From IMG/VR virus record IMGVR_UViG_3300042553_000685: a stretch of 64,000 bases of DNA. One strand, 5' to 3'. Source of the DNA: a virus. Positions 1-64,000 of the stretch are shown piece after piece; positions within the stretch are counted from its first letter, which is position 1; each line of letters begins with the position of its first letter. The notes under the pieces are model-generated. The model had not been told where the DNA came from. It saw only the letters and a program-made list of their open reading frames with translations, and did not search any database. The position numbers were made by a program, and so were the translations under genes.

Positions 1-19
1 AGTCTGTAGTCTGATAGTG

Positions 20-283
20 TTACCATGCTAATTGAGTAGGACTTATGTGAACATTAAATTCTACTACGCCGTGCTCTATTAGCATGGCGCATATATATCC
101 TATATTATCCGCTATATCATCTTCTATAGCTAGTACTGCCTCGTATGGTTCTAACTTCTCTACTATAATATTGTCCTCCCCCGCTGTCTGTAGCCAACCA
201 AAGGCATCCTCTCCTACTGTATGTGACCAATCAGACCAATCAAGGGACTGATGCTGTGAGAATGTAATTGATATATAAATCAA
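20..283 (-). CDS. hypothetical protein (87 aa)
   Basis: ORF track; 4-nt overlap with upstream same-strand ORF 280..552; no motif recognised. Confidence 0.4.
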   Translation of the reverse strand: MIYISITFSQHQSLDWSDWSHTVGEDAFGWLQTAGEDNIIVEKLEPYEAVLAIEDDIADNIGYICAMLIEHGVVEFNVHISPTQLAW

Positions 284-552
284 CGTATAACTCCTGATTT
301 CTTAAGGTAGTGTCCTAAGTAAACATATAGTAGCTTAAGGTGCTGAAGATAGGTACGGTTAACTCCGCGTAGTAATCTCTTACTTATTCTAATCCTAAGG
401 ATATCTATATCAGCTGGTGTATCTAAGTAATATAAGCGTAGGAGCTGGTGTATGTCCTCTGGCTCCAGCTCCTCTAACTTCACCTTATCTAGTGGCGCTA
501 GCTTATCTAGTAGTGTTAGCTTGTCCATGATCCATTTCCCTGGCGAGCCCAA
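280..552 (-). CDS. hypothetical protein (90 aa)
   Basis: ORF track; part of same-strand gene chain; start uncertain (alternative Met codon ending at 528). Confidence 0.4.
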   Translation of the reverse strand: MGSPGKWIMDKLTLLDKLAPLDKVKLEELEPEDIHQLLRLYYLDTPADIDILRIRISKRLLRGVNRTYLQHLKLLYVYLGHYLKKSGVIR

Positions 553-1418
553 TAATTATCTACTAATGGGGCTGTATCCCCACCGTTATTCCAGAAGTTC
601 TGCGGCATACCACTCCTATTGGGGGGTAATAATCTGGTCGCTAGACTAGAGCCTACAGGGTGCTGTAGTATATCGCTCTCTCCTGAGTGATTTATCTCGG
701 GACTGAAGCGAGAGAATAGATACTCTCCCCAAAACTCCACGGTTACGGTAGAGGGGGCCCCTAGTAATAATTCTAGTAGTTTAATACGTATAATAGGCCA
801 GTGCAATAAGAATATACCGCTGACTACCTGGGCCGGCCCATCAAGAGTCTGTAGTATCTCTACCGTGTGAGATACGGGGGGATCTACGACTACACGGGCG
901 GCCACCCTCTTACCTACATTGACTAGAGGTAGTACATAGGGTGTAGGAGGAAAGGTACCCTGCTCTTGTCCTAGTGATGGCCAATCAACGGGGCGCTGCC
1001 ATACCAGCGTATTCACACGCTTAGGTCTATAGTGCTTCTCCTGCCTATACGTATTAATACGCTTCTGCCACTGCAGGAAATCACTATCACTGGGCGGGCC
1101 CATATTATAGGGATTAGACACTGAGCCATAGTATACGTCCTCGTAGAAGGGGCGTATGAGTCTATAGTAGTGATCTGCTTCATATACACGAGAATATTGG
1201 CCCAGGCTGACCATATCTAATCGTACGAGATCTGTCTCGTTGAAGCGTATCTCGTGATATCGTCTACTATACACGCGGGCCCCCTGTGTGGTAACCTGCT
1301 GCTCTCCTACTACCCATTCCTCCTCCAATTCACTATTGAACTGCTGTATGACGGCATTAGTAGTAGTGGGGGGTGCGCTTATGGTGGCAGGCTGTGGATC
1401 TCTATTAAATGTAAGCAT
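516..1418 (-). CDS. hypothetical protein, probable baseplate/tail-tip module member (300 aa)
   Basis: Long ORF whose start abuts/overlaps the stop of the PAAR gene at 1418, suggesting co-translation; no motif recognised. Confidence 0.55.
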   Translation of the reverse strand: MLTFNRDPQPATISAPPTTTNAVIQQFNSELEEEWVVGEQQVTTQGARVYSRRYHEIRFNETDLVRLDMVSLGQYSRVYEADHYYRLIRPFYEDVYYGSVSNPYNMGPPSDSDFLQWQKRINTYRQEKHYRPKRVNTLVWQRPVDWPSLGQEQGTFPPTPYVLPLVNVGKRVAARVVVDPPVSHTVEILQTLDGPAQVVSGIFLLHWPIIRIKLLELLLGAPSTVTVEFWGEYLFSRFSPEINHSGESDILQHPVGSSLATRLLPPNRSGMPQNFWNNGGDTAPLVDNYWARQGNGSWTS

Positions 1419-1675
1419 TAGTTTATGAAGGTGTCCTCACTACCTGTTATTATAACGCCACAGAAGACCTGATCTATAATACTCACGGCGGGTATGCCAT
1501 TAATAAGTGTGCGCGGGCTACCAGTGATAGCAGGGCCCGGCACTGACATATCTCCTATTCGTATGGCGGGTCTACCATTAATCATAGTATCAGGACTACC
1601 TGTGTAGAAGGGCCCGTCGGGTATCCTGGGGCATATGCTCCTCACCATATCCCCTATCCTGCACGCTGGAAACAT
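1418..1675 (-). CDS. PAAR-repeat spike-tip protein (85 aa)
   Basis: Repeated segments GSPDTMINGRPAIRIGD and GSPRTLINGIPAV plus conserved Cys, typical of PAAR-domain proteins capping phage/T6SS spikes. Confidence 0.75.
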   Translation of the reverse strand: MFPACRIGDMVRSICPRIPDGPFYTGSPDTMINGRPAIRIGDMSVPGPAITGSPRTLINGIPAVSIIDQVFCGVIITGSEDTFIN

Positions 1676-1845
1676 CTGGTCTACTGTCCTCCTTGTGATT
1701 GCAATTAATCATCATATGATTACTGGTATCTATACTCAACTCCCCCTGACCTACACGGATTATCACTCCCTCGTAGTCTACTGTGAGATACGGGCCGGCC
1801 CATGTAAGATGGGCTCGACTCAGTAGGCGTACTAGAGCTATTAAA

Positions 1846-2208
1846 CTACTTAAGAATCGTATTAGTTTCACCATCATACTCCAATTTACCGTACGTGTGT
1901 TCTAGGGCCTGTTCTGTTACAAAGATACCCTCGTCTTCTAGTGCTTGCATTAAGACCTCCTGGTTAACCTCGGCTGAGGGGCAGTCTAGCAATTCTATCT
2001 GCTCCTGAAGCCAGTCACATCCACTCTCATCTAGGCTATTGTAAGCCATATGAGCTGCTTCTACCTGCTCGGCCTCGCTGAATAATAGGGCGATGACATC
2101 TAGAATAGCCTCAGTGGCCTCCTCATCTCTCTTGATTACTGCTGCTACTAGTAGTTGACTAGCACAGTCTTCGAGTTGTGTGTGCATATTTTTCAATGAT
2201 AATACCAT
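1846..2208 (-). CDS. hypothetical acidic protein (120 aa)
   Basis: ORF track; strongly acidic (many E/D); upstream of PAAR gene on same strand. Confidence 0.5.
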   Translation of the reverse strand: MVLSLKNMHTQLEDCASQLLVAAVIKRDEEATEAILDVIALLFSEAEQVEAAHMAYNSLDESGCDWLQEQIELLDCPSAEVNQEVLMQALEDEGIFVTEQALEHTYGKLEYDGETNTILK

Positions 2209-2235
2209 ACCTCAATCCATTCTAGACTATATTCT

Positions 2236-2949
2236 ATGTATAAAAGTAGTACCCTCGTGATATGGAGTGGCCTTTCTCTCTGGGACAGTCAACCTATAAT
2301 AGTTCTCGCCAGTGGATTCCAACGCCCCAGTATGAATCGTAAGACGGGCTTTATGATACAGACATATATTCTGCGTCAGGAGGGCTCACCTATATCTAAT
2401 ATACAGTCTGGTGCTGATAGTAGTATATGCGGTGATTGTCCCCTGCGGAAACGGGTGTGTTATGTGGATCCGCGGGCCTCTAATAACCTATGGCGTATGT
2501 GGGAACGTGGTGATCTCGATACCTGGAAGAACACTACGCTACCATTCCCCCTACGCCTGGGAGCCTATGGCGATCCAGCTATGGTGCCCCTCTCTGCCTG
2601 GCTACCTCTGATTAATAAGGCACCGGGATGGACTGGTTATACCCATCGATGGCGTGATTGTGACCCTGAGTGGCGCAACTATCTCCATGCTAGTGTAGAG
2701 TCACGTGAGGATTTAAAGCTGGCCCACTCTATGGGCTGGGCTACCTATCGGGTTGCTATAGATGGTGAGCTACCTATTAGGGGAGAGCAGGCCTGTCTCT
2801 ATTCAGTTAACGAGACTCAGTGTAGCGCGTGCCTTAAATGTAATGGTAATACAGGTAAGAACATAGTCATACCGGTACACGGCGTGGTCCATAAGATACA
2901 AGCATTTAACAAGCTTAAGCCACCTATGCCAGACCTAACTCAAGGCTAA
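2236..2949 (+). CDS. hypothetical Cys-rich protein (237 aa)
   Basis: ORF track; Cys clusters CGDCPLRKRVC and CSACLKC; strings YGDPAMVP and GYTHRW look conserved-domain-like but family not recognised. Confidence 0.55.
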   Translation: MYKSSTLVIWSGLSLWDSQPIIVLASGFQRPSMNRKTGFMIQTYILRQEGSPISNIQSGADSSICGDCPLRKRVCYVDPRASNNLWRMWERGDLDTWKNTTLPFPLRLGAYGDPAMVPLSAWLPLINKAPGWTGYTHRWRDCDPEWRNYLHASVESREDLKLAHSMGWATYRVAIDGELPIRGEQACLYSVNETQCSACLKCNGNTGKNIVIPVHGVVHKIQAFNKLKPPMPDLTQG

Positions 2950-3006
2950 TTAGTATTGATTGACAGTTAAGTGTTGCGCCCTCAATCAATCTGGTGTTTA
3001 CTACTT

Positions 3007-3948
3007 TTATGGCAAAGAGTAATTTTCAGTAATAATTGGCATCAACAGGCTGCCGCCACCAGAACCATTACTAACTACTATGTGAAAGTGATCTTCTGGT
3101 GTCGGTGAGTCTGAATTTATAATTCTTACTACACTATTCACTGCTAGATTTTGGTTACTAAATACTAAAAAGGGTCTGGCTCTTCCTAGGGGATAATTAA
3201 TGCCGTAATCGGTAGCGCCGTCATCTCTAAACATAAGATCACTAATATTGGCACCAGGAGTAGGGGTAGTACAGTTTATAGAAGTAATCGGTAATACAGA
3301 TTGAGGAGCTACAGTGCCTGGTGGTGATAGTCCAGGTAACGTCATTTCTTTCATCCTTCCGAACCCTAATCCGCTACCCAATCCACGATAAGCAGCAATG
3401 TAATCCAGTGGATAGGAATTATTGTTCCCAAAATAAGCAACTGATGCCGGATTATCGCAGTATCCGAAATAATGGAATGAAGAATTATTGCCAAAAGTAT
3501 TCAATCCAGTATTATTAATCGCAAACATAGCGATCCCTTTGCTATCCCCACAAGCGTAAAAATATCCTGACTCCGCACCATAGTTACCAAGAATTGAAGC
3601 TCTATTATCGTTAAGTTGAGTTTTTGTTTGGTAAGTGTGGCCTAAGCAGCCCCAAAAAAAGGGGTTTTGTCCAATAGTATTGCTAAAGAAGATTTGCGCC
3701 CGATATCGTCCATCATTAAAACTGTCATTGACGTTTCCTAGCTGTATTAAATCACTATCAACTGCTGGAAACCGAATATTAATCTGATTATCTGGGCTAG
3801 TCTTGACAAACCGATGAGTCGAGGTGATGCCAATGGCATCCAAAAATAAAAGAAAATCAGCCAAATTGAAGTGAACTCCGCCAGCGTCAGCGGTACGCCA
3901 GCCATAAGTTGCGAATCCGTATCTCGAGCCGACAATAGGTAACGTCAT
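3007..3948 (-). CDS. hypothetical Gly/Asn/Ser-rich protein, possibly fibre/receptor-binding-like (313 aa)
   Basis: Long ORF; AT-richer than flanks and without GGGCCC; composition resembles fibre proteins; no specific motif. Confidence 0.5.
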   Translation of the reverse strand: MTLPIVGSRYGFATYGWRTADAGGVHFNLADFLLFLDAIGITSTHRFVKTSPDNQINIRFPAVDSDLIQLGNVNDSFNDGRYRAQIFFSNTIGQNPFFWGCLGHTYQTKTQLNDNRASILGNYGAESGYFYACGDSKGIAMFAINNTGLNTFGNNSSFHYFGYCDNPASVAYFGNNNSYPLDYIAAYRGLGSGLGFGRMKEMTLPGLSPPGTVAPQSVLPITSINCTTPTPGANISDLMFRDDGATDYGINYPLGRARPFLVFSNQNLAVNSVVRIINSDSPTPEDHFHIVVSNGSGGGSLLMPIITENYSLP

Positions 3949-4031
3949 GAATTACTCCTAATTAAATTTTGTGGACAATAATTAAATTGCAGAGGAACTA
4001 CAATAAATTTGCGGGGCCGCCTCTGCCAATA

Positions 4032-4442
4032 CTATCTGTATCTCTTGTGTATATACGCCCCTATCTGGCTCATTACCGTACCTAGCGTATATGCTAGTGT
4101 CTCTTCATCATCATCTATATCTTCTCCTAGTTTAAGTAGACCCTTCAGTCTCAGATATGATGTGGCTATGTGTAGAGCCTCGTGCGCTATTATACCGGCA
4201 TCTAAGTAGGGGAGACATAACCCTACCCATCCCACTCTACTATGTATATAGCCATCTTCATTTACATTATAGTCTGGTATTACTATGGCCTTATAGTCTA
4301 CTGTATGGCCCCCTCTCTTCTGGTGCCCCCATAATAGTAGAGATCCCACGGTGTCGTGAATGCGGGCCTCATAGTAGTGACCATCTTCCTCTAACATAGA
4401 GTTGTCTCTACTCGGATATATACGGAACCTTCCTGTTATCAT
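4032..4442 (-). CDS. hypothetical protein with HExxH motif (136 aa)
   Basis: ORF track; IIAHEALHIA contains a zincin-type HExxH; 4-nt overlap with upstream endolysin gene. Confidence 0.45.
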   Translation of the reverse strand: MITGRFRIYPSRDNSMLEEDGHYYEARIHDTVGSLLLWGHQKRGGHTVDYKAIVIPDYNVNEDGYIHSRVGWVGLCLPYLDAGIIAHEALHIATSYLRLKGLLKLGEDIDDDEETLAYTLGTVMSQIGAYIHKRYR

Positions 4443-5194
4443 GTCAGCACCGCCTGTATTCTCTTCCAGTGCTCTAGTCTATCTGATAACCCTATCAGCC
4501 CGCCATTGATACGTCGTGTTACCTGCCTGAATGCGTTTATATCATTCTTGTCTGCTATTTCATTTAGCCCCCGTGTTCTCCAGTAGTGCGCTGCTATGCG
4601 TGCTGAGTTGATGGGCTCCCTTGCTAGTTCTGGGTTATCTACTAGCGGTAGCCCTAGCATATTCCCCATGTTTTGGTAATTGGCCCGGCCCGTTAACTGA
4701 AATAAACCTCTACCTCTGAATCTTCGCCCATCTCCTACCTTTATATTACCGAGGTCTCTCCTGCCCTCGTATCCCCTCTGTATTGGTGTGGGCCCCCATA
4801 TCTCCTCATCGTAGCGTAGGTTCCCTGACTCGTGCATCAGCTGAGCTAAGAACATCGCCATACGCGCGGGCCCTTTTATATTACACTCCTCCATCGCTGC
4901 CATTAGAGGCCTGTAGTATCGGTCCCTATCTTTCTTAGAGGCGGGAGCTAACGCTAGATCGTACTCTCCTCTCGTCATTACTTCCTCATCTGATAGTAAT
5001 AGACGCACAGAGCCTGGTCCTATTAGGTCGGGCTCCGCTTGATTATTTGCCTTCTTCCACTCCTTCCACCTAGTCTCTGTCCTCGGCCCCATTACTCCAT
5101 CTACTACTAAACCACCTAGCTCTTGTTGTAGCTCCCGCACCTGCTGACTATTTAACTCTTGCAACCGCATTGCTCTATCAATGTTTCTTAGCAT
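4439..5194 (-). CDS. endolysin: PG-binding domain + glycoside hydrolase family 19 (chitinase-like) domain
   Basis: N-terminal LQQELGGLVVDGVMGPRTETRW (PG_binding_1-like); C-terminal FLAQLMHESGNLRY, YEGRRDLGN, GDGRRFRGRGLFQLTGRANY are GH19 signatures. Confidence 0.85.
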   Translation of the reverse strand: MLRNIDRAMRLQELNSQQVRELQQELGGLVVDGVMGPRTETRWKEWKKANNQAEPDLIGPGSVRLLLSDEEVMTRGEYDLALAPASKKDRDRYYRPLMAAMEECNIKGPARMAMFLAQLMHESGNLRYDEEIWGPTPIQRGYEGRRDLGNIKVGDGRRFRGRGLFQLTGRANYQNMGNMLGLPLVDNPELAREPINSARIAAHYWRTRGLNEIADKNDINAFRQVTRRINGGLIGLSDRLEHWKRIQAVLT

Positions 5195-5251
5195 ACTTCT
5201 ATTCGTATCAATGTGCTAATGCTCCTTGTCTTGTATGGGGAGGGGTAGGCA

Positions 5252-5878
5252 TTAGTATCTCCAGCGGGGCCCCTTCTTTCCTCCTGCTCTCCACCCCTTC
5301 GTTAACCCTAGGTGCGTGAAGCCTCTCCCACTCTGGGCCCCCCACCCCAGCGGCCCGTACCAATGCTCGTCTAACCACCTCTCGAACTCGATTAGCTCGG
5401 CGGGGTCTATGGACGCTATGTCTACCGCTAGCCCCTCTATATGCTGACTATTATCCACTCCTCCTACTGCCCTGTTAATCGCGAGGGGCCTATACCAACT
5501 CGTTACTATAATGAGCTTACCCCACTCCTCCCTTATCTTATCTAACTCCTTAGCTAGTCTCACTATATTGTCCTGGATGACCTTACTCGTTGGTATGCGC
5601 GCCGCCTGCCGCTTCGTTACCTCCCTCACAGTAAAGTACTTGCTTACCTTACTCGTCATATTTGTCCAGTCTATCTCCTCTAGTAATAGACCTATAGAAC
5701 CCGGCCCTATTAACCCCGGTTCCCCCATACCCTTACTCCTCTTCCAGTCCTCCCAGGCCTTCCTCGTCATTGGCCCCATTATTCCTGTCTGCTGTATCCC
5801 TAGCCTCCTCTGTAATTCTATTACCTGTATCTCACTCAACTTCTCTATACTAACCGCTCCCTTGATGTCCTTTAACAT
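5252..5878 (-). CDS. endolysin: PG-binding domain + peptidase M15 (D-Ala-D-Ala/L-Ala-D-Glu peptidase-like) domain
   Basis: LQRRLGIQQTGIMGPMTRKAW (PG-binding) and TSWYRPLAINRAVGGVDNSQHIEGLAVDI (M15 H..G.A.D). Start moved to the ATG at 5878, which has GGAGG 7-8 nt upstream. The longer track ORF runs into a non-coding repeat. Confidence 0.8.
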   Translation of the reverse strand: MLKDIKGAVSIEKLSEIQVIELQRRLGIQQTGIMGPMTRKAWEDWKRSKGMGEPGLIGPGSIGLLLEEIDWTNMTSKVSKYFTVREVTKRQAARIPTSKVIQDNIVRLAKELDKIREEWGKLIIVTSWYRPLAINRAVGGVDNSQHIEGLAVDIASIDPAELIEFERWLDEHWYGPLGWGAQSGRGFTHLGLTKGWRAGGKKGPRWRY

Positions 5879-5943
5879 ACCATTACCTCCTATATAACTG
5901 CTCCATACTGCCACACCTCTACAGCTTATTACTGAGCTCTTAG

Positions 5944-6113
5944 ATTCTTGATATTTGCTGGCGGTATTTTGGTCTATTATAAGGTATACCCCCTCCCCCA
6001 CCCTCCTGCTGGCGGTATTAAACTATATACGTATTAATACCTAGAGCTCCTAGATTCTGGATATTTGCTGGCGGTATTTTGGTGTATTATAGGGTATACC
6101 CCCTCCCCCACCC
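5944..6113. repeat. two ~70-bp direct repeats with 100-bp period in divergent intergenic region
   Basis: 5944-6003 and 6044-6113 are near-identical (gagctc[t/c]tagattct[t/g]gatatttgctggcggtattttggt[c/g]tattata[a/g]ggtataccccctcccccaccc); third partial copy tgctggcggtatt at 6007-6019. Confidence 0.85.
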
Positions 6114-6208
6114 AGGGGCTATCCATTTCAACTAATATAGGGATGCTCGATCCTCTTGGGTATTGGTATCACCTGCTTCAAGTAGATGGTGGTATGGCAT
6201 TAATAATA

Positions 6209-6260
6209 GGGCCTGCGGGCCCCTTTTTCCTTCTGGTGAATTTTAATCCTAGGAGGATAC
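6209..6260 (+). promoter_or_regulatory. terminator-promoter-RBS cassette copy 1
   Basis: GGGCCtgcgGGCCC hairpin, CTTTTTCCTTCTGGTGA, ATTTTAAT, CCTAGGAGG, ATG at 6261. Confidence 0.55.
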
Positions 6261-6599
6261 ATGATCTACAAACATTTGCCACGAGAATTTGACTACGCCT
6301 ACCGTGGTCATACTCACACCGACCTCGATTGGGGTCGGTGTGGCGAAGTTCTTTACGCCAGCCGCAGTCTGGCAGTGGCCAAGGACTTCGCTCGTGGAGG
6401 GCATGGGGCTGTGCTCATTCTCGCCTTCGACGGCGACGTCGAAGGCGACCGACCTTGGTGGTACGTAGAGGATGACCCCTCCTACTACGACGAAGTAGTC
6501 CTTCCGACCAGACTATGCGTCTGGTCTAAGTTAGTAATATTCGGCGGTGAGATCATCGCCGAACCAGTGATTAACTGGAACCCAGGTTATACCAAGTAA
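6261..6599 (+). CDS. early-block protein, possible small ADP-ribosyltransferase (112 aa)
   Basis: Own cassette and RBS; ordered YRG (6300-6308), LYASRSL (approx 6351-6371), YDEVVLP (approx 6486-6506) resemble R / S-x-S / E-V-V-L-P motifs of R-S-E ARTs. Confidence 0.6.
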   Translation: MIYKHLPREFDYAYRGHTHTDLDWGRCGEVLYASRSLAVAKDFARGGHGAVLILAFDGDVEGDRPWWYVEDDPSYYDEVVLPTRLCVWSKLVIFGGEIIAEPVINWNPGYTK

Positions 6600-6613
6600 C
6601 CTGGGGTAATTTA

Positions 6614-6669
6614 GGGAGTGTAATGCTCCCTTTTTCCTCGTAGTGAACCTTATCTCTAAGGAGGAGATT
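6614..6669 (+). promoter_or_regulatory. terminator-promoter-RBS cassette copy 2
   Basis: GGGAGtgtaatgCTCCC hairpin, TTTTTCCTCGTAGTGA, CTAAGGAGG, ATG at 6670. Confidence 0.5.
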
Positions 6670-6993
6670 ATGCTTTACGTTTTGAACTCTTTTCCCAATT
6701 CTTTGTACCCCACCACGCCGGGTGGGGTTATAACCAGCACTTGTATTTCAGAGGAAGAGGCCCGCGCTCTCCTCTCCATTACTGACTGGACAAGTGCTAT
6801 AGGGCACCTCTCTACGGCGGAGCTACTCTCCGCCCGTCTCGGAGTAACCGTACCCGATTCACGGGTACAGGTGCCCCCAGGGGCCGAGTATATTGTATGT
6901 TTATTTGTCAGCCCTCGGCGGCTGGCAGAAGGAGAACGATGGACGGAGGAGGATATACTCCAGTTCGACATCAACTACATCCTTGTTAAATAG
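6670..6993 (+). CDS. acrIII-1: DUF1874 / AcrIII-1-family viral ring nuclease homologue (107 aa)
   Basis: MLYVLNSFPNSL, TSAIGHLSTAELLSARLG, SRVQV..EYIVCLF..RRLAEGERWTEEDI and INYILV align along the whole length with my recollection of SIRV1 gp29/STIV B116 (YLANAFSINML, SIGHDSTIQLINSL, NRVEI, RLEEGK). Start set at the ATG at 6670 with AAGGAGG. Confidence 0.8.
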   Translation: MLYVLNSFPNSLYPTTPGGVITSTCISEEEARALLSITDWTSAIGHLSTAELLSARLGVTVPDSRVQVPPGAEYIVCLFVSPRRLAEGERWTEEDILQFDINYILVK

Positions 6994-7002
6994 TTGATAG
7001 AA

Positions 7003-7055
7003 GGGGCACAGTGCCCCCTTTTCTTCTAGTGATCTTTATACCCAAGGAGGGTATT
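7003..7055 (+). promoter_or_regulatory. terminator-promoter-RBS cassette copy 3
   Basis: GGGGCACaGTGCCCC hairpin, CTTTTCTTCTAGTGA, TCTTTATAC, CCAAGGAGG, ATG at 7056. Confidence 0.55.
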
Positions 7056-7190
7056 ATGAATACTAAACTATCAATTGTTATTGCTGTCAGTGCCGTTTTA
7101 CTAACATGCTCTGCCATCATTGGTGGAGTATACGTAGGCATTTGTCACAGTAACTACCCCGTGACGGCGTGCGAGGTAGACAAAGAGTAG
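7056..7190 (+). CDS. 44-aa single-pass membrane peptide (paralogue A)
   Basis: Below ORF-track cutoff; translated by hand MNTKLSIVIAVSAVLLTCSAIIGGVYVGICHSNYPVTACEVDKE; strong RBS; own terminator. Confidence 0.6.
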   Translation: MNTKLSIVIAVSAVLLTCSAIIGGVYVGICHSNYPVTACEVDKE

Positions 7191-7197
7191 TAGTTAA

Positions 7198-7253
7198 GGG
7201 GCCTGGGTGAGGCCCCTTTTTCCTTCTAGTGATCTATAACCCTAGGAGGGATT
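7198..7253 (+). promoter_or_regulatory. terminator-promoter-RBS cassette copy 4
   Basis: GGGGCCtgggtgaGGCCCC hairpin, TTTTTCCTTCTAGTGA, TCTATAAC, CCTAGGAGG, ATG at 7254. Confidence 0.55.
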
Positions 7254-7388
7254 ATGAAATACACATTATCTTACATAGCAGCTATTGCGGTAATTCTTGG
7301 CACATGCGGTGCCATCATTGGTGGAGTATACCATGAGGCCTGTTATGGGCCTCTACCTACCTCACTATGTAAGGTAGACAAAGAGTAG
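7254..7388 (+). CDS. 44-aa single-pass membrane peptide (paralogue B)
   Basis: Hand translation MKYTLSYIAAIAVILGTCGAIIGGVYHEACYGPLPTSLCKVDKE; shares TC.AIIGGVY and C.VDKE with paralogue A. Confidence 0.6.
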   Translation: MKYTLSYIAAIAVILGTCGAIIGGVYHEACYGPLPTSLCKVDKE

Positions 7389-7395
7389 TAGTTAA

Positions 7396-7451
7396 GGGGC
7401 CTGGGCAGGCCCCTTTTTCCTTCTAGTAGTTTATAATCCTAGGAGTACATC
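7396..7451 (+). promoter_or_regulatory. terminator-promoter-RBS cassette copy 5
   Basis: GGGGCCtgggcaGGCCCC hairpin, TTTTTCCTTCTAGTAG, TTTATAAT, CCTAGGAG, ATG at 7452. Confidence 0.55.
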
Positions 7452-7967
7452 ATGAATGGTCTACAAATGGAGAAAGTAGTGTTGCGTGTGATTGAAGAAT
7501 TAGGTTTTAAATGTCCCAAGCCCCGTGAGGTATGGGGGGAGGGTTACTTGTATAACGCCGCCCATGAGCTCGCGAATAAGCATCTAGAGCTCAACTCCCG
7601 AGGCGGTGTCCTTCGTCGTCTCGTCCCCACTGATGATTGGGGAGTCCTAGACCGGGTATACAAGGTGGACGTAATAGTCCGCCAGTATACTGGGGAATTA
7701 TGGGCTCTTCAGCTTACTACCGATGCCGAGGCGGTATATAAGAAGCTGGGCCAGCTTTATAGTACCGATAGTCTTCGTCTGGCTGTTGGCATCGCCAAGA
7801 CCTGCTTGGTGGAGATTAAACCCCCTCAGCCTACCTGGGAGGGGCTCGGCCTGACTAGCCGGGTGGACCGGGATCAAGTAGAGGAGTGCCTCTATGAAAT
7901 GTTCGAGACAGTAGAAAAGAGTGACAAGCTCTTTCACTACCAGCTAGACCTAAGCTGGTTAAAGTAA
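7452..7967 (+). CDS. hypothetical early-block protein (171 aa)
   Basis: ORF track; preceded by cassette copy 5; no motif recognised. Confidence 0.6.
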   Translation: MNGLQMEKVVLRVIEELGFKCPKPREVWGEGYLYNAAHELANKHLELNSRGGVLRRLVPTDDWGVLDRVYKVDVIVRQYTGELWALQLTTDAEAVYKKLGQLYSTDSLRLAVGIAKTCLVEIKPPQPTWEGLGLTSRVDRDQVEECLYEMFETVEKSDKLFHYQLDLSWLK

Positions 7968-8017
7968 TTTAAGAGTATAGGCAAATCCTCAGAGTAAATG
8001 GGATGCCTACGCTACCT

Positions 8018-8082
8018 GAGTGGAGTCACGGCTGTGGTTCCACTCGCTTGATTACATAGACGCTAAGTGCATCTATGTAATC
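8018..8082 (+). ncRNA. two strong hairpins in a 127-nt untranslated gap (sRNA or terminator candidate)
   Basis: GAGTGGA(8018-8024)/TCCACTC(8039-8045) and GATTACATAGA(8050-8060)/TCTATGTAATC(8072-8082), both perfect stems. Confidence 0.25.
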
Positions 8083-8094
8083 AATTAATACTCA

Positions 8095-8149
8095 GGAGGG
8101 CCCACTCCCCTTTTCTTTCTAGTGAATATTTACTCTAGGAGGTAAATCC
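8095..8149 (+). promoter_or_regulatory. terminator-promoter-RBS cassette copy 6
   Basis: GGAGggcccaCTCC, CCTTTTCTTTCTAGTGA, ATATTTACT, CTAGGAGG, ATG at 8150. Confidence 0.5.
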
Positions 8150-8299
8150 ATGTCCCCTTATCACACTTATCTTCAATTAAATCATCAAACGATTCAACTC
8201 CGGTCCGTAGATGGGCCAGCATGTCATCTAGACCTGGATGGTCACCGCTGGTATGTTCTACCAGATGGTGACTTCGAGATCATCACTCTAATAGACTAA
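8150..8299 (+). CDS. 49-aa hypothetical protein
   Basis: Hand translation MSPYHTYLQLNHQTIQLRSVDGPACHLDLDGHRWYVLPDGDFEIITLID; strong RBS; a truncated copy lies at 9133-9252. Confidence 0.55.
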   Translation: MSPYHTYLQLNHQTIQLRSVDGPACHLDLDGHRWYVLPDGDFEIITLID

Positions 8300-8306
8300 C
8301 ACTATA

Positions 8307-8361
8307 GGGGGCTATATGCTCCCCTTTTTCCTTCTGGTGAATTTTAGTCCCAGGAGGACAC
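8307..8361 (+). promoter_or_regulatory. terminator-promoter-RBS cassette copy 7
   Basis: GGGGGCtatatGCTCCCC, TTTTTCCTTCTGGTGA, ATTTTAGT, CCCAGGAGG, ATG at 8362. Confidence 0.55.
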
Positions 8362-9120
8362 ATGTACAAAATCCTAGCAACGTCAATCTACGCCGCACTA
8401 CAGGCAGCAGGCATCTACGTCCACCCAACGACGTGGGCGTTCATCTCGTACTATTTCATGGGCGGTTCCCAACCCCCAACCCTCTCTGAGGCCGACATCG
8501 CTGAGACACGCGACGCGGTAATACGAAACCTCAAGGCTCGTCTTAAGGACGAAGAAATGAGCCGCCGCTCTCTAGTTACTTTCGTGGACATAAATATAGA
8601 AAACGGTTGGTGGTCTTCTTTAAAGGGGGCCATCGGTAACTTCAACTACCGCATTTTGGCGGTAGGTCCCGACACGATTAAGGTGGAGTGTCGTGACACG
8701 TGGGACTTCAATCCCAACTCCCATTACATAGAGCTACCCTGTTCGCCTCGTTTAGCGAGTGCAATATCTTCTCTGGCTAAGAAGGTAGGTATAGAGGTCT
8801 TCTACAATAAAAATAAAAGAGAGCTAATTTTCTGTGAAAAGGATCTGGTCAAGCTCAATCCTGGTCGCGCCTTCACGACCGTGTGGAAAGTAGAGGTCCC
8901 CACAGCGGAGGTAATTCCTGAGTGGGCTACTTACTGGGAGGTGGCTACCTGGAATGAAGGTAACTATGCCTTCATTCGGCCTCTCAAGTACGTACCCTTA
9001 CCCCTCTGCCGCTACCAGCGGGGTAATGGAGTTTATGTTGGACGGGACTACCATCCCGACATCGATTACGTGTCGATGTTAGAAGCAGGTTGGGCTCCCG
9101 CTGTAGATTTACCTGAATAA
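8362..9120 (+). CDS. hypothetical early-block protein (252 aa)
   Basis: ORF track; cassette copy 7 upstream; flanked by the 49-aa gene and its truncated duplicate. Confidence 0.6.
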   Translation: MYKILATSIYAALQAAGIYVHPTTWAFISYYFMGGSQPPTLSEADIAETRDAVIRNLKARLKDEEMSRRSLVTFVDINIENGWWSSLKGAIGNFNYRILAVGPDTIKVECRDTWDFNPNSHYIELPCSPRLASAISSLAKKVGIEVFYNKNKRELIFCEKDLVKLNPGRAFTTVWKVEVPTAEVIPEWATYWEVATWNEGNYAFIRPLKYVPLPLCRYQRGNGVYVGRDYHPDIDYVSMLEAGWAPAVDLPE

Positions 9121-9132
9121 TTAAACATTTAT

Positions 9133-9252
9133 TCTAGGAGGTAAATTCAGCATCGGTCTGTAAATGGGCCGGCATGTCATCTAGACCTCAATGGTCATCG
9201 CTGGTATGTTGCACCAGATGGTGATTTGGAGATTATTACTCTAATAGGGTAA
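9133..9252 (+). pseudogene. 5'-truncated duplicate of the 8150..8299 gene
   Basis: Keeps CTAGGAGGTAAAT, then lacks ~55 nt including the ATG. 9152-9252 is ~85% identical to 8201-8299 and encodes ..VNGPACHLDLNGHRWYVAPDGDLEIITLIG. Confidence 0.6.
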
Positions 9253-9366
9253 TGCTATGGGCCCGTCTCTACTTCTTATTCAAGATAGAGGCGGGCCCCT
9301 CGTCTCTAAATGATAGCGCCTTAAAAAGAAGAGGAATGAAGTTCAGCACCTGAGTTCGTTAAGTAC

Positions 9367-9419
9367 GCCAGCAATTGGCCCCTTTTCTTTTAGTAGTCCT
9401 ATACACCCAAGTATACACA
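9367..9419 (+). promoter_or_regulatory. cassette copy 8 (degenerate, no SD)
   Basis: GCCAgcaaTTGGC, CCCTTTTCTTTTAGTAG, then 25 nt to ATG at 9420. Confidence 0.4.
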
Positions 9420-10157
9420 ATGAGAAACAACAACAACAACGACAACCAGGCCTCTAATCAAGCCTCTAACCAAGCCTCTAACTCCAAAAGCTACGTATTT
9501 ACCCTTAACGTAAGTCGCACTGCCAGCACTAAGTCTGGCGTTCTTGCTTACGTGCACAATGGTGCTATCAAGCGCCGCCTGGATGGGTCTAGCTACTGGC
9601 TGGAGTTCCGGCTGATATCCATTAAGAACGGGGAGGTACCTCTCACTACCTCCGATGGTCGTAGTTTATGTACGTCCGAGTTTGTAAAGCTTCTCTCTGG
9701 AGACGCTAGCGATGACGTGATAATGTCTGTAGAGTTATCTACAGATTTCGAAGACGGGTGGGATAGCTCGTGGGGATGTGTAAAAGTTAGCTTCAACGCA
9801 GAAGACCTCCGCGTTGGGCGCGAAACAGAGTACAAGGGCACAATAACCCAGTACCTTCACCTTGAAGGTGCGGAAATCCAACTTCATCGGGAAGTTGTCC
9901 GTCCGAAAATAGACCCGTCTATACTAGATGGGTTTGAAAGTATCGCAAAGCCTAACGTAGTAACTGCGGAACAGTTACATAGTAAAGCGGCCGCCCGCAA
10001 ACGCAAACGGGAGGCTGCTAAGGCTGCACGAGATGCTGCAGCAATAGTATCTAAGCCAGGTACTGTTGTTGAGTCAGTAGTAGCGTCTAATGATACTGAT
10101 ACTGATTGGGAAGTGCCGGCTGCCCTATCCGTCGACATCGACTATATACTTGACTAA
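9420..10157 (+). CDS. hypothetical protein with N-terminal Asn/Gln-Ala-Ser repeats and basic-then-acidic C-terminus (245 aa)
   Basis: Start set at ATG 9420 just after cassette; MRNNNNNDNQASNQASNQASN; C-terminal ARKRKREAAKAARDAAA then acidic tail. Confidence 0.6.
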   Translation: MRNNNNNDNQASNQASNQASNSKSYVFTLNVSRTASTKSGVLAYVHNGAIKRRLDGSSYWLEFRLISIKNGEVPLTTSDGRSLCTSEFVKLLSGDASDDVIMSVELSTDFEDGWDSSWGCVKVSFNAEDLRVGRETEYKGTITQYLHLEGAEIQLHREVVRPKIDPSILDGFESIAKPNVVTAEQLHSKAAARKRKREAAKAARDAAAIVSKPGTVVESVVASNDTDTDWEVPAALSVDIDYILD

Positions 10158-10162
10158 TAAAA

Positions 10163-10215
10163 GGGGCCCTGCTTGGGCCCCTTTTTCCTTTAGTGGCTAT
10201 ATATTACCACTAACC
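10163..10215 (+). promoter_or_regulatory. cassette copy 9
   Basis: GGGGCCCtgcttGGGCCCC hairpin, TTTTTCCTTTAGTGG, CTATATATT, ATG at 10216. Confidence 0.5.
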
Positions 10216-13200
10216 ATGAATACCATCAACTCTATCGTCTTCCAATCCAATGTTCTCGTAGCCTCTATCGGCGCCGTTATCGCAAACACTCGTGTTACTA
10301 CACGACGTGTAGGCCCTGGTCGCCGTGCTCAGCAGATAGCAAGCCGCCGCGCTAATCGCGTAGTACGCCGTCGCTCTCGTCGTATTGCGTCGGCTGGTCG
10401 TCCTATCCGCTCCTTACCTCAAAGCCAACGCCCCTGCGTTGTAAAATCGGCACGACGTACGCTACGTCGTGCCGCAGCTGCCACAGTCTTAGCCGCTCGC
10501 AAACCCGTGTTACGTAACCGTAACGTCGTAGACAAACTTATCTTACGACAACGTAAGGCCAAACCTATAATGCGCGCTGTCAGCGCAGTATTTGCGCGTC
10601 CCTCGCGTCCTACTAACACCGGCACCGGCACTAAAGCCGTTGCTACCGTAGTTAATAATGCTGCTGGTAGTATTATCGCTGCCCTCGACCAAGGGCGCCT
10701 AAACTATCGTGGCAACGGCCGCACATGTGTGGGCAAGAAGTACAAAACTAAAAACGCTAAAGCCGTTTTAGCGATAGCTAAAGCTGCTAAAGCTACTGAT
10801 AAAGCAGCACGCGTTAAACGCTGTATGAGCGTTGTAGTACCAGAATTACCAAGTGATGTACTGGCTTGCCGCATGAGAGTCGTAGGCAAACTATGCGGTG
10901 TGACCTTTGTACAAGGGGACATAGCGTCTTATTGTGACAATGTCGTTACTATACCTTCATTCGAAGATATATACGCGATAACTCACGAGCTTGTCCACCA
11001 CTGCCAAGCTCTAGGTCTTACTGAAGACCTAGATATAGCTCTGGTGTCTGAGGCCGCTATTGGCGCGGGCTCGGCTCAATGGCATGACACTAAATCGTTC
11101 TACGAAGGTACTGAGCATGAGAATGATGAATACGAAGCAGCTCTGCTTATGTACGACCCGGCGTTAGTGGCCCGCCTCTTATGCACTCACTACCTCATGA
11201 CCGCGTTTGTAGAAAGCGGGGCACCTGGTCCTGATGATACATGGATGGATGTGGTAGATAGTTTAGATCCTGCGATTTGTCGTGAAGTCGTAGGTCTCGA
11301 TGATCGCGTACTCGATTATAAAACCTATGGCGAATATGCTGAAGCCGTTGGATATGATGACACTAATACGTTATTAGACTGGGAATTTGTCTTTAACAAT
11401 AGTGTCAACAACGATAATGCTGTTGCGCTAACCATTCAAGCAATTGATGGTCTTATTGGTGCGGCGCCCGCAGCAGTAACTCCTACCCACCCGCTCTCTA
11501 ACATAGGAGCCCCTACTAAGGGGTTAGAGAGTGATAGCTCCTCTAACAATACCACCAACACTAGCACTACCATGAAGAGCATTATCGAGATGTTAATTCC
11601 TGACCCTAGTACTCTCGGTGGAGCCGTGTCTCCTAAGCAGGAGGCGCGCATTACGGGAGCTCGTAAAGAGTTAACCCGCTTGTTTGGGGCTAATAACTTC
11701 GACCTTCTGCCTGAAGGTCCGATTCTCTATGTCGTATCTGGTTACAACCGTATGTGTAAGAAGTTCCTTGCGCTTCTAGACCATCGGGTTGTTTACACCA
11801 CGGATTCTAAAATGAATCCTAAGGTCATTAACTTAGGTGTAACTAAGTCTATTCCCTATGAAGACGACAAGCATACCTATACTACTAAGACCGAATGCTT
11901 AGTTAGCATGTATAGTGAGCACTTCCTCACTAAATTAGCCACGTGGTCTGGTGATGACCTGGCCGCTCTTGTAGGCTGCCTGTGTATTAAACAACACCGT
12001 ATTGTTAGTGTTGAGGGCCCCTGTGTTGTCATCAAGGGTAATAACCGTAACACTACTTTCAACTTTAGTACAGGTACCGTCAATGACGGCCGTCAGAGTC
12101 GCATCGCTAATGAGCTAGTTAAAGTAGGAGGCAAAGACTACAGTGGTCGTGTAGCCCTTGTAGCGCTCTGTATGAAGGTAGTGTATAACGCTACTGGTGC
12201 GCGTGCTATCCTCAATGAGGTAACTAACCTATGGCGCGAGGACATCAACTACGGCGCTCAGCCTAAAGAGGGTCAATCTCTATTTGAGATTAATCGCTGT
12301 ATGTCCCGTCCTGTTGTTTTCAAGCCTTGGGATAAGGCCTTCCCGTTCCTGCAAGTGGAGAACGTTGGCCTCGCACCCAGCGATCTTGAATTGTCGCTCA
12401 AAGCCGGTGTCATAGCAGCACCTGATAAATACAATTCAAAATGGATCGCTGTAGGTAAGGGTGCCAAGGCCATGTTCCTCGGACTTAAGGATAGTAAGAT
12501 ATACTCCATCCATGACTTCAGCAAGCCCACTAAGGTATACAACCGTCCACCTAGCTCGGGTAAATACACCCGTGCTGAGGTGGTAGGTCGTCATGATAGC
12601 CTACTTCGCGTTGATTTAGGTGATGGTAGCTATAGTTGTGGTGGTGGCCTCTATCTACGCACCGCATTCACCAATAGCCGCTTTGGCTTTGGCAGTGGTG
12701 TTGCTGCTATACGCCGCGACCTTGAGTTCGAATACACCGTACCGAAGACCATTACTAAGGAGTTTCACGTACTCCGTATTCCTAGCGAAGTCCGCGCTCT
12801 TATGGCTGCTGATCTAGATGACCCTATGAGTAAACTCATGGAAGTCATCGAAGGCAAAATAGAGAAGGCAAAGGGGCAGGTCTATGCTCCTGGTAACCCT
12901 ATCATTAGCATTATGCGGGGCAAGTACTGCATAGTGAAGAACGAGACATTCGCGCAGGACATCCGCGTAATAGGCGGGACTGTCACGCGTAATGGCGTCG
13001 AGGGCCGCGCTGATAGCGTCACTATTCGACTTGAGACTGAGATGGTAGGGCGCGACCAAGCCCTCAAACTCCGCGGTCTAGGTAAGAAGCTTACCACTCT
13101 TCCCTATGACGTTGAGGGACTATCTCAACCCTGGGATATCATCCTAAATAACGAGACCACCAAGGGATGGCCCGCGCTCATAGAGATGTTCGCCATTGAG

Positions 13201-15297
13201 AAGAGAGGCTGCACCTATACTCCTGAGGGTGCGCTTCTCACCATCGATGCTACTGGTGAAGTTATTGATCTTATGACTAAGAGTAATACCTTTACTGAGT
13301 GGGCTCGAGCCAACAGTGTTAAAGAGGTCATCTCTTTTAATATGGCCCGCGACCTGTGGGATTCCATCTCCTCCGTAGTAACTAACGATGACATCAAGGT
13401 AATCGACATCGACGATACCAGCGTCCGTATCGAAGAAACAGTAGAGGTTATATACGGCTATCTGCCGTATGATATCGAGATAGCCACTCCTCGTGAGTCC
13501 GTAGCATTCTCCAAAATGACTATGGAACAGGTGGGTATTGTGGCTCTACAGAACCGCTCTTGGGGCGAAGCACTCATGGAGGAGGTTAAGTACGATAACG
13601 TCATGTCCATAGTTAGTATGATCACGTCTAAAAACTGTGCTGCTCACATTAACATCAGCACTACTGAGGGGCGTGACCATCTACGGAACATTATCGGCGT
13701 AGTTAACAACTACGTTTCTGATAGCACCCCCGGCAGTGACCGCAAACTGCTAGAGCGTTTTGCTACCATCTATCCAGATGGAGTGGATATCGTTGCCCAG
13801 AATAACGGTAATGAGGTCTCTCTTCATATCAATGGTAAGGCCCTAAGCGCGTTCGGTACCTTCTCTGGCGCCTCCGCTACTGGTATTATGCTAGACCTCT
13901 TGACACTGTTGGCCTACGTTACTGATGTAGGAATTGAAGACCAAAGCGGTTTGGATAGTAAAATCTACTCCATGACCGCTAAGGTCAGCCGCGGTTTACG
14001 CACATGGTGTAACACCATGGTTAAATCCAAAAGCATTCTGAAAAGTATGGCCCGCGCTGGCGATGTGGTCGTTGGTAAGGTCAAGACCAGCTATAGCCCC
14101 TTGCTCCATAGCTCTGATGGCGTGCCTGTAATTCTCATGCACCCCGATTGCCCTATGGTGCGTATGCTTGGCATCGAAGAAGGTCAGGTTATTGGGATAC
14201 AACGGACTCCTATGGGCTTCGTCCTATGCGGCCGCGTTAAGTTCTCTGCTACTGATGCCTTTATCGCACACTACACAATCAACCCTCTCCTATGGCACGC
14301 CGTTAACGAAGGCGATGCTGATGGTGACCAGTGCGGCGGCATTAATGCTCACAAGTATAGCATCGATGCTGAGAGTGCCCTCACTATCAATGCTAGTCTC
14401 ATGGGCATGGGCGGCTACTTCTACTGCTACGAAGCAGATGACCTGCCGTTCTTCGCCTTCATGAGTTATGAAGATAAGATGGGCAAGAAATCCCTCACTA
14501 AGTGGGATAAGCCTGTAGCTACTGCTATCGCTGTTGATAAGTATGTAAGCGATGCTGCTGAAGTGCACACGCATTATAAAGTAGCCGTAGGTGTCGGCTA
14601 CGGCATCTGCTCCGCACTTGCCTTCCAGACCTGGGATAGTATGTACCGCGCTAGCGGCGTCGATACCGACGCACTTAAAGCATGTGTTATCGCTTGGCGT
14701 TTCGTTTATGAAAGCATGGGTCTCGGGGGCTATACCCCTGAGGCTAAGATCTTCATGGCTACCTTAGTGCAAGCAGCTCGCGCCTGGGCTGCTGGCGTAT
14801 CTATGTATAAGTCGTTGCAAGACGGGTTATACTACTCTGCCAACTCCACTAAGCTTGCGGATACGGATCGCCAGGGAGGTAGTGTACCTCCTGCTCGGGT
14901 TATGGCTAACCTTATGCCTGCTAAACTAGCTAAGGAGCCCGCGGTAATCTACCATCTTATAAAGGCCCGCGCCCGTACTCTCACATACGGCGCTCTCGAA
15001 CGGGGCAACTTCGCTCGCAAGAGCCTTATCATGTCATCTGCCATATACGGAGCCTTCCGTCGTACTGGCCAGGGTCATGATCCTGTGGTTCCTATGACTC
15101 AGGATGACGCGGCCAGTTATGGCGCTGATGATATCGTCCCCGTTAGTGTGTTCGACATGGTAAGTGAGTTCCAACTCTCTAACTATGTCAAGAACCCTCA
15201 ACTCAAGCAGCTGTTGGAAATCGCAACTGCTGTACATCTCGATCTCGGTGACTACAAACTAGAACTCGCTGAAGCTGAAGATCATCCTGATTTCTAA
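10216..15297 (+). CDS. giant protein (1,693 aa): candidate single-polypeptide two-barrel (beta/beta-prime-like) RNA polymerase with Arg-rich N-terminus
   Basis: Uninterrupted 5-kb ORF. LKLRGLGKKLTTLPYDVEGLSQPWDIILNNE (13064-13155) resembles the beta motif K..GRHGNKG..MPYDENGTPVDIVLNP. QRTPMGF...INPLLWHAVNEGDADGDQCGGINAH (14200-14350) resembles beta-prime NRAPTLH...[20 protein letters not shown]. HELVH lies at 10984-10998. The first ~130 aa are extremely R/A-rich. Start moved to the ATG at 10216 after the cassette. Confidence 0.6.
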   Translation: MNTINSIVFQSNVLVASIGAVIANTRVTTRRVGPGRRAQQIASRRANRVVRRRSRRIASAGRPIRSLPQSQRPCVVKSARRTLRRAAAATVLAARKPVLRNRNVVDKLILRQRKAKPIMRAVSAVFARPSRPTNTGTGTKAVATVVNNAAGSIIAALDQGRLNYRGNGRTCVGKKYKTKNAKAVLAIAKAAKATDKAARVKRCMSVVVPELPSDVLACRMRVVGKLCGVTFVQGDIASYCDNVVTIPSFEDIYAITHELVHHCQALGLTEDLDIALVSEAAIGAGSAQWHDTKSFYEGTEHENDEYEAALLMYDPALVARLLCTHYLMTAFVESGAPGPDDTWMDVVDSLDPAICREVVGLDDRVLDYKTYGEYAEAVGYDDTNTLLDWEFVFNNSVNNDNAVALTIQAIDGLIGAAPAAVTPTHPLSNIGAPTKGLESDSSSNNTTNTSTTMKSIIEMLIPDPSTLGGAVSPKQEARITGARKELTRLFGANNFDLLPEGPILYVVSGYNRMCKKFLALLDHRVVYTTDSKMNPKVINLGVTKSIPYEDDKHTYTTKTECLVSMYSEHFLTKLATWSGDDLAALVGCLCIKQHRIVSVEGPCVVIKGNNRNTTFNFSTGTVNDGRQSRIANELVKVGGKDYSGRVALVALCMKVVYNATGARAILNEVTNLWREDINYGAQPKEGQSLFEINRCMSRPVVFKPWDKAFPFLQVENVGLAPSDLELSLKAGVIAAPDKYNSKWIAVGKGAKAMFLGLKDSKIYSIHDFSKPTKVYNRPPSSGKYTRAEVVGRHDSLLRVDLGDGSYSCGGGLYLRTAFTNSRFGFGSGVAAIRRDLEFEYTVPKTITKEFHVLRIPSEVRALMAADLDDPMSKLMEVIEGKIEKAKGQVYAPGNPIISIMRGKYCIVKNETFAQDIRVIGGTVTRNGVEGRADSVTIRLETEMVGRDQALKLRGLGKKLTTLPYDVEGLSQPWDIILNNETTKGWPALIEMFAIEKRGCTYTPEGALLTIDATGEVIDLMTKSNTFTEWARANSVKEVISFNMARDLWDSISSVVTNDDIKVIDIDDTSVRIEETVEVIYGYLPYDIEIATPRESVAFSKMTMEQVGIVALQNRSWGEALMEEVKYDNVMSIVSMITSKNCAAHINISTTEGRDHLRNIIGVVNNYVSDSTPGSDRKLLERFATIYPDGVDIVAQNNGNEVSLHINGKALSAFGTFSGASATGIMLDLLTLLAYVTDVGIEDQSGLDSKIYSMTAKVSRGLRTWCNTMVKSKSILKSMARAGDVVVGKVKTSYSPLLHSSDGVPVILMHPDCPMVRMLGIEEGQVIGIQRTPMGFVLCGRVKFSATDAFIAHYTINPLLWHAVNEGDADGDQCGGINAHKYSIDAESALTINASLMGMGGYFYCYEADDLPFFAFMSYEDKMGKKSLTKWDKPVATAIAVDKYVSDAAEVHTHYKVAVGVGYGICSALAFQTWDSMYRASGVDTDALKACVIAWRFVYESMGLGGYTPEAKIFMATLVQAARAWAAGVSMYKSLQDGLYYSANSTKLADTDRQGGSVPPARVMANLMPAKLAKEPAVIYHLIKARARTLTYGALERGNFARKSLIMSSAIYGAFRRTGQGHDPVVPMTQDDAASYGADDIVPVSVFDMVSEFQLSNYVKNPQLKQLLEIATAVHLDLGDYKLELAEAEDHPDF

Positions 15298-15304
15298 TTA
15301 CAAT

Positions 15305-15370
15305 GGGGTCATATGACCCCTGGGGCCACCTGGCCCCTTTTTCTTTTAGTGGAGCTCTTTACTCCATATG
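15305..15370 (+). promoter_or_regulatory. cassette copy 10, not followed by a protein gene
   Basis: Tandem hairpins GGGGTCatatGACCCC and GGGGCCacctGGCCCC, then TTTTTCTTTTAGTGG; only a 9-codon ORF follows. Confidence 0.5.
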
Positions 15371-15798
15371 ATAGGTAGTATCTGGTATTGCCCATGACAG
15401 CGAATGTTACTAGCGGCGGCTTATGCTCGTGACGGCGAATTCTATTAGCGGTGGCAATAAACTATCTGTTGGGTACTCCCTAAGCACCCAGCAAGAGCTG
15501 CGTTAGTTTCATTAGCCACTCCCTTTCAGAAGAGCTATTGTCGCGATAGCTACCATAGCTATATTAGCCACTCCCCAACGGAGGAGCTTATGGTACTCGA
15601 GCTGCGAAAGTAGCCAGTGCCACTCCCCAACAGAGGGGCTTGTGTCGCACTAGTCGTGATAACTACTATAGCTGCACTAGCTGCTCTAGCCACTCCGTTG
15701 GGGAGGGCCTATGGTACTCGAGCTGCGAAAGTAGTCGATACCACTCCCCAACGGAGGGATATAACCTCTAATTACTCATTATTACCTATTAGCTAGCC
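15371..15798 (+). repeat. non-coding hairpin-repeat region (candidate structured RNA or iteron origin)
   Basis: Five CCACTCC-N5-GGAGG-type modules start at 15516, 15568, 15620, 15690 and 15741. A 25-nt repeat tatggtactcgagctgcgaaagtag occurs at 15589 and 15710, each holding a GCUGC-GAAA-GUAGC hairpin. A 26-nt repeat occurs at 15395 and 15430. No ORF. Confidence 0.7.
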
Positions 15799-16485
15799 AT
15801 GAGAACACAACGCGCCGCCAAAACCACCGCAGGAACCACCGCCAAAACCACTACTACTCTATCCCCTATAGAAGCATTCAAAGCAGCGGTAGCAGAACCT
15901 AAACCACAGGAATCCAAAGCGCAACTGCTTTTCTCAATAGCGTTTACAACTAAGTTCCTTCCAGAACGCATGTGGAGCAAAATGTGTGCCGATGGAACCG
16001 TCCGGCTAATCGGCACAGTCGCGCGGACTAATAACATTACCCATCAGGGCAACCCAGTCAACAACGACCAGTTAGCTGGTCTCACAGTTGAAGTCCGGGT
16101 AACACCGGACCAATTTGAGATTATCACTGATGGCGCTGAAGACATGGTAGGAGGGGGCGTCTCTATCCTGTTTGAAGTAGGGGAGCCCAGCTTATCTGAA
16201 CTCACCGCAGCAAACGGTGAGGAAGTCAATAGCATTGTCTTCTACGCTAAGTCCTTATTAGGCATAGAAGTCAATCAGACTGCTATCGGCAGCCTAGGCT
16301 TTGAGACAAAGGAAAAGATGGATGACTGGTTCTTAGCAGCGCGGTCTCAGAATAATAATCGGCAGAAGCGCCGGCAGGAGGAACGTACTTCCCGACTGCA
16401 AGCTGCTCGTGCAGCAGCAGATGCAGCAAATAATAATAATACGGAGTGGGCGGCCCCTGCCGCAAGCACCAATCCTATGGAATAA
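15799..16485 (+). CDS. hypothetical protein (228 aa), Thr/Ala-rich N-terminus, basic C-terminal segment
   Basis: ORF track; RQKRRQEERTSRLQAARAAADAANNNN near C-terminus; no domain recognised. Confidence 0.55.
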   Translation: MRTQRAAKTTAGTTAKTTTTLSPIEAFKAAVAEPKPQESKAQLLFSIAFTTKFLPERMWSKMCADGTVRLIGTVARTNNITHQGNPVNNDQLAGLTVEVRVTPDQFEIITDGAEDMVGGGVSILFEVGEPSLSELTAANGEEVNSIVFYAKSLLGIEVNQTAIGSLGFETKEKMDDWFLAARSQNNNRQKRRQEERTSRLQAARAAADAANNNNTEWAAPAASTNPME

Positions 16486-16574
16486 GAATCAGCTGACCTT
16501 ATCGGAGGTCGGCTGATATACGCCTCTCTACCAGTAGAGAGGCGTATAAACCGTTCTACTACAGAGAGAAGGAA

Positions 16575-17585
16575 ATGAACGCTACACCACACACAATAAT
16601 ATCTAGACAGGGCGTCGAACAAAATAGAAGACAGTTTAAAGAACAACCCTTCGGGGAAGATTTGGGCAACGACATAACCTTAGAAATGGTTGCTATCCCA
16701 GGGGGAACTTTCCTGATGGGTTCATCGCCAAATGAGAAATATAGTTTTGATGATGAACACCCTCAACATCAAGTAAGTGTCCCACCCTTTTTCATGGGTA
16801 AATACCCCATCACTCAGGCTCAGTGGAAAGAGGTTGCCTCTCGCACAGATTTAAAAGTTGAAAGAGACCTTGATCTCAACCCAGCCTATTTTAAAGACCG
16901 TCCCGATAGTGATCGCCGCCCCGTAGAACAAGTCAACTGGTACGATGCCGTTGAATTTTGTGCGAGATTATCGATACTGACGGGAAGGGAATACCGACTA
17001 CCGAGTGAAGCGGAATGGGAATACGCTTGTCGTGCTGGAACTACTACCCCATTCTACTTTGGGGAAACCATTACAGGGGAATTGGCTAACTATGACGCCA
17101 GCGAAACAACTCCCGTGGGACAATTTACACCCAATGCCTTCGGACTGTACGATATGCACGGCAATGTCTGGGAATGGTGTGCTGATACTTGGCATGATAA
17201 CTATGACGGTGCGCCTAGTGACGGTAGTGTTTGGCTTGATAATAATCAAGAGGAAAATATTGATGGAAAGAGCAGATTCGGCACATATTCTGTCATGCGG
17301 GGCGGTTCTTGGTGCATACATCCGTCTTACTGCCGTTCCGCTTCCCGCAGCAGCCGCGATCGCCGCGACTACTTCAACCTCTACGGTTTTCGGGTAGTCT
17401 GCGTCGACCTTGATCGCGAGGGTGCTGATTCCCCTCGATTTTGGGATAAAGCTGATCGCTTGATGGTGGTGACGGTAGGAGGTGCAGCCCTAGGTGGATC
17501 GATTGCGGGAGTTTACGGTGCGGTTATTGGTGCGATATTAGCGGCGGGCTGCGGATGGTATATTACCTTTAGGAAAGCAAAATGA
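16575..17585 (+). CDS. FGE/SUMF1 (formylglycine-generating-enzyme, C-type-lectin-fold) domain protein with C-terminal Gly-zipper TM segment (336 aa)
   Basis: GGTFLMGS, HQVSVPPFFMGKYPITQAQW, PVEQVNWYDAVEFC, YRLPSEAEWEYACRAGT, FGLYDMHGNVWEWC, RGGSW, CRSA, GFRVV; tail GGAALGGSIAGVYGAVIGAILAAGCGW. Confidence 0.9.
   Translation: MNATPHTIISRQGVEQNRRQFKEQPFGEDLGNDITLEMVAIPGGTFLMGSSPNEKYSFDDEHPQHQVSVPPFFMGKYPITQAQWKEVASRTDLKVERDLDLNPAYFKDRPDSDRRPVEQVNWYDAVEFCARLSILTGREYRLPSEAEWEYACRAGTTTPFYFGETITGELANYDASETTPVGQFTPNAFGLYDMHGNVWEWCADTWHDNYDGAPSDGSVWLDNNQEENIDGKSRFGTYSVMRGGSWCIHPSYCRSASRSSRDRRDYFNLYGFRVVCVDLDREGADSPRFWDKADRLMVVTVGGAALGGSIAGVYGAVIGAILAAGCGWYITFRKAK
17295..17402 (+). other. DGR-variable-region-like 3' segment of FGE gene 1
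   Basis: RGGSW-CIHPSY-CRSA-S-R-SSRD-RR-DYFNLY-GFRVVC: conserved scaffold codons alternate with codons that differ among the three paralogues. Confidence 0.5.
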
Positions 17586-17624
17586 AAACTTTGTTATCAG
17601 CAATCAAATAATAGAGGTTATGTC

Positions 17625-17990
17625 ATGTTGTCATTTGAAGAGCTTCAGAGTAAAGCATTAGCAGAGAAACAATTGCTGTCATATGAAGAGTTTCAGAATC
17701 GGGTCTTAGAGGTATTTAATGCCTCTGAAGAAGAGTGCGATTTTTATGATTTCTCGCGTAGTTTCGTTGCAGAAATTAGTTACACTAATCGCCAGTGGTT
17801 ACAGTTTGTGATCAAGTATATCACAGACCCTGAAAACTGTTACTGTGGCCACTGGATTACCGTAAAAAGGTACGACAAGGCCTGTAAGAGTATTACTGAG
17901 TTATTGCCTCAAGCAATAGAAGTTCTTGCACAAAGAACAGAGGAAAGTATAAAAGAAGAAATTGCTGTTTTTAACCAATTAAAGAAGTAA
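17625..17990 (+). CDS. hypothetical protein (121 aa)
   Basis: ORF track; AT-rich host-like composition, follows FGE gene. Confidence 0.5.
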   Translation: MLSFEELQSKALAEKQLLSYEEFQNRVLEVFNASEEECDFYDFSRSFVAEISYTNRQWLQFVIKYITDPENCYCGHWITVKRYDKACKSITELLPQAIEVLAQRTEESIKEEIAVFNQLKK

Positions 17991-18004
17991 TTAGGGAGTA
18001 AAAA

Positions 18005-18190
18005 ATGAGCCTCTGCCTATCATGCGCCCGTCCTAAAGATAAAGACCCGTGTATGGGTCAATTCTCTGACGGGCATTACTATTGGGGAACTCCAGTAGTT
18101 CGGTCCGAATTGGAGAAGGTACCTTCTTGGGTACGGGATAAAGAAGTATATTCTGTTAAGGAGTGCAGCAGATGGGAAGAAAACCCTTAA
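18005..18190 (+). CDS. hypothetical protein (61 aa)
   Basis: ORF track; AGGGAG RBS 7 nt upstream. Confidence 0.45.
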   Translation: MSLCLSCARPKDKDPCMGQFSDGHYYWGTPVVRSELEKVPSWVRDKEVYSVKECSRWEENP

Positions 18191-18801
18191 GTGCCTTAAT
18201 AATATGTGCAATAACGGCACTCGGCGTAGCTGCATTCGCTGGCGTAGGATCTAACCTATCGAAGGCCTCGCCTTCCATATGTAGCGCTAATAATGACAAG
18301 GTAGTAGATAGAGTTAAGGTAATCACATCCACCGATCCCCTACTTGCCTCTAATAGGAGAGGCTGTTATGTATATATACCCTTAGATGGGCCCCCGCCTG
18401 AGATAGGCGAGCGGTTAACTATACGAGGGAGAATGGTGAATGGTGAGTTTAAGGGCACCTATAACCGTACTTATCTAGACTATGATAGTGATAGCAACCC
18501 TAGGCTTAAGAAGCGGTTCCTCAGAATAGAGGAGCCCTTACAAGAGACCGAACCTGGTTCTGGTTACTATCTGTTAGGTAACCTCAGCCTACGCGTCGAT
18601 GCGCTCGACGTGCGGGCCATCAATTATGCGTTACGACACGGCGGTGTCGTATACGCCATCATCGAATGGGACCAAGGTGTAGTTTATACTATGACCTTCG
18701 TTAACGAGACCGAGTTCTATGAGGCCATAAAACGTGCTAGATACACTACTCGCTCTTATACTAGGGAGGAGGCCCCCGCCCATACCAGTAGAGCTATGTG
18801 A
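18172..18801 (+). CDS. hypothetical secreted/membrane-anchored protein (209 aa)
   Basis: ATG at 18172 with AAGGAG upstream; N-terminal hydrophobic segment LSALIICAITALGVAAFAGV. Confidence 0.55.
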   Translation: MGRKPLSALIICAITALGVAAFAGVGSNLSKASPSICSANNDKVVDRVKVITSTDPLLASNRRGCYVYIPLDGPPPEIGERLTIRGRMVNGEFKGTYNRTYLDYDSDSNPRLKKRFLRIEEPLQETEPGSGYYLLGNLSLRVDALDVRAINYALRHGGVVYAIIEWDQGVVYTMTFVNETEFYEAIKRARYTTRSYTREEAPAHTSRAM

Positions 18802-19039
18802 TATAAAGCGCCATAATGGCGCCCACGTGACAATTAGGAAGGCCTGGGTTAAGAGCACTACATACTCTAACCCTCTACTACCCGACCATGCCTACGCCCT
18901 CCTATACGAGGACGTAGGCACTAGTAGGTGCAGTGTACTTATCCTGGCTAAAAGAATACGCAGCGGTAGGTTTATAGAAGTAACGGGTAACGTTAGTAAC
19001 GGCACGTTAATTAACGTTACCTTTAAAACATTACCTTAG
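18734..19039 (+). CDS. hypothetical protein (start uncertain)
   Basis: ORF track; 5' part overlaps previous gene, true start probably downstream of 18801. Confidence 0.35.
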   Translation: MLDTLLALILGRRPPPIPVELCDIKRHNGAHVTIRKAWVKSTTYSNPLLPDHAYALLYEDVGTSRCSVLILAKRIRSGRFIEVTGNVSNGTLINVTFKTLP

Positions 19040-19049
19040 GGTAAGTCAC

Positions 19050-20093
19050 ATGACAATCGTATTGGGGGCACTGGCCCTCATAGTATCTCTGATACCATAT
19101 CTCAGTATCGAGATTCTGTTGATGGCGCTTATGCCGCTTATTAGCGGCGATAACGCGATGGGCGTATTAGCTATAGTGATAATTGGCACTATCACCAGTG
19201 AGGCCCGCATGAGTAACCCGGCCTTCACTGGTATGAGGGTAGTTACCGCCACTAGCGGGTACGACGCATCGGCTTCGCTGTTAATACGCATCACCAGCCT
19301 AATTGGTGGCATAGTAGCCAGTCTAGGCATAGTAGTCATGGACCAATACCTCGGTGTATCTCATATGTGGATAACGCCATTAATGATGGTCATCTTCATA
19401 TTGGTGCAGTGTTGGGGCCGCGCCGAGATGGTAGGTCTAGCCGTGATAACGGCTATCTTCCTATGGTTCCTGCATAGTCAGCCCCACGCTACTACCATCC
19501 TGGGTATGGGGGGCTACGTTATGGCCAGCCTAATACGCCCCGCTAGGCGTAAGACTGAGGACTGTGAGACCAGCAATGCGCTGGGCATCGCTATATCACT
19601 AGGACCATTCCTGGCTATTGGGTTACCTGTAGCCGCAGCCGCCCCTGATGGTAAGACTGAATCCTATCTCGAAGCGGTAGTGCGGGGCATATCATTGGGA
19701 CTAGTCATGTTAGGTAATAGTAGTGGGCGAGATGCCATGAGTTCCTATCTGGCCCTAACGGATGTAGATCAGTTGAATTGGCCCGCCTTCGTCGGCGTAG
19801 TAGTGTTACTGACGCCCCTATTCTTATCAGCCTATTGGCTGACCATCTGGATGATAAGGAGTCCTATGTGGCAACGCTGGTTACACGCCGGCCCCACTCG
19901 CCTTATCAATCTAGGTGTAACGGCGGCCGCGCTGGTCGTGTTGATGGCATCGGCTCACGTTAGTATTCTATTCCTACCGGGGGCCGTATGTCTAGGACTG
20001 ATGTATATGGTAGGGGAGTTATCAGGAATAGATAAGATGCTACCCTTCCCCATACTAATAGTCGTCAGTTATATAAGCCAATGGGTCTCCTAG
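19050..20093 (+). CDS. polytopic integral membrane protein (347 aa)
   Basis: ORF track; about 8-10 hydrophobic segments along the sequence; family not recognised. Confidence 0.6.
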   Translation: MTIVLGALALIVSLIPYLSIEILLMALMPLISGDNAMGVLAIVIIGTITSEARMSNPAFTGMRVVTATSGYDASASLLIRITSLIGGIVASLGIVVMDQYLGVSHMWITPLMMVIFILVQCWGRAEMVGLAVITAIFLWFLHSQPHATTILGMGGYVMASLIRPARRKTEDCETSNALGIAISLGPFLAIGLPVAAAAPDGKTESYLEAVVRGISLGLVMLGNSSGRDAMSSYLALTDVDQLNWPAFVGVVVLLTPLFLSAYWLTIWMIRSPMWQRWLHAGPTRLINLGVTAAALVVLMASAHVSILFLPGAVCLGLMYMVGELSGIDKMLPFPILIVVSYISQWVS

Positions 20094-20194
20094 TGTAATA
20101 CTAGGCCCCAGTGGGGCACTAGGGGACATCGACTGCGGCCTAATCGGCGGCACTGGGTGTACCCATCCATTAACTACATACGCCGGAGAGCTAT

Positions 20195-20434
20195 ATGCCT
20201 ATAGAATTAGATGCGCGTCACGTAGCGTATCTATCACTGTTCATGTTCGCGGTGATCGTGCTGGTCATCACGCATAGTGTAGCGGTATTGCTAATCGTAG
20301 CATTCCTGGCCCGCGCGCTCTATCTATCGAGCTCCAAGCGGAGCAATGCGCGTATCATACTATCACCTAATGGTGTAGAGAGTCGAGTAGGCGGGAAGAG
20401 CTACTGGAAGATAGGGGAGGTAGGAAATGTCTAG
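20195..20434 (+). CDS. small membrane protein (79 aa)
   Basis: ORF track; hydrophobic stretch YLSLFMFAVIVLVITHSVAVLLIVAFLA. Confidence 0.5.
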   Translation: MPIELDARHVAYLSLFMFAVIVLVITHSVAVLLIVAFLARALYLSSSKRSNARIILSPNGVESRVGGKSYWKIGEVGNV

Positions 20435-20603
20435 CTACCCCATTCATCTATATAGTCTAGCCATTAAGCCGCGATATAAAGAACTAGTAGTTCTTGTATC
20501 CAAGGCATGTCTGGAGATGAAGAAGGCCCCCGCAGGGGGGACCAGCCGTCAAGTATGGCCATACTACGGAGCCCGCCGCGGAGAAGAGTGGCCGCACCAC
20601 TAA
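20427..20603 (+). CDS. hypothetical 58-aa protein
   Basis: Hand-found; ATG at 20427 with GGAGG 8 nt upstream, overlapping previous stop; MSSYPIHLYSLAIKPRYKELVVL... Confidence 0.35.
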   Translation: MSSYPIHLYSLAIKPRYKELVVLVSKACLEMKKAPAGGTSRQVWPYYGARRGEEWPHH

Positions 20604-20649
20604 GGGGCACCAGGTCCCGCCTTATCAATTAACCAACTAACGAGGTAAT

Positions 20650-21159
20650 ATGAAGCTCAGAATCAAATTGACACGTAGCAACAAGACCCAGCAAGTAACA
20701 TTTACTACTAGTCCTAAGAATGGCAACACGGTGCTAACTGGCACCGTGGTGGGGGCCAGTGATTATCAATTGAACGTGAATGGTAACCTCGTTGATGTCA
20801 GTGAGTTAGCCATTGGGCTGACTGTTAATCTAGTATTCAGACCACAAGATACTGATACTATAGCCAAGCACGTAGCTAATGGTTACCGTATCCATGGAAA
20901 TGGCAGTCCATTCATCACGATGGTGATTGAATGTCAAACTAAGAAGCCCGCAGCCGGGGGCAACATAATCATCATGGGGGACGACATTGAGTCAATTGAC
21001 TATGAAGCATGGAATGACGATACCTTCGTGAATGAGGACGAGTTAGATATGCTCTTCAATAAGAAGGCAGAAACTAAGGGAGCAAGTGGAGCAGCGCGTG
21101 AAGCAAGTGCTCCTACTTCAGGTGCTCCCAACTGTTTCAACCGTAAGGTAACTCTCTAA
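20650..21159 (+). CDS. hypothetical protein (169 aa)
   Basis: ORF track; GAGG RBS; no motif recognised. Confidence 0.55.
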   Translation: MKLRIKLTRSNKTQQVTFTTSPKNGNTVLTGTVVGASDYQLNVNGNLVDVSELAIGLTVNLVFRPQDTDTIAKHVANGYRIHGNGSPFITMVIECQTKKPAAGGNIIIMGDDIESIDYEAWNDDTFVNEDELDMLFNKKAETKGASGAAREASAPTSGAPNCFNRKVTL

Positions 21160-21259
21160 GAGAGACACTAATAGAGAGCTAGAGTAGCCTAGCTATAAAT
21201 TACACGGCCCGCGGCTACTAGCGGGCCAACCCCGCTCATACCAGAGGGCGCGTAATACA

Positions 21260-21670
21260 TTGAGTAAACTAAACACAGCACTAGAGGTAATAGCAGAATG
21301 GTTAGAGGAGTATGGCCCCGCCCATCTCCCCATTCTAATGCGATACGCCTTACTAGAGAGATACACATTAACGAAGGCCCGAGAGATGGGCCACGATATT
21401 AATATATGTACAACAGCGTTCAAGAGCCTATGGATAGAGGCCAATGATGAGGAGGTGCAGATCGCGATATTACTGGGGAGGTATCTAGAGGGAAGAGGAA
21501 GAGTAGAATACTTCCGAGAGAGGCCCGAGTTAATAGAGGCGATGGGCTACTTCATGGCCCTAGGAGACCACGAGTTTTACAGAGGACTAGACAATAAGAC
21601 AATAAATGCGGCTAGAGAGAGAGCCGCGCGGGCAAGCAGTACTAGACTAAACAAATCATATGCAAACTAA
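21260..21670 (+). CDS. hypothetical protein (136 aa, TTG start)
   Basis: ORF track; first codon is TTG; antisense ORF 21193..21444 judged spurious. Confidence 0.45.
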   Translation: MSKLNTALEVIAEWLEEYGPAHLPILMRYALLERYTLTKAREMGHDINICTTAFKSLWIEANDEEVQIAILLGRYLEGRGRVEYFRERPELIEAMGYFMALGDHEFYRGLDNKTINAARERAARASSTRLNKSYAN

Positions 21671-21905
21671 ATACACAATACGAGCAAAGGATGGTAGGTA
21701 CCTCTCTCCCATTACTAGAGAGGAAGCAGAGGAGTTACTGAAGAGCGGTCTAATTAAGAAGGATAGCGAGGACGGGTACATAATGGTAGCAGACAGCGCG
21801 TTTGCCGTCAGTCAATACGTGATATATGATTGCCAGCACTTATGTGATGATTTAATAAATAATAATAAGACAACAGCTACCGCCGAACAGCCCCGCTCCT
21901 TATAA
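21660..21905 (+). CDS. hypothetical protein (81 aa)
   Basis: ORF track; 11-nt overlap with previous gene. Confidence 0.45.
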   Translation: MQTKYTIRAKDGRYLSPITREEAEELLKSGLIKKDSEDGYIMVADSAFAVSQYVIYDCQHLCDDLINNNKTTATAEQPRSL

Positions 21906-21985
21906 GTAAACAGCCCCTATAAGGGATAGAGCCGAGAGGTAGAGGGGCCCGTCGTAATTGTGAGTACAGCCTCATAGCAACAGCG

Positions 21986-22312
21986 TCACACGTAGGCGGC
22001 CTGCTCACTCCTGAAGATATCAAGTAGGGGATCGATAGTAGATCTAAGGCCAGCCATGAGATGGCGAGCTGCATCAGTAGGTAGGCCCCGCCACCAGCGT
22101 TGCACCTTCTCCTGAGCCCAATCGAGGCCCAATCGCGTCATAGTGCACTGTAGTGTGCGCTCAAGCAGGCGGGTGAACTGAGCGAGGGGGCGTATATCAC
22201 CACTATCGGTACCGTAGTGTGCTACCCACTGAGAGGGGTCAGCGATAACCTCAGGATTCTGAGTAGCGTAGGCCAGGAGTTTATTCTCGATGGGGTTAAA
22301 TACAGAAGCCAA
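21986..22312 (-). CDS. hypothetical protein, possibly 5'-truncated by the adjacent IS (108 aa)
   Basis: ORF begins with TTG directly at the compositional break to the IS607-type element. Confidence 0.4.
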   Translation of the reverse strand: MASVFNPIENKLLAYATQNPEVIADPSQWVAHYGTDSGDIRPLAQFTRLLERTLQCTMTRLGLDWAQEKVQRWWRGLPTDAARHLMAGLRSTIDPLLDIFRSEQAAYV

Positions 22313-22365
22313 AAACCTAACTAATATTATCCAAAATTACTCATGACTTGTGCTATAATAGTTCT

Positions 22366-22974
22366 ATGAGTAAGTTAACCATATCGGAAGCCGCTAAATT
22401 GAAAGGTGTAAGCGTATCGACGTTAAGGCGTTGGGAGTCTGAAGGTAAACTAATTCCAGAACGGACTGCTAATGGGCATCGTCGTTATACAATTTCTCAG
22501 TTGCTTGGTTTAAAAGAGAATCTCTCTTATACTGTTGGCTATTGCCGTGTTTCTAGTCATGACCAAAAGAAGGATTTAGAACGTCAAAAAGAAGTTGTCG
22601 AACTGTTTTGCGCTCAAAACGGTTGGCAAGTTGAAATTATAGACGACCTAGGTTCAGGACTTAACTACAACAAAAAAGGATTAAAGCGATTAATTCGGTT
22701 GATTGTTGATAGTAAAGTAGAGAGATTAGTCTTAACTCATAAGGATAGATTACTTAGATTTGGTAGTGAATTAATCTTTAGTCTGTGTGAGCAATTCGGG
22801 ACTGAAGTTGTCATTATTAATCGAACTGAAGACAGTACATTTGAGGAGGATTTAGCACAAGATGTCTTAGAGATTATTACGGTATTTTCCGCTAGATTGT
22901 ATGGCTCTAGAAGCCATAAAAATAGAAAAATCGTAGAGGAGTTAAGAGACGTTGCTACTAGGATTCAAGACTGA
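22366..22974 (+). CDS. tnpA: IS607-type transposase TnpA (MerR-like HTH + serine recombinase)
   Basis: LTISEAAKLKGVSVSTLRRWESEGKL (HTH) and YCRVSSHDQKKDLERQ (catalytic Ser motif); start at ATG 22366. Confidence 0.9.
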   Translation: MSKLTISEAAKLKGVSVSTLRRWESEGKLIPERTANGHRRYTISQLLGLKENLSYTVGYCRVSSHDQKKDLERQKEVVELFCAQNGWQVEIIDDLGSGLNYNKKGLKRLIRLIVDSKVERLVLTHKDRLLRFGSELIFSLCEQFGTEVVIINRTEDSTFEEDLAQDVLEIITVFSARLYGSRSHKNRKIVEELRDVATRIQD

Positions 22975-24124
22975 GTTAAAACTAAATAATCAACAACGCT
23001 CATTATTAGCCCAACACGCAGGAACCGCACGTCATGCTTGGAATTGGGGTTTGGCTTTAACCAAGCAAATTTTAGACCATAATCAAGCTAACCCTGATGA
23101 AAAAATCAAGTTTCCTACGGCTATTGACCTTCACAAATGGTTGGTAGCATTGGTAAAATCAGAGCATGATTGGTATTATCAAGTGTCTAAATGCGCCCCC
23201 CAATGGGCGTTAAGAGCTTTATCCGATGCTTGGAAAAGATGCTTCAAGAAGATAGCCAAACCACCAAATTTCAAGAAGAAAGGTAAACAGGATAGTTTCA
23301 CTTTAGATGGGAGCATTAAAGTTGCTCATCAAAAGATAAAAGTTCCTGTAATTGGTTGGTTAAAAACTTACGAGCGGCTACCCTATGGATACCAGCCAAA
23401 ATCTGTCACTATTAGTAAAAAAGCTAATAGGTGGTTTATTAGTTTTAAGATGGAAGTTGAACAGCAAACAACCAATAAAACTCATGATGTAGTTGGTTGT
23501 GATCTGGGAATTAAATCTTTAGCTACTTTATCGACAGGGGAGACGTTTGAAGGCTCTAAAAGTTATCGTAAATACGAAAAACAATTAGCCAGACTTCAAT
23601 ACTTGAACCGACATAAGGTAAAAGGTTCAAATAATTGGAACAAAGCCCAACGGCAAATAGCTAAACTTCATTTTAAAATAGCTAATATCCGTAAAGATAC
23701 GTTACATAAACTCACCACTTATTTAGCCAAGAACCACGGCCAGATAGTAATTGAGGATTTAAATGTGTCTGGGATGATGGCTAATCACAAATTAGCTAAA
23801 GCCGTTCAGGATATGGGGTTTTACGAGTTCCGAAGACAACTTGATTATAAAACTCAGTTGTATGGTTCGGAATTAATCATAGCCGATAGGTGGTTTCCTA
23901 GTAGTAAAACCTGTTTTAATTGTGGGTACAAGAAAGAGTCTCTATCTTTAACTGAAAGAGTTTTTGAGTGTGAACAATGCCATGCAGTTTGCGGTCGAGA
24001 CTTGAACGCTAGTCTAAATCTAGCTTCTTTGGCGGTGAGTTCCACCGTGTCAGCTTGTGGAGTAGATAGTGCCGACACTACTACAGTGAAGCAGGAAGTT
24101 AACGTCAAATTTGCTCATGAGTAG
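22952..24124 (+). CDS. tnpB: TnpB (OrfB_IS605, RuvC-like + zinc ribbon) RNA-guided nuclease family
   Basis: GCDLGIKSLATLS, IVIEDLNVSGM, CFNCGYKKESLSLTERVFECEQCHAVCGRDLNASLNL; TTG start overlapping tnpA end. Confidence 0.9.
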   Translation: MLLGFKTELKLNNQQRSLLAQHAGTARHAWNWGLALTKQILDHNQANPDEKIKFPTAIDLHKWLVALVKSEHDWYYQVSKCAPQWALRALSDAWKRCFKKIAKPPNFKKKGKQDSFTLDGSIKVAHQKIKVPVIGWLKTYERLPYGYQPKSVTISKKANRWFISFKMEVEQQTTNKTHDVVGCDLGIKSLATLSTGETFEGSKSYRKYEKQLARLQYLNRHKVKGSNNWNKAQRQIAKLHFKIANIRKDTLHKLTTYLAKNHGQIVIEDLNVSGMMANHKLAKAVQDMGFYEFRRQLDYKTQLYGSELIIADRWFPSSKTCFNCGYKKESLSLTERVFECEQCHAVCGRDLNASLNLASLAVSSTVSACGVDSADTTTVKQEVNVKFAHE

Positions 24125-24285
24125 ATTTGAGTAGGTTTAATAGAACGGTCTTGAAACAGTGGGTCATTTGCTGTATAATTGGTTTATTGCGGGTGCGGCG
24201 CAAATGAACCTTGAAAACTCCATAGCGTATGGCCTTTACCACTGGGCGGTTCGAATTAATCTTAAACCCTACTAGGGATTGAAAC
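24125..24285 (+). ncRNA. putative omega-RNA scaffold / right-end region of the IS607-type element
   Basis: Position immediately 3' of tnpB, where TnpB guide-RNA scaffolds are encoded; ends in the repeat-like hairpin at 24249-24285. Confidence 0.35.
24249..24285 (+). CRISPR. solitary 37-nt CRISPR-repeat-like sequence
   Basis: GTTCGAATTAATCTTAAACCCTACTAGGGATTGAAAC has a GTT start, a CCCTA/TAGGG palindrome and an ATTGAAAC 3' handle. It closely resembles 37-nt repeats of cyanobacterial type I-D/III arrays as I recall them. Single copy in the window. Confidence 0.6.
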
Positions 24286-24333
24286 CTCATAAGACGGCTC
24301 AAAGTGATTCGATTCCGCTATTCTGCATACAGC
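24286..24333 (+). pseudogene. tRNA-Met 3'-half copy (anticodon loop to 3' end plus flank)
   Basis: ctcataagacggctcaaagtgattcgattccgctattctgca matches positions 32-73 of the tRNA at 25448-25520, with differences clustered in the variable loop and T-stem. No 5' half is present. Confidence 0.8.
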
Positions 24334-24724
24334 GTTAGAGCAAAACCCACAACGTCATATAAGTTAAACCTATGAGTCACTATCAAAGTACCATTCCACC
24401 CTCTGGGGCAAACCTATTAACTATTGATTGCACTCTATGCTGGCGTTACTTAGTATAGAGTATAATATTGTATATCGATAAGTTATACTTATCAATTAAC
24501 CACAGCTTCTCTCACCTCAGATAGATATGCCCATAACATACAGTTATAATATATAACAATTCAAACATAAATAATTGGGGTTTTTAATACAGCGTTGTAA
24601 ATACGGCAAATATCGCCATATTTAGCTATATTTAAACAAATATTAAGCTATCAAATGCGAGCGAAACCTAGGCAGAGAGATAGACAAGAGTGAGTAGCCA
24701 CTCAATTATTAAGGAGATATAGGC

Positions 24725-24886
24725 ATGTCAAAAACAGTATTAGCTTTATATGTGACCCTTACCGTGTTCATAGTGATTCTAATGTATATAATGATATCAA
24801 TCATATCTGCTGGAGGGCCCGCCAGCGATACATGTAGTAGAGTGTGTAGCCACTCAATTATTAAGGATATACAAGCATGTCAATAA
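24725..24886 (+). CDS. 53-aa membrane peptide (tandem paralogue 1)
   Basis: Hand translation MSKTVLALYVTLTVFIVILMYIMISIISAGGPASDTCSRV...; AAGGAG RBS; upstream leader gtagccactcaattattaagga duplicated at 24845. Confidence 0.45.
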   Translation: MSKTVLALYVTLTVFIVILMYIMISIISAGGPASDTCSRVCSHSIIKDIQACQ

Positions 24887-25089
24887 CAGTAATAGCGTTA
24901 AATGTAGTCTTTATCGTATACATAGTGTTCCTGATGTATCTAATTCCTAGAGTAGGGCCCCGCGCTAGGTGGGGCCTTGTCGCGTTAATATGCGTCATAG
25001 CGTTGGTATGGATATCGATCATGTCTAATGGAGGGCCCGCCAGTGATACATGTAGTAGAGTGTTCCACTTCTCTATATCTAGGCTATAA
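24877..25089 (+). CDS. 70-aa membrane protein (tandem paralogue 2)
   Basis: ORF track; shares leader, N-terminus MS.T.. and GGPASDTCSRV with paralogue 1. Confidence 0.5.
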   Translation: MSITVIALNVVFIVYIVFLMYLIPRVGPRARWGLVALICVIALVWISIMSNGGPASDTCSRVFHFSISRL

Positions 25090-25150
25090 CACTACTTAAT
25101 ACTTGTAGCGCGGTAGTAGTAGTAGTAGTGGTAGTGGTAGTATATAGAAC

Positions 25151-25190
25151 GAGGCCCGCGTCATAATAAGGAGGCCCGCGCCATAATAAG
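25151..25190. repeat. 2 x 20-bp tandem repeat
   Basis: gaggcccgcgtcataataag / gaggcccgcgccataataag; preceded by a (gta/gtg)n run at about 25113-25142. Confidence 0.8.
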
Positions 25191-25210
25191 GATAAGTGGA
25201 ATAGTGTAAC

Positions 25211-25233
25211 CGACTCCGCTGTCCTGCATACAG
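25211..25233 (+). pseudogene. short tRNA-Met 3'-end fragment
   Basis: cgactccgctgtcctgcatacag matches T-arm/acceptor 3' strand and the tacag flank seen at 24328-24332. Confidence 0.6.
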
Positions 25234-25266
25234 TAAACCTTATCAAGAATTAAACTCAGGAGGAAG

Positions 25267-25398
25267 ATGTTGATTTTATTGCTTTCGCGGATTGGTGGAT
25301 TAATCTTCTCTATGATTTTGCTTCACAGGCTGTTACATCACTTCTATGTAGCGGCGTGGGACAAGAATACAGATAGATTGATAAGAAAGGGTAAGTAA
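25267..25398 (+). CDS. 43-aa membrane peptide
   Basis: Hand translation MLILLLSRIGGLIFSMILLHRLLHHFYVAAWDKNTDRLIRKGK; CAGGAGGAAG RBS. Confidence 0.45.
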   Translation: MLILLLSRIGGLIFSMILLHRLLHHFYVAAWDKNTDRLIRKGK

Positions 25399-25447
25399 CA
25401 ACATACTAGATATAACGCGGCCCCCCCCAATTAGGGCCGCACCACAA

Positions 25448-25520
25448 GCAGGATTGGCCGATAGGTGGAGGCACCGTCCTCATAAGACGGCTTAGAGCGG
25501 TTCGATTCCGCTATCCTGCA
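25448..25520 (+). tRNA. tRNA-Met (anticodon CAT; could alternatively be a lysidine-type tRNA-Ile2)
   Basis: Hand-folded cloverleaf. Acceptor GCAGGAT/ATCCTGC is perfect; D arm is GCCG..AGGC; anticodon stem is CCGTC/GACGG with loop CTCATAA; T arm is AGCGG-TTCGATT-CCGCT; discriminator A; no encoded CCA. Confidence 0.85.
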
Positions 25521-25574
25521 TTCAGTAATATAAGGGGCCCCCCTATTAGAAATACCATAATACTAAGGAGAGCT

Positions 25575-25865
25575 ATGAAAGTATTAACCTCTTACGTCTT
25601 ATATCCATCACCAGACGAGCAGATCAACATTAAGAGGTATGCGTGCTTTGTGAAGCATATCATCAGTGTAGAGATTGATATGGTAATGTGGCCCAATAAT
25701 AGGGCCCGCAGTGTCCAGCTGATGAGATACCTGTTCGACACACTGAAGCTACAGTATACAGAACACGAGGATGGGTTTATGATCAGATTGCATAAGTTAG
25801 TATATACTGATGGCTCTACAGCACTAATAGTGCCAACGGCATATACAGACAAACTACTACGTTAA
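25575..25865 (+). CDS. hypothetical protein (96 aa)
   Basis: ORF track; AAGGAG RBS. Confidence 0.5.
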   Translation: MKVLTSYVLYPSPDEQINIKRYACFVKHIISVEIDMVMWPNNRARSVQLMRYLFDTLKLQYTEHEDGFMIRLHKLVYTDGSTALIVPTAYTDKLLR

Positions 25866-25998
25866 TCAGACACGTGTATACAGCGCAGCGTAATGTATCA
25901 CTAGGGGCCCGCCTCACTCTCAACTACATACAGCTCTAATAGACATAGTCTATTATTGATATACCTCTCTGTCAGCAGAGAAGTATATCAATAGCTAA

Positions 25999-26937
25999 TC
26001 AGCTCCATAAGCGAGGTAGCATCTCCTTGCACTTATGTATATACCAGTGGCCTTCAGGAGGAGTGTTATCTAATGCTTCCTGGAATAACATATCGCGTAA
26101 CCCTTGTACAGACATAAATGAAACAGGCTCGTGCAATAAACGTTGTGCTTGAGGGGTAATGCTGGGCCCCACAAATATAAACTCAACTGGTGTATCAAAG
26201 TGGTTATTGGCTAGTTCTATATAACCCTTATCAGCTATAGTAGATACTACGTCCTCTACGCCAATAGGGTTAATCTTAATCTCAATGACCTGTGTCTTAC
26301 CATTGCTAGAACGGCATAGGTCAAAGCGACGAGTGCGGGCCCGACTCTCTAGTGTGTTGATTACTGTTAACTCCCTAGTGAAGGGGTTAGTAGTATAACT
26401 AGCTAATAATACTAGATCCATCTGTAACTCAAGCTCAGAGTTATAGGTGGGGCCCGTCTCTACGTTACGTATAGATGTAGCTCGTGGTGCAGGTGCTGTC
26501 TTAGTTCCCTCTACACGAGAGAGAGCGGGGCCCAGCCTAATATTATTATGGAGGGCTATACGTCCATAAGCCGCTGTCCAATTACATACCCATAAGTGAT
26601 TATTATAGTAATTGACATCGTAATAAGTACATAGTGCTCTTTGAAATGGTTTAATAGCTAAGGCATCTAGTTTAATCAAACGCGGTTTAGGTAGGCCAGG
26701 TCTATCTGCCCAGGTGCGTACAATAGGGTTAAATAAGTTCCTGACATTGCTAGTCGACATCTTGAGTCTTTGCGCTATTTCAGGCATTAAGAAGTAAGCA
26801 TCTTTACCGTCTCTATCAGGTACCCAGGTGAGTTGGTATTCATCAACCCAATGAACTAATTGATCTAGTATGGGGCCCGCGCAATTAGGGTATTCTTTAA
26901 GTATGGCCGTAGATAAATCTGGCAGTGCAGCTGGCAT
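25999..26937 (-). CDS. hypothetical protein (312 aa), possible PD-(D/E)xK-like nuclease C-terminal half
   Basis: ORF track; FDLCRSSNGKTQVIEIK resembles a D...E.K nuclease core; weak. Confidence 0.5.
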   Translation of the reverse strand: MPAALPDLSTAILKEYPNCAGPILDQLVHWVDEYQLTWVPDRDGKDAYFLMPEIAQRLKMSTSNVRNLFNPIVRTWADRPGLPKPRLIKLDALAIKPFQRALCTYYDVNYYNNHLWVCNWTAAYGRIALHNNIRLGPALSRVEGTKTAPAPRATSIRNVETGPTYNSELELQMDLVLLASYTTNPFTRELTVINTLESRARTRRFDLCRSSNGKTQVIEIKINPIGVEDVVSTIADKGYIELANNHFDTPVEFIFVGPSITPQAQRLLHEPVSFMSVQGLRDMLFQEALDNTPPEGHWYIHKCKEMLPRLWS

Positions 26938-26980
26938 ATTTGAATCCTAAAGTAATTATTCTAATAATAACACACAACTA

Positions 26981-27014
26981 TTAATAGCACACAAGTCAAT
27001 TTGTGTGCTATTAA
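26981..27014 (-). terminator. hairpin terminator downstream of 27043..27285
   Basis: Perfect 14-bp arms TTAATAGCACACAA / TTGTGTGCTATTAA with 6-nt loop. Confidence 0.55.
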
Positions 27015-27042
27015 TTAAACAAATAGTTACTATACAATCTTT

Positions 27043-27285
27043 CTATGCGGCTGTATGATTGGCATTCATTATACTAAGCATTTTATCTGCTTCTAGAATA
27101 TCACTCTGCTGCTCGCTGTTTAGAAGCATGAGGTAATCAGTATTCATCTGTCTAGCCCACCTCTTTACCAGTGATGCGGGTATCGTTACAGAGCCGTCAC
27201 TATTTACTATAGATTTTGAAAAGAGATAGCGCATCCACCTTGACCAAGCTTCGTGGGCATATTCTGCAAGTTTTTCTCTGAGCAC
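27043..27285 (-). CDS. hypothetical protein (80 aa, GTG start)
   Basis: ORF track; GGAG RBS upstream of GTG. Confidence 0.5.
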   Translation of the reverse strand: MLREKLAEYAHEAWSRWMRYLFSKSIVNSDGSVTIPASLVKRWARQMNTDYLMLLNSEQQSDILEADKMLSIMNANHTAA

Positions 27286-27331
27286 AGATAATCTCCGAAG
27301 ATTAAATCAATTAATAATCCACAAATAATTA

Positions 27332-27363
27332 TAATAGCATACAAGCTAGCTTGTATGCTATTA
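27332..27363 (-). terminator. hairpin terminator downstream of 27392..27574, sequence-related to 26981-27014
   Basis: Palindrome TAATAGCATACAAGC-TA-GCTTGTATGCTATTA; shares TAATAGCAYACAAG with the other terminator. Confidence 0.55.
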
Positions 27364-27391
27364 ATATATTGCCGTTAATATCAATGTGTCA

Positions 27392-27574
27392 CTAGTCTCC
27401 TAATCCAGTATACGCTTTTCTTTCTGCTTTATCAAGCTCGTCAGTTAATAATTTAATATGAGACTTTAACTCATACACTTCATCTTCTAAAGCTTTAATT
27501 CTCTCCACTTCAGTCATATTGGTGATTACGACACTGTCATTAGAGTCAGAAACAACATAAGCTTTTAGCGACAT
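27392..27574 (-). CDS. hypothetical coiled-coil protein (60 aa)
   Basis: ORF track; AGAGG RBS; heptad-like EVERIKALEDEVYELKSHIKLLTDELDKAE. Confidence 0.5.
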   Translation of the reverse strand: MSLKAYVVSDSNDSVVITNMTEVERIKALEDEVYELKSHIKLLTDELDKAERKAYTGLGD

Positions 27575-27754
27575 AATTACCTCTTGGCTTTACTATATTC
27601 TATCAATAATAAATTAGTTTTAACTACAATAGTGAGCATCTATTATTTTCTTTACTACAAACTAAAAAAAATCAAGACAGCGCCATACAAATGTACTGTT
27701 CTTTTAAAAAAAGGACAACTTTAAAAATAACCACCCTAGTTGCGCTGATTAATT

Positions 27755-27904
27755 ATGAACATCATTCTTAATGTTATTTTATCTATTGTAGTATTCACAA
27801 TACTTGTACTAATTGTTGCTTTTATTATGGTTTATACAATTAGTTTTTTTGATGGGTTTATTAAAGCTCTTAAAGATTTTGTCAATACTCGAAAAAATAA
27901 ATAA
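27755..27904 (+). CDS. 49-aa membrane peptide
   Basis: Hand translation MNIILNVILSIVVFTILVLIVAFIMVYTISFFDGFIKALKDFVNTRKNK. Confidence 0.35.
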   Translation: MNIILNVILSIVVFTILVLIVAFIMVYTISFFDGFIKALKDFVNTRKNK

Positions 27905-27993
27905 TATAATCCCTCTCTAGAATAATTTGCTGATACTCAAGAGAGGAACTATACGCTAAGTCAATTAATCAGTGGCAAGATTTTGCCACTCTC

Positions 27994-28482
27994 TCAAGAG
28001 ATTAGAATATCAATAAAGTGACTAGGTAGGTTACAGATCTGAGCATACCCAGCCCATTGACTTTTATGCTCCGGCGCGATGTTAGGAGTAGCCAGGCTCC
28101 AAACCATTGCAAAAGATTCTGCCCGCCCCAGACTTGCTTGAGATAGAGCTACTTGTAGACTCCCTGCAAGTAATGGATTTAAAGGAAGCAATTGCTGATA
28201 GAATTGGTTGAACTCGGCATCTACTAATATTAGCCGGGCAAATTCTACCCAATCAGGAGTAGGAATAGAAGGGGGAATTAATTCTAAACTAAATTCCAAT
28301 CCGTTCCAGTTTAATTGATGAGTAGTTGGGTCATAATCCGGTTCTTCGACTGCAAAATAGCCAGCATCGGCTATCTCTTCAGCGGTGTAATTTCCCCCAG
28401 TACGGGAGAACCCATCACTGAGAAAAATTCTATCGGGTAGTTGTTGAGGGTATTGCCCTCTTAAGGAATACAGAGTAGTCAT
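27994..28482 (-). CDS. hypothetical protein of tail-fibre module (162 aa)
   Basis: ORF track; last gene of minus-strand fibre operon (possible fibre chaperone by position only). Confidence 0.5.
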   Translation of the reverse strand: MTTLYSLRGQYPQQLPDRIFLSDGFSRTGGNYTAEEIADAGYFAVEEPDYDPTTHQLNWNGLEFSLELIPPSIPTPDWVEFARLILVDAEFNQFYQQLLPLNPLLAGSLQVALSQASLGRAESFAMVWSLATPNIAPEHKSQWAGYAQICNLPSHFIDILIS

Positions 28483-28490
28483 AGTTGCAA

Positions 28491-29243
28491 TTAGCTCATA
28501 TAAGTGTCGGTTTCAGGATTAAAGTTTGTTAGATACCGAGCAGCTTTAGTGACTCGGAAATTGTCGATATTGGCACCCCAGCAATAACCTGTAGAGAAAT
28601 AAATTCCAATATTATAAAAAGTTTGAGTATAATTAATGGCATTAGTGGCTTGATTGATTAAGGCTCCATTTAAATATAATCTTGATTGGTTAGCTCCCGT
28701 GCCCTGACGAACATAAGCAAGGTGAAACCAACTACCGAGAGGAATTGTCGCTATATTACTAGCATTAGATAATTGTAACAAATTACTAGAAACAAACAAA
28801 ATAGAAGTAAAAGTGCTATTACTTGTACCAAATGATAGAAGTCCGTGACTAGAGCGAGAGGTGGCGGCAAATAGCCACATCTCAATAGTAAAATTCCCAG
28901 TTCCCAATGCTAAATTAGGGTGATTGACACTTAAATACCCGTTTGTATCAGGAAACAAGCCAGAAGCAGCTCCGTATTTAGATCGAGTGGTACTCGTTGT
29001 TACCCCCGTGGTTCCCAGTCGCGAAACTGGTAGTAACAGTGGACCACTGTCAGCAAACACGATCCCATTGTTTGCGCCATCAAATCGAAGATCGCAAACA
29101 ACACTATTAATGAAAGGATCATTAGATCGAATCCAAAGATTTCGCCTTTGCCGATTATAAACATCAAGAACACTCCAATTCCCTGGTCTATTGGCTCCAT
29201 CCCAAGGGGGTTGAGAGCCCATGAAGCCACCTTCACGTGTCAT
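28491..29243 (-). CDS. LamG / concanavalin-A-like lectin domain protein (tail-fibre/receptor-binding candidate)
   Basis: DLRFDGANNGIVFADSG, GNFTIEMWLF, WFHLAYVRQG, SRLYLNGALI, IDNFRVT match Laminin_G_3-type domains; start set at ATGA overlap with upstream gene. Confidence 0.7.
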   Translation of the reverse strand: MTREGGFMGSQPPWDGANRPGNWSVLDVYNRQRRNLWIRSNDPFINSVVCDLRFDGANNGIVFADSGPLLLPVSRLGTTGVTTSTTRSKYGAASGLFPDTNGYLSVNHPNLALGTGNFTIEMWLFAATSRSSHGLLSFGTSNSTFTSILFVSSNLLQLSNASNIATIPLGSWFHLAYVRQGTGANQSRLYLNGALINQATNAINYTQTFYNIGIYFSTGYCWGANIDNFRVTKAARYLTNFNPETDTYMS

Positions 29244-29563
29244 AAAAACTCCGTACAACCTATTAACATATCCATTACATTAGGGGCAGAAGCTGAAGCC
29301 CTTAACTTCTGATTCGGCTTGACGATAATAGGGCTAGAAATAGGAACAAAACTAGACCCAACTGGGATAGGTATCGTAAAGCTAATGAAACACAAAATCG
29401 TGTTTTCGCTATTAGTTAAAACCAGATTTAAGTCGGTTGCCGTCGACGCCCTATTACAACAAAGAATTGAGAAGACAGATACGACTGATACGCCGCTAGG
29501 AGGGACGTACACATCCTGAAAGGATGTCGTCAGTCCTGAAAAAGTAGCGTTATTTAGTGCCAT
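29240..29563 (-). CDS. hypothetical tail-fibre-module protein (107 aa)
   Basis: ORF track; tightly packed in operon. Confidence 0.5.
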   Translation of the reverse strand: MALNNATFSGLTTSFQDVYVPPSGVSVVSVFSILCCNRASTATDLNLVLTNSENTILCFISFTIPIPVGSSFVPISSPIIVKPNQKLRASASAPNVMDMLIGCTEFL

Positions 29564-29566
29564 TTA

Positions 29567-29794
29567 TTATCCTAATCCTATAGCTAGGAGGTACTCGTAA
29601 GTAGCCAGAGAGGTAATTTCAGAGCCGCCGCCGCCGCCGCCCCCATTCTCTTGATTTATAGGATAAGCTACGCTTCCCGTGGCATCTGACGCGTAAATCG
29701 TAAACCCAGCTCCTACCCGTACGAAGTATATGGCATTAGGTGTGAGAGTAGCAGGCAGGCCTCCTGTTACTTTTTGAGGGTGAAAAACTACCAT
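29567..29794 (-). CDS. hypothetical protein with poly-Gly tract (75 aa)
   Basis: ORF track; ENGGGGGGSE encoded by (GCC)n run at about 29626-29643. Confidence 0.45.
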   Translation of the reverse strand: MVVFHPQKVTGGLPATLTPNAIYFVRVGAGFTIYASDATGSVAYPINQENGGGGGGGSEITSLATYEYLLAIGLG

Positions 29795-30366
29795 GCGATG
29801 GGCCCCTCCCAGCCAATTTTGGGCAAGGCATTATTATAGGTAAAAAGTCCGTCAGCATTTTCTCCTATTTTATTAAGTTGGCTCAAATTCCCATTGTGAA
29901 CGTGGCTATTAGATACTGCCGTATCGATAGCACTAGGAGAGCTAATAGGCCTTCCCTGAATATTAGCCCACTGGAGAATTAGATCGAGTGATTCCGCTTC
30001 ACTTATTTTAATCCAAGAAGTTGTAGAAAATCGATAGATATAAGTGGCTGCGCCGCTTGCCACAGTGGCATCGCCAGTTGCGTCTAGTACCAGAACCTGA
30101 GTATTCTCAGTTGGAGATAGGGCATTTCTAGCTGCTATATTAGCTACAATCGGCATTTCACCAGCTAATCCAGAAATTGAAGCATCGATTAATGCCTGAA
30201 TATCTACATCTGTCAATAGTCGCTTTAGAGCAGTCCCAGAAGTATTGCTTACATATATTTCAATATAGTTCGGTTTGCCCTGAGGCGCAACAAAAAATAC
30301 AGCGTTACCCTCGCAGGGTAGCGATGGGACTGCAGTTAATTTAGAGGGCTTAAAAGTTGTACTCAT
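29788..30366 (-). CDS. hypothetical tail-fibre-module protein (192 aa)
   Basis: ORF track; start set at ATG 30366 just after upstream stop. Confidence 0.5.
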   Translation of the reverse strand: MSTTFKPSKLTAVPSLPCEGNAVFFVAPQGKPNYIEIYVSNTSGTALKRLLTDVDIQALIDASISGLAGEMPIVANIAARNALSPTENTQVLVLDATGDATVASGAATYIYRFSTTSWIKISEAESLDLILQWANIQGRPISSPSAIDTAVSNSHVHNGNLSQLNKIGENADGLFTYNNALPKIGWEGPIAW

Positions 30367-30370
30367 ATTT

Positions 30371-30847
30371 TTACCAGTCTGTAACAATCCATTGTTGTTT
30401 TAGGCTATCGAGCCATTCTTGCTCCGTGCCAATAAAACTATTGTTCAAGGCTACTTGATAAGCGGATAGCCCAATAGGGCCCTGTAGTTGTCCACCATTA
30501 ATCCACGCTATACCCGACCAAGTGTAAAGAATACCTTGAATTAGGTAACCATGTCCTATAGAGGGGTTAGTAGGCAGATCGCCTATAGAATTAAGATTAC
30601 CTTTAATTAATAGAGGCGGGCCAGGCGGGCCAGGAAATCCAGGAGGAACATCTTTAAGCACTAATGCACTTAGGCGCTGTTCTCCTTGAAGACTACCTAT
30701 CTTGTCGCGTATACCAATAGCACTGGCAGCCTCTGATAGATTACCTCCACCTATGGCGATGAGGTCGCTGGGCGTATCCGTTATTATTAAACTGGTCTGA
30801 CCCGAATCCGGGATTACTAGAGTAATTGGTGGGCTCATGAGAGACAT
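30371..30847 (-). CDS. tail-fibre-like protein with short collagen-like motif (158 aa)
   Basis: ORF track; PPGFPGPPGPP; first gene of the minus-strand fibre operon. Confidence 0.5.
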   Translation of the reverse strand: MSLMSPPITLVIPDSGQTSLIITDTPSDLIAIGGGNLSEAASAIGIRDKIGSLQGEQRLSALVLKDVPPGFPGPPGPPLLIKGNLNSIGDLPTNPSIGHGYLIQGILYTWSGIAWINGGQLQGPIGLSAYQVALNNSFIGTEQEWLDSLKQQWIVTDW

Positions 30848-31209
30848 CGTTGATTATAATTTACACATACAGGATTAGGCAGGCACTAGGCAGGCATGCA
30901 CTAACTAAAACTATGCGTGGCTAGTTTTATAGCAAAGGCTATTCACACAAAACACAGTCATATTATGACTGACGTTCTAGATTACATCACTATCTATGTT
31001 TCATAGCTAGTTATAATTCCTGCGGAAGGTTTATCTTGTGGCATCCACGACACACTCTACAGCGTGACGGCTTTAGTTGATTTGTCTCTAGAGTTGCCGA
31101 CGGCGAAAGAGATATACAATGTTTACAAAAACAATAACGCCCATTTCAGCGTAGAGGTTATAAAAAGTGGCTATCACTTTTACAGCATTTGGTAACAAGC
31201 AATTAAGTC

Positions 31210-31233
31210 AAAACGGGAATAATTTCCCGTTTT
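31210..31233. terminator. bidirectional intrinsic terminator-like hairpin
   Basis: AAAACGGGAA-taat-TTCCCGTTTT, perfect 10-bp arms with A-tract and T-tract. Confidence 0.55.
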
Positions 31234-31260
31234 ATGTTAACACTAGCATTAACAAAGATT

Positions 31261-31752
31261 ATGAACATATACAAAAGATTGGGCGCAAAAACGGTATCTT
31301 TGGCTAATATGTGGAACGCAAAACCTCCGTTTATCGGGGAAGACGGTAATCCCTGTGAAGAAACTGTAAAATGGGCATTAAACAAACAAGGTTTTGTCGA
31401 TACAGATAATATTAAGTTTGATTCTTGCTGTTATTTAAAAGATGCCTGGACGGATTCTGTTGTCGCTGTCGTTCCTGCTACAGCTACTAGAAATGAAGAA
31501 ACGATCTACTTGCATCCTAGTCTTAGCGGTATCTTAGGGGAGTTTTACGCTGAATGTTGCCGGGTCGATAGTCAAGAAATTATTATCGGACCATATCAAC
31601 CACATCAAATAGAAAAAGCTTTTGATGACTGCATAAAAAAGCGCAAGATGTACTTGAGTACATCAAAAGTAAGTGTATTTATACCAAAGGTGCTAATCTT
31701 GATAAAAGATTTACTTTTTTACATGATGATGGCTGGTATTGCGATGGTATAA
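31261..31752 (+). CDS. hypothetical protein (163 aa)
   Basis: ORF track; start moved to Met at 31261 because 31234 abuts the terminator hairpin. Confidence 0.5.
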   Translation: MNIYKRLGAKTVSLANMWNAKPPFIGEDGNPCEETVKWALNKQGFVDTDNIKFDSCCYLKDAWTDSVVAVVPATATRNEETIYLHPSLSGILGEFYAECCRVDSQEIIIGPYQPHQIEKAFDDCIKKRKMYLSTSKVSVFIPKVLILIKDLLFYMMMAGIAMV

Positions 31753-32089
31753 AAGTTGTTTTTTTGCCTGTTAGTTTTAATTGTCTTCCAGCAATTAAAG
31801 GATTTTTCTATTTACCTCAAGAGTGATTTGCAACTTTATAATCTTAATTATGTTTCTTAGATAAGAAGATTTTGAAGTTTTAAAATCTTCTGTCTTAAAT
31901 ATTGTTAAGTTACAAGATCACTCTCTATCAGGCGTACCGCTGACAAGAATAGCTTTAATCTGTGATAAGCATCCTGAGATAATCAAAAAGCAAGGGATTA
32001 ACAGAAATAATTCTCTCAAATAGTTGATATTTCTGGGAGAATATTGTAAGACAGGATCAAGTAAACAAACACACAAGAGGTAACAAGAC

Positions 32090-33136
32090 ATGACTTCTAT
32101 TAATTTTTACGAAAGAACGGCGCTTATCAAGCGTATCGAAAACAATCTCAATAAAATTAACCAAAGATATTTTGACAAAAGCCACGTGATATTATCAGTG
32201 ACTGATAACGGTGATTACCTCACTGTTAAAAAACAAGGTGTTTACTTAGCAGATTATGACACTCAAAAGCTTTTTGACGCTCTAGAAAATTTTATTGAAG
32301 AAGTTCGGGAGCTTCTTAGTTTTCCTTACGACCTATGGGACTATTTAGATTATTGCAGGTACACGCCAGAAGATCAAAACTCTGACAACTTAAGCAAATT
32401 AGTTGAGGAACTAGAAACAAAAAATGAAATTCTGGAGAAAAAAAATCAAGAATTAGAACAGAGCAAAGAATACAACGAAGCATGGATTGACAACTTAAAA
32501 CAAAAGGTTCACGATTTAGAATCCTCAGTTTGGCTACTGCAACAGGAAAATAAGCGACTAAAAAATCAATCAGAGTTAGGAGTAAAAATGACAATTACAA
32601 TGGTAAAGATACCAGCAAGTCAAGAAATTAAAAGTTTTAGAATTGGCAAATATCCAGTGACTCAGGAACAGTATCAGGCGGTAATGGGAGTTAATCCTTC
32701 CCATTTTCAAGGCAATCCTCAGAATCCAGTGGAAAGTGTTAGTTATGATGATGCTCAAGCTTTTTGTGAAAAACTAAGTCAGATAACAGGGAAAAATTAT
32801 CGCTTACCCACAGTATCAGAATGGGAGTATGCCTGTCGAGCAGGTACAGTTACTGGGTATTATTTCGGAGATGATTATCATCAGTTAAGAGATTACGCTT
32901 GGTATTTTGATAATTCTCAGGGAACAACCCATCCTGTAGGATTAAAGCTACCCAATGCCTGGGGACTGTACGATATGCACGGTAACGTCTGGGAATGGTG
33001 TCAAAAGGATTTTCATCTGCGGGGCGGTTCCTGGGGCAGCCTTTCTACTTTCTGCCGTTCCGCGTTTCGCTACAGCAGCCTTCGCCGCGACGACCGCACC
33101 GTCGTTAGCGGTTTTCGGGTAGTCTGTGACAATTAG
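32090..33136 (+). CDS. coiled-coil + FGE/SUMF1-domain protein (348 aa)
   Basis: N-terminal heptad-rich region (ELETKNEILEKKNQELEQSKE); C-terminal GKYPVTQEQYQAVMG, PVESVSYDDAQAFC, YRLPTVSEWEYACRAGT, WGLYDMHGNVWEWC, RGGSW, CRSA, GFRVVC. Confidence 0.9.
   Translation: MTSINFYERTALIKRIENNLNKINQRYFDKSHVILSVTDNGDYLTVKKQGVYLADYDTQKLFDALENFIEEVRELLSFPYDLWDYLDYCRYTPEDQNSDNLSKLVEELETKNEILEKKNQELEQSKEYNEAWIDNLKQKVHDLESSVWLLQQENKRLKNQSELGVKMTITMVKIPASQEIKSFRIGKYPVTQEQYQAVMGVNPSHFQGNPQNPVESVSYDDAQAFCEKLSQITGKNYRLPTVSEWEYACRAGTVTGYYFGDDYHQLRDYAWYFDNSQGTTHPVGLKLPNAWGLYDMHGNVWEWCQKDFHLRGGSWGSLSTFCRSAFRYSSLRRDDRTVVSGFRVVCDN
33017..33128 (+). other. DGR-variable-region-like 3' segment of FGE gene 2
   Basis: RGGSW-GSLSTF-CRSA-F-R-YSSL-RR-DDRTVVS-GFRVVC; I count only about 10 adenines in ~110 nt in an otherwise A/T-rich gene. 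Confidence 0.55.
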
Positions 33137-33153
33137 TTACTAATCATTTAATT

Positions 33154-33180
33154 ATCAGTTATCAGTTATCAGTTATTAGT
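33154..33180. repeat. STRR-like heptamer tandem repeat (ATCAGTT)3+
   Basis: atcagtt x3 perfect at 33154-33174, then a degenerate unit; intergenic. Confidence 0.8.
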
Positions 33181-33205
33181 GTTCACTCATTATTTAGGAG
33201 TAAAA

Positions 33206-33427
33206 ATGAAGATTCGTATTGAAGGTATTTGTGAGTGCAGTAAAGTCGGTATAATTATCGACTCAAAATATATACTGTACGTGGCTTATATTTACGAAGA
33301 TGTATTGCCTTCGCGACAGTTGGATACGGAAAATCAGTACTATGTAGTTTTTGATCCTATTATTCAACTGCAGCCAATTACAACTACGCTTCAGTTATCA
33401 CCTGAATTGCGTCAATGGAACAGTTGA
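33206..33427 (+). CDS. hypothetical protein (73 aa)
   Basis: Start set at ATG 33206 after TTAGGAGTAAAA RBS. Confidence 0.5.
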   Translation: MKIRIEGICECSKVGIIIDSKYILYVAYIYEDVLPSRQLDTENQYYVVFDPIIQLQPITTTLQLSPELRQWNS

Positions 33428-33430
33428 TTT

Positions 33431-33451
33431 ATCAGTTATCAGCTATCAGTA
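33431..33451. repeat. STRR-like heptamer repeat
   Basis: atcagtt atcagct atcagta; intergenic. Confidence 0.75.
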
Positions 33452-33476
33452 AACAAAATAACTTAGGAGTAAAGCA

Positions 33477-33716
33477 ATGACAATGATAGACATAGGACAA
33501 TTTGCTAAGATTGAGATAAACTGGTACGAAACAAAGTCATATCCGTTTCGATATTCAGAAGGCATTCACTATTTTATCCAAAAGGATCAGGGATGGATAG
33601 TAGATGAAATCGCTAAATGGGTAAGAGAAACTCATTTTAAAAAAGACTTTCCCTCGGTTATCGATTGGAAGTTAAAAGTAACTTATCAAAACTCTAAAGA
33701 TAGGATTCCGTGGTAG
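33477..33716 (+). CDS. hypothetical protein (79 aa)
   Basis: ORF track; TTAGGAGTAAAG RBS. Confidence 0.5.
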   Translation: MTMIDIGQFAKIEINWYETKSYPFRYSEGIHYFIQKDQGWIVDEIAKWVRETHFKKDFPSVIDWKLKVTYQNSKDRIPW

Positions 33717-33782
33717 AATCCAAGTCATTCAACTACACTAACCTGCGAGAATCGCCAAAATGCCGCGTTTAAATTTAGCTTT

Positions 33783-33950
33783 ATGACAGTATTTCCAAAT
33801 ACTGATATTGAGTTATATTACGATGGTGGCCGTATAGATGAAGTTGACTTTTGTTTATTTGATATAGCCGACCCTTCTAAAACGGAATTAATGCTTGAAG
33901 AAGAATGGGTGTATTTACTTGGCGCCGCATCTTTCTTATTTGGTAGGTAA
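33783..33950 (+). CDS. hypothetical 55-aa protein
   Basis: Hand translation MTVFPNTDIELYYDGGRIDEVDFCLFDIADPSKTELMLEEEWVYLLGAASFLFGR. Confidence 0.35.
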   Translation: MTVFPNTDIELYYDGGRIDEVDFCLFDIADPSKTELMLEEEWVYLLGAASFLFGR

Positions 33951-33956
33951 TCAATT

Positions 33957-33970
33957 ACCAGTTATCAGTT
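33957..33970. repeat. STRR-like heptamer repeat (2 units)
   Basis: accagtt atcagtt; intergenic. Confidence 0.6.
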
Positions 33971-33994
33971 AGTAATCCTTAATCAAACAAAAAA

Positions 33995-34534
33995 ATGAAA
34001 CCTTTGCATAAACTGGGTAAATATCACAATCTAGAGAAGCTAAACAAAATAGCAACCGATTCTTGTTTTACTGATAAGTTTCCTACAAAACATAATTATG
34101 TAAACCCTCTCTATAATGAGTACGATTACTCTTATACTTTATGGGCTACTCTGGGAGTAGAATGGCACGTCGACGACATTTATAAAGATAAAAAATACTC
34201 AATTATTTTAGTCGTCGAAAGTGCCAATTATGAACTTTACGCATCATCAGTAAATAATAAAAAAATAGAAAAACTTTTAAAAACAGATTGCGACACCACT
34301 TTTAGGAGTATGGATGAGCGAATAGATAATCTGTTAGTTCGCAGAAAAAACACTCAAAGGCTAATATTAAAAGCAGGGGATATTTTGCTGTTAGATATTT
34401 CATTCTACCATAAACTAGAAAATACAAGGAAAACAGAAAACCCTTTTATCTTTATTAGCTTAGACATTGATTTTATCCCAAAGATCAAAGAAGCGGTCAA
34501 GGTTGTCAATTATTTTGTTTACGATTTTTTGTAA
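33995..34534 (+). CDS. hypothetical protein, possible 2OG-Fe(II) oxygenase/cupin-like (179 aa)
   Basis: WHVDD (HxD) and later GDILLLDISFYHKLEN (distal His) in typical order; weak. Confidence 0.5.
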   Translation: MKPLHKLGKYHNLEKLNKIATDSCFTDKFPTKHNYVNPLYNEYDYSYTLWATLGVEWHVDDIYKDKKYSIILVVESANYELYASSVNNKKIEKLLKTDCDTTFRSMDERIDNLLVRRKNTQRLILKAGDILLLDISFYHKLENTRKTENPFIFISLDIDFIPKIKEAVKVVNYFVYDFL

Positions 34535-34542
34535 TCACCCTA

Positions 34543-34794
34543 ATGAGTTGGAAAAAATCAATGAGCCAAAAAATTCACTATTACGCACGCACAGAACATC
34601 AGATTCCACTGATGTCAAATAAGTTAACAGATACAGTCGGTAATTTAGTTTTTCCTTTTTCTGATAAAGAAGAGCAATTAGAATTTTTTGGTCAGATGCT
34701 TGAAGAGCTATTAACCATATCATCTGTAGCAAGATATACACCAGAAGGTACTGCATTAGAAACAATTAAAGCCTTGCTGTCTGAGTTAGGTTAG
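34543..34794 (+). CDS. hypothetical protein (83 aa)
   Basis: ORF track; antisense ORF 34535..34765 judged spurious. Confidence 0.45.
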   Translation: MSWKKSMSQKIHYYARTEHQIPLMSNKLTDTVGNLVFPFSDKEEQLEFFGQMLEELLTISSVARYTPEGTALETIKALLSELG

Positions 34795-34839
34795 TGCGAA
34801 ATAAGCAATCAGTTCTTGTAATTAATCAGGAGTAAACCA

Positions 34840-35491
34840 ATGAACATTAAACCGCAACTTAAAAGCAGTATTCGGCTATTTTTAGAAGGTTCAGAAGATG
34901 GGCTCCAGCGCCTAGTATATTTACGTCAATCGGGGGAATTGCAGGACCTTCTCAATGAACTTAAACCAGACGATATACCCGAAATTGTTGTCACAAAAGC
35001 AGAGTTCACTACAGATGCAAAAGTTAAAGTCGAGTTCACTACAGATGCAAAAGATTGAAAAAGCTGAATTAATTAAGGCAATTCGAGAAGGAACAATCGA
35101 TAAGACAACTCTACAACAAGTTGATTTAAGTGGGGCTGACCTGATTAAGGTTGACCTGATTAAGGCTGATCTGAGTGGGGCGGACCTGAGAGAAGCTAAA
35201 CTGAGTGAAGCTATCCTGAGTGAAGCTGACTTGAGTGAAGCTGACCTGATTAAGGCTATCCTGAGTGATGCTATCCTGAATGATGCTATCTTGAGTTGGG
35301 CTGATCTGAGTTGGGCTATCCTAAGTGGGGCTGACTTGAATGCAGCTATTCTGATTGAGGCTAACCTAAAAGGGGCTGACCTGAGTAAAGCTAACCTGAG
35401 AGGGGCTGACATTGAAGACGCTATCTTTATCAATGCAACGGGGATCACCCCTGAACAAGAACAGGATTTAATTCGACAAGGAGTAGATTAA
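34840..35491 (+). pseudogene. frameshifted paralogue of the pentapeptide-repeat gene at 56991..57947
   Basis: 34840..35058 encodes the shared N-domain (SIRLFLEGSEDG.Q.L..L.QSGELQ.LLNELK). 34955..35491, in another frame, encodes IEKAELIKAIREGTIDKTTLQQV plus A(D/N)LxG repeats. Relative to the paralogue there is a 30-bp tandem duplication (35002-35061) and a 2-nt deficit before the TGA at 35056. Confidence 0.65.
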
Positions 35492-35551
35492 TGACTAATG
35501 GCATTAAGACAAAGTAACCAAGATGCTTTTGACCTTTTTGCATCAATAATG

Positions 35552-35975
35552 ATGGATCAAGCAGATGAAATAAAAAAAGGACACTCAAATCTATCAAATA
35601 CTAATTGATTCAAGCTATGATGAGTTGCCAAGAGAAGTCAAACACTACGTCAACCGATTAGTAACTAAAATATCGAAAAAACCTTTTGTACTTTCAATAC
35701 TAAAAGGATTCCATAGTAGCGCAATCAAATCAAACGACGTAGATGTACTTTTAAGCGGTGCGTTTATTGACTATGATCCATTTAAAAGAGCAGGATGTTT
35801 TTGGTACTTAAAAATCAAGATATTTCTGTTTGTCTTTTCGCTACTAACAGGTGTGACAATACCTAAGCTTCTCAAAGAAAACTTTTGTCTTTTTCTGCGA
35901 TCTGTTGTTATAGTTAGTTACCTTGTAAAGGAGGGTTATGTCAATGAATCTCCCTATTATTGGGACTACGAATAA
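35552..35975 (+). pseudogene. membrane protein paralogue of 36015..36416, disrupted by 1-nt indel in an A7 run
   Basis: The ATG at 35552 opens MDQADEIKK, then stops. Shifting one base in aaaaaaa (35572-35578) joins it to DTQIYQILIDSSYDELPREVKHYVNRLV, which is collinear with the neighbour's N-terminus. Confidence 0.55.
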
Positions 35976-36014
35976 AGTAAGAAGCTAAAAATAACCTAAA
36001 ACAGGAGTAAACCA

Positions 36015-36416
36015 ATGGATATTCGACGCGCAATATTAGTTAGAGAACAATACAATAGTTTACCTATCGAAGCTAAACAATACGTTGATGCTTTAGTATT
36101 AGAAGCAAAACAGAATCCTAAGTCAAAATACTTAGAACACTTCTATAAAGCCGCAATTAAAGACAATGTAATGGATACATACATACAATTAAAATACAAT
36201 GATGTTAATGATGATAATGATGTCAAAATAGATTGGATTTCGTTTGTAGCTTTTAAAGCTTGGTTACTTATTGTCACATTTTTAACAGGCGTTTCTACCC
36301 CTAAAGAGTTGAAAAAAGATGCTAACTTATTTATGCTTTCTATAGCTATAGCCTCTAATTTCGTAGTAGAGGGAGACTATAAAGAAAGATACCATGCACT
36401 AACTTACAATTTCTAA
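36015..36416 (+). CDS. hypothetical membrane protein (133 aa)
   Basis: ORF track; CAGGAGTAAACC RBS; C-terminal TM WLLIVTFLTGVSTP. Confidence 0.55.
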   Translation: MDIRRAILVREQYNSLPIEAKQYVDALVLEAKQNPKSKYLEHFYKAAIKDNVMDTYIQLKYNDVNDDNDVKIDWISFVAFKAWLLIVTFLTGVSTPKELKKDANLFMLSIAIASNFVVEGDYKERYHALTYNF

Positions 36417-37099
36417 TGTACCTAGCTAAAACATTGCAGATCTCCAATATTATATGGGGAGCTACAGACTACCAGTTCTTATCATTATACAAACCTACCC
36501 CTGAGGAGGGAGGACGCTTTATCCAACTCTGGTTCGAGGATATGGAGCCCCACATTAACTATACGCGGTTACATGCTAGAATGAGTGGTGGTCAGGATAA
36601 CTCTAATAAATACTACCTAACTAATGTGCTCGAGTTAGGTATAACCGCATGGGGGGCCGACTTCTATAACGATAAGAATTCAGTGGACCAATGGCGTATT
36701 CACTACTATAGCCCTACTATACGCCGCCTTGTTGAGAGCACCCCTCTACGTATGCCGGGGGGTAATCTACGCTATTATTGCCAGCTGGCTATGATAGCTA
36801 ACTCTGAATCCGTTAAAGGAGTATGGGCCCGTCGCACTCAGCATTATCGGCGCGATAGTTACCAGCGCCATAACCATGGTGAGTTCGGTATGACTAAGGA
36901 GGAGATGCAATTAGTAGTAGAGAATATAGAACCTATACTCGAGACGGGCCTGTTGATAAAGTGGGGCGATTACTACTATTGGCCCGGCGCACGAACACGA
37001 CACTTATTACTTAATAGCAATAAGGAGCTCCACATCATGGGCAGTGATGCTCTCGAGATAGGCAGACTTAAACAAGGGAGGAGACAAAATGCAGGATAA
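36416..37099 (+). CDS. hypothetical protein (227 aa)
   Basis: ORF track; TAATG overlap with previous gene; composition switches back to backbone type here. Confidence 0.55.
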   Translation: MYLAKTLQISNIIWGATDYQFLSLYKPTPEEGGRFIQLWFEDMEPHINYTRLHARMSGGQDNSNKYYLTNVLELGITAWGADFYNDKNSVDQWRIHYYSPTIRRLVESTPLRMPGGNLRYYCQLAMIANSESVKGVWARRTQHYRRDSYQRHNHGEFGMTKEEMQLVVENIEPILETGLLIKWGDYYYWPGARTRHLLLNSNKELHIMGSDALEIGRLKQGRRQNAG

Positions 37100-37496
37100 C
37101 GCGATTGATATCGTGAAGACGTGGGCCTATCAGAATCTAGGTCTAGATTCCAATAATAAATTTATTGAAGTTCATGTCAATCGATCTAGTTACGTAGTAA
37201 TCAACAATACTAGAGAAGACCGTCCTGATGATAATGATGGTGATATGTACTTCCTATCATATATCTATTATAATGTAGATGTCTCTATCTTCCTAGCCAC
37301 TAATGGAGATGTAATTGTCGCTCGTGATAGAGTCGATGAAGAAGGTGACCCCTCTATATTAATCGGCAGTATAAACGATATTGTAGATGGTAAGTCTCTC
37401 TCCCCTGCAAGCCATATTCTCAAAGATCACCATGACCTCATAACAGATAAAGATTACCATGACCCCAGAACAGATTCAGAGATTACGCGACAATAA
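37089..37496 (+). CDS. hypothetical acidic protein (135 aa)
   Basis: ORF track; overlaps previous gene by 11 nt. Confidence 0.5.
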   Translation: MQDNAIDIVKTWAYQNLGLDSNNKFIEVHVNRSSYVVINNTREDRPDDNDGDMYFLSYIYYNVDVSIFLATNGDVIVARDRVDEEGDPSILIGSINDIVDGKSLSPASHILKDHHDLITDKDYHDPRTDSEITRQ

Positions 37497-37707
37497 TTGG
37501 ATCCTAGATGACCTCCAGGGCGTATCAGATAAAGAACTCGATTGGATACAGAGCGTATTAGCCCTTCGAGAATACTACGAGGAGACTGGTAGAGAGTTAA
37601 CCCAGAGCAATATAGACTGGATTAACACCTTCCTCCTCTCTAACTACGACGAGGGCGTCGTTGATCCGCCTCCCGAGCAGCCCGAGCTGCCTCAGGAACA
37701 AACTTAG
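37459..37707 (+). CDS. hypothetical protein (82 aa)
   Basis: ORF track; 3' end overlaps convergent ORF 37640..37876 by 68 nt. Confidence 0.45.
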   Translation: MTPEQIQRLRDNNWILDDLQGVSDKELDWIQSVLALREYYEETGRELTQSNIDWINTFLLSNYDEGVVDPPPEQPELPQEQT

Positions 37708-37876
37708 CGGCCTTGTTAATAACACGGGCCCTCTCCTGCTTAGATAGATTCCCATGGCCCCGCAGTTTAAGAGCACTCAATGCACTGCGCTTATCGAATA
37801 TAGGGAATCTATCCCCTACTGTACCATACTCGGCCCGCGCTTCTGCCGTTACATTGCCCTTCTTAGTTCTCTTCAT
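37640..37876 (-). CDS. hypothetical basic protein (78 aa)
   Basis: ORF track; lone minus-strand ORF, Lys/Arg-rich. Confidence 0.4.
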   Translation of the reverse strand: MKRTKKGNVTAEARAEYGTVGDRFPIFDKRSALSALKLRGHGNLSKQERARVINKAAKFVPEAARAAREADQRRPRRS

Positions 37877-38031
37877 ATATGTTGTTGACTAGATATGGTT
37901 ATGCTGACAGATGGGCGGGCCCTAATAGTAAACCTTCAACTAATAAATTTATACGATATCATCCAGCGTCTAGTAGAATTATCTTGTTTAAATTGCTAGA
38001 TCGTGCTAAAATTAAAGTAAGTGGAGAATTT

Positions 38032-39504
38032 ATGCCGTACATCCAAACTAATCTAAAACTCACTATTAGTCAGTATCACTATCTGCGCGAGCTAACAGCT
38101 GGTATGGATAGTGATAGTCGGCGTTTATTCATCCACACGTTTTTGTGTCAGCGCCAGATACGTGCTAAGTCTGATTACCATGCGTGGAAGGGAGTACCGT
38201 TGCCTCGTAAGAGCTTCATTCACGTCTACTGTAGAAACTATAGCTGGGAGAGCGTAGAGGCGTTTATGACGCGGGCCCCCTACTACGCTAAGGAGGGAAT
38301 CTGCTTCCGCTACCGTATTCACGAGCACATCATCGATACCTTCATCGAGAAGGGAGAGGATTTACTATTGAGCCCCTCTCGACTACAGGATCAGTGGTTC
38401 GTTGATGTAGATGGCCGCCCGCTTCCTAAGCTCAATAGGCCGCTTAGTAGTGCTCCGCCAACACAGGTTGACTTGGGCTATGGCATCGCGTGGCTTATTC
38501 GACAACGAGATAGGATAGAGCGTACTCGCGATAGCCTGAGTGATGCTGAGCTGGCTAGTAAACGGGCCCGCTACCTTCACAACCTGAACTGCTATCAGGG
38601 TATACTCGAGCGCGTGACTAGTATCGACTACACGAAACGTCAGGCAGAGTATTCGCAGGAGCTGACCCAGCCTCACGAGGGGCTTCGCGTGTATGAGAAG
38701 GGGGGCGGCCTCCAGGGTGCTAGTCGGAACTTCAGAGAGGTGCTGCTAATATCCAGCCCTGTCATCAACTACGATGTCGTCAAGTGCCACGCGACGATTG
38801 CCCATCATGAGATGGAGAAGCTAGGTATTAGTTCCCATCTGGATGAGATGCTATCGGGCCGTGTGAGTTCCCCTGACCCCCTACTATCCGTAGGCACTGT
38901 GAAAACAGCTGTGTTAGCAGTAATCAATGGGGCCCGACTCGTTAAGCGTCTCAGTAACCGCTTCACTATACCGCGCTTAGTACTAGAAGAACCGCTCCTA
39001 GCTGATAAGGATGTACCCACTAAGGCGCAGGCCCTCGCTAGCTTAGTAAGATACCTTAAAGGCATAGCTACCAGCATAGCGAAGTGGTCTAAACTGATTC
39101 CCAAGCATGAGAAGATAGCGGCAATATCAGCACTGTTACAACGCATAGAGGTAGACAGCCTACGAGATATCCACGACCTCGCATCTAATAACCAACACGA
39201 CGGAGCCCTAATTCACAACTCCATCGACATCAACGAGGTAGAATCGGGCTACCTACTAGTGCAACCCAAACCCATCTCCACACCAGACCCAGAGGTGTCG
39301 GTTACCGTGTGCGGACACCAGATCGAGATGATACCATTCAACGCAGAGTGTGCCAACATCGCGGACATCATCATGGGCGCGGGTACCCGGCTCCAGGCCA
39401 CAACAGGATACGGAAACTGGGCCCCCACCCCCCATAAGAATACCATTAGTAGATCAGATAGCAGCGCTGATACATCGAATCTCAGCGCTGATGATAGTAA
39501 TTAA
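38032..39504 (+). CDS. hypothetical protein with family-A-polymerase-like palm motif candidates (490 aa)
   Basis: Start at ATG 38032 (GGAGAA RBS). VINYDVVKCHATIAHH (38764-38810), VKTAVLAVINGA (38891-38940) and NQHDGALIH (39187-39220) resemble PolA motifs A, B and C in order and spacing; motif-level only. Confidence 0.55.
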   Translation: MPYIQTNLKLTISQYHYLRELTAGMDSDSRRLFIHTFLCQRQIRAKSDYHAWKGVPLPRKSFIHVYCRNYSWESVEAFMTRAPYYAKEGICFRYRIHEHIIDTFIEKGEDLLLSPSRLQDQWFVDVDGRPLPKLNRPLSSAPPTQVDLGYGIAWLIRQRDRIERTRDSLSDAELASKRARYLHNLNCYQGILERVTSIDYTKRQAEYSQELTQPHEGLRVYEKGGGLQGASRNFREVLLISSPVINYDVVKCHATIAHHEMEKLGISSHLDEMLSGRVSSPDPLLSVGTVKTAVLAVINGARLVKRLSNRFTIPRLVLEEPLLADKDVPTKAQALASLVRYLKGIATSIAKWSKLIPKHEKIAAISALLQRIEVDSLRDIHDLASNNQHDGALIHNSIDINEVESGYLLVQPKPISTPDPEVSVTVCGHQIEMIPFNAECANIADIIMGAGTRLQATTGYGNWAPTPHKNTISRSDSSADTSNLSADDSN

Positions 39505-40093
39505 TACCCGTACAAGGGAGACGTGTGCCTTGATTCAACAATACAATAACTTGCCCATAGAATTCATAGAAAGCTATGTTAGCGCTAGGGATGTTCTCAG
39601 AGCTCTCAATCTCTCTGACGATGCTCTAGAACAGGTCACTAGTCATAACAAGCTTATGAAGAACTCAACAATGGTGCTAGAACCAGCTGGTGTATATCAG
39701 CTGGTTCTTATCAATGATGAGATAGACTTCTGGGACTGGTACAGTGACGAAGCGCTAGCTGTTGCTAAGGAGTCGATGTTGCGTATGAGTAATTACATGA
39801 AGGCTCGGCGTATCCTCAAGGATATTATGGATGCCCCCGATGCTGTCGATAAGCTGCCCCGCATAGTTAATCAACTAATCGCAGCACGAGAGTATAAGAG
39901 TGATATATCTAAATATGATGCCGAACTGTCTGTATGGCAGCAGATAATAGATAAGTTAAAGGAGCGCGGCCATCCTCATCCTCGACTCTTTCTATCTACG
40001 TTCCCTGATATACACGTCAATATAAAGTCTGAGGTTATGTACGAGGACGCGTTAACAGTATGCTACGAGATAGCAGGAGAATACATTGCTTGA
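39491..40093 (+). CDS. hypothetical protein (200 aa)
   Basis: ORF track trimmed to ATG 39491; N-terminal QQYNNLPIEFIESYV motif shared with 36015 and 35552 genes. Confidence 0.5.
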   Translation: MIVINTRTRETCALIQQYNNLPIEFIESYVSARDVLRALNLSDDALEQVTSHNKLMKNSTMVLEPAGVYQLVLINDEIDFWDWYSDEALAVAKESMLRMSNYMKARRILKDIMDAPDAVDKLPRIVNQLIAAREYKSDISKYDAELSVWQQIIDKLKERGHPHPRLFLSTFPDIHVNIKSEVMYEDALTVCYEIAGEYIA

Positions 40094-40577
40094 GACTGTA
40101 TTGGCGCTGCCCGCCATTAGACAAGATAGAACAGCGTTACCCTTTGTCTTCCCAGAGTTATCCCTCTATACTCTCCTGAGTATAGAAGATGTCATTCCTG
40201 ACATCACTATTAACGTAGTGGCTACTAGTCCGTGGGCCCAGGGCACACACTATGGCACTATGTATTGGACTGTTCTAGTAGTGCGTTATCAGAACAGTCC
40301 CTTCTTAGTAGTGGGCCGTCGTTACGTGACAGATGGGCTTAACCCTAACGAAACGGCCCTCCGCTACGTAATAGACCAGGACCTCTATCGTACGGCTATC
40401 AACTACGCACTACAGCAGGAGACAGAGGAGGTAGTCTTTACTAATAAGGAGCGGCCCCTCGATAAAGAGAAGGCCCAGGCCTTTCATCGCATCGGGAGTG
40501 AGATACGCTTTATAGAGGCTGATGCCCTCAGCTGCACTATTGGGGACATCAATACATTACTTGATATATTATTATGA
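40086..40577 (+). CDS. hypothetical protein (163 aa, TTG start)
   Basis: ORF track; overlaps both neighbours by a few nt. Confidence 0.5.
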   Translation: MLETVLALPAIRQDRTALPFVFPELSLYTLLSIEDVIPDITINVVATSPWAQGTHYGTMYWTVLVVRYQNSPFLVVGRRYVTDGLNPNETALRYVIDQDLYRTAINYALQQETEEVVFTNKERPLDKEKAQAFHRIGSEIRFIEADALSCTIGDINTLLDILL

Positions 40578-41461
40578 AACATTTAGTTAATCCAGATTCA
40601 GTTAAACCGTTGCAAAAGTTAGAATTGTTATCATTTAACTTTGAGGTGGTGCAAGTAAATGAGAAGGGTGAGCAAATTAACAAAGAGTCAAAGCAGTCCC
40701 AATATTTCAGCCAAGATTTAGACAACGACATCACCTTAGAAATGGTTGCCATCCCAGAGGGAACTTTCCTGATGGGTTCACCACAAGACGAAAAAGATAG
40801 TTACGATGATGAACGTCCTCAACATGAGGTTAACGTCCCCACCTTTTTCATGGGCAAGTATCCCATCACCCAAACACAGTGGAGAGCGATTGCCGCAACC
40901 GCTAAAATAGACATCGACCTAGAGACAAACCCTTCTGAATTCAAAGGGGATGAGCTACCCGTAGAAAGTGTCAACTGGTATCAAGCAACGGAATTTTGTA
41001 AACGACTATCAAGAGAAACAAAACGGGAGTATCGACTACCGAGTGAGGCGGAATGGGAGTACGCTTGTCGTGCTGGAACCACCACCCCATTTTACTTTGG
41101 GGAAACCATTACGGGGGAATTGGCTAACTACAATACTAACAAAACCTACGTCGAGGAATATCGAAACGAAACAACTCCCGTGGGACAATTTCCCCCAAAC
41201 GCTTTTGGACTGTACGATATGTACGGCAATGTCTGGGAATGGTGCGCCGATACTTGGCACGATAACTATGACGGGGCGCCGACGGATGGCAGTGCTTGGA
41301 TAGAAAATGGGGATGATAATCGTTCTCCTCTGCGGGGCGGGGCTTGGTACACCTTTCCGTATCGCTGCCGTTCTGCTCACCGCAACATCGACGCCCGCCG
41401 CTACAGCCGCAGCTTCCTTTACGGTTTTCGGGTGGTGTGCAGTGCTGAAAGGACTCTGTAG
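40574..41461 (+). CDS. FGE/SUMF1-domain protein (295 aa), close paralogue of 16575..17585
   Basis: DNDITLEMVAIPEGTFLMGS, HEVNVPTFFMGKYPITQTQW, YRLPSEAEWEYACRAGTTTPFYFGETITGELANY, FGLYDMYGNVWEWCADTWHDNYDGAP, RGGAW, CRSA, GFRVVC; ATGA overlap with upstream backbone gene. Confidence 0.9.
   Translation: MKHLVNPDSVKPLQKLELLSFNFEVVQVNEKGEQINKESKQSQYFSQDLDNDITLEMVAIPEGTFLMGSPQDEKDSYDDERPQHEVNVPTFFMGKYPITQTQWRAIAATAKIDIDLETNPSEFKGDELPVESVNWYQATEFCKRLSRETKREYRLPSEAEWEYACRAGTTTPFYFGETITGELANYNTNKTYVEEYRNETTPVGQFPPNAFGLYDMYGNVWEWCADTWHDNYDGAPTDGSAWIENGDDNRSPLRGGAWYTFPYRCRSAHRNIDARRYSRSFLYGFRVVCSAERTL
41329..41440 (+). other. DGR-variable-region-like 3' segment of FGE gene 3
   Basis: RGGAW-YTFPYR-CRSA-H-R-NIDA-RR-YSRSFLY-GFRVVC; diverges from gene 1 only at the interleaved codons while flanking DNA is roughly 90% identical by eye. 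Confidence 0.5.
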
Positions 41462-41512
41462 CAAAAAGGAATTCAACTTAGTGCTAGCAGACTTGCAAAA
41501 ATTAGGTGGCCG

Positions 41513-41734
41513 ATGCCCTCAGCTGCGCCACTGATACTTGATTTGTTAGATATGCAAACTGTGATTAAAGCCATGCAAGAAATATACCATAGGTATCCAG
41601 ATATAGAGCCTCGTATTAAGAAGAGCGACTATGCTATGTTATCTTATATATTGTGTGTAATTATGTACAATGTAGATGATGTTCCTAGACATATTGGTAA
41701 CTATCTAAGGAGTTTACGTTATACAGCAGATTGA
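41513..41734 (+). CDS. hypothetical protein (73 aa)
   Basis: ORF track. Confidence 0.4.
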   Translation: MPSAAPLILDLLDMQTVIKAMQEIYHRYPDIEPRIKKSDYAMLSYILCVIMYNVDDVPRHIGNYLRSLRYTAD

Positions 41735-41831
41735 CCAATTATTTACTTTGAATGTAGGGGTTATATATACGTTTAATATTGCAAGTGAACTATTCGCTTT
41801 GCGTTCTTATATATGCCTGTCTATATCATAT

Positions 41832-41898
41832 AACCTCTAGCAATCAATGATTAAGTCGACCTTCAATCCGTTAGCTTAATCATTGATTGCTAGAGGTT
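41832..41898. repeat. perfect 24-bp inverted repeat with 19-nt loop
   Basis: AACCTCTAGCAATCAATGATTAAG (41832-41855) / CTTAATCATTGATTGCTAGAGGTT (41875-41898), intergenic. Confidence 0.9.
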
Positions 41899-42001
41899 AA
41901 CTGTGCAGTCAGCCGGGGGGCGTTAGTCAAATTAATATTAACCTCACTATCAAACAACTTTCTAGGGTACACAAGATTAATCACACAATTGGAGTATAGC
42001 C

Positions 42002-43153
42002 ATGATTAACATGAAGGCTCACACCGTATATATGGTCGTGAGGCCATATTCACAAAAGAAGAAGATATTAATGAGGGCCGCTCAGGAAGTAGGGGCCCTT
42101 TATGTAGAGAGCCCTCATCTACTAGAGAATACGATATCGTATCCTAGCTCTCTCTCAGCGCACCACGTGCTAGTAGAAATTAAGAATCAAGAAGAGGCCG
42201 ATCAGGTTATAATGATGGCGGGCTGCCATCACTACGGCGTAGGAGAAATACTATTCAATGCCGAGAGCAGCGTAGGAGCTGAGCTCAGTCATCTTATAGA
42301 ACGGCAGGAAGATATAGCGCTTAGTGTAGAGCAAGTGCCTCACTACACTATGAATGATGAGGCCCTAGTAGTAGGGGATATTCATGGTTGTTACGGCCAT
42401 CTGCGTGCGCTACTTAGAAAGGCGGGCTTCTTATTTGCAGGGGATGAGATTACTCATTACCCCATGCAATTAGTGCTCAATGGAGACCTAGTGAATAAGG
42501 GCCCCAGCTCTGCTGACGTTATTAGATTCGTGTACTCTAACCTAGGTCACCCTGACTTCAAGGTCGTACTAGGTAATCACGAGCTCTATATTATGCAGCA
42601 CATAGATGATGAGAAGCCTATTAGTCGCTACTTCGATTATCTCACTACAGTTAATAGTAATCGCATGCAGCGTAATATGTTCACTGAGATATATAGGAAG
42701 AGTGTGCCCTACCTCGTATCCCATAGTCGTACCTCTGCTGTTCACCACTCTCCTTGCGACTATAAGTATGTAGGTAAGTCTGACCCTATCTCTATACAGA
42801 AGCAGATTCACCTACCCAGTATTCGAGGTCAGGCCAATAAGCAGAATACCAGCGTAGATGAAATACTATATCCGTACTTCAATGGCCAGCCGAACTGGCC
42901 ATTAGTTGTTAATGGTCATGTCACTACTAAGCACCCGCTACTAATTAATAACCGCGCTATGATTGATACAGGCGCCTTCCTAGGCTGTTATCTAACAGCA
43001 GCTCATGTCATGGGCTCTACCTGTCAATTCATATCCACAGAGAATGTGAACTCCGCGCGTAATACTATGCGCCTTAATCCCATTGCGTCTGCAATACAGG
43101 ATGCAAGTAGCGTTAGAAGAAACGTGCCTCATTTGGTTAAGGCTTCAGCCTAG
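42002..43153 (+). CDS. PPP-family (calcineurin-like, lambda-phosphatase/ApaH-like) metallophosphatase with extra N-terminal domain (383 aa)
   Basis: VVGDIHGCYGHL (GDxHG), LNGDLVNKGP (GDxVxRG-like), VLGNHELY (GNHE). Confidence 0.8.
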   Translation: MINMKAHTVYMVVRPYSQKKKILMRAAQEVGALYVESPHLLENTISYPSSLSAHHVLVEIKNQEEADQVIMMAGCHHYGVGEILFNAESSVGAELSHLIERQEDIALSVEQVPHYTMNDEALVVGDIHGCYGHLRALLRKAGFLFAGDEITHYPMQLVLNGDLVNKGPSSADVIRFVYSNLGHPDFKVVLGNHELYIMQHIDDEKPISRYFDYLTTVNSNRMQRNMFTEIYRKSVPYLVSHSRTSAVHHSPCDYKYVGKSDPISIQKQIHLPSIRGQANKQNTSVDEILYPYFNGQPNWPLVVNGHVTTKHPLLINNRAMIDTGAFLGCYLTAAHVMGSTCQFISTENVNSARNTMRLNPIASAIQDASSVRRNVPHLVKASA

Positions 43154-43171
43154 TCGCGTACGTTGTTACCG

Positions 43172-43198
43172 ATAACCCCGCACGGAACGCGGGGTTAT
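43172..43198 (+). terminator. hairpin terminator after phosphatase gene
   Basis: ATAACCCCGC / GCGGGGTTAT 10-bp stem, 7-nt loop. Confidence 0.55.
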
Positions 43199-43312
43199 TA
43201 ACTTATTGTGCAACATTTAACCTTCTTAAACTTATCCATTACCGAGTAAATATATATTAGGTATGGCATCACCAGTAATGGTGAAGGCCATTGCCTGCAA
43301 AGCACAAAGCAT

Positions 43313-43498
43313 ATGAATAATCAAACACCTATCGAGAGTTTCTCTTTAGCGAATATTAAATTTGACTATAATGCAGAACCAATCTGGGAATTAGCGGCTC
43401 GACTTTCTGCTAAAATTCCCAATGAAGAATGGGCAAAACTACCAAAAGATTTAGCCCAAAACTTTGATCATTATCAACAACAACAGGATCAAAAATGA
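43313..43498 (+). CDS. hypothetical protein (61 aa)
   Basis: ORF track; ATGA overlap with downstream antirepressor gene. Confidence 0.5.
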   Translation: MNNQTPIESFSLANIKFDYNAEPIWELAARLSAKIPNEEWAKLPKDLAQNFDHYQQQQDQK

Positions 43499-44307
43499 GA
43501 TGCACCCAGACTCAATTATCTACCTTTAACTTTAACAACCAAGAAATCCGCGTTATAATCATTGATAATGAGCCTTGGTTTATAGCAGCCGACGTTTGCG
43601 CTGTTCTCGAACACACTAATACGTCAGTAGCTCTACTTCGGTTAAAGGTGTATGAAAAACAATTAGTTGACCCTAAACAATACTTAGGGTCAGTCTCAAA
43701 TCAATATATATCAGCCATTTCAGAATCTGGCTTATATAGATTAGTACTCAGCAGCCGCAAACCACAGGCAGAGTTATTTCAAGACTGGGTAGTACAAGAA
43801 GTACTACCTACCATTCGCAAGACTGGCCGCTATTCTGTTAGTGATTTCAAGATACCTACTACTTATGGTGAGGCCTTACTCGAAGCGGGGCGCCTGGCCT
43901 TAGAATTAGAACAAACTAATGCCACCTTAGAACAAGTTAATGCTACCTTAGAAGAACAAGCCCCACTAATTAAATTAGCAGAGACGTTGACAGTCAAAGA
44001 CGTTGATGCTGTCCTAATAGGAGATTTGGCTAAAGCTTATGGTGTAGGTCGTACAACGTTCTTCGATATGTTGCGTGACATTCGCTTTATTATGATGATG
44101 CCAAGTCGGCTACCCTATCAGCGACATGTATTAGCTGCCAGAGCAGAGGTGTTCCGCAAAGAGCGCCTCCATCAACCTGGTATCTTTGATAGCGTTACTG
44201 TTATAACGGCTAAAGGTCAGTTATACATAGCGAAGAAGTTAAAGCAACTAGAATGTGCTAAGTTAGTAGAATCGCAACTAGAAGCCGCGTACGAGCTTGT
44301 AGAATAA
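43495..44307 (+). CDS. phage antirepressor (Bro-N domain + KilAC-like C-terminal domain)
   Basis: FNFNNQEIRVIIIDNEPWFIAADVCAVLEH, SESGLYRLVLSSRKPQAELFQDWVVQEVLPTIRKTGRY (Bro-N); C-terminal LAKAYGVGRTTFFDMLRD. Confidence 0.8.
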   Translation: MRCTQTQLSTFNFNNQEIRVIIIDNEPWFIAADVCAVLEHTNTSVALLRLKVYEKQLVDPKQYLGSVSNQYISAISESGLYRLVLSSRKPQAELFQDWVVQEVLPTIRKTGRYSVSDFKIPTTYGEALLEAGRLALELEQTNATLEQVNATLEEQAPLIKLAETLTVKDVDAVLIGDLAKAYGVGRTTFFDMLRDIRFIMMMPSRLPYQRHVLAARAEVFRKERLHQPGIFDSVTVITAKGQLYIAKKLKQLECAKLVESQLEAAYELVE

Positions 44308-44338
44308 TACTGTTCTCGTAAACCACAATTACAACTTA

Positions 44339-44641
44339 TTGACTATGACTATTATGAAACTCATTAATTATCTATTGGAAAAACTCGGCAAGGTACAGTT
44401 CCGTACACTGCTTGTAGCTATCGGCTTATTATTGGCCTATAGTCTGGCGGTTATTATTGGTCGTCTTGTTTACGCAGCGGGGGTGTTGGGCCTCGGCGAT
44501 GTGCTCTGTATGTTGGGCCTCTATCACGCGTGGCGGGCTATCGCAGACCTCGTACCATCAGTTACTCAATTATTAGTTAGTCCACCGACTAATCCACCGA
44601 CTTCTATTAATCTCGAAACTGAAGGACTAGGCAATAAGTAA
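44339..44641 (+). CDS. small membrane protein (about 95-100 aa; start among TTG 44339, ATG 44345, ATG 44354)
   Basis: ORF track; two hydrophobic segments. Confidence 0.5.
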   Translation: MTMTIMKLINYLLEKLGKVQFRTLLVAIGLLLAYSLAVIIGRLVYAAGVLGLGDVLCMLGLYHAWRAIADLVPSVTQLLVSPPTNPPTSINLETEGLGNK

Positions 44642-44754
44642 CAACTGGTCCAGCACCTAATTAAGAGCACCGTAAGCCTAGTTAGGAAATCGCCCACATA
44701 ATGCCATGCTCACGGCCATAGTAATTTACTTAGGTAGGAGAGCATAATTATTTG

Positions 44755-44854
44755 TAGGATAGGTTAGCGGTAGCGTAACCCACACGAGTGTTGGGCTTCA
44801 TGCCTCAACCGTTCGGCTGAGGTCACGGTTGAAGCCCAACCTATGTTTATCCTA
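44755..44854 (+). ncRNA. ~100-nt extended imperfect hairpin (ncRNA or regulatory element candidate)
   Basis: Nested stems: TAGGAT/ATCCTA, ATAGGTT/AACCTAT, GTTGGGCTTCA (44790-44800)/TGAAGCCCAAC (44830-44840), GCCTCA/TGAGGT. Confidence 0.3.
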
Positions 44855-44898
44855 TATTTAATTCTGGCTACCTAATTAATCACATTAAGTAAATAAGT

Positions 44899-45060
44899 AT
44901 GGCTAAGTTCAATTCAGATACAGCGTCTAGTATGGGGCGCCGCGGTGGTGAGAAGACAGCTCAGAATAAAGAGCACATGAGAGAGATAGGTCGTCGGGGC
45001 GGACTGAAGGCCCAACAGCGGCTCGCTGAGAAGAAACAGCAGCGTCCATTAGATGACTAG
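44899..45060 (+). CDS. 53-aa KGG-repeat-like small protein (general-stress-protein-like)
   Basis: Hand translation MAKFNSDTASSMGRRGGEKTAQNKEHMREIGRRGGLKAQQRLAEKKQQRPLDD; two RRGG(E/L)K units resemble KGG stress-protein repeats. Confidence 0.45.
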   Translation: MAKFNSDTASSMGRRGGEKTAQNKEHMREIGRRGGLKAQQRLAEKKQQRPLDD

Positions 45061-45732
45061 TAGATTATAGGTCACTATATTAACTATATCATTCACCTGC
45101 GTGGTATCCATAGCTGTACCCCCCTCCCCTATGAAGTGGACGCTAATGAGAGCTATAGGGCTATCATCATCCAATAATAGTTGCTGATATAAATGTCGCA
45201 CTCCTATTATATCTAGATGAGCCCGCTGCTTAAAGCTAAGTAGTATAGAGTTAGCATCAGTCTTCATAAAGGATCGGGTACTAGCGTGTTGCACTAAAGT
45301 AGGTAGGTCATAGCAATGGTCGCTAATTAATACCTGTCTATAGAGATTAGCTATACTGCTAATCCCGGGGGCCAGACTCTCATGAGTACACGTCATCTTG
45401 AGGAACTTAAGACCAGATATACTGCGACCAGGATTATGGAACTGGTGGAGTAAGACTCTATCGGCCGCCGTTGTAATCCGTATCTGGTTGAGTAGATCAA
45501 GGATATAAATGTCTTTATCTATAGTGCTAACATGGCGTATCAGATCTTGTATAGCGTACCTGCGCTCTATCTGATTGCGGAATATCCATCGCCCAATAAA
45601 GATTATAATAAATAGAGTCAGACTAAACGTGTTCTGCCATAGGAAATCAGTGACCTGCGGTAGAGCTTCCTTAACCAGAGTGTGCGGAGCTAAATGAATA
45701 GTGTAGGCCTTATCATTCTGTGGTACATTCAT
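45049..45732 (-). CDS. membrane-anchored hypothetical protein (227 aa), possibly GAF-like
   Basis: ORF track; one TM (FSLTLFIIIFIGRWIF); cytoplasmic part with DRVLLHQF; weak. Confidence 0.5.
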   Translation of the reverse strand: MNVPQNDKAYTIHLAPHTLVKEALPQVTDFLWQNTFSLTLFIIIFIGRWIFRNQIERRYAIQDLIRHVSTIDKDIYILDLLNQIRITTAADRVLLHQFHNPGRSISGLKFLKMTCTHESLAPGISSIANLYRQVLISDHCYDLPTLVQHASTRSFMKTDANSILLSFKQRAHLDIIGVRHLYQQLLLDDDSPIALISVHFIGEGGTAMDTTQVNDIVNIVTYNLLVI

Positions 45733-45824
45733 GTTTGATGGGGCATTCCTCAGGCCTTTAAGTACATCCTTAAGTTAGTGTTTAGGTGCTTCTAGTTTTA
45801 TATTTATTCACGAGGACTTTGTAG

Positions 45825-47300
45825 GTGAATTATAATTATGATAGTCAATTAGGGCTTGCCTGTATTACTGATACTGAGCGCAATATTAAGGTATTCTGTC
45901 CTGTGGCCCGCCCAGGGCAGAGGTATGAGGCCACTATAGCCTATACTATGGCACGATATTCTCGCAGTGCTGAGTCAGTAGAGAATCTACTCAATGAGGC
46001 GCGGGGAGTAGATGCAGATAAACGTCTTCATAATATATTCTATAATTATGGTCACGGTAGTGTACAGGGCCTGGCCATGTTATCAGTGTGCTTTGAAGGT
46101 ATTCCCCTATGGTTTGCCTTCTATCTGTTCAATACTATGCCTCTAGGAGCAGGGCAGGAACGCAGTACTCGTTATCAGAAGATGGGCGATTACTATAGAG
46201 TCGGTAATGAGTCCTATGACGAGTCAATGGAATATCTATTCAGTGCATATGAGGAACTCTATGAGCCCACTCGAGAGGTATTGGCCCGCGCTTACGACGT
46301 AGACATGAGCGATAAACGCCAGGTACAGGCGCTGGATGCCCGTACGCTGGACTGTACGCGTTATCTATTACCTATGGGAGCCCGCACTAGTCTGGGTATC
46401 ACATCGGATGCCGAGACGTGGAGTCGATTCATCAGTGACCTACTGAGTAATCAAATTAACTCGGGGCCCGATGAGTTATACAGTGCCATTGGGCACATGC
46501 TGAAGCAACTACTGGGTGGTTGTCCTGAGCTAGAGGCCCAGGGCTACGTAGCAGGTGCCCCTGGGCTCATACGTCATGCAGAGGCACGGCATGACCTAAG
46601 CGTTAGTCTAGGTAACATGGCGCGGGCAGCTCAGTCATCTCTCACTGTTAATATGAGAGATGAATATTATCGCTCAAAGCTAGTAATTGTACAGGAGCAA
46701 GACCGCGATATCGTTGGTAACCTCGCCCTATTACTTCAGAATGATGTGTACCGGCCAGCCCTAGTCCTATCTACTGGTAGAAGACTATTAGCTACGCTGC
46801 AAGAGGAGTTGACTACGTGGCGGCATTACGATAGACTACCTACTCAGTTCAATGCCCCGCATATGTACATGAGTGGTTATATGGATGTAGGTGCGGCCCG
46901 CGACTTCAATCGCCATCGCAGTATATGGCGGTACTTTCCTGCTCTAACTAATGTAGAGCTATTACGGGGAGATACTGGTTATACTCTACCACTCTATGTA
47001 GAGCACCTCCCTATAGCTGAGCGTTATAGAGAGGTGCTGGATAAGTATTACGAGACACTAGGCGGCCCTGCTATACAGTACCGTATACCACTAGCCCATA
47101 ATATACGATACTGTATAGGTGGCACACATAAGCATATGGCCTATGTGTGCCAGCTTCGCTCTCGAGTAGGGGGGCATATTAACTATCGTGTGATAGCTAA
47201 TGAGTGGGCCAATAGTATAGCTGAGGTTAATCCACTATTCGACCTTACTCACATCATACGTGTAGTCGAGAATGGCCGAGATGAGTTCCTGAGTCGTTAG
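45825..47300 (+). CDS. thyX: ThyX-like (flavin-dependent thymidylate synthase family) protein, unusually long and degenerate (491 aa, GTG start)
   Basis: TMARYSRS, YGHGSVQGLAML..FEGIP, GQERSTRYQK (S.RY) in the N-terminal half and NRHRSIWRY (RHR) in the C-terminal half. Confidence 0.55.
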   Translation: MNYNYDSQLGLACITDTERNIKVFCPVARPGQRYEATIAYTMARYSRSAESVENLLNEARGVDADKRLHNIFYNYGHGSVQGLAMLSVCFEGIPLWFAFYLFNTMPLGAGQERSTRYQKMGDYYRVGNESYDESMEYLFSAYEELYEPTREVLARAYDVDMSDKRQVQALDARTLDCTRYLLPMGARTSLGITSDAETWSRFISDLLSNQINSGPDELYSAIGHMLKQLLGGCPELEAQGYVAGAPGLIRHAEARHDLSVSLGNMARAAQSSLTVNMRDEYYRSKLVIVQEQDRDIVGNLALLLQNDVYRPALVLSTGRRLLATLQEELTTWRHYDRLPTQFNAPHMYMSGYMDVGAARDFNRHRSIWRYFPALTNVELLRGDTGYTLPLYVEHLPIAERYREVLDKYYETLGGPAIQYRIPLAHNIRYCIGGTHKHMAYVCQLRSRVGGHINYRVIANEWANSIAEVNPLFDLTHIIRVVENGRDEFLSR

Positions 47301-48208
47301 GCCGCGCGTATTATGAATGAGTAGTTGATGCCGATATTAGGCCATATCCAGGATGTTAAATCAGGGACGCTGAAGAGAGTAGTATCAGGACAAAAATCCC
47401 CCCTAGTACCTGTCAACGAGAATAGCAATGGGTATTGCGTCTTGCTGATACACCGCCCATCGCATGGTATCCAATTAGTAGGGTAGCTAGGGACGGGTGA
47501 TTGCATAACAGGCCATATGATTATAGAACCTATTGCAAGGCCCGCCTGGCTGAAGCTATCCGCTATTTTCTGATTAACCCAGTCTACTCGAGCTATACTG
47601 TCATTAGTAGTGGGCGATACAGTACGGGGGTTACCCGTTAGGAAAGGACTATCTATATTAGCCTTAGTGTTCGATAGATTAGTTACTTGTGTCTGTAGAC
47701 TACCTACAGTATTCTGTAATGCTACTATCTTGGGTATCTCTAGATTGAGCTTGTCATTTAAAGCGCTGACTGTGGCATTGATGGTGGCTATCTGAGCAGT
47801 TAGTTGATTACTCAATGTAGTAAATTGAGACTGTAGACCACTGATGGCAGTTGTGTTAGTATCGCAGCATGTCTGTAGGTTCTTAATTATAGTTAGCTCA
47901 CCTACGACAGCAGCTAGGTTATTAATTAGATCATTGACTAACTGCTGTATGTTCTCAATGATCCGCCGTAGCTCACCGTCACCGAATAGATCGTCGCGTA
48001 ATTCCTCTAGTTCATTCTCTAGAGTGGCTATATCAGCCAGCATGTCGGCAATAAACGCAAACGCCCGCACTGTGTCAGATAGATCGTATATAGTATTGGC
48101 GGCCTGTGTTCCCGTATGATTGGCGCGATTAGCAGCCTCTAGAAAGTTATTGTCGAGTTCAGCACAAGTAAGAGGACTTCCCTTACTCACCGATAGTATA
48201 ATTGGCAT
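47297..48208 (-). CDS. tail-fibre protein with coiled-coil shaft and C-terminal phage tail-collar domain (303 aa)
   Basis: Long heptad-rich middle; C-terminal IIWPVMQSPVPSYPTNWIPCDGRCISKTQYPLLFSLTG...FSVPDL matches Phage_Tail_Collar. Confidence 0.75.
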   Translation of the reverse strand: MPIILSVSKGSPLTCAELDNNFLEAANRANHTGTQAANTIYDLSDTVRAFAFIADMLADIATLENELEELRDDLFGDGELRRIIENIQQLVNDLINNLAAVVGELTIIKNLQTCCDTNTTAISGLQSQFTTLSNQLTAQIATINATVSALNDKLNLEIPKIVALQNTVGSLQTQVTNLSNTKANIDSPFLTGNPRTVSPTTNDSIARVDWVNQKIADSFSQAGLAIGSIIIWPVMQSPVPSYPTNWIPCDGRCISKTQYPLLFSLTGTRGDFCPDTTLFSVPDLTSWIWPNIGINYSFIIRAA

Positions 48209-48283
48209 AGAATTGTAGCTAGTGGTTAATTTGGTTATACTATCGGTGTATGGCGTTCTGTAAGCATTAGAAAGGAGATATCA

Positions 48284-48508
48284 GTGAGTAGCGAAATGTG
48301 GCATATGGATATAGCAAATCCCTATCAGGTGCCAATTACTATATATAGTGATTGGCACCACCTAAATGATATAGTCCTTAGGCCTAATAGTGGTCTAAGG
48401 ACTAGCTACGAGATAGAGGATGGATACGAGTTATATATTAGTCGGCTCTATCGAGTTAAGCCTAATGAGGCGCCTAGATTGTACGTTGGATACCGCATAA
48501 AGGATTAA
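48284..48508 (+). CDS. hypothetical protein (74 aa, GTG start)
   Basis: ORF track; AAGGAG RBS. Confidence 0.45.
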   Translation: MSSEMWHMDIANPYQVPITIYSDWHHLNDIVLRPNSGLRTSYEIEDGYELYISRLYRVKPNEAPRLYVGYRIKD

Positions 48509-48512
48509 ATTA

Positions 48513-48872
48513 ATGCATTATACAGTTGAATTTAGTGGTACACGTGGTAGATTGTATACACAGCTCTCTGCTAGTTACACATTTGCAGATACCACGCTGC
48601 CCCGCACCATTACTCTAACCCTAAGCCCCGGCGCAGAAGTATCGATTGATCTAATCGATATTACTGCGCTACAGGTAATAGGTCTCTCGTGTGAGACAGG
48701 TTCTGTTAACCTCAGTGTTATCAATAATGGTAGCTCTATTATTAATCTACCAAAAGTAGTAGCTGGCTCCTATCACTTTAATAATGTAAACATAGTCGAT
48801 GCTAAGATAGAATTAGAAGCCGTAGGCACTGCGCCCGTACCGCTACAGTTAGTATACGCCGGCGTGGCATGA
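48513..48872 (+). CDS. hypothetical protein (119 aa)
   Basis: ORF track. Confidence 0.5.
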   Translation: MHYTVEFSGTRGRLYTQLSASYTFADTTLPRTITLTLSPGAEVSIDLIDITALQVIGLSCETGSVNLSVINNGSSIINLPKVVAGSYHFNNVNIVDAKIELEAVGTAPVPLQLVYAGVA

Positions 48873-49447
48873 CCTGTCCACTAAAGTGGCAGCAGGCCTG
48901 CCGTAATCTGGATATAGCATGTCATAAATGTAGAGCTGAGATAGGAGAGGGTGAGCTGGCCTATTTACCACTGGCTGGTAGCCCCTCTATTAAGAGTCAC
49001 CCCGCATATGAGAAGCCCCCTCCGCCCCCTCGCAAGCAGACTAACACTGCATCGCAGCAGACTAACACTGCATCGAAGATAGGACGCGCTACTGAAAGAC
49101 GCGTATTACGGAATCTAGGTGCAAGAACAACAGTGGCCAGTGGAGCCATCTTCGGAGACGGGGATGGCTCTATTGTTATAGATGGGGAGACCTGGCGTAT
49201 AGAACATAAGACACGGGTGGCCCGGCGTAATACACTAGGCCCTACTGAAGATGAGTGGGCTACTGCTCAGGCGCAGGGGTGCCGCCTATTCATCACTACT
49301 CATAATAATCGAAGTGTCGTTACCATGGATATAGCTGATCTCAAGAGCCTAGTCGTATTGCCACCCGAGTTTACGGAGGGCGTTAACGAAGAAGCGGGGG
49401 GCCCAGCTCACTCGAGCGATGCCGAAGTCGCGGGGCAGCTCGAGTAG
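48869..49447 (+). CDS. zinc-finger + Hjc/PD-(D/E)xK-like nuclease (Holliday-junction-resolvase-like) candidate (192 aa)
   Basis: N-terminal CRNLDIACHKC; C-terminal GRATERRVLRNLGARTTVASGAIFGDGDG...WRIEHK resembles archaeal Hjc-type G..ER.....G......SG...D....E.K. Confidence 0.5.
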   Translation: MTCPLKWQQACRNLDIACHKCRAEIGEGELAYLPLAGSPSIKSHPAYEKPPPPPRKQTNTASQQTNTASKIGRATERRVLRNLGARTTVASGAIFGDGDGSIVIDGETWRIEHKTRVARRNTLGPTEDEWATAQAQGCRLFITTHNNRSVVTMDIADLKSLVVLPPEFTEGVNEEAGGPAHSSDAEVAGQLE

Positions 49448-49639
49448 CACATTCACTGCCTCCACCTGTAGACCGAGTGTAGCGAAGGTGCGTTCGATGC
49501 TCAACTTAACAATACTTACAAAGTACGCGATGGGGTTCTTAACGAGGCGCCCTTGCCGGTTGAATGGAATAGTCTTACCATGGAGAACACGGCTACCGCA
49601 CTCACTACGGATTGCCTGAGCCACAAGGCAATTCTCCAT
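49349..49639 (-). pseudogene. possible decayed tyrosine-recombinase C-terminal fragment (very tentative)
   Basis: HGKTIPFNRQ and SIERTFATLGLQVEAVNVLLELPRDFGIARV loosely parallel K..R.vPl and hxLRHTFAT.L...G......LLGH....T..Y, but the catalytic positions are substituted. Overlaps the 3' end of the plus-strand gene. Confidence 0.2.
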
Positions 49640-49737
49640 CGGCGAGACTCATTCCTAGTAGTCTTTTTTCTACTTAAACATCCCCAAAAGTCGCTAAGTG
49701 TGTTACACTATAGTCAGATACAAACTTTTAACCACAA

Positions 49738-50364
49738 ATGAAGTATGTCACGCCGAAAGAGGCCGCCCAAAACCTCGGGGTCAGCGTCTCCTCCCTCAGA
49801 AGGTGGGAAGCTGAAGGAAAAGTCAAAAGCATCCGAACACCCGGAGGGCAACGCCGTTACTGCATTGAAGAGTACGAGTCGGAAGGTAAGTCCATTGTCT
49901 GTTACGCAAGGGTTTCCACCCACGGACAAAAAGACGACCTCGAAAGACAAGCTGAATTTCTACGCTCAAAGTATCCTCGGGCTGAAATTATCACAGAAAT
50001 TGGAAGCGGACTCAATTTTAAACGGAAGCGGTTCCTCTCTATTTTGGAGCGAATATATCAAAGAGATGTCGGCTTGCTTGCCGTTGCCTACCCTGACAGA
50101 CTCGCTCGATTTGGGTTCCCACTTATTGAGTGGATTTGTCAGCAGAGTGAGTGCAAACTCGTGGTTCTCAATGAATCTAAACTCTCTCCCCACGAAGAAC
50201 TCGTTCAAGATATTCTGTCCATCCTCCACTGTTTCTCTACTAGGCTTTACGGATTGCGAAAATACCAAAAGCAAACCGAAAAAGCCCTTCAAGAAGAATC
50301 CCCGCAACAAGTCGAAGAAGGAAAAACCCAACAGTGTCTTGAAGATCAGGGTCTTTCCATCTAG
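49738..50364 (+). CDS. tnpA: IS607-type TnpA (HTH + serine recombinase)
   Basis: VTPKEAAQNLGVSVSSLRRWEAEGKV and CYARVSTHGQKDDLERQ. Confidence 0.9.
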   Translation: MKYVTPKEAAQNLGVSVSSLRRWEAEGKVKSIRTPGGQRRYCIEEYESEGKSIVCYARVSTHGQKDDLERQAEFLRSKYPRAEIITEIGSGLNFKRKRFLSILERIYQRDVGLLAVAYPDRLARFGFPLIEWICQQSECKLVVLNESKLSPHEELVQDILSILHCFSTRLYGLRKYQKQTEKALQEESPQQVEEGKTQQCLEDQGLSI

Positions 50365-51472
50365 GGAGTTGCATCAAGTCTGGAAACAATGGTTGGCAGC
50401 TTATCGATGGATCTACAACCAAACGATTAATTTACTTTGCCAAGGTGCCAAACCTAATATCTATGATATGCAAGCCGAGCTTCGGGATTTAGCCAAGCCC
50501 GAATGGGTTAAAACCTTACCCGGACACCAGTTACAAGAAGCCGTTGCGGATGCTTGTGACGCGCATCGACAGGCTATTGCTAACAAGGGTTCCGCTCACT
50601 TAAAGTCATGCCGAGCAACGTCGCAAGTCATCAAATTCAAGGCGGGAAATTTCAAAAAGGGGACGTGGTATCCTTTACTTACCAAAGGATTATTTTTTAC
50701 GTCCCCCCAAGAAATTCCTTCTCATTGCGATTATGGCACTCAGTTGGTTTACACTCGGCGGCAATGGTTTGCCTGCTTTCCTGTGTTAAAACCAATTGAG
50801 TTGACCAGTGAAAATCGAGTTATTGCTCTAGACCCAGGAGTAAGAACCTTTTTAACTGGTTATGACGGAGAAACTGTTTTAGAAGTTGGCGGGAAAGACA
50901 TCGGAGCAATACATCGTCTTTGCCTGCATCTCGACCAACTCTGCTCTCGGATTAGCACGTCTAAATCAAAACGTCAGCGTTACAAAATGCGTCGGGCCGC
51001 TAGTCAGCTTCGGGGTCGGATTAAAAACTTAATCAAAGACCTTCACGCTAAAACTGCGTCGTTTTTGGTTCAGCATTACAAGCTTATCTTTTTGCCCACT
51101 TTTGAGACGGGCCAAATGGTCTCAAAATCCACCCGGAAGCTCAACAAGAAGTCGGCACGGAATCTCCTAACATGGAGTCACTACCGATTCGCTCAACACT
51201 TACAGCAAACAGCAGATAGGCATGGTGTTTTAGTGATTCGTTGCAACGAGTCCTATACATCCAAAACCTGTCCCGAGTGCGGGCATATTCACGAAAAACT
51301 GGGTGGTTCCAAGGTCTTTAAGTGTCCTCATTGTGGATATCAAGCGCCACGAGATTGGCACGGCGCACGAAATATTATGTTTCGTGCTTTGCAGGCAACA
51401 GCCGTTATCTTTCGAGATGATGCCGTACTTTTTCAAGGTTTGAGTAGCGATACTCAACTTTGTTTAGGTTAA
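50339..51472 (+). CDS. tnpB: TnpB (start uncertain, proposed TTG at 50339)
   Basis: LKIRVFPSRELHQVWKQWLAAYRWIYNQ, ALDPGVRTFLTG, IFLPTFETGQM, CPECGHIHEKLGGSKVFKCPHCGYQAPRDWHGARNI; the track ORF from 49745 is an out-of-frame read-through of tnpA. Confidence 0.8.
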   Translation: MKIRVFPSRELHQVWKQWLAAYRWIYNQTINLLCQGAKPNIYDMQAELRDLAKPEWVKTLPGHQLQEAVADACDAHRQAIANKGSAHLKSCRATSQVIKFKAGNFKKGTWYPLLTKGLFFTSPQEIPSHCDYGTQLVYTRRQWFACFPVLKPIELTSENRVIALDPGVRTFLTGYDGETVLEVGGKDIGAIHRLCLHLDQLCSRISTSKSKRQRYKMRRAASQLRGRIKNLIKDLHAKTASFLVQHYKLIFLPTFETGQMVSKSTRKLNKKSARNLLTWSHYRFAQHLQQTADRHGVLVIRCNESYTSKTCPECGHIHEKLGGSKVFKCPHCGYQAPRDWHGARNIMFRALQATAVIFRDDAVLFQGLSSDTQLCLG

Positions 51473-51690
51473 ATGTTGCACACAATAGGTCTAGCGCACC
51501 AACGTAACGGAGGATGTTTCCCTCCGTCCTACTCGCTGGCGGCGTCCACTAGAGTCAGAATTAACCTACCGCGCTTGACGTAACCGATGTCAAGTCTTGT
51601 ACATTTAGCCCTATCTTGTTTACTTGAAATGTCGGTTTGAAGGCTCTCGGTTTTACCGATGAGATGAAAAGCCGACCAGTATAGAACGGC
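51473..51690 (+). ncRNA. putative omega-RNA/right-end region of IS607 element B, and/or left end of the neighbouring IS605-type element
   Basis: Structured: ACGGAGG/CCTCCGT hairpin (about 51518-51540) and nested hairpin GTCGGTTT...AAAGCCGAC (about 51632-51677). Confidence 0.3.
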
Positions 51691-51699
51691 GAAGCACGA

Positions 51700-52119
51700 T
51701 TAATATTCTGGGGAGTCTTGGCTCTCCACATATTTTTTAAGTTGATCTATCGTAACGCCACCACAACTAGCCACAAAGTAAGCTCCTGTCCATAATACTC
51801 TCTTGTCTTTCCAGTAAATCTTCTTTAAATGGTCACTGTAGTTATCCCACAAAAGCTTGCTTGAAGTAGATTTCAAATTAGCAATTAACCCGCTTAGTAA
51901 TTTATGGGGGGGATAAGTTAAAAGAATGTGGACATGGTCAGACTCACCGCTAAACTCTACGATACTGGCATCCCATTTATCAGCAATAGACTTAAAAGCC
52001 TCATTTAAGAACTCTAAATGTTCTTTCTTGAATACTTTTCTCCGATATTTAGTCACCAACACTATATGAACAGTAAGATTAAACGTAGCCCTGCGGGTCT
52101 TAAAGTAATTGGGTTCCAT
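51700..52119 (-). CDS. tnpA: IS200/IS605 Y1 (HUH) transposase TnpA
   Basis: LTVHIVLVTKYRRKVF, SDHVHILL (HUH), TGAYFVASCGGVT (catalytic Tyr region); start set at MEPNYFK (52119). Confidence 0.9.
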   Translation of the reverse strand: MEPNYFKTRRATFNLTVHIVLVTKYRRKVFKKEHLEFLNEAFKSIADKWDASIVEFSGESDHVHILLTYPPHKLLSGLIANLKSTSSKLLWDNYSDHLKKIYWKDKRVLWTGAYFVASCGGVTIDQLKKYVESQDSPEY

Positions 52120-52184
52120 GCCTATTGACAACTTGTACGGTGAGATGATATAGTGATAACATAACACATTGAGAGGTCGGGTCA

Positions 52185-53366
52185 ATGCGAGTCATAGAGT
52201 TTAAGGTTAAAGTTACACAACAACAACAAATAGCTATCTTAGAAGCTATTAGAATAGGACAGTTCATTCGGAATAAGTGCATTAGACTCTGGATGGATTC
52301 TCACAGAGAAGATAAGGTAAATTATGCTTCTTTTTGCAAATTTGTAACAACGTTGAGTAATGATTCAGACACTCCGTTTGTAGGTAATCTTAACTCTATG
52401 GCTCGTCAAGCTAGTGCCGAAAGAGCTTGGTTTGCTATATCTCGTTTCTATGACAATTGTAAGAAAGGTTTAGCTCAAAAAGGCTACCCTAAATTCAAGA
52501 AGTTCTCAAGGTCTGTGGAGTACAAAACTTCTGGCTGGAAACTGTTAGAAGATAAAAAGTCTATCCACATAACAGATAAAACTGGAATTGGTAAGTTAAA
52601 GCTAGTTGGCTCTTATAATCGTGAAATTCTAGATAAGCCCCTAATCAAAAGAGTTAGGCTTATTAAAAGGGCTGACGGATTCTATTGTCAATTTGTCTTA
52701 GACCTTGAACGAGTAGAACTGCTTAATTCTACAGGAAAGGAAGTAGGGATTGATTTAGGTTTAAACCATTTCTTGACCGACTCTAATGGGGATAAAATTG
52801 ATAACCCTCGTTTCCTCCGTAAAGCCGAAAAACGACTGAAAAAGGCACAGCGTAAACTCTCCAAAAAGAAAAAGGGAAGCCAAAAAAGGTTAAAGCAGAA
52901 ATCTAAAGTAGCCCGCCTTCATTTAAAAGTTTCTAGACAACGTAAAGATTTTGCCGTTAAGACAGCAAAAGCGTTAATCCAATCTAACGATTTGGTAGTC
53001 TATGAGGATTTGAAGGTTTCTAATATGGTGAAAAACAGAAAACTTGCGAAATCAATTTCTGATGCAAGTTGGTCAATGTTCACCGATTGGTTAGACTACT
53101 TTGGAAAAATACACGGGAAGTTTGTGGTAGCGGTAAATCCACAATATACAAGTCAAGAGTGTTCTAATTGTGGTTCGATTGTCAAGAAAACATTGTCTGT
53201 AAGAACTCATATATGTTCTTGTGGTTGTGTTCTGGACAGAGATGAAAATGCCGCTATCAACATACTTCAAAAAGCAAGTACTGTCGGGCGGACAGAAATT
53301 CAAGCCCTCGGACAGACTACCCACTGTCTATTAGGTGAAAGCTTAATAGATAAGGTAACTGGATGA
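52185..53366 (+). CDS. tnpB: TnpB (IS605 OrfB family)
   Basis: GIDLGLNHFLTDS, VVYEDLKVSNM, NPQYTSQECSNCGSIVKKTLSVRTHICSCGCVLDRDENAAINI. Confidence 0.9.
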   Translation: MRVIEFKVKVTQQQQIAILEAIRIGQFIRNKCIRLWMDSHREDKVNYASFCKFVTTLSNDSDTPFVGNLNSMARQASAERAWFAISRFYDNCKKGLAQKGYPKFKKFSRSVEYKTSGWKLLEDKKSIHITDKTGIGKLKLVGSYNREILDKPLIKRVRLIKRADGFYCQFVLDLERVELLNSTGKEVGIDLGLNHFLTDSNGDKIDNPRFLRKAEKRLKKAQRKLSKKKKGSQKRLKQKSKVARLHLKVSRQRKDFAVKTAKALIQSNDLVVYEDLKVSNMVKNRKLAKSISDASWSMFTDWLDYFGKIHGKFVVAVNPQYTSQECSNCGSIVKKTLSVRTHICSCGCVLDRDENAAINILQKASTVGRTEIQALGQTTHCLLGESLIDKVTG

Positions 53367-53640
53367 ACAGGGAATCCCTCGCTTTTAGCGATGGGAGCGT
53401 CAATCAGTATTACTACTTAGCGGGGCACGGCGTGCGGAGGTGAAGCGTATGGGTTTACCCTGTTCCGCTCGAACTTCACGGCTCACTGTGTCTTTTAGTT
53501 TATAGATACCGGTCCCTCTCTGATGCCTACATCAATCAACTGATTAAGGCAAATGAGAGGGCGGTAAATAGGAGGTCATCGGTACCGCCGATAGGCGGTT
53601 TAAGGAACCTTAGCCATTCCTTCTACTATTATAGCACAGG
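53367..53640 (+). ncRNA. putative omega-RNA scaffold / right end of the IS605-type element
   Basis: Begins GGGAATCCCTCGCTTTTAGCGATGGGAGCGTCAAT (53370-53404), a hairpin directly after the tnpB stop; further stems downstream. Confidence 0.45.
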
Positions 53641-53728
53641 TTTTTAATTCTGGTGTAAAATATTTATCAGGCGGGGCCCCCTCTCAAATAAAGGGGGCTT
53701 CTCTACCACAAATACACAGGAGATAGCT

Positions 53729-53890
53729 ATGGAAGAGATTACCATAATTGAATTTTTAATTAATTCAATTAAAGAAGAAAAACCTTTGTATAGTAATGAA
53801 CAATGCTTAAATGTAGCTCTAGAGATAATCACAGCTAACTTTCCCATTTGTGCATCAAAATATTTCAAAGAAGAACCGTGGAAACTATAA
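53729..53890 (+). CDS. hypothetical 53-aa protein
   Basis: Hand translation MEEITIIEFLINSIKEEKPLYSNEQCLNVALEIITANFPICASKYFKEEPWKL; CAGGAG RBS; preferred over antisense ORF 53644..53973. Confidence 0.4.
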   Translation: MEEITIIEFLINSIKEEKPLYSNEQCLNVALEIITANFPICASKYFKEEPWKL

Positions 53891-53914
53891 CAACGGGGGT
53901 GGCCCCGTATTTTT

Positions 53915-55951
53915 ATGATTACTACAATTGATTTCCGTGATATCCAGGCTGCATGTATTAGGCAGTTAGACAATATGTGTAAGGATAAGCAGCCTTTATT
54001 TGTTGTCGACGTACCAGGAGATGTGCTCTGGCAGACCTACCTCGATGCCTTTCCCGCACACGAGCGACAGGCACATAACTGTATGGCCTGCCGACAATTC
54101 ATTAAGAAGGCGGGGGGCCTCGTTAAACCAGATGAGAATTATAATCTCATCAGTATGTGGAATGTAACTGTACCAGGTTACTTACAGGGAGTAGTTGATA
54201 AGCTCAATGCTCTAGTGACAGGAGCCAGCATTCGAGACACGTTCTTATTAAATCGTAGTGAATTGACCGTAGGGCACGCAAGTGACTTGCAGCGTCTAGA
54301 GGATGGCAGCACTATTAAGTGGCACCATCTATACTATAAGTTTCCTACGACCTATGCCTCCAATGATGCACATAGTGATCAGAGCGTTGCTCGTAATAAG
54401 AAGGCGGGCCTCAAGAGAGATCTAGAAGTTATCTCTATTGACTCAGTGAAAACTGTTCTCGAACTTATCAATCAAGGCATCTTATATCGCGGTAATGAGT
54501 TTAAGCTGCAGTTAACTAACTTTCTTGCCCTACAAGAGGCCAATCGCCAGAATCGCCTGCGTAATCCTAATTTTACTAAGGAGCAGCATGAAACCTTCTG
54601 CTGGGTCATGTCTGCTAAATTTAGCCATATCCGCAATACAGCCATCGGTACTCTGCTGACTGATATTAGTGAGGGACGCGATCTAGATAAGGCTGTTATA
54701 TCTTATGAGAGTAAGGTGGCTCCCGAGAACTATCGTCGTCCTACTGCCATCGTTACTGAAAATATGAAGGCTAGAGCCCGGGCTGACTTTCTCGCTATGG
54801 GCTTCAGTCAATCTAGTCTAGAACGTCGTCAGGCCACTATCGATGATGTCCCTATTGATCAGTGGTTATATGTTGATAGACTACCAAAAAGAATATACGA
54901 GACTGACTTCTTCGACAATATGCTTGTAGTCTCTCGCCCGCCTACGACTCCGCAGAATATTAGCTTCAGCGAGTTCCTTAGCAGCGTAGTGCCCCATATC
55001 ACATCTATGGAGATCCTATTTGAAGATGAGCTGATAAATAATTTAGTTACTATGACAGCTCCTGTAGATACGGATACCCCTAGCTTCTTCCAGTGGCCTA
55101 ATGGTATGGGCTGGAGCTACAATAATCAGTTAGCTGATAGTAGTCGTCAGCGTGTCAAGGCTGCTGGCGGTAAGATAGACGGGGCCCTGTGCTGCCGATT
55201 GATGTGGTATAATACTGATGACTTAGACCTTCATCTCGAGTGGAACGGCAATAGAATCTACTATGGAAGTAAGAAGGCCTGTGGCGGTGAGCTTGATGTA
55301 GATGCTAACGCCAGTACTTCTTCTCTAACTAATACCCCCGTTGAGAATATAGCATTTGCCAATAAGGCACCTAATGCTGAGTATCTATTGTCTGTTAATC
55401 AGTTTAATAGACGTAGTAGCGTTGATATCGGCTTCCAGGTGGACATCGAGACAGAGGGGGGCCAGTTCTACACCTTCACGTATAAAACCCTGATGCCTAC
55501 TGGAAAAACTGTAAACGTAGCTCGCTTCAGTATGGTTAATGGCGTGCTAAAATTAGATACAGATAGTGACTTACTTAAACCATCTAGTGCTACAGGCCGC
55601 TCTCTTACTACGTGGGGTATGGGCACTAATCAGTGGCAGAAGGTCCGTCTCATTACTACCAGTCCTAATCACTGGGGGGATACACAGCGCGGTAACCTAC
55701 ACTTCTTTATCTTCTTAGATAAGGCTGTACCCGAGGGGCCCATCCGTCCCTTCTTTAATGAATTTATTCGTGCTGATCTACTACTAGATCACAAGCGCGT
55801 GTTCGAGTTACTAGGTAGCATGGTACCAGTCAACAGTACGCCTAATGGACTTGCTGGCCTAGGCTTCTCTAGCACCACTCGCGCTAGTTTTACATGCCGC
55901 GTGGGGGGGGATAGCCCCACACGTAAACGTATTTTCAAAGTCACATTCTAG
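53915..55951 (+). CDS. large hypothetical protein (678 aa)
   Basis: ORF track; HNCMACRQFIKKAGGL near N-terminus; C-terminal beta-rich domain (RLMWYNTDDLDLHLEW); family not recognised. Confidence 0.65.
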   Translation: MITTIDFRDIQAACIRQLDNMCKDKQPLFVVDVPGDVLWQTYLDAFPAHERQAHNCMACRQFIKKAGGLVKPDENYNLISMWNVTVPGYLQGVVDKLNALVTGASIRDTFLLNRSELTVGHASDLQRLEDGSTIKWHHLYYKFPTTYASNDAHSDQSVARNKKAGLKRDLEVISIDSVKTVLELINQGILYRGNEFKLQLTNFLALQEANRQNRLRNPNFTKEQHETFCWVMSAKFSHIRNTAIGTLLTDISEGRDLDKAVISYESKVAPENYRRPTAIVTENMKARARADFLAMGFSQSSLERRQATIDDVPIDQWLYVDRLPKRIYETDFFDNMLVVSRPPTTPQNISFSEFLSSVVPHITSMEILFEDELINNLVTMTAPVDTDTPSFFQWPNGMGWSYNNQLADSSRQRVKAAGGKIDGALCCRLMWYNTDDLDLHLEWNGNRIYYGSKKACGGELDVDANASTSSLTNTPVENIAFANKAPNAEYLLSVNQFNRRSSVDIGFQVDIETEGGQFYTFTYKTLMPTGKTVNVARFSMVNGVLKLDTDSDLLKPSSATGRSLTTWGMGTNQWQKVRLITTSPNHWGDTQRGNLHFFIFLDKAVPEGPIRPFFNEFIRADLLLDHKRVFELLGSMVPVNSTPNGLAGLGFSSTTRASFTCRVGGDSPTRKRIFKVTF

Positions 55952-55958
55952 AGGAACT

Positions 55959-56372
55959 ATGGAACTCAATATCATTATTGGTGCTCTCGTTGGTCGGTAC
56001 CGCTTTCCCTCTGTTAGCGGTGACCTCACGCTTGAAGATTTATTCTGCCTTAACCTCAGGTCTAGATCAGCCAATACACCCTCTCTTAATAATGTTGCTA
56101 TTGAGCTTAACAAGCGTATCATAGCCTGCGGTGGCGTAGACTTCGTCGATGATAGCAACGAGATTATTATCTTACAAAGAAAGCTCGACATAGTCAAATT
56201 TGTCATTGCTCATGTTAAGAATCGTGCTGAGGCCACTAAGCAGGCTCTCGCTAGAGAAGAGAATCGGCAGAACTTACTGGCCCTCATTGAGCGTAAGAAG
56301 AATGATCTCCTCGCTGAAGAGAGTATCGAAGAATTAGAGCAGCGCCTCGCTGCCCTACAGAAGCCAAAGTAA
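55959..56372 (+). CDS. hypothetical coiled-coil protein (137 aa)
   Basis: ORF track; GAGGA RBS. Confidence 0.55.
   Translation: MELNIIIGALVGRYRFPSVSGDLTLEDLFCLNLRSRSANTPSLNNVAIELNKRIIACGGVDFVDDSNEIIILQRKLDIVKFVIAHVKNRAEATKQALAREENRQNLLALIERKKNDLLAEESIEELEQRLAALQKPK
56335..56372 (+). repeat. 38-nt direct repeat, copy 1 (3' end of 55959..56372)
   Basis: tagagcagcgcctcgctgccctacagaagccaaagtaa; 35/38 identical to 56807-56844. Confidence 0.85.
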
Positions 56373-56382
56373 TAGCTAAAGG

Positions 56383-56406
56383 ATGGGGTTTCAGCCCCAT
56401 TTTTCT
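56383..56406 (+). terminator. intrinsic terminator
   Basis: ATGGGG-tttcag-CCCCAT followed by TTTTCT. Confidence 0.6.
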
Positions 56407-56407
56407 G

Positions 56408-56809
56408 ATGATTAACGACAAACCACACTGGTACACAACAGAGTACCTCAACAGATTTAATATTCAACTACTAACAGAGTCCGATAAGTCCGAGGCAGAA
56501 GAAGATACGGTCATCTTCCACGGACCCTTTAAGACAGTAGAAGAAGCTATAGAGTTTGAGAAAGAAGTGCCTTATTGTACTTGGACTTGGGAGGAAGAGG
56601 GGACGACTTGGGAGGAAGAAGGGGCTTGGAATACCTCATGTGCCAACCAGTTTGTCGTTAACAACGGCACCCCTTCAGAGAACGGTATGGTTTACTGTTG
56701 TTACTGCGGTCGAAAGCTAAAGGAGGCCCGCCAGACGTCTGGAGGAGAGTGGTCTGAAGAAGATGACAATAACATTCACCTAGCTTTAAAGTTACTAACC
56801 AACACCTAG
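56408..56809 (+). CDS. hypothetical protein with C-terminal zinc-ribbon-like Cys pairs (133 aa)
   Basis: ORF track; SCANQF...YCCYCGRKL; bracketed by the 38-nt direct repeats. Confidence 0.5.
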   Translation: MINDKPHWYTTEYLNRFNIQLLTESDKSEAEEDTVIFHGPFKTVEEAIEFEKEVPYCTWTWEEEGTTWEEEGAWNTSCANQFVVNNGTPSENGMVYCCYCGRKLKEARQTSGGEWSEEDDNNIHLALKLLTNT

Positions 56810-56844
56810 AGTAGCGCCTCGCTGCCCTATAGAAGCCAAGGTAA
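56807..56844 (+). repeat. 38-nt direct repeat, copy 2
   Basis: tagagtagcgcctcgctgccctatagaagccaaggtaa. Confidence 0.85.
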
Positions 56845-56857
56845 GGTTAATTAATTG

Positions 56858-56877
56858 AGCCCAGCTCGAGCTGGGCT
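56858..56877. terminator. perfect 20-bp palindrome / hairpin
   Basis: AGCCCAGCTCGAGCTGGGCT. Confidence 0.5.
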
Positions 56878-56990
56878 AGAAACAGGAGCAGCACCGTCTA
56901 GATATTCCTCCCCTAGATGATGAATTTTTCAAGAATGCTAAACTGGTCAAACCAAATATACAAACAGAAGGCGATACAATCAAACCTATT

Positions 56991-57947
56991 ATGAAACTTA
57001 AAGGCAGTATTCGGTTATTTTTAGAAGGTTCAGAAGATGGATTCCAGCACCTAACAGATTTACATCAATCAGGGGAATTGCAGGCCCTCCTCAATGAACT
57101 TAAATCAGGAGTCGAGTTCACTACAGATGCAAAAGTTATTGAAAAAGTCGAATTAATTAAGGCAATTCGAGAAGGAACAATAGATAAAACAACTCTACAA
57201 CAAGTTAATTTGAGTGGGGCTGATCTGAGTGGGGCTGACCTGAGTGAGGCTGACCTGAGTGGAGCTTTCCTGAGAGAGGCTAACCTAAGTGGGGTTAACC
57301 TGAGTGGGGCTTACCTGAGTAGGGCTACTCTAAGTGGGGCTAACCTGAGTGGGGTTAACCTGAGTGGGGCTAACCTGAGTGGGGCTTACCTGAGTAAAGC
57401 TGACCTGAGTGGGGCTTACCTGAGTAAAGCTGACCTGAGGGGGGCTTTCCTAAGGGGGACTAACTTGAGAGAGGCTACTTTGAGTGAGGCTGACCTGAGT
57501 GGGGCTTGCCTGAGTGGGGCTGATCTGAGTGAGGCTTGCCTGAGTGGGGCTGATCTGAGTGAGGCTGACCTGAAGGGGGCTTTCCTAAGGGGGACTTACC
57601 TGAGAGAGGCTAACCTGAGTGGGGCTAACCTGAGTGGGGCTTGCCTGAGTGGGGCTGATCTGAGTGAGGCTTGCCTGAGTGGGGCTGATCTGAGTGAGGC
57701 TGACCTGAAGGGGGCTTTCCTAAGGGGGACTTACCTGAGAGAGGCTAACCTGAGTGGGGCTAACCTGAGTGGGGCTATTCTGAGTGGGGCTATTCTGAGA
57801 GGGGCTATCCTGAGAGAGGCTAACCTGAGAAGGGCTAACCTGAGAAGGGCTAACGTTAAAAACGCTATTTTTCCCGATGCAACGGGTATCACCCCTGAAC
57901 AAAAACAGGATTTAATTCGACGAGGGGCAATTTTTGCAGAGATTTAA
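56991..57947 (+). CDS. pentapeptide-repeat protein (318 aa)
   Basis: About 40 consecutive A(D/N)L(S/R)xA-type pentapeptides; N-domain shared with 34840 gene. Confidence 0.9.
   Translation: MKLKGSIRLFLEGSEDGFQHLTDLHQSGELQALLNELKSGVEFTTDAKVIEKVELIKAIREGTIDKTTLQQVNLSGADLSGADLSEADLSGAFLREANLSGVNLSGAYLSRATLSGANLSGVNLSGANLSGAYLSKADLSGAYLSKADLRGAFLRGTNLREATLSEADLSGACLSGADLSEACLSGADLSEADLKGAFLRGTYLREANLSGANLSGACLSGADLSEACLSGADLSEADLKGAFLRGTYLREANLSGANLSGAILSGAILRGAILREANLRRANLRRANVKNAIFPDATGITPEQKQDLIRRGAIFAEI
57501..57770 (+). repeat. perfect 135-bp tandem duplication inside the pentapeptide gene
   Basis: 57501-57635 and 57636-57770 read identically (45 codons each). Confidence 0.85.
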
Positions 57948-58057
57948 GTAGGGTTGGCTGAATAAATGTGTATAGACAAGGTAAGGGGTTTAGCGGCCTG
58001 TTTGACCAAGCAGCTGCAGGATTTTCAAGCTGGTGGCTCAAAAATCTTGTATCTTAA

Positions 58058-58186
58058 CCAACGGTCGCCCCCATACTTAATGTCTCTCTAAGTTTTATTG
58101 GTAAATGGAAAACTCAGTTTGAAGACCGAGGTATCCCTAGATTAAAATTATCATATCAAGGAACATCATGGAAAATTTGGGTCTGA
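58058..58186 (+). pseudogene. remnant of an IS630/Tc1-like transposase N-terminal HTH (about 42 codons)
   Basis: Frame translation PTVAPILNVSLSFIGKWKTQFEDRGIPRLKLSYQGTSWKIWV resembles the ..VS.s.v.kW...f...G...Lk....G N-termini of IS630-family transposases; bounded by stops. Confidence 0.35.
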
Positions 58187-58746
58187 AACCCCGTCCGTTT
58201 TACGGCGGTGAGGATGTCAAGGAAGAATTAAAGGCAATTTATAATGACAGGGTTGTATACGGACTAACTGATAACAGTAATGTGTATATCGACGCTGTGT
58301 CCTTAAAGGAGGTGCTTGATTGTAGTATTTACTCAGAGCTCATGAAGTCAAATAGACTATGGGTATCAGCAGATGATCTAGCTGTAATTCTAGAGGATAA
58401 TAATTGCCCTACGAATGATTTCGAGAAGTGGTTGATATCTATCCGCAACATGGACTTTGAAACCTACACATTAACTTACATCAATGATAAAAAGGTATAC
58501 TACAGATACGAGGGGCAGGAGCCAGTATTCTCCTTAAATAGTATCGTAGCCACTCATTATAATAGTAATGTTCGTTTTACTGACTGGCGAAATGGGGATA
58601 CGTATGAGTATAAGCCTGATGATAGTCGTGTGAGGTGGGTCTCTGCAGATGTAGCTCTTGAGTTGGCCCGCATGGTCGATTCTACGTTAGGCATCTGGCT
58701 GGAAGGATGTATCGGCGTTATGAGGAAAACCCCGTTTGATCTGTAG
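58168..58746 (+). CDS. hypothetical protein with two WVSAD-type (antirepressor/KilA-like) segments (192 aa; start uncertain)
   Basis: ORF track; RLWVSADDLAVILE and VRWVSADVALELARMV; the 5' end overlaps an IS remnant and a hairpin module. Confidence 0.5.
   Translation: MENLGLKPRPFYGGEDVKEELKAIYNDRVVYGLTDNSNVYIDAVSLKEVLDCSIYSELMKSNRLWVSADDLAVILEDNNCPTNDFEKWLISIRNMDFETYTLTYINDKKVYYRYEGQEPVFSLNSIVATHYNSNVRFTDWRNGDTYEYKPDDSRVRWVSADVALELARMVDSTLGIWLEGCIGVMRKTPFDL
58185..58221 (+). repeat. omega-RNA-5'-hairpin-like module, copy 1
   Basis: GAAACCCCGTCCGTTTTACGGCGGTGAGGATGTCAAG; same architecture as 53370-53404. Confidence 0.6.
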
Positions 58747-58783
58747 GGAATCGCCGTCCGTTTACGGCAGCGATGATATCAAG
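58746..58783 (+). repeat. omega-RNA-5'-hairpin-like module, copy 2
   Basis: GGGAATCGCCGTCCGTTTACGGCAGCGATGATATCAAG, directly after the stop of 58168..58746. Confidence 0.6.
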
Positions 58784-58870
58784 TGGTTTAATAAAGTCTT
58801 GATTCTATCCACATAAAGAATAATGGTTAATGGTAGGCTCTTCACTCCATAACCTGTAATCTAATAAACC

Positions 58871-59365
58871 ATGCCTAACATAAGAACTTACATCTTTAAT
58901 AGTACCGTAATACGGGTAATCATCAAATGTAAGCAACCCTGGTTTGTAAAGGACGACATACTAAATGTATTAGGCCTCCGTAGCACAGAGGCGCTAAATC
59001 CTAAGGAGTGTGCTACCTTTACTATTACTGATACTAGTGGTGCAAGGGATATACCTGTTATATCTCTGCCTGCTGTATATAGGCTTATCCATATACATAA
59101 GATAGATAAGACGAATAACCTTGCTCTGTTCCTGCGCCGCATAGAAGACATGGTGGTAGGGGACATGGTATTATCTGACGTCGTGCCTATTTATAAGACC
59201 ATTAGCTTATCTAGGTATCGGCGTCGCCCTTGTATTTATCTTGAGACTATTTTAATCCTTCTGATTACTATAGTTATATCGAGTTTACTCACGCCGCATA
59301 AACATACAATGATACGTGTACTTGATGCTATGTTGTTTGGAGATACGGTAGAGGCCCACAATTAG
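58871..59365 (+). CDS. Bro-N-domain protein with C-terminal TM segment (164 aa)
   Basis: IFNSTVIRVIIKCKQPWFVKDDILNVLGL...ISLPAVYRLIH resembles Bro-N; TM ILILLITIVISSLL. Confidence 0.6.
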   Translation: MPNIRTYIFNSTVIRVIIKCKQPWFVKDDILNVLGLRSTEALNPKECATFTITDTSGARDIPVISLPAVYRLIHIHKIDKTNNLALFLRRIEDMVVGDMVLSDVVPIYKTISLSRYRRRPCIYLETILILLITIVISSLLTPHKHTMIRVLDAMLFGDTVEAHN

Positions 59366-59448
59366 ATATAGAGCCCCGCGCGTTCCCTGGCTATACGATT
59401 AGTCTTGCAGCGCGCGTGAGCGGAGTGTTAATTTATTGAGATATAAAT

Positions 59449-60507
59449 ATGGCTAAGAATGAGATATCAGAGCAACTTAAGCTTGCTCGAAAGCTAGATA
59501 CTGAGCTTAGAGCAAAGTGTTCTAATTACATGGGGGGCCTTGGCTCTACTAGTTCTATCGAGCCTACTACTTTTATACCCAGTGGTATATTCTCATTGGA
59601 CTATGTATTAGGAGGTGGGTGGCCCGTAGGTAAAATAGTAGAGATTGCAGGTGAGACTAGTGTGGGTAAGACCACACTTATGAAACAGTGCGTTAGTCTA
59701 TTACAGGCTAAGGGATACATGGCAGCGTGGTTAGATCACGAGAAGTCATTCGAGGTTGGTTATGCTCGGATGATGGGTATGAAGATGGACCAGATAGCCA
59801 TGTTCCGCCCCGATACAGGAGAGGAGGGTATGGATAGTCTTATTACTCTATTAGACAGTGGTCTAGTCAAGATAGTCGTTATTGATTCAGTAGCGAATAT
59901 GATAGGGGCTGTTGAGATGGAGAAGGGCTCTGCTGATGCTACTGTTGCTCAATTGGCCCGCCTGCTTAGTAAGAAACTACCTCAAGTAGTTAATGCTGCT
60001 AATAAGACTGGTGCTATCGTAGTGTTGATTAATCAGTATCGCACTAAGGTAGGTAGTTATGGGGCCCCCGTCGGCTCCACTGGTGGTAAGGCCCTGGCCT
60101 ATAATGCTGCCGTACAACTGCGGCTAGGACGAGGAGATCCCCTTAAACAGCGGGGCGTTATAACTGGTATGACTATTACAGTCAAGAACACTAAGAATAG
60201 AGTAGCTATTCCCTTTCGTGAGGCAGAGTTAGATTTACTATTACCCTATACAGGCCCCAATGGGGATCTACTGGCGGGCGTGGATCTAGTGGGCGACATT
60301 GTACGTCAGGCTGTTAAGACTGGTATAGTTACTCGTAGTGGGGCCTTCTATACCCTACCTGATGGTTCTAAGTTCCAGGGCCTAGCAGCAGTTCGTGCTG
60401 GTATTAACCAGAGTATGCTAGATTCTATTTACAGTCAGTTGTCGGAGTACCAAGACAACGCAGCAGGTGATGACACCAAAGAAACAATTAACGACGAGCA
60501 TGTATGA
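59449..60507 (+). CDS. recA: RecA-family recombinase
   Basis: IVEIAGETSVGKTTLMKQ (Walker A), VVIDSVANM (Walker B), LINQYRTKVGSYGAPVGSTGGKALAYNAAVQLRLGRG parallels E. coli RecA FINQIRMKIG...TTGGNALKFYASVRLDIRR. Confidence 0.9.
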   Translation: MAKNEISEQLKLARKLDTELRAKCSNYMGGLGSTSSIEPTTFIPSGIFSLDYVLGGGWPVGKIVEIAGETSVGKTTLMKQCVSLLQAKGYMAAWLDHEKSFEVGYARMMGMKMDQIAMFRPDTGEEGMDSLITLLDSGLVKIVVIDSVANMIGAVEMEKGSADATVAQLARLLSKKLPQVVNAANKTGAIVVLINQYRTKVGSYGAPVGSTGGKALAYNAAVQLRLGRGDPLKQRGVITGMTITVKNTKNRVAIPFREAELDLLLPYTGPNGDLLAGVDLVGDIVRQAVKTGIVTRSGAFYTLPDGSKFQGLAAVRAGINQSMLDSIYSQLSEYQDNAAGDDTKETINDEHV

Positions 60508-60935
60508 CAAACAAGACAACACAACCTCAGTATAAGGTGACACCACCGAATCAGAAACAATTAGCGAATATGACGTTATCGGAGTTGACAAGCAGTATAG
60601 CTAGTCTCAAGCAGGCTCTGCAAGTTATTAGTGAGTATATGAATAAGCATCTTAAGGATGCGGGCTATACGCCCCAGCAATCTAGGAATGACATTTTCTA
60701 TAGTGCCACGCGCCATACTGATGGGCATAGTGATATAGGCAGTGATGTTAGTATGGGGGTTAACAATAATTATACTCCTACTGGTGCTCCAGCTCTATTT
60801 GATGGACGACTAGCTATCGTAGATAGCACACTAGAGGACGAGTTCCGTAGAGAAGTAGATCTGTCTACTGAGGAGTTTGCAGAAGAGCAAGAACGGCTCG
60901 ATCTATTAAATAGCATAAGAAGCAGCCAGCAATAA
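60504..60935 (+). CDS. hypothetical protein (143 aa)
   Basis: ORF track; ATGA overlap with recA. Confidence 0.5.
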   Translation: MTNKTTQPQYKVTPPNQKQLANMTLSELTSSIASLKQALQVISEYMNKHLKDAGYTPQQSRNDIFYSATRHTDGHSDIGSDVSMGVNNNYTPTGAPALFDGRLAIVDSTLEDEFRREVDLSTEEFAEEQERLDLLNSIRSSQQ

Positions 60936-60939
60936 TAAT

Positions 60940-63900
60940 ATGCAAATCAACGTTATACACACAGATGGTACTCGTACCCCCTATGATGCCAATCGCGCTA
61001 TCGAGGTAATTAACTGGGCCTGCGAGGGCCTAGAGGTAGATCCCGATAAGTTATCTCGGCGACTTAGTCGTCGCTTTAATGATGATATCACTACAGAAGC
61101 GATACAGAATGGTCTGATTAGATCAGCAGCTGAATTAGCCGACTTGAATTACCCTGATTGGCTGAAGGTCAGTGGTCGTCTTCGTATGTGGGATTGGCGG
61201 CGTAAGGTTAAGGCCCGCCGCGGCTATCTCTATGGTAATTATCCAGTGGCCTTCGAGTACCTGAGGTCTGAGGGCCTCTATGAAGGAGACCTAATAAAGA
61301 ACTTCTTAGACTTGTATAGTACTGATGACATTGCTGAAGCCGGCACCTGGATAGACCCAGAGCGCGATATGCGCTTTGATATAAGCGGCGCTGATCTTCT
61401 CGTCTCGCGCTATCTACTAGAGGGTGAGTTACTACAGGAGATGTGGCTAACACAAGCATTACTCCTCAGTATGCTGGAGCCCGCCCACGAGCGTATGGCC
61501 TTTGCTCATAAGACCTATGACCTACTCAGCCTCGGTAAGATCAGCCTGGCCACTCCTCTTATGAGTAATCTACGTCAGGCCGATGGTAGCCTCAGTAGTT
61601 GTCATATAATCGATATCGATGATAGTCGCGAGAGTATCTTCGATAATATCAAGCAGCTAGCAGCAATGAGTGCTAATGGCGGTGGGGTGGGCATACGCAT
61701 TAGTAAGGTGCGGGCCCGCGGTAGTCGTATTCGTAAGAAGAAGGGCGCCAGTGGTGGCGTATGCCCTTGGATTAAGATTATCAATGCTACCATCGTCGCT
61801 ACTAATCAACGCGGTGTACGCGCAGGGGCCTGTACCGTAGGTATAGACGTATGGCATGCTGACCTCCTTGAGTACATGGATCTGCGGGGCGATGCTGGTA
61901 GTGAGCATACGAAGGCTCGTGATATCCTGCTGCAATTCATTATCTCTGATGAGTTCATGCGTCGAGTAATTCTCGATGAGGACTGGTACCTAGTGTGCCC
62001 TACTGAAATCAAGAATGTATTTGGATATCAATTAGCCGATATGTACGGTGATGAATTTACCAATGCCTATCACGCCATCGAAACATATATCAACTCCTCC
62101 GCTCCTCCGCTCGACGTAGTTAAGAGGGTCAGCGCTAAGGCTATATGGAAGAAGATGCTGATGCTCCTACTTGAGACAGGTACTCCTTATGTGGCCTTTA
62201 AAGACCGCATTAATGCGCTTAACCCTAACAAGCATGAAGGTATCATCGGTGGAGTAAATCTATGCGTAGCCCCTGAGACACTTCTTTTGACTGATCGGGG
62301 CCACCTACCTATCGCTACCCTAGCAGGGCAGGTAGTCAACGCTTGGAACGGTAGTGAGTGGAGTGAGGTAACGGTACGCCAGACAGGAGAGAATCAGCCC
62401 CTTCTACGAGTCCACTTCAGTAATGGAGAGACGCTCGACTGTACCTACTACCATAAGTTCCACGTACAGCGTCGTAATGGGGTAGATATTGTCGAGGCCC
62501 GCGATCTCGAGATAGGTGATAAGCTTATTAATTTCGATTTGCCAGTTCTATCCTCTGATAACGATGTTGATTTCCTTATATCAAAACTAGGTGACGATAA
62601 GGAAGAGTTACTATCTTACATCGCATATCTTCGTAATCCTAAGGTAGCGGTATACGATTACGTGAAGCAGACCTGTCAGAAGCCCTCATTATATTGCCCT
62701 GATGATTTAACTGTTCCCATTAATGGTTATACTATTCAGACCCGATTAGAGTGGTTGGCTAGGCTGCTTGATTCTAATGGTACTTATAATAGCTTCCAAA
62801 CCTTCAAAATAACGCATACCAGTAAGCCCTTCCTATTACAAGTGCGGCTCATGCTACAGACGCTTGGAGTGGACTCTAAGGTTTTCCCCCGGTATAAAGG
62901 GCTTCGGGCGTATCGTCAGGAGAAGTTCTGCCTATTAATTGATAGGTATGGAGTATATCAGTTATCCCAACTAGGCCTACGAACTAATCGCCTTCAGTGG
63001 ATGGCTAAAAAACCTAAGTATGACAATACTGATCACATTACTATCAAGAAGGTAGAACTCACTGGTCGTCGTGATAATACGTACTGCGCTCACGAACCTA
63101 AGCGTAACCTGCTCATGTTCAATGGAGTGCTTACAGGCAATTGCGTCGAGTCATATAGTTTATTCAATAGCAGCTACTCACATTGCTGTATGCTTCTGTC
63201 GTTAGTACTACCTCGTATTGCTGACGATGAGATGGCTGATGTTAGCCGTATGGCTGTTCGTCTATTAGATGCCGCGTGTGATCTTACTACTAGCCCTACT
63301 CCTGAGGCTCGCGCTCATGTGAGCCGCTATCGTACCATAGGCGTAGGTGTCATGGGGCTGGCTGACTGGTTAGCCATTAGGCACCTTAAGTATCAGGATC
63401 TCGATGTCATAGAAAGACTATTCGAAGACATCTGCTTCTATACTACTCAGGCTAGTGTAGAACTAGCAGAGGAGCGCGGGGCTTATCCTGCATTCCCTGG
63501 TAGTGAGTGGAGTAAGGGCCTTATCCTGGGTGGTCGTGATAAGGAGTGGGTGAGAGATAATAGCACCGACCCCGAGAGATGGTATGCCCTCATGGAGCGT
63601 TTAGTCGTATCGGGTATTCGTAATTCTCACATCCTGGCTACTGCTCCTAACTCCAGCACCTCGTTGGTACAGGGCACCACGGCTTCCTTCTTACCTGTCT
63701 TCTCTCGTCTTACCATTGATAAGAATGGGGCTGGTATTAATACCATTGTCCCACTCTATATCAAGGAGGCATTTCACTTTTATCAGGAGAGCCGCCATAC
63801 TCATCCCAGTGTCGTAGTCTCTGCTGCAGCAGTTATTCAGAAATGGATAGATACTGGTCTTAGCACTGAGTTGTTATTCAATTTCAATGAACACGCCTAT

Positions 63901-64000
63901 GGCCTCGACATCGTAGCCACTGCTAAGGATCTAAATGATGTCTATCTGCAGGCGTGGCGTGAGGGCCTCAAGACATTATATTACGTGCGGAGTATATGGC
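60940..64000 (+). CDS. nrdA: class I ribonucleotide reductase alpha subunit (NrdA-like), intein-containing, 3' end beyond window
   Basis: Hand translation. The N-terminus VIHTDGTRTPYDANRAIEVINWACEGL parallels E. coli NrdA. Also GGGVGIRISKVRARGS, RGVRAGACTV, TGTPYVAFKDRINALNPN, GGVNL|C, RTIGVGVMGLADWL, ATAPNSSTSL, KTLYYVRS. Absent from the ORF track because it is open at the window end. Confidence 0.9.
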   Translation, partial: MQINVIHTDGTRTPYDANRAIEVINWACEGLEVDPDKLSRRLSRRFNDDITTEAIQNGLIRSAAELADLNYPDWLKVSGRLRMWDWRRKVKARRGYLYGNYPVAFEYLRSEGLYEGDLIKNFLDLYSTDDIAEAGTWIDPERDMRFDISGADLLVSRYLLEGELLQEMWLTQALLLSMLEPAHERMAFAHKTYDLLSLGKISLATPLMSNLRQADGSLSSCHIIDIDDSRESIFDNIKQLAAMSANGGGVGIRISKVRARGSRIRKKKGASGGVCPWIKIINATIVATNQRGVRAGACTVGIDVWHADLLEYMDLRGDAGSEHTKARDILLQFIISDEFMRRVILDEDWYLVCPTEIKNVFGYQLADMYGDEFTNAYHAIETYINSSAPPLDVVKRVSAKAIWKKMLMLLLETGTPYVAFKDRINALNPNKHEGIIGGVNLCVAPETLLLTDRGHLPIATLAGQVVNAWNGSEWSEVTVRQTGENQPLLRVHFSNGETLDCTYYHKFHVQRRNGVDIVEARDLEIGDKLINFDLPVLSSDNDVDFLISKLGDDKEELLSYIAYLRNPKVAVYDYVKQTCQKPSLYCPDDLTVPINGYTIQTRLEWLARLLDSNGTYNSFQTFKITHTSKPFLLQVRLMLQTLGVDSKVFPRYKGLRAYRQEKFCLLIDRYGVYQLSQLGLRTNRLQWMAKKPKYDNTDHITIKKVELTGRRDNTYCAHEPKRNLLMFNGVLTGNCVESYSLFNSSYSHCCMLLSLVLPRIADDEMADVSRMAVRLLDAACDLTTSPTPEARAHVSRYRTIGVGVMGLADWLAIRHLKYQDLDVIERLFEDICFYTTQASVELAEERGAYPAFPGSEWSKGLILGGRDKEWVRDNSTDPERWYALMERLVVSGIRNSHILATAPNSSTSLVQGTTASFLPVFSRLTIDKNGAGINTIVPLYIKEAFHFYQESRHTHPSVVVSAAAVIQKWIDTGLSTELLFNFNEHAYGLDIVATAKDLNDVYLQAWREGLKTLYYVRSIW
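62263..63141 (+). mobile_element. intein (293 aa) with LAGLIDADG homing-endonuclease domain, inserted at the NLC active-site motif
   Basis: The extein reads GGVNL / CVESYS (NLCxE). The insert starts CVAPETLLLTD and ends VLTGN followed by Cys. LEWLARLLDSNGTY is a LAGLIDADG block. Confidence 0.8.

Follow-up and report, generated by a model that had tools for sequence, protein, structure and literature searches.

The largest ORF of the window, by which the whole 64,000-nucleotide stretch of viral DNA that was analysed is meant, very probably encodes a single-polypeptide RNA polymerase in which a beta-like and a beta'-like double-psi beta-barrel module are fused, as judged from structural models and motifs. 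The source virus is a Ma-LMM01-type Microcystis cyanophage. The gene is complete on the plus strand (10216-15297; 1,693 amino acids plus stop codon), and its orthologue in Ma-LMM01 is gp064, there labelled 'hypothetical'. The structural matches to beta-type and then beta'-type subunits, together with a set of invariant motifs, led to the assignment to a fused two-barrel RNA polymerase of a previously unrecognised family, and the enzyme is most probably DNA-dependent. The features of the gene and its flanks are listed in Table 1.

Table 1. Positions of features in and around the putative polymerase gene (positions refer to the window; residues to the 1,693-aa protein).
Feature	Position	Strand	Basis
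Upstream unit: GC hairpin and T-run (10161-10190), then TTTAGTGGCTATATATTACCACTAACC abutting the ATG	10161..10215	+	sequence read; repeat families D6, D16, D17
Strongly basic Arg/Ala-rich segment, residues 19-135	10270..10620	+	composition
Minimal zincin (HExxH...E) module, residues ~205-330; HELVH 10984-10998, candidate third ligand E302 11119-11121	10828..11205	+	
Low-complexity Ser/Thr/Asn-rich linker between N-terminal extension and core, residues ~415-452	11458..11571	+	translation
Beta-like (second-largest-subunit-like) module with predicted first double-psi beta-barrel, residues ~560-1132	11893..13611	+	AF2, Foldseek
Barrel 1 basic active-site motif L950-K951-L-R953-G-L-G-K958...E980-T-T-K983-G984	13063..13164	+	conservation
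E1088, sole invariant acidic residue of the beta-like module	13477..13479	+	E in 121/121 representatives
Beta'-like (largest-subunit-like) module with predicted second double-psi beta-barrel and helical C-terminal domain, residues 1133-1693	13612..15294	+	
R1330-T-P1332, counterpart of beta' N-R425-A-P427	14203..14211	+	R and P 100% invariant, 120/120 representatives
D1367-A-D1369-G1370-D1371, predicted Mg2+-binding triad; counterpart of beta' D460-F-D462-G-D464	14314..14328	+	
Invariant C-terminal-domain residues H1453-Y1454 and W1494-R-x-x-Y1498-E1499...L1503-G-G1505	14572..14730	+	conservation
Terminator-like hairpin GGGGCCACCTGGCCCC and T-run, then TTTAGTGG; 25 nt past the stop codon	15322..15352	+	repeat family D16

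The mechanical ORF call extended from 10090 to 15297 (1,735 aa), and reading from the ATG at 10216 gave the 1,693-aa protein that the preliminary description had named as the largest of the window. This ATG was considered the better start because the preceding ORF stops at 10157, the DNA in between holds a GC hairpin and T-run, and nine homologues (86-97% identical) share the start Met in the alignment. The sequence GGAGG was absent from the unit at 10161-10215 that precedes the ATG.

The protein had been described as having no obvious family, and sequence searches bore this out. Pfam gave no matches for the protein or for five distant family members, the only PHROG match was to phrog_30979 (function unknown), and a phmmer search against PDB sequences returned nothing. 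A family-profile search of the PDB sequences, which include P23-45 gp96 (8h2m), also gave no matches, and alignment to E. coli beta and beta' with hhalign yielded a probability of 0.3 and no link. Homology to the multisubunit-type polymerases, as defined by the Pfam RNA_pol_Rpb1_ and RNA_pol_Rpb2_ series, was found neither with Pfam nor with hhalign. When a second profile search was extended over 5.8 billion proteins, none of the relatives gained carried a Pfam annotation.

AlphaFold2 models were obtained for residues 494-1693 (me662b98bc094; pLDDT 90.4, pTM 0.90, with most residues from ~563 on exceeding a pLDDT of 90) and for residues 1133-1693 (m8d96947d4060; pLDDT 91.9). In the Foldseek search of the PDB with the longer model, ranks 1 to 27 were all second-largest (beta/Rpb2-like) RNA polymerase subunits (prob 0.8-1.0); the best matches for its N-terminal part included A135, C128 and archaeal B, and designed double-psi beta-barrels were also among the matches. 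The best matches for the shorter model were largest (beta'/Rpb1-like) subunits, with E-values of 2.3e-4 for Pol IV NRPD1 (8xmc_A), 4.3e-4 for the AR9 nvRNAP (7s00_d; prob 1.0), 2.5e-3 for the phiKZ nvRNAP (8que_A) and 3.8e-3 for P23-45 gp96 (8h2m). This model also matched the ASFV and E. coli beta' subunits (4mey_D, 6ri9_D), and many generic double-psi beta-barrel domains at prob 1.0. Matches in BFVD included a fragment of a crAss-like phage protein (E about 1e-2) alongside LEF-9, LEF-8 and the RNA polymerase subunits of entomopoxviruses and giant viruses.

As the N-terminal part of the core matched beta-type and the C-terminal part beta'-type subunits, the order of the modules is beta-like followed by beta'-like. 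This is what the preliminary description had predicted, namely two double-psi beta-barrels in beta-then-beta' order, for which it had proposed comparison with RpoB/RpoC-type structures; within the predicted structures, the fold and the module order can be regarded as established. The structural scores were modest (best Foldseek E-value against the PDB 2e-4; TM-scores 0.1-0.2), and the case for a polymerase rests on the consistency of the structural match lists together with the motifs.

Two motifs had been picked by eye, and these were found to form the invariant core of a family of 156 clusters. The peptides LKLRGLGKK...ILNNE (residues 950-980, nt 13063-13155) and QRTPMGF...GDADGDQCGGINAH (residues 1329-1378, nt 14200-14349), as well as HELVH (residues 257-261, nt 10984-10998), were all present in the translation as quoted, with the first motif starting at 13063 and not, as had been given, at 13064. 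The separation of about 400 aa between the two motifs was also accurate (K958 to D1367, 409 aa). Conservation in homologues, which had been put forward as a check, was complete for the key residues: across about 107-121 distant representatives with 18-40% identity, the motif residues were invariant. In barrel 1, K951, K958 and K983 were 100% invariant (114-115 representatives), also in the MAFFT alignment A2, and R953, E980 and G984 were conserved at 85%, 90% and 89%, respectively. In barrel 2, D1367, D1369, G1370 and D1371 were 100% invariant (107-111 representatives; alignments A2 and A3 agreed). The model places the latter motif in the loop that joins helix 1357-1364 to strand 1372-1376, and its surroundings read NEGDADGDQ, against NADFDGDQ in beta', the following Q included. 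The invariant Arg precedes the first Asp by 37 aa (35 aa in E. coli beta'), and K951 and K958 are 7 residues apart, where the distance is 8 in Rpb2/beta and 5 in Qde1. A six-frame scan of the 64-kb window gave only two occurrences of D.DGD and a single one of the composite R.P-(25-45 aa)-D.DGD, inside the polymerase ORF.

Family-wide, the invariant residues comprised G811, G828, K951, K958, K983, E1088, R1330, P1332, D1367, D1369, G1370 and D1371, and in addition H1453, Y1454, E1499, L1503 and G1505; R1615 and G1620 (15058-15075) were about 100% conserved. In the predicted structure, H1453-Y1454 falls within a 36-residue helix (1440-1475) that follows barrel 2. Eight residues are reported to be invariant in all two-barrel RNA polymerases, including the basic pair of the beta-like barrel (Rpb2 K979/K987, equivalent to Qde1 R738/K743), the Arg and Pro of the beta'-like barrel (Rpb1 R446/P448) and an acidic residue N-terminal to the basic pair (Rpb2 D837, Qde1 D709) (PMC2919709). 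Counterparts were clear for seven of the eight, namely the two basic residues, the R-x-P and the three Asp; for the eighth (Rpb2 D837), nothing conserved was found where it would be expected, ahead of the Lys pair. Between residues 844 and 951, neither an Asp nor a Glu is conserved. E1088 is a candidate for this eighth catalytic-site residue on the basis of its conservation, at a non-canonical sequence position downstream of the Lys pair.

The gene is present, as a 'hypothetical protein' gene, in 9 of 9 Fukuivirus genome records (88-91% nucleotide identity). An exhaustive HMMER scan recovered 156 diverse relatives, counted as representatives after clustering at 50%; 68 scored below 1e-30, and none of the 156 carried an annotation. 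Among cultured phages, the gene was confined to Fukuivirus and one Microcoleus phage (My-WqHQDG), the only phages found when three family members were searched by tblastn against 50,697 phage records; the giant protein of the Microcoleus phage is 25% identical and retains GI(G/Q)RTP and N(N/E)GD(T/A)DGD. Most family members are 1,200-1,400 aa long and lack the N-terminal extension, and many begin just past the position equivalent to the linker (HMM positions ~440-560). Giant relatives of 2,900-3,400 aa have the same layout of basic segment, zincin and polymerase. Some members are circularly permuted and some are interrupted by introns, with LAGLIDADG endonuclease genes interrupting relatives exactly at the DxDGD codons. 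Selfish elements of the LAGLIDADG type characteristically home into essential, conserved catalytic sites, and the insertions were counted in favour of the polymerase assignment. In five loci examined, the gene stood among small unidirectional ORFs, and no structural-gene Pfam or PHROG domains were recognised near it. Taken together, it is likely that Fukuivirus carries a functional RNA polymerase of an unrecognised fused two-barrel family, which would be widespread in uncultured phages (>150 clusters at 50% identity) and include giant, permuted and DxDGD-interrupted forms.

The N-terminal extension combines two elements. The Arg/Ala-rich region noted earlier was evident from its composition (117 residues, among them 28 Arg and 18 Ala, with a net charge of +32), and a comparable basic segment (ASRRANRV..RRR) was present in the Microcoleus phage My-WqHQDG and in the relatives P0127, P0107 and P0114. 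The pattern I..HELxH...E, including E302, was invariant in 7 family members with a long N-terminus. Two of these relatives reached the gathering score of Pfam Peptidase_M78 (22), P0117 with 24.5 bits and My-WqHQDG with 22.1 bits; P0127 and P0114 were below the threshold, and the window's own module gave no match. The zincin-like character that had been suggested for HELVH, as part of a conserved minimal zincin module, is partly supported by these sequence comparisons. The best PDB profile match of the module, to the minigluzincin MJ1213 (E = 0.34), was not significant. ImmA/IrrE (Peptidase_M78) proteins and minigluzincins have in common with it the pattern [hydrophobic strand]-x-I-x...-HELxH-(~40 aa)-E. 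We know of no described fusion of an M78- or minigluzincin-type peptidase to an RNA polymerase.

That the protein is catalytically active, which template and promoters it would use, when it would act and what its peptidase would do are inferred from these data. The beta-like module (residues about 560-1132) would form the first barrel and supply K951, K958 and K983, and the beta'-like module (1133-1693) would form the second, with the R1330-x-P1332 strand and the D1367-x-D1369-G-D1371 loop. As in cellular RNA polymerase, the catalytic Mg2+ would be bound by the three Asp where the two barrels meet, and the NTP and the 3' end of the RNA would be contacted by the invariant lysines; such a core would have no need for alpha or omega subunits. 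The very basic segment, found in the Microcystis-phage lineage and a few giant relatives, could bind nucleic acid. The small HExxH zincin after it, of ImmA/IrrE (M78) or minigluzincin type, could either process the polymerase of which it is part or cut a regulator of host or phage origin. In the working model, the enzyme would be made in the middle phase and transcribe a subset of phage genes independently of the host RNA polymerase.

A two-barrel nucleotide polymerase other than a transcriptase, such as a QDE-1-like RNA-dependent RNA polymerase, a primer-making enzyme or a PolD-like DNA polymerase, would also account for two barrels, a DxDxD and basic residues, which are common to RNA-dependent RNA polymerases and PolD as well (PMC2919709; PMC7824862), and the eighth conserved residue is off its canonical position. 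Such an enzyme is improbable, as the top structural matches were subunits of DNA-dependent RNA polymerases and in both PDB searches the best 50 matches were free of QDE-1, RDR2 and PolD DP2 chains. The enzymes matched, Pol IV NRPD1 and phage nvRNAPs among them, are DNA-templated in these two cases, the sequence N-E-G-D-x-D-G-D-Q is close to the transcriptase signature NADFDGDQ, and DNA polymerase I is one of the replication proteins that Ma-LMM01 already encodes (PMC5780444). That the protein is a structural or non-catalytic giant with a coincidental likeness to RNA polymerase motifs is far less probable still. Sequence-profile methods recognise no polymerase family in it, but the motif residues stay 100% invariant while the family diverges to 18-25% identity, two separate high-confidence models gave beta-like and then beta'-like match lists, and across the six frames of the 64 kb the composite motif was seen a single time.

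Infection by Ma-LMM01 has been read as proceeding without its own RNA polymerase, with early, middle and late classes transcribed by an unchanged host enzyme (PMC5780444), and for MaMV-DH01 the absence of an own RNA polymerase was stated explicitly (PMC9927357). Sigma70-like promoter motifs were reported upstream of all three temporal classes and host shut-off was not seen (PMC5780444), so that existing data do not require a phage polymerase. Ma-LMM01 gp064 belongs to middle subclass B5. Its reads were nearly absent at 1 h, a time point at which the neighbouring early cluster was already highly expressed, so that early transcription cannot be the work of freshly synthesised enzyme. The main alternative to the middle-phase model is that the same two-barrel polymerase is a virion protein, packaged, injected and transcribing the adjacent early cluster (gp054-gp063 equivalents), which by analogy with other phages is possible but rather doubtful. 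In equally tentative terms, the basic N-terminus and the zincin would then serve packaging, ejection or processing. The size of the protein, its N-terminal extension and the 2,900-3,400-aa relatives of the same layout recall giant injected RNA polymerases, and virion-packaged, injected polymerases are exemplified by N4 vRNAP, crAss-like gp66 and P23-45 gp96. A BFVD match to a 'minor tail protein' (E 8.9e-5), matches to giant viral protein fragments and a crAss-like phage protein, and the presence among the PDB matches of P23-45 gp96, a tail-tape-fused vRNAP (PMC10770324), point in the same direction. So do the scarcity of gp064 transcripts at 1 h and the location of the gene directly upstream of the early cluster (15.8 kb onward), with an unusual array of ~52-nt repeats between them. 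In the boldest version, the enzyme injected with the DNA would read this repeat-rich region beside its own gene and so launch the early cluster. Against virion delivery, most family members (1,200-1,400 aa) have no N-terminal extension, no capsid or tail domains were recognised near the gene in 5 of 5 loci, where its neighbours were small ORFs of unknown function, and the Ma-LMM01 orthologue clusters with the replication genes of the middle class and not with the late head and sheath genes (PMC5780444). The early promoters were also described as SigA-like (PMC5780444), and the MaMV-DH01 paper still calls for mass spectrometry, with no virion proteomics found in the literature for phages of this group.

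The multisubunit core (beta/beta', Rpb2/Rpb1 and the split AR9 and phiKZ nvRNAPs) has the same two barrels in the same order, the same R-x-P...(35-37 aa)...N-x-x-D-x-D-G-D-Q, the same Lys pair and a third basic residue. It differs in being built from 2-5 subunits, whereas the Microcystis-phage protein is one chain without alpha or omega, and in having an acidic residue at beta E813/D814, where the phage protein has no conserved acid; no sequence similarity between the two was found by HMM or HHalign. YonO of SPbeta, the virion RNA polymerase gp66 of the crAss-like phage phi14:2, and gp96 and gp64 (an nvRNAP) of the Thermus phage P23-45 likewise carry both barrels in one phage-encoded chain, and their sequences and that of the Microcystis-phage protein are extremely divergent except around the DxDxD. 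Some single-subunit phage polymerases are, like the present one, giant with extra domains, and P23-45 gp96 also bears a metallopeptidase domain (PMC10770324). The likeness to gp96 is structural only (Foldseek E 3.8e-3), with no sequence link in the PDB-sequence profile search, and by the HMM searches and the tblastn of phage records the Microcystis-phage protein belongs to a sequence family separate from YonO, gp66, gp96 and gp64. Compared with these four, the cyanobacterial host group and the myovirus context are new. QDE-1 and the eukaryotic RNAi polymerases have the two-barrel core and invariant residue set of the superfamily in common with the phage protein (PMC2919709), but QDE-1/RDR chains were absent from the best 50 structural matches, and RNA-templated activity was not indicated; the match lists were led by multisubunit-type subunits and not by QDE-1 or gp66. 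The N4 virion polymerase, a giant phage enzyme with N- and C-terminal non-polymerase regions, may be a functional analogue; it is a T7-like right-hand polymerase, the fold of which is unrelated to the two-barrel type. The text and accessible supplements of a paper comparing 23 two-barrel families do not mention the Microcystis-phage family. No description of a two-barrel RNA polymerase in any cyanophage was found in the literature searched, consistent with the earlier statement that none was known.

For Microcystis aeruginosa, which forms blooms and produces toxin, Ma-LMM01 serves as the reference phage. If the assignment is true, a phage group thought to depend wholly on host transcription has an RNA polymerase of its own, and Ma-LMM01 infection would have to be reinterpreted, with a candidate for temporal control without host shut-off. 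A large unannotated family would join the short list of single-chain two-barrel RNA polymerases (YonO, gp66, gp96, gp64), which serve as evidence on how small the catalytic core can be and on how transcription evolved early on. The permuted, intron-split and peptidase-fused members would be natural experiments on the tolerance of this core to rearrangement, and a compact polymerase of ~1,100 residues with its own promoter could serve as a cyanobacterial tool.

The unit that precedes the start codon is a variant of a terminator-promoter-like cassette repeated at 6.2-9.4 kb. Plus-strand terminator-like sites were enriched between 6 and 16 kb, where 22 were found against 7.4 expected.

The window derives from a Ma-LMM01-like Microcystis myophage of the genus Fukuivirus. 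The 5,082-nt stretch of the giant gene was 88-91% identical to all nine Fukuivirus GenBank records, in each of which the counterpart is annotated as 'hypothetical protein'. The Ma-LMM01 counterpart is gp064 (YP_851078), which is directly followed by a repeat array and the gp063-gp054 block. The mechanically defined ORF starts at 10090; the credible start codon is the ATG at 10216, because the upstream ORF ends at 10157 and a GC hairpin with a T-run is located at 10161-10190, and because nine homologues (86-97% identical) align from that methionine. All peptides quoted in the preliminary description were recovered from the translation, with coordinates correct to 1 nt or better, and the Arg/Ala-rich nature it had ascribed to the N-terminus was borne out (28 Arg and 18 Ala in the 117 residues 19-135, net charge +32).

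As had been stated from the sequence, the protein has no obvious family. Pfam gave no match for the whole protein at E <= 1 or for five distant members, and the sole PHROGs match was phrog_30979, of unknown function. A phmmer search against all PDB chains returned only noise, a 73-sequence family profile had no match to PDB sequences, and hhalign comparison of family profiles with E. coli beta and beta' gave a probability of 0.3 with irrelevant matches of 20-30 residues. Word-indexed searches with the single sequence recovered only relatives of more than 86% identity, and repeating them with a profile added no relative bearing a Pfam domain or a name.

An exhaustive HMMER scan with residues 494-1693 against 1.84 billion cluster representatives identified 156 relatives (116 below 1e-10 and 68 below 1e-30), mostly of 1,200-1,700 aa with a few of about 3,000 aa, none of them named. 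Invariant residues were derived twice, from a local iterated profile and, independently, from 73 members (18-40% identity to the query) aligned with MAFFT. Both yielded G811, G828, K951, K958, K983, E1088, R1330, P1332, D1367, D1369, G1370, D1371, H1453, Y1454, E1499, L1503 and G1505. The two short segments originally proposed as barrel motifs proved to be the invariant core of this family, since the fully conserved positions include the Lys pair in the first of them, and both the R-x-P and the DxDGD in the other. Ruprich-Robert and Thuriaux described eight invariants of all two-barrel RNAPs, comprising three Asp, an Arg, a Pro, two basic residues and one acidic residue (PMC2919709). Seven of these eight have unambiguous counterparts in the present family. 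The eighth, an acidic residue, would be expected on the N-terminal side of the Lys pair, where no conserved counterpart lies; the only invariant acid of the beta-like module, E1088, is downstream of the pair. The distance from the Arg to the first Asp is 37 aa, against 35 aa in E. coli beta', and the Lys-Lys spacing is 7, against 8 in E. coli beta. As a gauge of chance matches, D.DGD was counted twice in the six-frame translation of the window and R.P-(25-45)-D.DGD once, inside the giant ORF.

Residues 494-1693 were modelled with AlphaFold2 from the 73-sequence alignment, with a mean pLDDT of 90.4 and a pTM of 0.90. When this model was compared with the PDB using Foldseek, ranks 1-27 were all second-largest RNAP subunits (Pol I A135, Pol III C128, archaeal B, plastid beta, vaccinia and ASFV), with E-values from 5e-3 and probabilities of 0.8-1.0, and designed double-psi beta-barrel (DPBB) proteins were also matched. 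A second model, of residues 1133-1693 (pLDDT 91.9), had the largest RNAP subunits as its top matches, including plant Pol IV NRPD1 (2.3e-4), the beta'-N of the AR9 non-virion RNAP (4.3e-4, probability 1.0), the phiKZ non-virion RNAP (2.5e-3), P23-45 gp96 (3.8e-3) and the counterparts from ASFV, human Pol I and E. coli (beta'). At probability 1.0 the matches also included dozens of DPBB domains of generic type (p97-N, FwdD, designed DPBBs). The E-values were modest and the TM-scores were 0.1-0.2, such low TM-scores being expected for large multidomain proteins with little beyond the core in common. By these two lists of matches, the beta-like module comes first and the beta'-like module second, the order anticipated in the preliminary description. 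In the model, R1330 and P1332 are placed at the end of a strand and the DxDGD loop lies between a short helix and a strand, the same placement as in beta' of RNAP. Taken with the invariant residues, the models make it very probable that the giant protein is a two-barrel RNA polymerase.

The matches of the 494-1693 model in BFVD included the MaMV-DC orthologue. The best non-self match was A0A172Q0S6, an uncharacterised 798-aa protein of Acinetobacter phage vB_AbaM_ME3 (2.7e-6), and the next was A0A8S5SD80_1, a 'minor tail protein' of uncultured Siphoviridae sp. ctnpt50 (8.9e-5). Neither carries a polymerase annotation, and both may therefore be further unrecognised two-barrel RNAPs, the latter perhaps fused to a tail protein, as in P23-45. 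Fragments of giant marine-virus proteins, a crAss-like phage fragment, LEF-9, LEF-8, and poxvirus and giant-virus RNAP subunits were also matched.

As all profile tests against known RNAPs failed, the assignment is made at the superfamily level and not to the YonO, gp66 or P23-45 families; we classify the protein as a new family among the single-chain two-barrel phage RNAPs. The sole relative from a cultured phage outside Fukuivirus was a 3,410-aa protein of Microcoleus phage My-WqHQDG, which was 25% identical over residues 1220-1502, and retained GIGRTP and NNGDTDGD. Its basic N-terminus, HExxH and middle region are also colinear with those of the giant protein. No other relative was found among 50,697 phage records. 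Two motif patterns run against 185,579 bacterial and archaeal reference genomes detected no relative, and thus gave no evidence for prophage copies. In IMG/VR, 18 close and 2 distant loci were detected. A literature search found no paper on two-barrel or DPBB polymerases in connection with Ma-LMM01, Microcystis phages or cyanophages, the one co-occurrence of these topics concerning jelly-roll capsids instead.

In many relatives the protein ends within DxDGD ('...NEGK' and '...NEGDSDGRPA' are examples of the C-termini), and about 15 short proteins begin just past it. Overall, the C- or N-termini of about 25 family proteins fall at this cut, which occurs in at least two distinct places (following NEG, and following GDxDG). 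A LAGLIDADG endonuclease ORF (Pfam LAGLIDADG_2, 3.8e-10 and 2.8e-3) comes after the cut gene at two independent loci. No Rfam group I or group II intron model matched beside the interrupted genes, whose contigs end within the insertion. This pattern looks like invasion of the predicted catalytic site by introns or homing endonucleases, with putative homing insertions at the most conserved codons of the family. Eight members (P0084, P0103, P0111, P0127, P0129, P0108, P0140 and P0147) are permuted: the equivalent of residues 1373-1681, the C-terminal helical domain, precedes that of residues 1140-1377, barrel 2, and the proteins terminate at ...GDGDGDP in the barrel-2 segment. Misassembly is an unlikely explanation for the P0084 permutation, because its cluster was found in four independent sources (JGI, ENA, Logan and NCBI assemblies).

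Most family members start near the equivalent of residue 440-560, which indicates that the N-terminal extension is lineage-specific; it is common to P0127, P0043 and the proteins of about 3,000 aa. A Ser/Thr/Asn-rich linker (around residues 415-452) separates it from the core. The HELVH motif in this extension had been described as zincin-like. HELxH and a Glu about 45 residues downstream (E302) were invariant in seven members, and Peptidase_M78 (IrrE/ImmA; gathering score 22) was matched by P0117 (24.5 bits) and the My-WqHQDG protein (22.1 bits), and below threshold by P0127 and P0114 (E = 0.021 and 0.075). The window's own module had no Pfam match. In a profile search of the PDB, the minigluzincin MJ1213 scored best, at a non-significant E = 0.34. 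The module is thus likely, but not proven, to be a minimal zincin. Candidate substrates would be the polymerase protein itself, a repressor or the host RNAP.

The literature on Ma-LMM01-type phages presumes that a phage RNAP is absent, and three temporal classes relying on host RNAP and SigA-like promoters have been proposed for Ma-LMM01 (PMC5780444). If the protein is an RNAP, the expression class of gp064 and the gene context lead us to lean towards a non-virion, middle-expressed transcriptase. Delivery of the polymerase with the virion is rated as less probable, and is a serious alternative: giant relatives exist, the structural matches include a tail protein and a crAss-like phage protein, and the gene adjoins the early cluster and its repeat array. 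Against virion delivery, gp064 belongs to middle subclass B5, together with replication genes, in the Ma-LMM01 transcriptome, where the four table columns give it about 0, 1.6, 7.5 and 8.0, whereas the adjacent early gene gp063 had already reached 7.9 in the second column (PMC5780444). In addition, small unidirectional ORFs without assigned function surround the polymerase gene at five loci (the window and the relatives' loci L003, L004, L031 and L032), and no structural-gene domains were recognised nearby; PHROG annotation of the neighbours at the IMG/VR relatives' loci was uninformative.

A linkage of the polymerase gene with kinases was considered and rejected: the small Pkinase-like ORFs near the gene in two distant relatives are homologues of one another (37% identity, E 1e-18), and the window has no such homologue. 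The 'kinase' annotation of Ma-LMM01 gp062 is apparently wrong, as gp062 matches the FGE-sulfatase ORFs of the window. Three paralogous genes of this type are present, with repeated DNA segments in common.

Ahead of each upstream + strand gene between 6.2 and 9.4 kb there is a conserved cassette, consisting of a GC hairpin, CCCCTTTTTCCTT, CTAGTGA, a TATAAT-like element (8-10 nt) and CCTAGGAGG, followed by the ATG. This dispersed element reads as a compact terminator-promoter-RBS unit. A sigma70 consensus scan of 6-16 kb gave 8 promoter-like sites where 12.1 were expected, hence no enrichment, and the giant gene is preceded by none. The repeat array downstream has its Ma-LMM01 counterpart in the array annotated there as '42 bp repeat'; it separates the polymerase gene from the first member of the block that is 'early' in Ma-LMM01. 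Together, the cassette and the repeat units are obvious templates for promoter-specificity tests.

Coordinates of features in the window and at relatives' loci
Feature	Coordinates	Remarks
Terminator-like hairpins	10161-10190, 15322-15337	Flank the giant gene
Cassette copies	6209-6270, 6613-6652, 7003-7038, 7196-7263, 7393-7460, 8094-8156, 8306-8371, 9367-9402	Intergenic, before + genes
Cassette variants	10161-10215, 15322-15352	Flank the giant gene
Repeat array	15491-15760	Five ~52-nt TAGCCACTCCCCAACGGAGG units, each containing TAGCCACTCCCCAACGGAGGRGCT; inverted copies present
Interrupted loci	L003:10140-11002, L030:5170-5855	Relatives P0014 and P0021
Pkinase-like ORFs	L003:2923-3549, L031:9295-9864	
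FGE-sulfatase-domain genes	16575-17585, 32090-33136, 40574-41461	First gene: Pfam 9e-56
15-nt-period tandem arrays	35134-35399, 57211-57854	In ORFs 34955-35491 and 56991-57947
Tandem duplication	5934-6139	110 nt
Direct repeats	24687-25063	~100 nt
tRNA-Met gene	25448-25520	

Other repeats were observed elsewhere in the window. The 15-nt period of the long tandem arrays, which have up to 43 copies, would correspond to a five-residue (pentapeptide-type) repeat, and the two ORFs that contain them have flanking sequence in common. The direct repeats are located upstream of the tRNA-Met gene.

Follow-up and report, generated by a model that had tools for sequence, protein, structure and literature searches.

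Location and Coding Content

The region at positions 15305-15798 of the viral DNA analyzed here (64 kb in all, referred to below as the window) raises the question of what a stretch packed with repeats and free of genes does between two phage genes. By sequence comparison, the window is a relative of the Microcystis phage Ma-LMM01 (genus Fukuivirus), with ~90% identity to Ma-LMM01-type phages, and the region separates the homologues of gp064 and gp063. Among viruses that infect the toxic, bloom-forming Microcystis, Ma-LMM01-type phages serve as the main model, and the transcriptome study of 2018 raised the question of how they run a three-stage expression programme without a known phage transcription factor (PMC5780444). 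The phage lacks all known T4 transcription factors. In Ma-LMM01, gp054-gp063 constitute the early genes in a single block, of which gp063 is the first and most strongly induced (Morimoto 2018, PMC5780444); at 1 h, gene-level RNA-seq gave a log2 expression of 1.58 for gp064 and 7.94, the block maximum, for gp063 (PMC5780444). This setting, the promoter region of a phage early operon, was overlooked in a preliminary description of the region. In the reading preferred here, which is given about an even chance of being correct, 15305-15798 is the transcriptional control region of the early operon and is built from reiterated early-promoter cores.

In the GenBank record of Ma-LMM01 (NC_008562), the equivalent region is annotated as a "42 bp repeat unit" present 6.7 times at 43271-43551; the record states no function for it, and the repeat is not discussed in other Ma-LMM01 or MaMV papers. 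The array in the window is homologous to this repeat and lies at the identical locus, but it has diverged to units of 51-70 bp, with inserted GNRA hairpins and one inverted core.

The region had been described as functional, noncoding over ~430 nt and packed with hairpin-forming modules, and these points stand: no conserved ORF precedes the ATG at 15799, and the modules are conserved among relatives. Direct reading also confirmed a 9-codon ORF (ATG..TGA at 15368-15397, MIGSIWYCP*), which was rejected as a coding sequence because it changes non-synonymously between lineages. A pair of micro-ORFs (12 and 25 codons) in the conserved segment described below was discarded as well, since a 2-nt indel shifts the frame in two relatives (L007 and L022), and a coding role for the region as a whole was dismissed for lack of the third-position variation seen in the flanking genes.

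The Terminator at the Upstream End

The region opens with a double hairpin, GGGGTCATATGACCCC and GGGGCCACCTGGCCCC, followed by TTTTTCTTTTAGTGG, all confirmed at 15305-15352 by direct reading and by repeat and motif tools. This cassette had been taken for a promoter-like unit; instead, terminator scans score it as the intrinsic terminator (15305-15347, + strand) of the 1735-aa ORF that is the gp064 homologue. Two G/C hairpins (15305-15320 and 15322-15337) and a T-run make up this element, which begins 8 nt after the stop codon at 15295-15297 and shows 99.5% identity among relatives. With it, as the tenth copy, ends a series of + strand terminator cassettes spread over 6.2-15.3 kb, and the TATAAY/SD/ATG part that follows the other nine copies is missing from the copy at 15305. 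As the terminator of an upstream middle or late gene, it would insulate the early block.

The earlier suggestion, that the cassette drives an abundant and discrete structured RNA, is not borne out by these results, since the element is a terminator. A + strand scan of 15353-15798 found no further terminator between the array and the gene at 15799; a transcript of the array would thus be a 5' leader rather than a separate 0.4-kb RNA.

Architecture and Variation of the Repeat Array

Five modules start at 15516, 15568, 15620, 15690 and 15741, with the spacings first reported for them (52, 52, 70 and 51 nt). The pattern CCACTCC-N5-GGAGG, once ascribed to all of them, is matched by three of the five, the exceptions being module 1 (ending AGAAG) and module 3 (ending AGAGG), and the CCAAC loop is present in three modules rather than four, module 1 having CTTTC. 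With up to one mismatch allowed, the pattern occurs seven times in the 64-kb window, four of these in this region, against an expectation of 0.70 +/- 0.83 (0 of 100 shuffles reach seven). Identity among the five modules is 0.81 in the core, 0.46 in the centre and 0.38 in the flanks.

Module 1 (15513-15541, + strand), recognized in alignments, reads TAGCCA-N17-TATTGT and lies at the 99.94th percentile of the PWM scan. It has a degenerate spacer (CTCC-CTTTC-AGAA); no relative departs from the sequence at positions 15511-15535 (100% identity), and the last bases of the -10-like hexamer vary among them. The overlapping hairpin GCTATTG-TCG-CGATAGC (15534-15550, + strand; pairs 189-196 with 200-207; -7.9 kcal/mol) varies by one-sided A/G and C/T changes that keep pairing via G.U. 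In module 2 (15565-15594, + strand; 99.88th percentile), an 18-nt spacer containing the dyad CTCC-CCAAC-GGAG separates a -35-like TAGCCA from a -10-like TATGGT. Next comes the type-A inter-module hairpin (15591-15622, + strand; GAAA loop, 13 pairs, -16.8 kcal/mol as RNA), in which TGGTA from the -10-like element of module 2 is base-paired with GCCA from module 3. Sequence comparison places module 3 at 15617-15636 (+ strand), where GTGCCA precedes the degenerate dyad CTCC-CCAAC-AGAG and TGTGTC, rather than a -10-like hexamer, comes after it. The main part of a type-B inter-module segment, also defined by sequence comparison, occupies 15637-15686 (+ strand); the full segment of 57 nt reaches 15692, overlaps the TAGCCA of module 4, and is found in window-type strains only.

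Module 4 (15687-15715, + strand; TAGCCA-N17-TATGGT, 99.95th percentile) differs in that its 13-nt dyad core is inverted (CTCC-GTTGG-GGAG), which is the case in only one subclade; five relatives (L016, L019, L020, L022 and L050) have CCAGC at the centre of this module. As a result of the inversion, module 4 is complementary to modules 2 and 5 (CTCCGTTGGGGAG is the exact reverse complement of CTCCCCAACGGAG), so that the complementarity noted in the preliminary description is real but extends over 13 nt, not 9. A second type-A hairpin (15712-15743, + strand; TGGTA..GAAA..TACCA, -14.2 kcal/mol) leads into module 5. The 25-nt repeat TATGGTACTCGAGCTGCGAAAGTAG, exact at 15589 and 15710 as had been observed, lies inside a 52-nt repeat of 88% identity.

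Copy number is unstable. The promoter-like core is reiterated 3 to 8 times among strains with its dyad invariant, and the number differs even between near-identical isolates (LMM01 versus MaMV-DC): Ma-LMM01 has 6.7 perfect copies, its near-identical isolates 1.7, and viable isolates manage with two full modules. Unit number would be readily altered via slippage or unequal recombination. Unit spacing ranges from 34 to 70 bp across strains. Across 17 distinct strains, every unit has an almost unchanged CCA-CTCC..GGAG core, and divergence is seen in the central 5 nt and in the segments between units. Such turnover, together with the sufficiency of two full modules, is what would be seen if the last unit alone were functional and the others were neutral duplications that come and go. 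However, the units of the window type are old (flank identity ~38%) and keep the core throughout, and every strain retains module 1, at least one internal module and the final module, which makes a neutral minisatellite improbable.

Among viral contigs, the module is present at this locus only, and four other matches, in high-GC contigs, are attributable to chance; the public contigs of other homologues end inside repeats or at polymorphic sites, so that these breaks carry no information on transcript ends. A CRISPR-repeat mimic or host-derived repeat was rejected, as the module 20-mer has no match in 185,579 genomes. Host mimicry by a 17-mer was discarded too: its 113 single matches are within the chance range by our own estimate, and the sole match in Microcystis is solitary and of low complexity.

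The Predicted Early-Promoter Core

An early promoter was predicted by BPROM for gp063 with a -35 box TAGCCA and a -10 box in GGATATAACC (Morimoto 2018, PMC5780444), and this prediction (-35 TAGCCA, -10 in GGATATAACCTCTAACC) coincides exactly with the last repeat module. It follows that CCACTCC-N5-GGAGG spans the last part of a -35 box and a promoter spacer in which the dyad CTCC-N5-GGAG lies, and a repeat annotated but unexplained is now tied to a predicted early promoter. Module 5 (15738-15767, + strand), identified from the BPROM prediction for gp063 (Table S3, PMC5780444) and from sequence comparison, is thus the probable functional early promoter. Its -35-like hexamer is ATACCA in the window, TAGCCA in LMM01 and ATGCCA in others; the -10 box after the dyad spacer would be TATAAC (spacer of 16) or TAACCT (spacer of 18). 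The stretch ATAACCTCTAA in this module is invariant in all relatives and gives way to a G-poor, AT-rich leader (15768-15798, + strand) of variable sequence and length, as expected of a -10 box and start site.

The homology and location of the region, its conservation, its variation in copy number and its match to the published promoter prediction are established; from these it can be inferred that the final unit is active as a promoter and that the additional copies have a role. The variable-number tandem array would arise by duplication of the early-promoter core, each unit comprising a -35-like (T)AGCCA and a spacer of 16-18 nt that holds the dyad CTCC-N5-GGAG; approximately half of the units also bear a -10-like TATGGT or TATTGT. 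The last unit, with the best-conserved -10 region (ATAACCTCTAA), would fire immediately after infection with the host sigma-70-type (SigA) polymerase and would drive the SSB-like gene that opens the early block along with those that follow. The upstream units may act as weak auxiliary promoters or as extra docking sites for the polymerase or a regulator.

Agreement with the sigma-70 consensus is uneven. Modules 1, 2 and 4 (TAGCCA-N17/18-TATTGT or TATGGT) rank above the 99.87th percentile in a sigma-70 PWM scan of the window and fit the rule of -35 and -10 hexamers 16-18 bp apart with A2 and T6 in the -10 hexamer. The final module fits this rule only as TAACCT with the 18-nt spacer, TATAAC having no final T; the last unit of the window is a poor sigma-70 match (ATACCA) outside the top PWM matches, and the six upstream units of LMM01 have TATGGC, without the conserved last T. 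Enrichment of promoter-like sites is modest, with 4 sites versus 2.3 expected in the PWM scan and 3 versus 3.0 in the simple scan.

Conservation is not usual in promoter spacers, and the invariant dyad therefore needs an extra function, either as a regulator site or as a hairpin. In the former case, CTCC-N5-GGAG, with half-site centres 9 bp apart, might be the site of a dimeric phage or host regulator; the copy within the promoter spacer would switch early transcription, and extra copies would raise local occupancy. Invariant half-sites around a freely variable 5-nt centre, tolerance of an in-place inversion of the 13-nt core, and spacings of 42, 51 and 52 bp, near whole helical turns, are in keeping with such an operator array. 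So are a second dyad of reversed half-site order, TGGAG-N7-CTCCA at 15350-15366, whose centre is variable as well, and the remark of Morimoto et al. that early products may control the temporal switch (PMC5780444). On the other hand, no candidate DNA-binding regulator was found in the early block, the half-sites are short (four bp), the phasing is lost at spacings of 34, 61 and 70 bp, and modules 1 and 3 are conserved despite degenerate dyads. A regulator-bound array is therefore considered quite unlikely.

An N4-type hairpin promoter served by a virion polymerase was rejected, as gp080, gp120 and gp064 have no Pfam or PDB-sequence match. The three belong to PHROG families without known function, and sequence searches could miss a remote homologue.

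Among known elements, the closest are the promoter-early stem-loops (PeSLs) of T4-type phages (Arbiol et al. 2010, PMC2839356; Comeau et al. 2014, PMC4122927), which are sigma-70 early promoters with a stem-loop, mostly between -35 and -10 (PMC2839356). Each full module similarly pairs a -35-like box with a CTCC-N5-GGAG dyad in the spacer. Likewise, the units are repeated in the genome and recombination-prone, with changing gene or unit content, and the ten terminator cassettes at 6.2-15.3 kb share the PeSL-like order of stop codon, G/C stem-loop, -10 box, SD and ATG. However, PeSL stem-loops have long G/C stems with demonstrated terminator activity, whereas the module dyad is only 4 bp; module stems (-4.8 to -7.7 kcal/mol) have no T-run, and none scores as a terminator, unlike the 15305-15347 cassette. 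PeSLs are also dispersed, each flanking an ORFan, whereas the window units follow one another head-to-tail without intervening ORFs; small genes are flanked, however, by the dispersed cassettes at 6.2-10.2 kb. PeSL promoters are close to the E. coli consensus and those of the window are not, and the two systems are unrelated in host, phage lineage and sequence.

The stacking of several host-polymerase promoters, all oriented alike, before the first early genes also recalls A1, A2 and A3 of phage T7, where it captures the host polymerase directly upon DNA entry. The T7 promoters are distinct sequences ~100 bp apart, each experimentally mapped. In the array, in contrast, promoters are predicted, copy number varies among strains, and the duplicates of a single core lie at distances of 34-70 bp (42 bp in Ma-LMM01), which leaves no room for simultaneous occupancy. 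Most likely, the region belongs to a familiar class of element and is unusual in its repetition.

The Conserved Segment between Terminator and Array

A simple promoter leaves unexplained the ~190 nt between the terminator and the array. Together with the module core, this segment is conserved far beyond the level of synonymous sites in the flanking genes; over the full set of known relatives, these 190 noncoding nucleotides out-conserve the neighbouring genes. Behind the terminator lies the dyad TGGAG-N7-CTCCA (15350-15366, no strand assigned), found in alignments and by RNAalifold (pairs 3-8 with 16-21), whose arms are invariant and of whose centre three nucleotides differ between strains. 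A possible hairpin, GGTAGTA-TCTGG-TATTGCC (15374-15392, + strand; pairs 28-35 with 39-46), contains the sole compensatory pair of the region: G-C in most sequences, A-U in one relative (L020) and A.C in the LMM01 type. The ultra-conserved segment itself (15395-15460, no strand assigned) shows 98.4% mean pairwise identity, compared with 87% and 72% at the third-codon positions of the flanking genes, and holds the 26-nt direct repeat pair reported at 15395 and 15430 (15395-15420 and 15430-15455), which is identical at 21 of 26 positions. In addition, a long interrupted helix is predicted within 15400-15516 (+ strand; 15400-15426 with 15491-15516, columns 54-80 with 147-172). Both substitutions observed in it keep pairing; its stability is marginal (z = -1.9 on the + strand and 0.1 on the - strand).

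The conserved 190 nt show no excess folding stability (z from -1.1 to +0.6), and 1 pair in 58 is compensatory, with too little variation among the sequences for this to be decisive. The segment is under very strong purifying selection and would be regulatory DNA or the start of a leader RNA. The repeat and this segment offer testable targets for how early transcription starts and shuts off.

A Possible Replication Origin

An iteron-type origin with ~5-helical-turn spacing had been the other proposal for the region, and a promoter-primed origin of the T7/T4 type, in which tandem promoters precede an AT-rich stretch, may be considered with it. The array resembles iterons in its direct repeats of ~20 nt that are partly helix-phased, with spacings of ~4 and ~5 turns; 30-40 nt of AT-rich sequence lie downstream, an SSB-like gene adjoins, and the cumulative GC skew of the window has its minimum near 14-16 kb. 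The helical phasing holds for the spacings of 42 and 52 bp and fails for those of 34, 61 and 70 bp, and unit spacing is irregular in many strains. Moreover, cumulative GC skew over the complete Ma-LMM01 genome, a noisy curve, reaches its lowest point at 75 kb and shows no extreme at 43.3 kb; as skew in phages tracks transcription, the test is a weak one. The annotated replication genes are 134-160 kb distant on the map, and no initiator gene was recognised among the neighbours. Unlike iteron origins, the array has an irregular spacing and no skew signal, and can shrink to two full units in viable isolates. An origin of either type is thus very improbable, and the iteron proposal was not upheld.

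A Possible Transcribed Leader

If transcription started upstream, at module 1 or near the terminator, the array would become a multi-hairpin 5' leader that controls mRNA stability or translation of the SSB-like gene, with a chain of CUCC-loop-GGAG and GNRA hairpins and an unstructured, G-poor stretch over the start codon. The lack of a terminator ahead of the 15799 gene and the SSB-like nature of the protein encoded downstream are compatible with such a leader, as are two good candidate promoters upstream of the array, module 1 and TTGTCG-16-TATATT. The + strand of the window folds beyond shuffles and beyond the - strand (z -6.4/-7.0 versus -2.4/-2.8). Two distinct sequences, CGATACCA and CAGTGCCA, both form the type-A hairpin of 12-13 bp. 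Approximately eight one-sided changes preserve pairing and 3-4 break it, and there is one compensatory G-C/A-U pair. Moreover, the hairpins' one-sided substitutions mostly keep G.U pairing on the + strand, as a transcribed leader would, and these pairs would be mismatches on the other strand, which speaks against a region that is promoter only.

However, the excess stability (z ~ -7) is limited to the subclade with the inverted module 4, whereas in non-inverted relatives z lies between -1 and -3 for either strand (Ma-LMM01, + strand: -1.3 to -1.7). Both the strong folding and the "kissing" complementarity thus stem from a 13-nt inversion in only one subclade. The GNRA hairpin is missing from the 42-bp units of the LMM01 type, and the candidate upstream -10 boxes are not conserved in LMM01. 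In the covariation check suggested in the preliminary description, the repeat hairpins show no double-sided, compensatory changes, the ratio of preserved to broken pairs is near chance for transitions, and neither stability excess nor covariation is conserved. The region hardly varies even among strains with as little as 62-67% identity in the gp063 protein, which limits what covariation can show. In searches for known RNA families and tRNAs, nothing in the region passed gathering thresholds, Rfam included, and E<=10 gave two chance-level matches. A regulatory leader is therefore considered unlikely, and initiation from the last module, the predicted early promoter, is preferred.

The First Early Gene

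The gene behind the array (15799-16485, + strand; 228 aa) is the gp063 homologue and first early gene, as assigned from expression (PMC5780444). It has no Shine-Dalgarno sequence, and its product has no sequence-level match. The AlphaFold model (pLDDT 62) retrieves almost exclusively SSBs in Foldseek, and the protein is tentatively regarded as an SSB-like OB-fold protein. If this assignment is true, gp063 would supply an SSB, a protein absent from the annotation of the Ma-LMM01 record.

The SSB of phage T4, gene 32 protein, binds its own structured, AU-rich leader. The arrangement here is similar in that a structured element and an unstructured AU-rich stretch precede the gene of an abundant SSB, but no pseudoknot was found, the SSB assignment comes from a moderate-confidence model only, and the likeness requires transcription to start upstream of the array.

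That the hairpin array and the adjoining SSB-like protein form one functional unit is improbable, and two versions can be envisaged. In the first, the array would be transcribed, and the SSB-like protein would adjust its own amount by way of the hairpins and the unstructured G-poor tail, which together would serve as a titratable operator; this would be a counterpart of gene 32 autoregulation that is built on repeats and tunable by copy number. In the second, dyads extruded as DNA hairpins would define, together with the SSB-type protein, an unconventional form of early promoter.

Location and overall reading of the region

The region studied (15305-15798) is the entire intergenic stretch between a 1735-aa ORF upstream (10090-15297) and a 228-aa ORF downstream (15799-16485), which are homologues of gp064 and gp063 of the phage Ma-LMM01. 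The window is ~90% identical to Fukuivirus Microcystis phages (Ma-LMM01, MaMV-DC, MaMV-DH01 and the DL/CH isolates). The corresponding stretch of Ma-LMM01 already carries the label "42 bp repeat unit" in its GenBank record (six full copies and one partial), without a function, and no paper discussing this repeat was found in the accessible literature. The best-supported reading is that of an early-operon control region, in which a terminator is followed by an upstream segment under strong constraint and then by an array of early-promoter cores that varies in copy number. The element would be a variant of two known kinds, tandem early promoters and PeSL-type promoter/stem-loop units, at a locus previously annotated as a repeat.

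Direct reading and repeat tools confirmed all the listed elements of the preliminary description at their stated coordinates: the double hairpin with TTTTTCTTTTAGTGG, the 9-codon ORF, five modules starting at 15516, 15568, 15620, 15690 and 15741 (spacings of 52, 52, 70 and 51 nt), an exact 25-nt repeat with a GCTGC-GAAA-GTAGC hairpin (15589 and 15710), and a 26-nt repeat pair (15395 and 15430) identical at 21 of 26 positions. All five modules exist, but only three fit CCACTCC-N5-GGAGG exactly, and the CCAAC centre attributed to four is carried by three. Allowing one mismatch, the pattern occurs seven times in the window (four of these within the region) against 0.70 expected; seven was attained in 0/100 shuffles.

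Early transcription and the predicted promoter

The infection transcriptome of Ma-LMM01 places all early genes (gp054-gp063) within a single 5.8-kb block, which gp063 opens in the direction of transcription (PMC5780444). At 1 h after infection, log2 expression is 7.94 for gp063, the block maximum, versus 1.58 for gp064 (Table S3, PMC5780444); therefore, an early promoter must be located in the intergenic region between them. BPROM predicts a gp063 promoter with the -35 hexamer TAGCCA and a -10 box inside GGATATAACCTCTAACC (Table S3, PMC5780444), and in the Ma-LMM01 sequence this prediction coincides exactly with the last repeat module, TAGCCACTCCCCAGCGGAGGGATATAACC. Judged by this coincidence, the module as first described would comprise the promoter spacer and the 3' half of a -35 hexamer, which makes the 42-bp repeat a reiterated predicted promoter core. 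A sigma-70 PWM scan showed modest enrichment, with hits that reach at least the 99.87th percentile of the window at 15513 (TAGCCA-17-TATTGT), 15538 (TTGTCG-16-TATATT), 15565 (TAGCCA-18-TATGGT) and 15687 (TAGCCA-17-TATGGT); the last unit of the window's strain scores poorly.

In the best-supported reading, the last array copy would be the working early promoter, and the upstream copies may fire, dock polymerase or a regulator, or be transcribed as leader. The invariant spacer dyad (CTCC-N5-GGAG) suggests a further layer in the form of a regulator site or a hairpin. In every version of the region, the final unit terminates in an invariant ATAACCTCTAA, followed by a G-poor, AT-rich leader variable in sequence and length, the pattern expected of a -10 box/start site and a short 5' UTR.

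Variation of the module array

Seventeen distinct versions of the region were gathered from isolates, IMG/VR contigs, metagenomes and Logan/ENA assemblies. With the degenerate module 1 included, there are eight modules in Ma-LMM01, five in the window, three in MaMV-DC and the DL, DH and CH isolates, and four to six in other environmental types. The core CCA-CTCC...GGAG is nearly invariant in all units of all 17 versions, the central 5 nt are free to vary (CCAGC, CTAGC, CCAAC, CCTTC, CTAAC, GTTGG), and the segments between units are of several unrelated types. The window's five modules share more of the core (identity 0.81) than of the centre (0.46) or the flanks (0.38), which argues against the extra copies being simply decaying duplicates.

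Module 4 is indeed complementary to modules 2 and 5, as reported, but over a perfect 13-mer rather than 9 nt, because the core CTCCCCAACGGAG is inverted in place. At 15693-15705, the 13-nt dyad core has been flipped exactly, from CTCCCCAACGGAG to CTCCGTTGGGGAG, in one subclade; the GTTGG inversion is restricted to it, and CCAGC stands at the same position in five related versions (L016, L019, L020, L022, L050). Such an exact in-place inversion is typical of template switching at a quasi-palindrome and suggests hairpin formation by the dyad while the DNA is single-stranded during replication.

Constraint on the upstream segment

Mean pairwise identity among nine diverse strains is 99.5% for the terminator, 98.4% for 15395-15460 (the 26-nt repeat pair) and 100% for the module 1 region (15511-15535); it is 87% at third-codon positions of the end of gp064 and 72% at those of gp063. 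The ~190-nt upstream segment is almost identical even where the strains' gp063 proteins are only 62-67% identical. At ~15471-15486, and at homologous positions in the related versions L001, L007 and L022, all four combinations of a 2-nt indel with a neighbouring GCACCC/GGATCC polymorphism are seen among strains, a four-gamete pattern that points to recombination within this ultra-conserved segment. Given such recombination, the conservation is not merely a matter of recent shared ancestry.

RNA structure

The preliminary description proposed a discrete, structured RNA of ~0.4 kb with kissing or long-range pairing. The + strand of the window indeed folds far more stably than shuffles (z of -6.4 over 15353-15798 and -7.0 over the array), the corresponding values for the - strand being -2.4 and -2.8. 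However, excess stability is found only in strains with the inverted module (the window and L010): z is -1.0 to -3.0 (+ strand) and -0.8 to -1.7 (- strand) in non-inverted relatives, -1.3 to -1.7 on the Ma-LMM01 + strand, and -1.1 to +0.6 in the ultra-conserved upstream segment. The kissing or long-range pairing is therefore a lineage-specific by-product of a single inversion. RNAalifold predicts a long interrupted helix (15400-15426 with 15491-15516) in which both substitutions preserve pairing, with a domain z of only -1.9, and the hairpin at 15374-15392 has one compensatory pair. The repeat hairpins show no double-sided changes among the compared versions; about eight one-sided changes keep pairing via G.U and three to four break it, near chance for transitions. 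The GNRA hairpin is missing from LMM01-type units, and no Rfam family matches the region. As no terminator lies between the array and the gene at 15799, a discrete 0.4-kb RNA is unlikely; transcription of the array as a hairpin leader is possible.

The terminator and the cassette series

The double hairpin (15305-15352), previously described as promoter-like, consists of GGGGCCACCTGGCCCC followed by TTTTTCTTTT, starts 8 nt past the stop codon of the 1735-aa ORF and is scored as an intrinsic terminator. Ten G/C hairpin plus T-run (CTTTTYCTTYTAGTGR) units are spread over 6.2-15.3 kb of the + strand (6209-10200 and 15305-15352), each directly after a stop codon, and this is the last of them; no such unit lies on the + strand inside the early block. 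Terminator-like sites number 33 in the scanned 6-22 kb, compared with 11.1 +/- 2.9 in shuffles. In 9/10 units, a TATAAY-like -10 box, an AGGAG ribosome-binding site and an ATG follow within ~25 nt downstream, so that these nine are similar to the PeSLs, composite promoter/terminator cassettes of T4-type phages (PMC2839356, PMC4122927). The units look like PeSL-type cassettes in a cyanophage unrelated to T4. Copy 10 lacks the -10 box/RBS/ATG part and evidently serves to stop transcription of gp064 and to insulate the sequence behind it.

The 1735-aa ORF, as called mechanically, begins upstream of a cassette copy at ~10165-10196 (window 10090-10230). Because its family match starts only at residue 46, translation probably begins at the ATG at ~10228, immediately 3' of that copy.

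Origin, mimicry and virion-polymerase questions

An iteron-type origin had also been proposed. Spacings of 42, 51 and 52 bp approximate whole helical turns, but those of 34, 61 and 70 bp are off helical phase. In the complete Ma-LMM01 genome, cumulative GC skew fluctuates noisily, reaching its minimum at 75 kb and showing no signal at the repeat, and the annotated replication genes map far from the repeat; a replication origin at the locus is possible, but nothing supports it. Mimicry of a host repeat or CRISPR was rejected, because the module 20-mer is absent from 185,579 bacterial and archaeal genomes and the 17-mer hits there are at about the chance number (our own estimate), the sole Microcystis hit being a solitary low-complexity match. 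N4-like hairpin promoters read by a virion polymerase found no support; neither Pfam nor the PDB gave hits for the giant proteins gp080, gp120 and gp064, which belong to PHROG families without known function.

The first early genes

The gp063 homologue (15799-16485, annotated as hypothetical) has no sequence-level family. Its moderate-confidence AlphaFold model (pLDDT 62, core 75-83) matches almost exclusively SSB OB-folds in the PDB (best E 1.4e-3, probability 0.9-0.99), and named viral-model matches outside its own family are nearly all phage SSBs (E 1e-4 to 1e-2). Tentatively, the predicted fold marks it as an SSB-like OB-fold protein; no SSB is annotated in the Ma-LMM01 record. A further match to the model is A0A7G9A3X7 (14% identity), a second protein from the same uncultured phage.

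The gp062 homologue (16575-17585), called "kinase" in Ma-LMM01 and MaMV-DC, matches the FGE-sulfatase/sulfatase-modifying-factor domain PF03781 (E = 9e-56); the PHROG family that it matches is the one labelled kinase. Just past the opposite end of the early block, Ma-LMM01 carries a second annotated repeat, a "56 bp repeat unit" in two copies (35836-35961) overlapping gp049 and gp050. Between the first and second early genes of the window (16486-16574) lie two strong hairpins without a T-run, CAGCTGACC..GGTCGGCTG and ATACGCCTCTCTAC..GTAGAGAGGCGTAT, which could be processing or stability elements.
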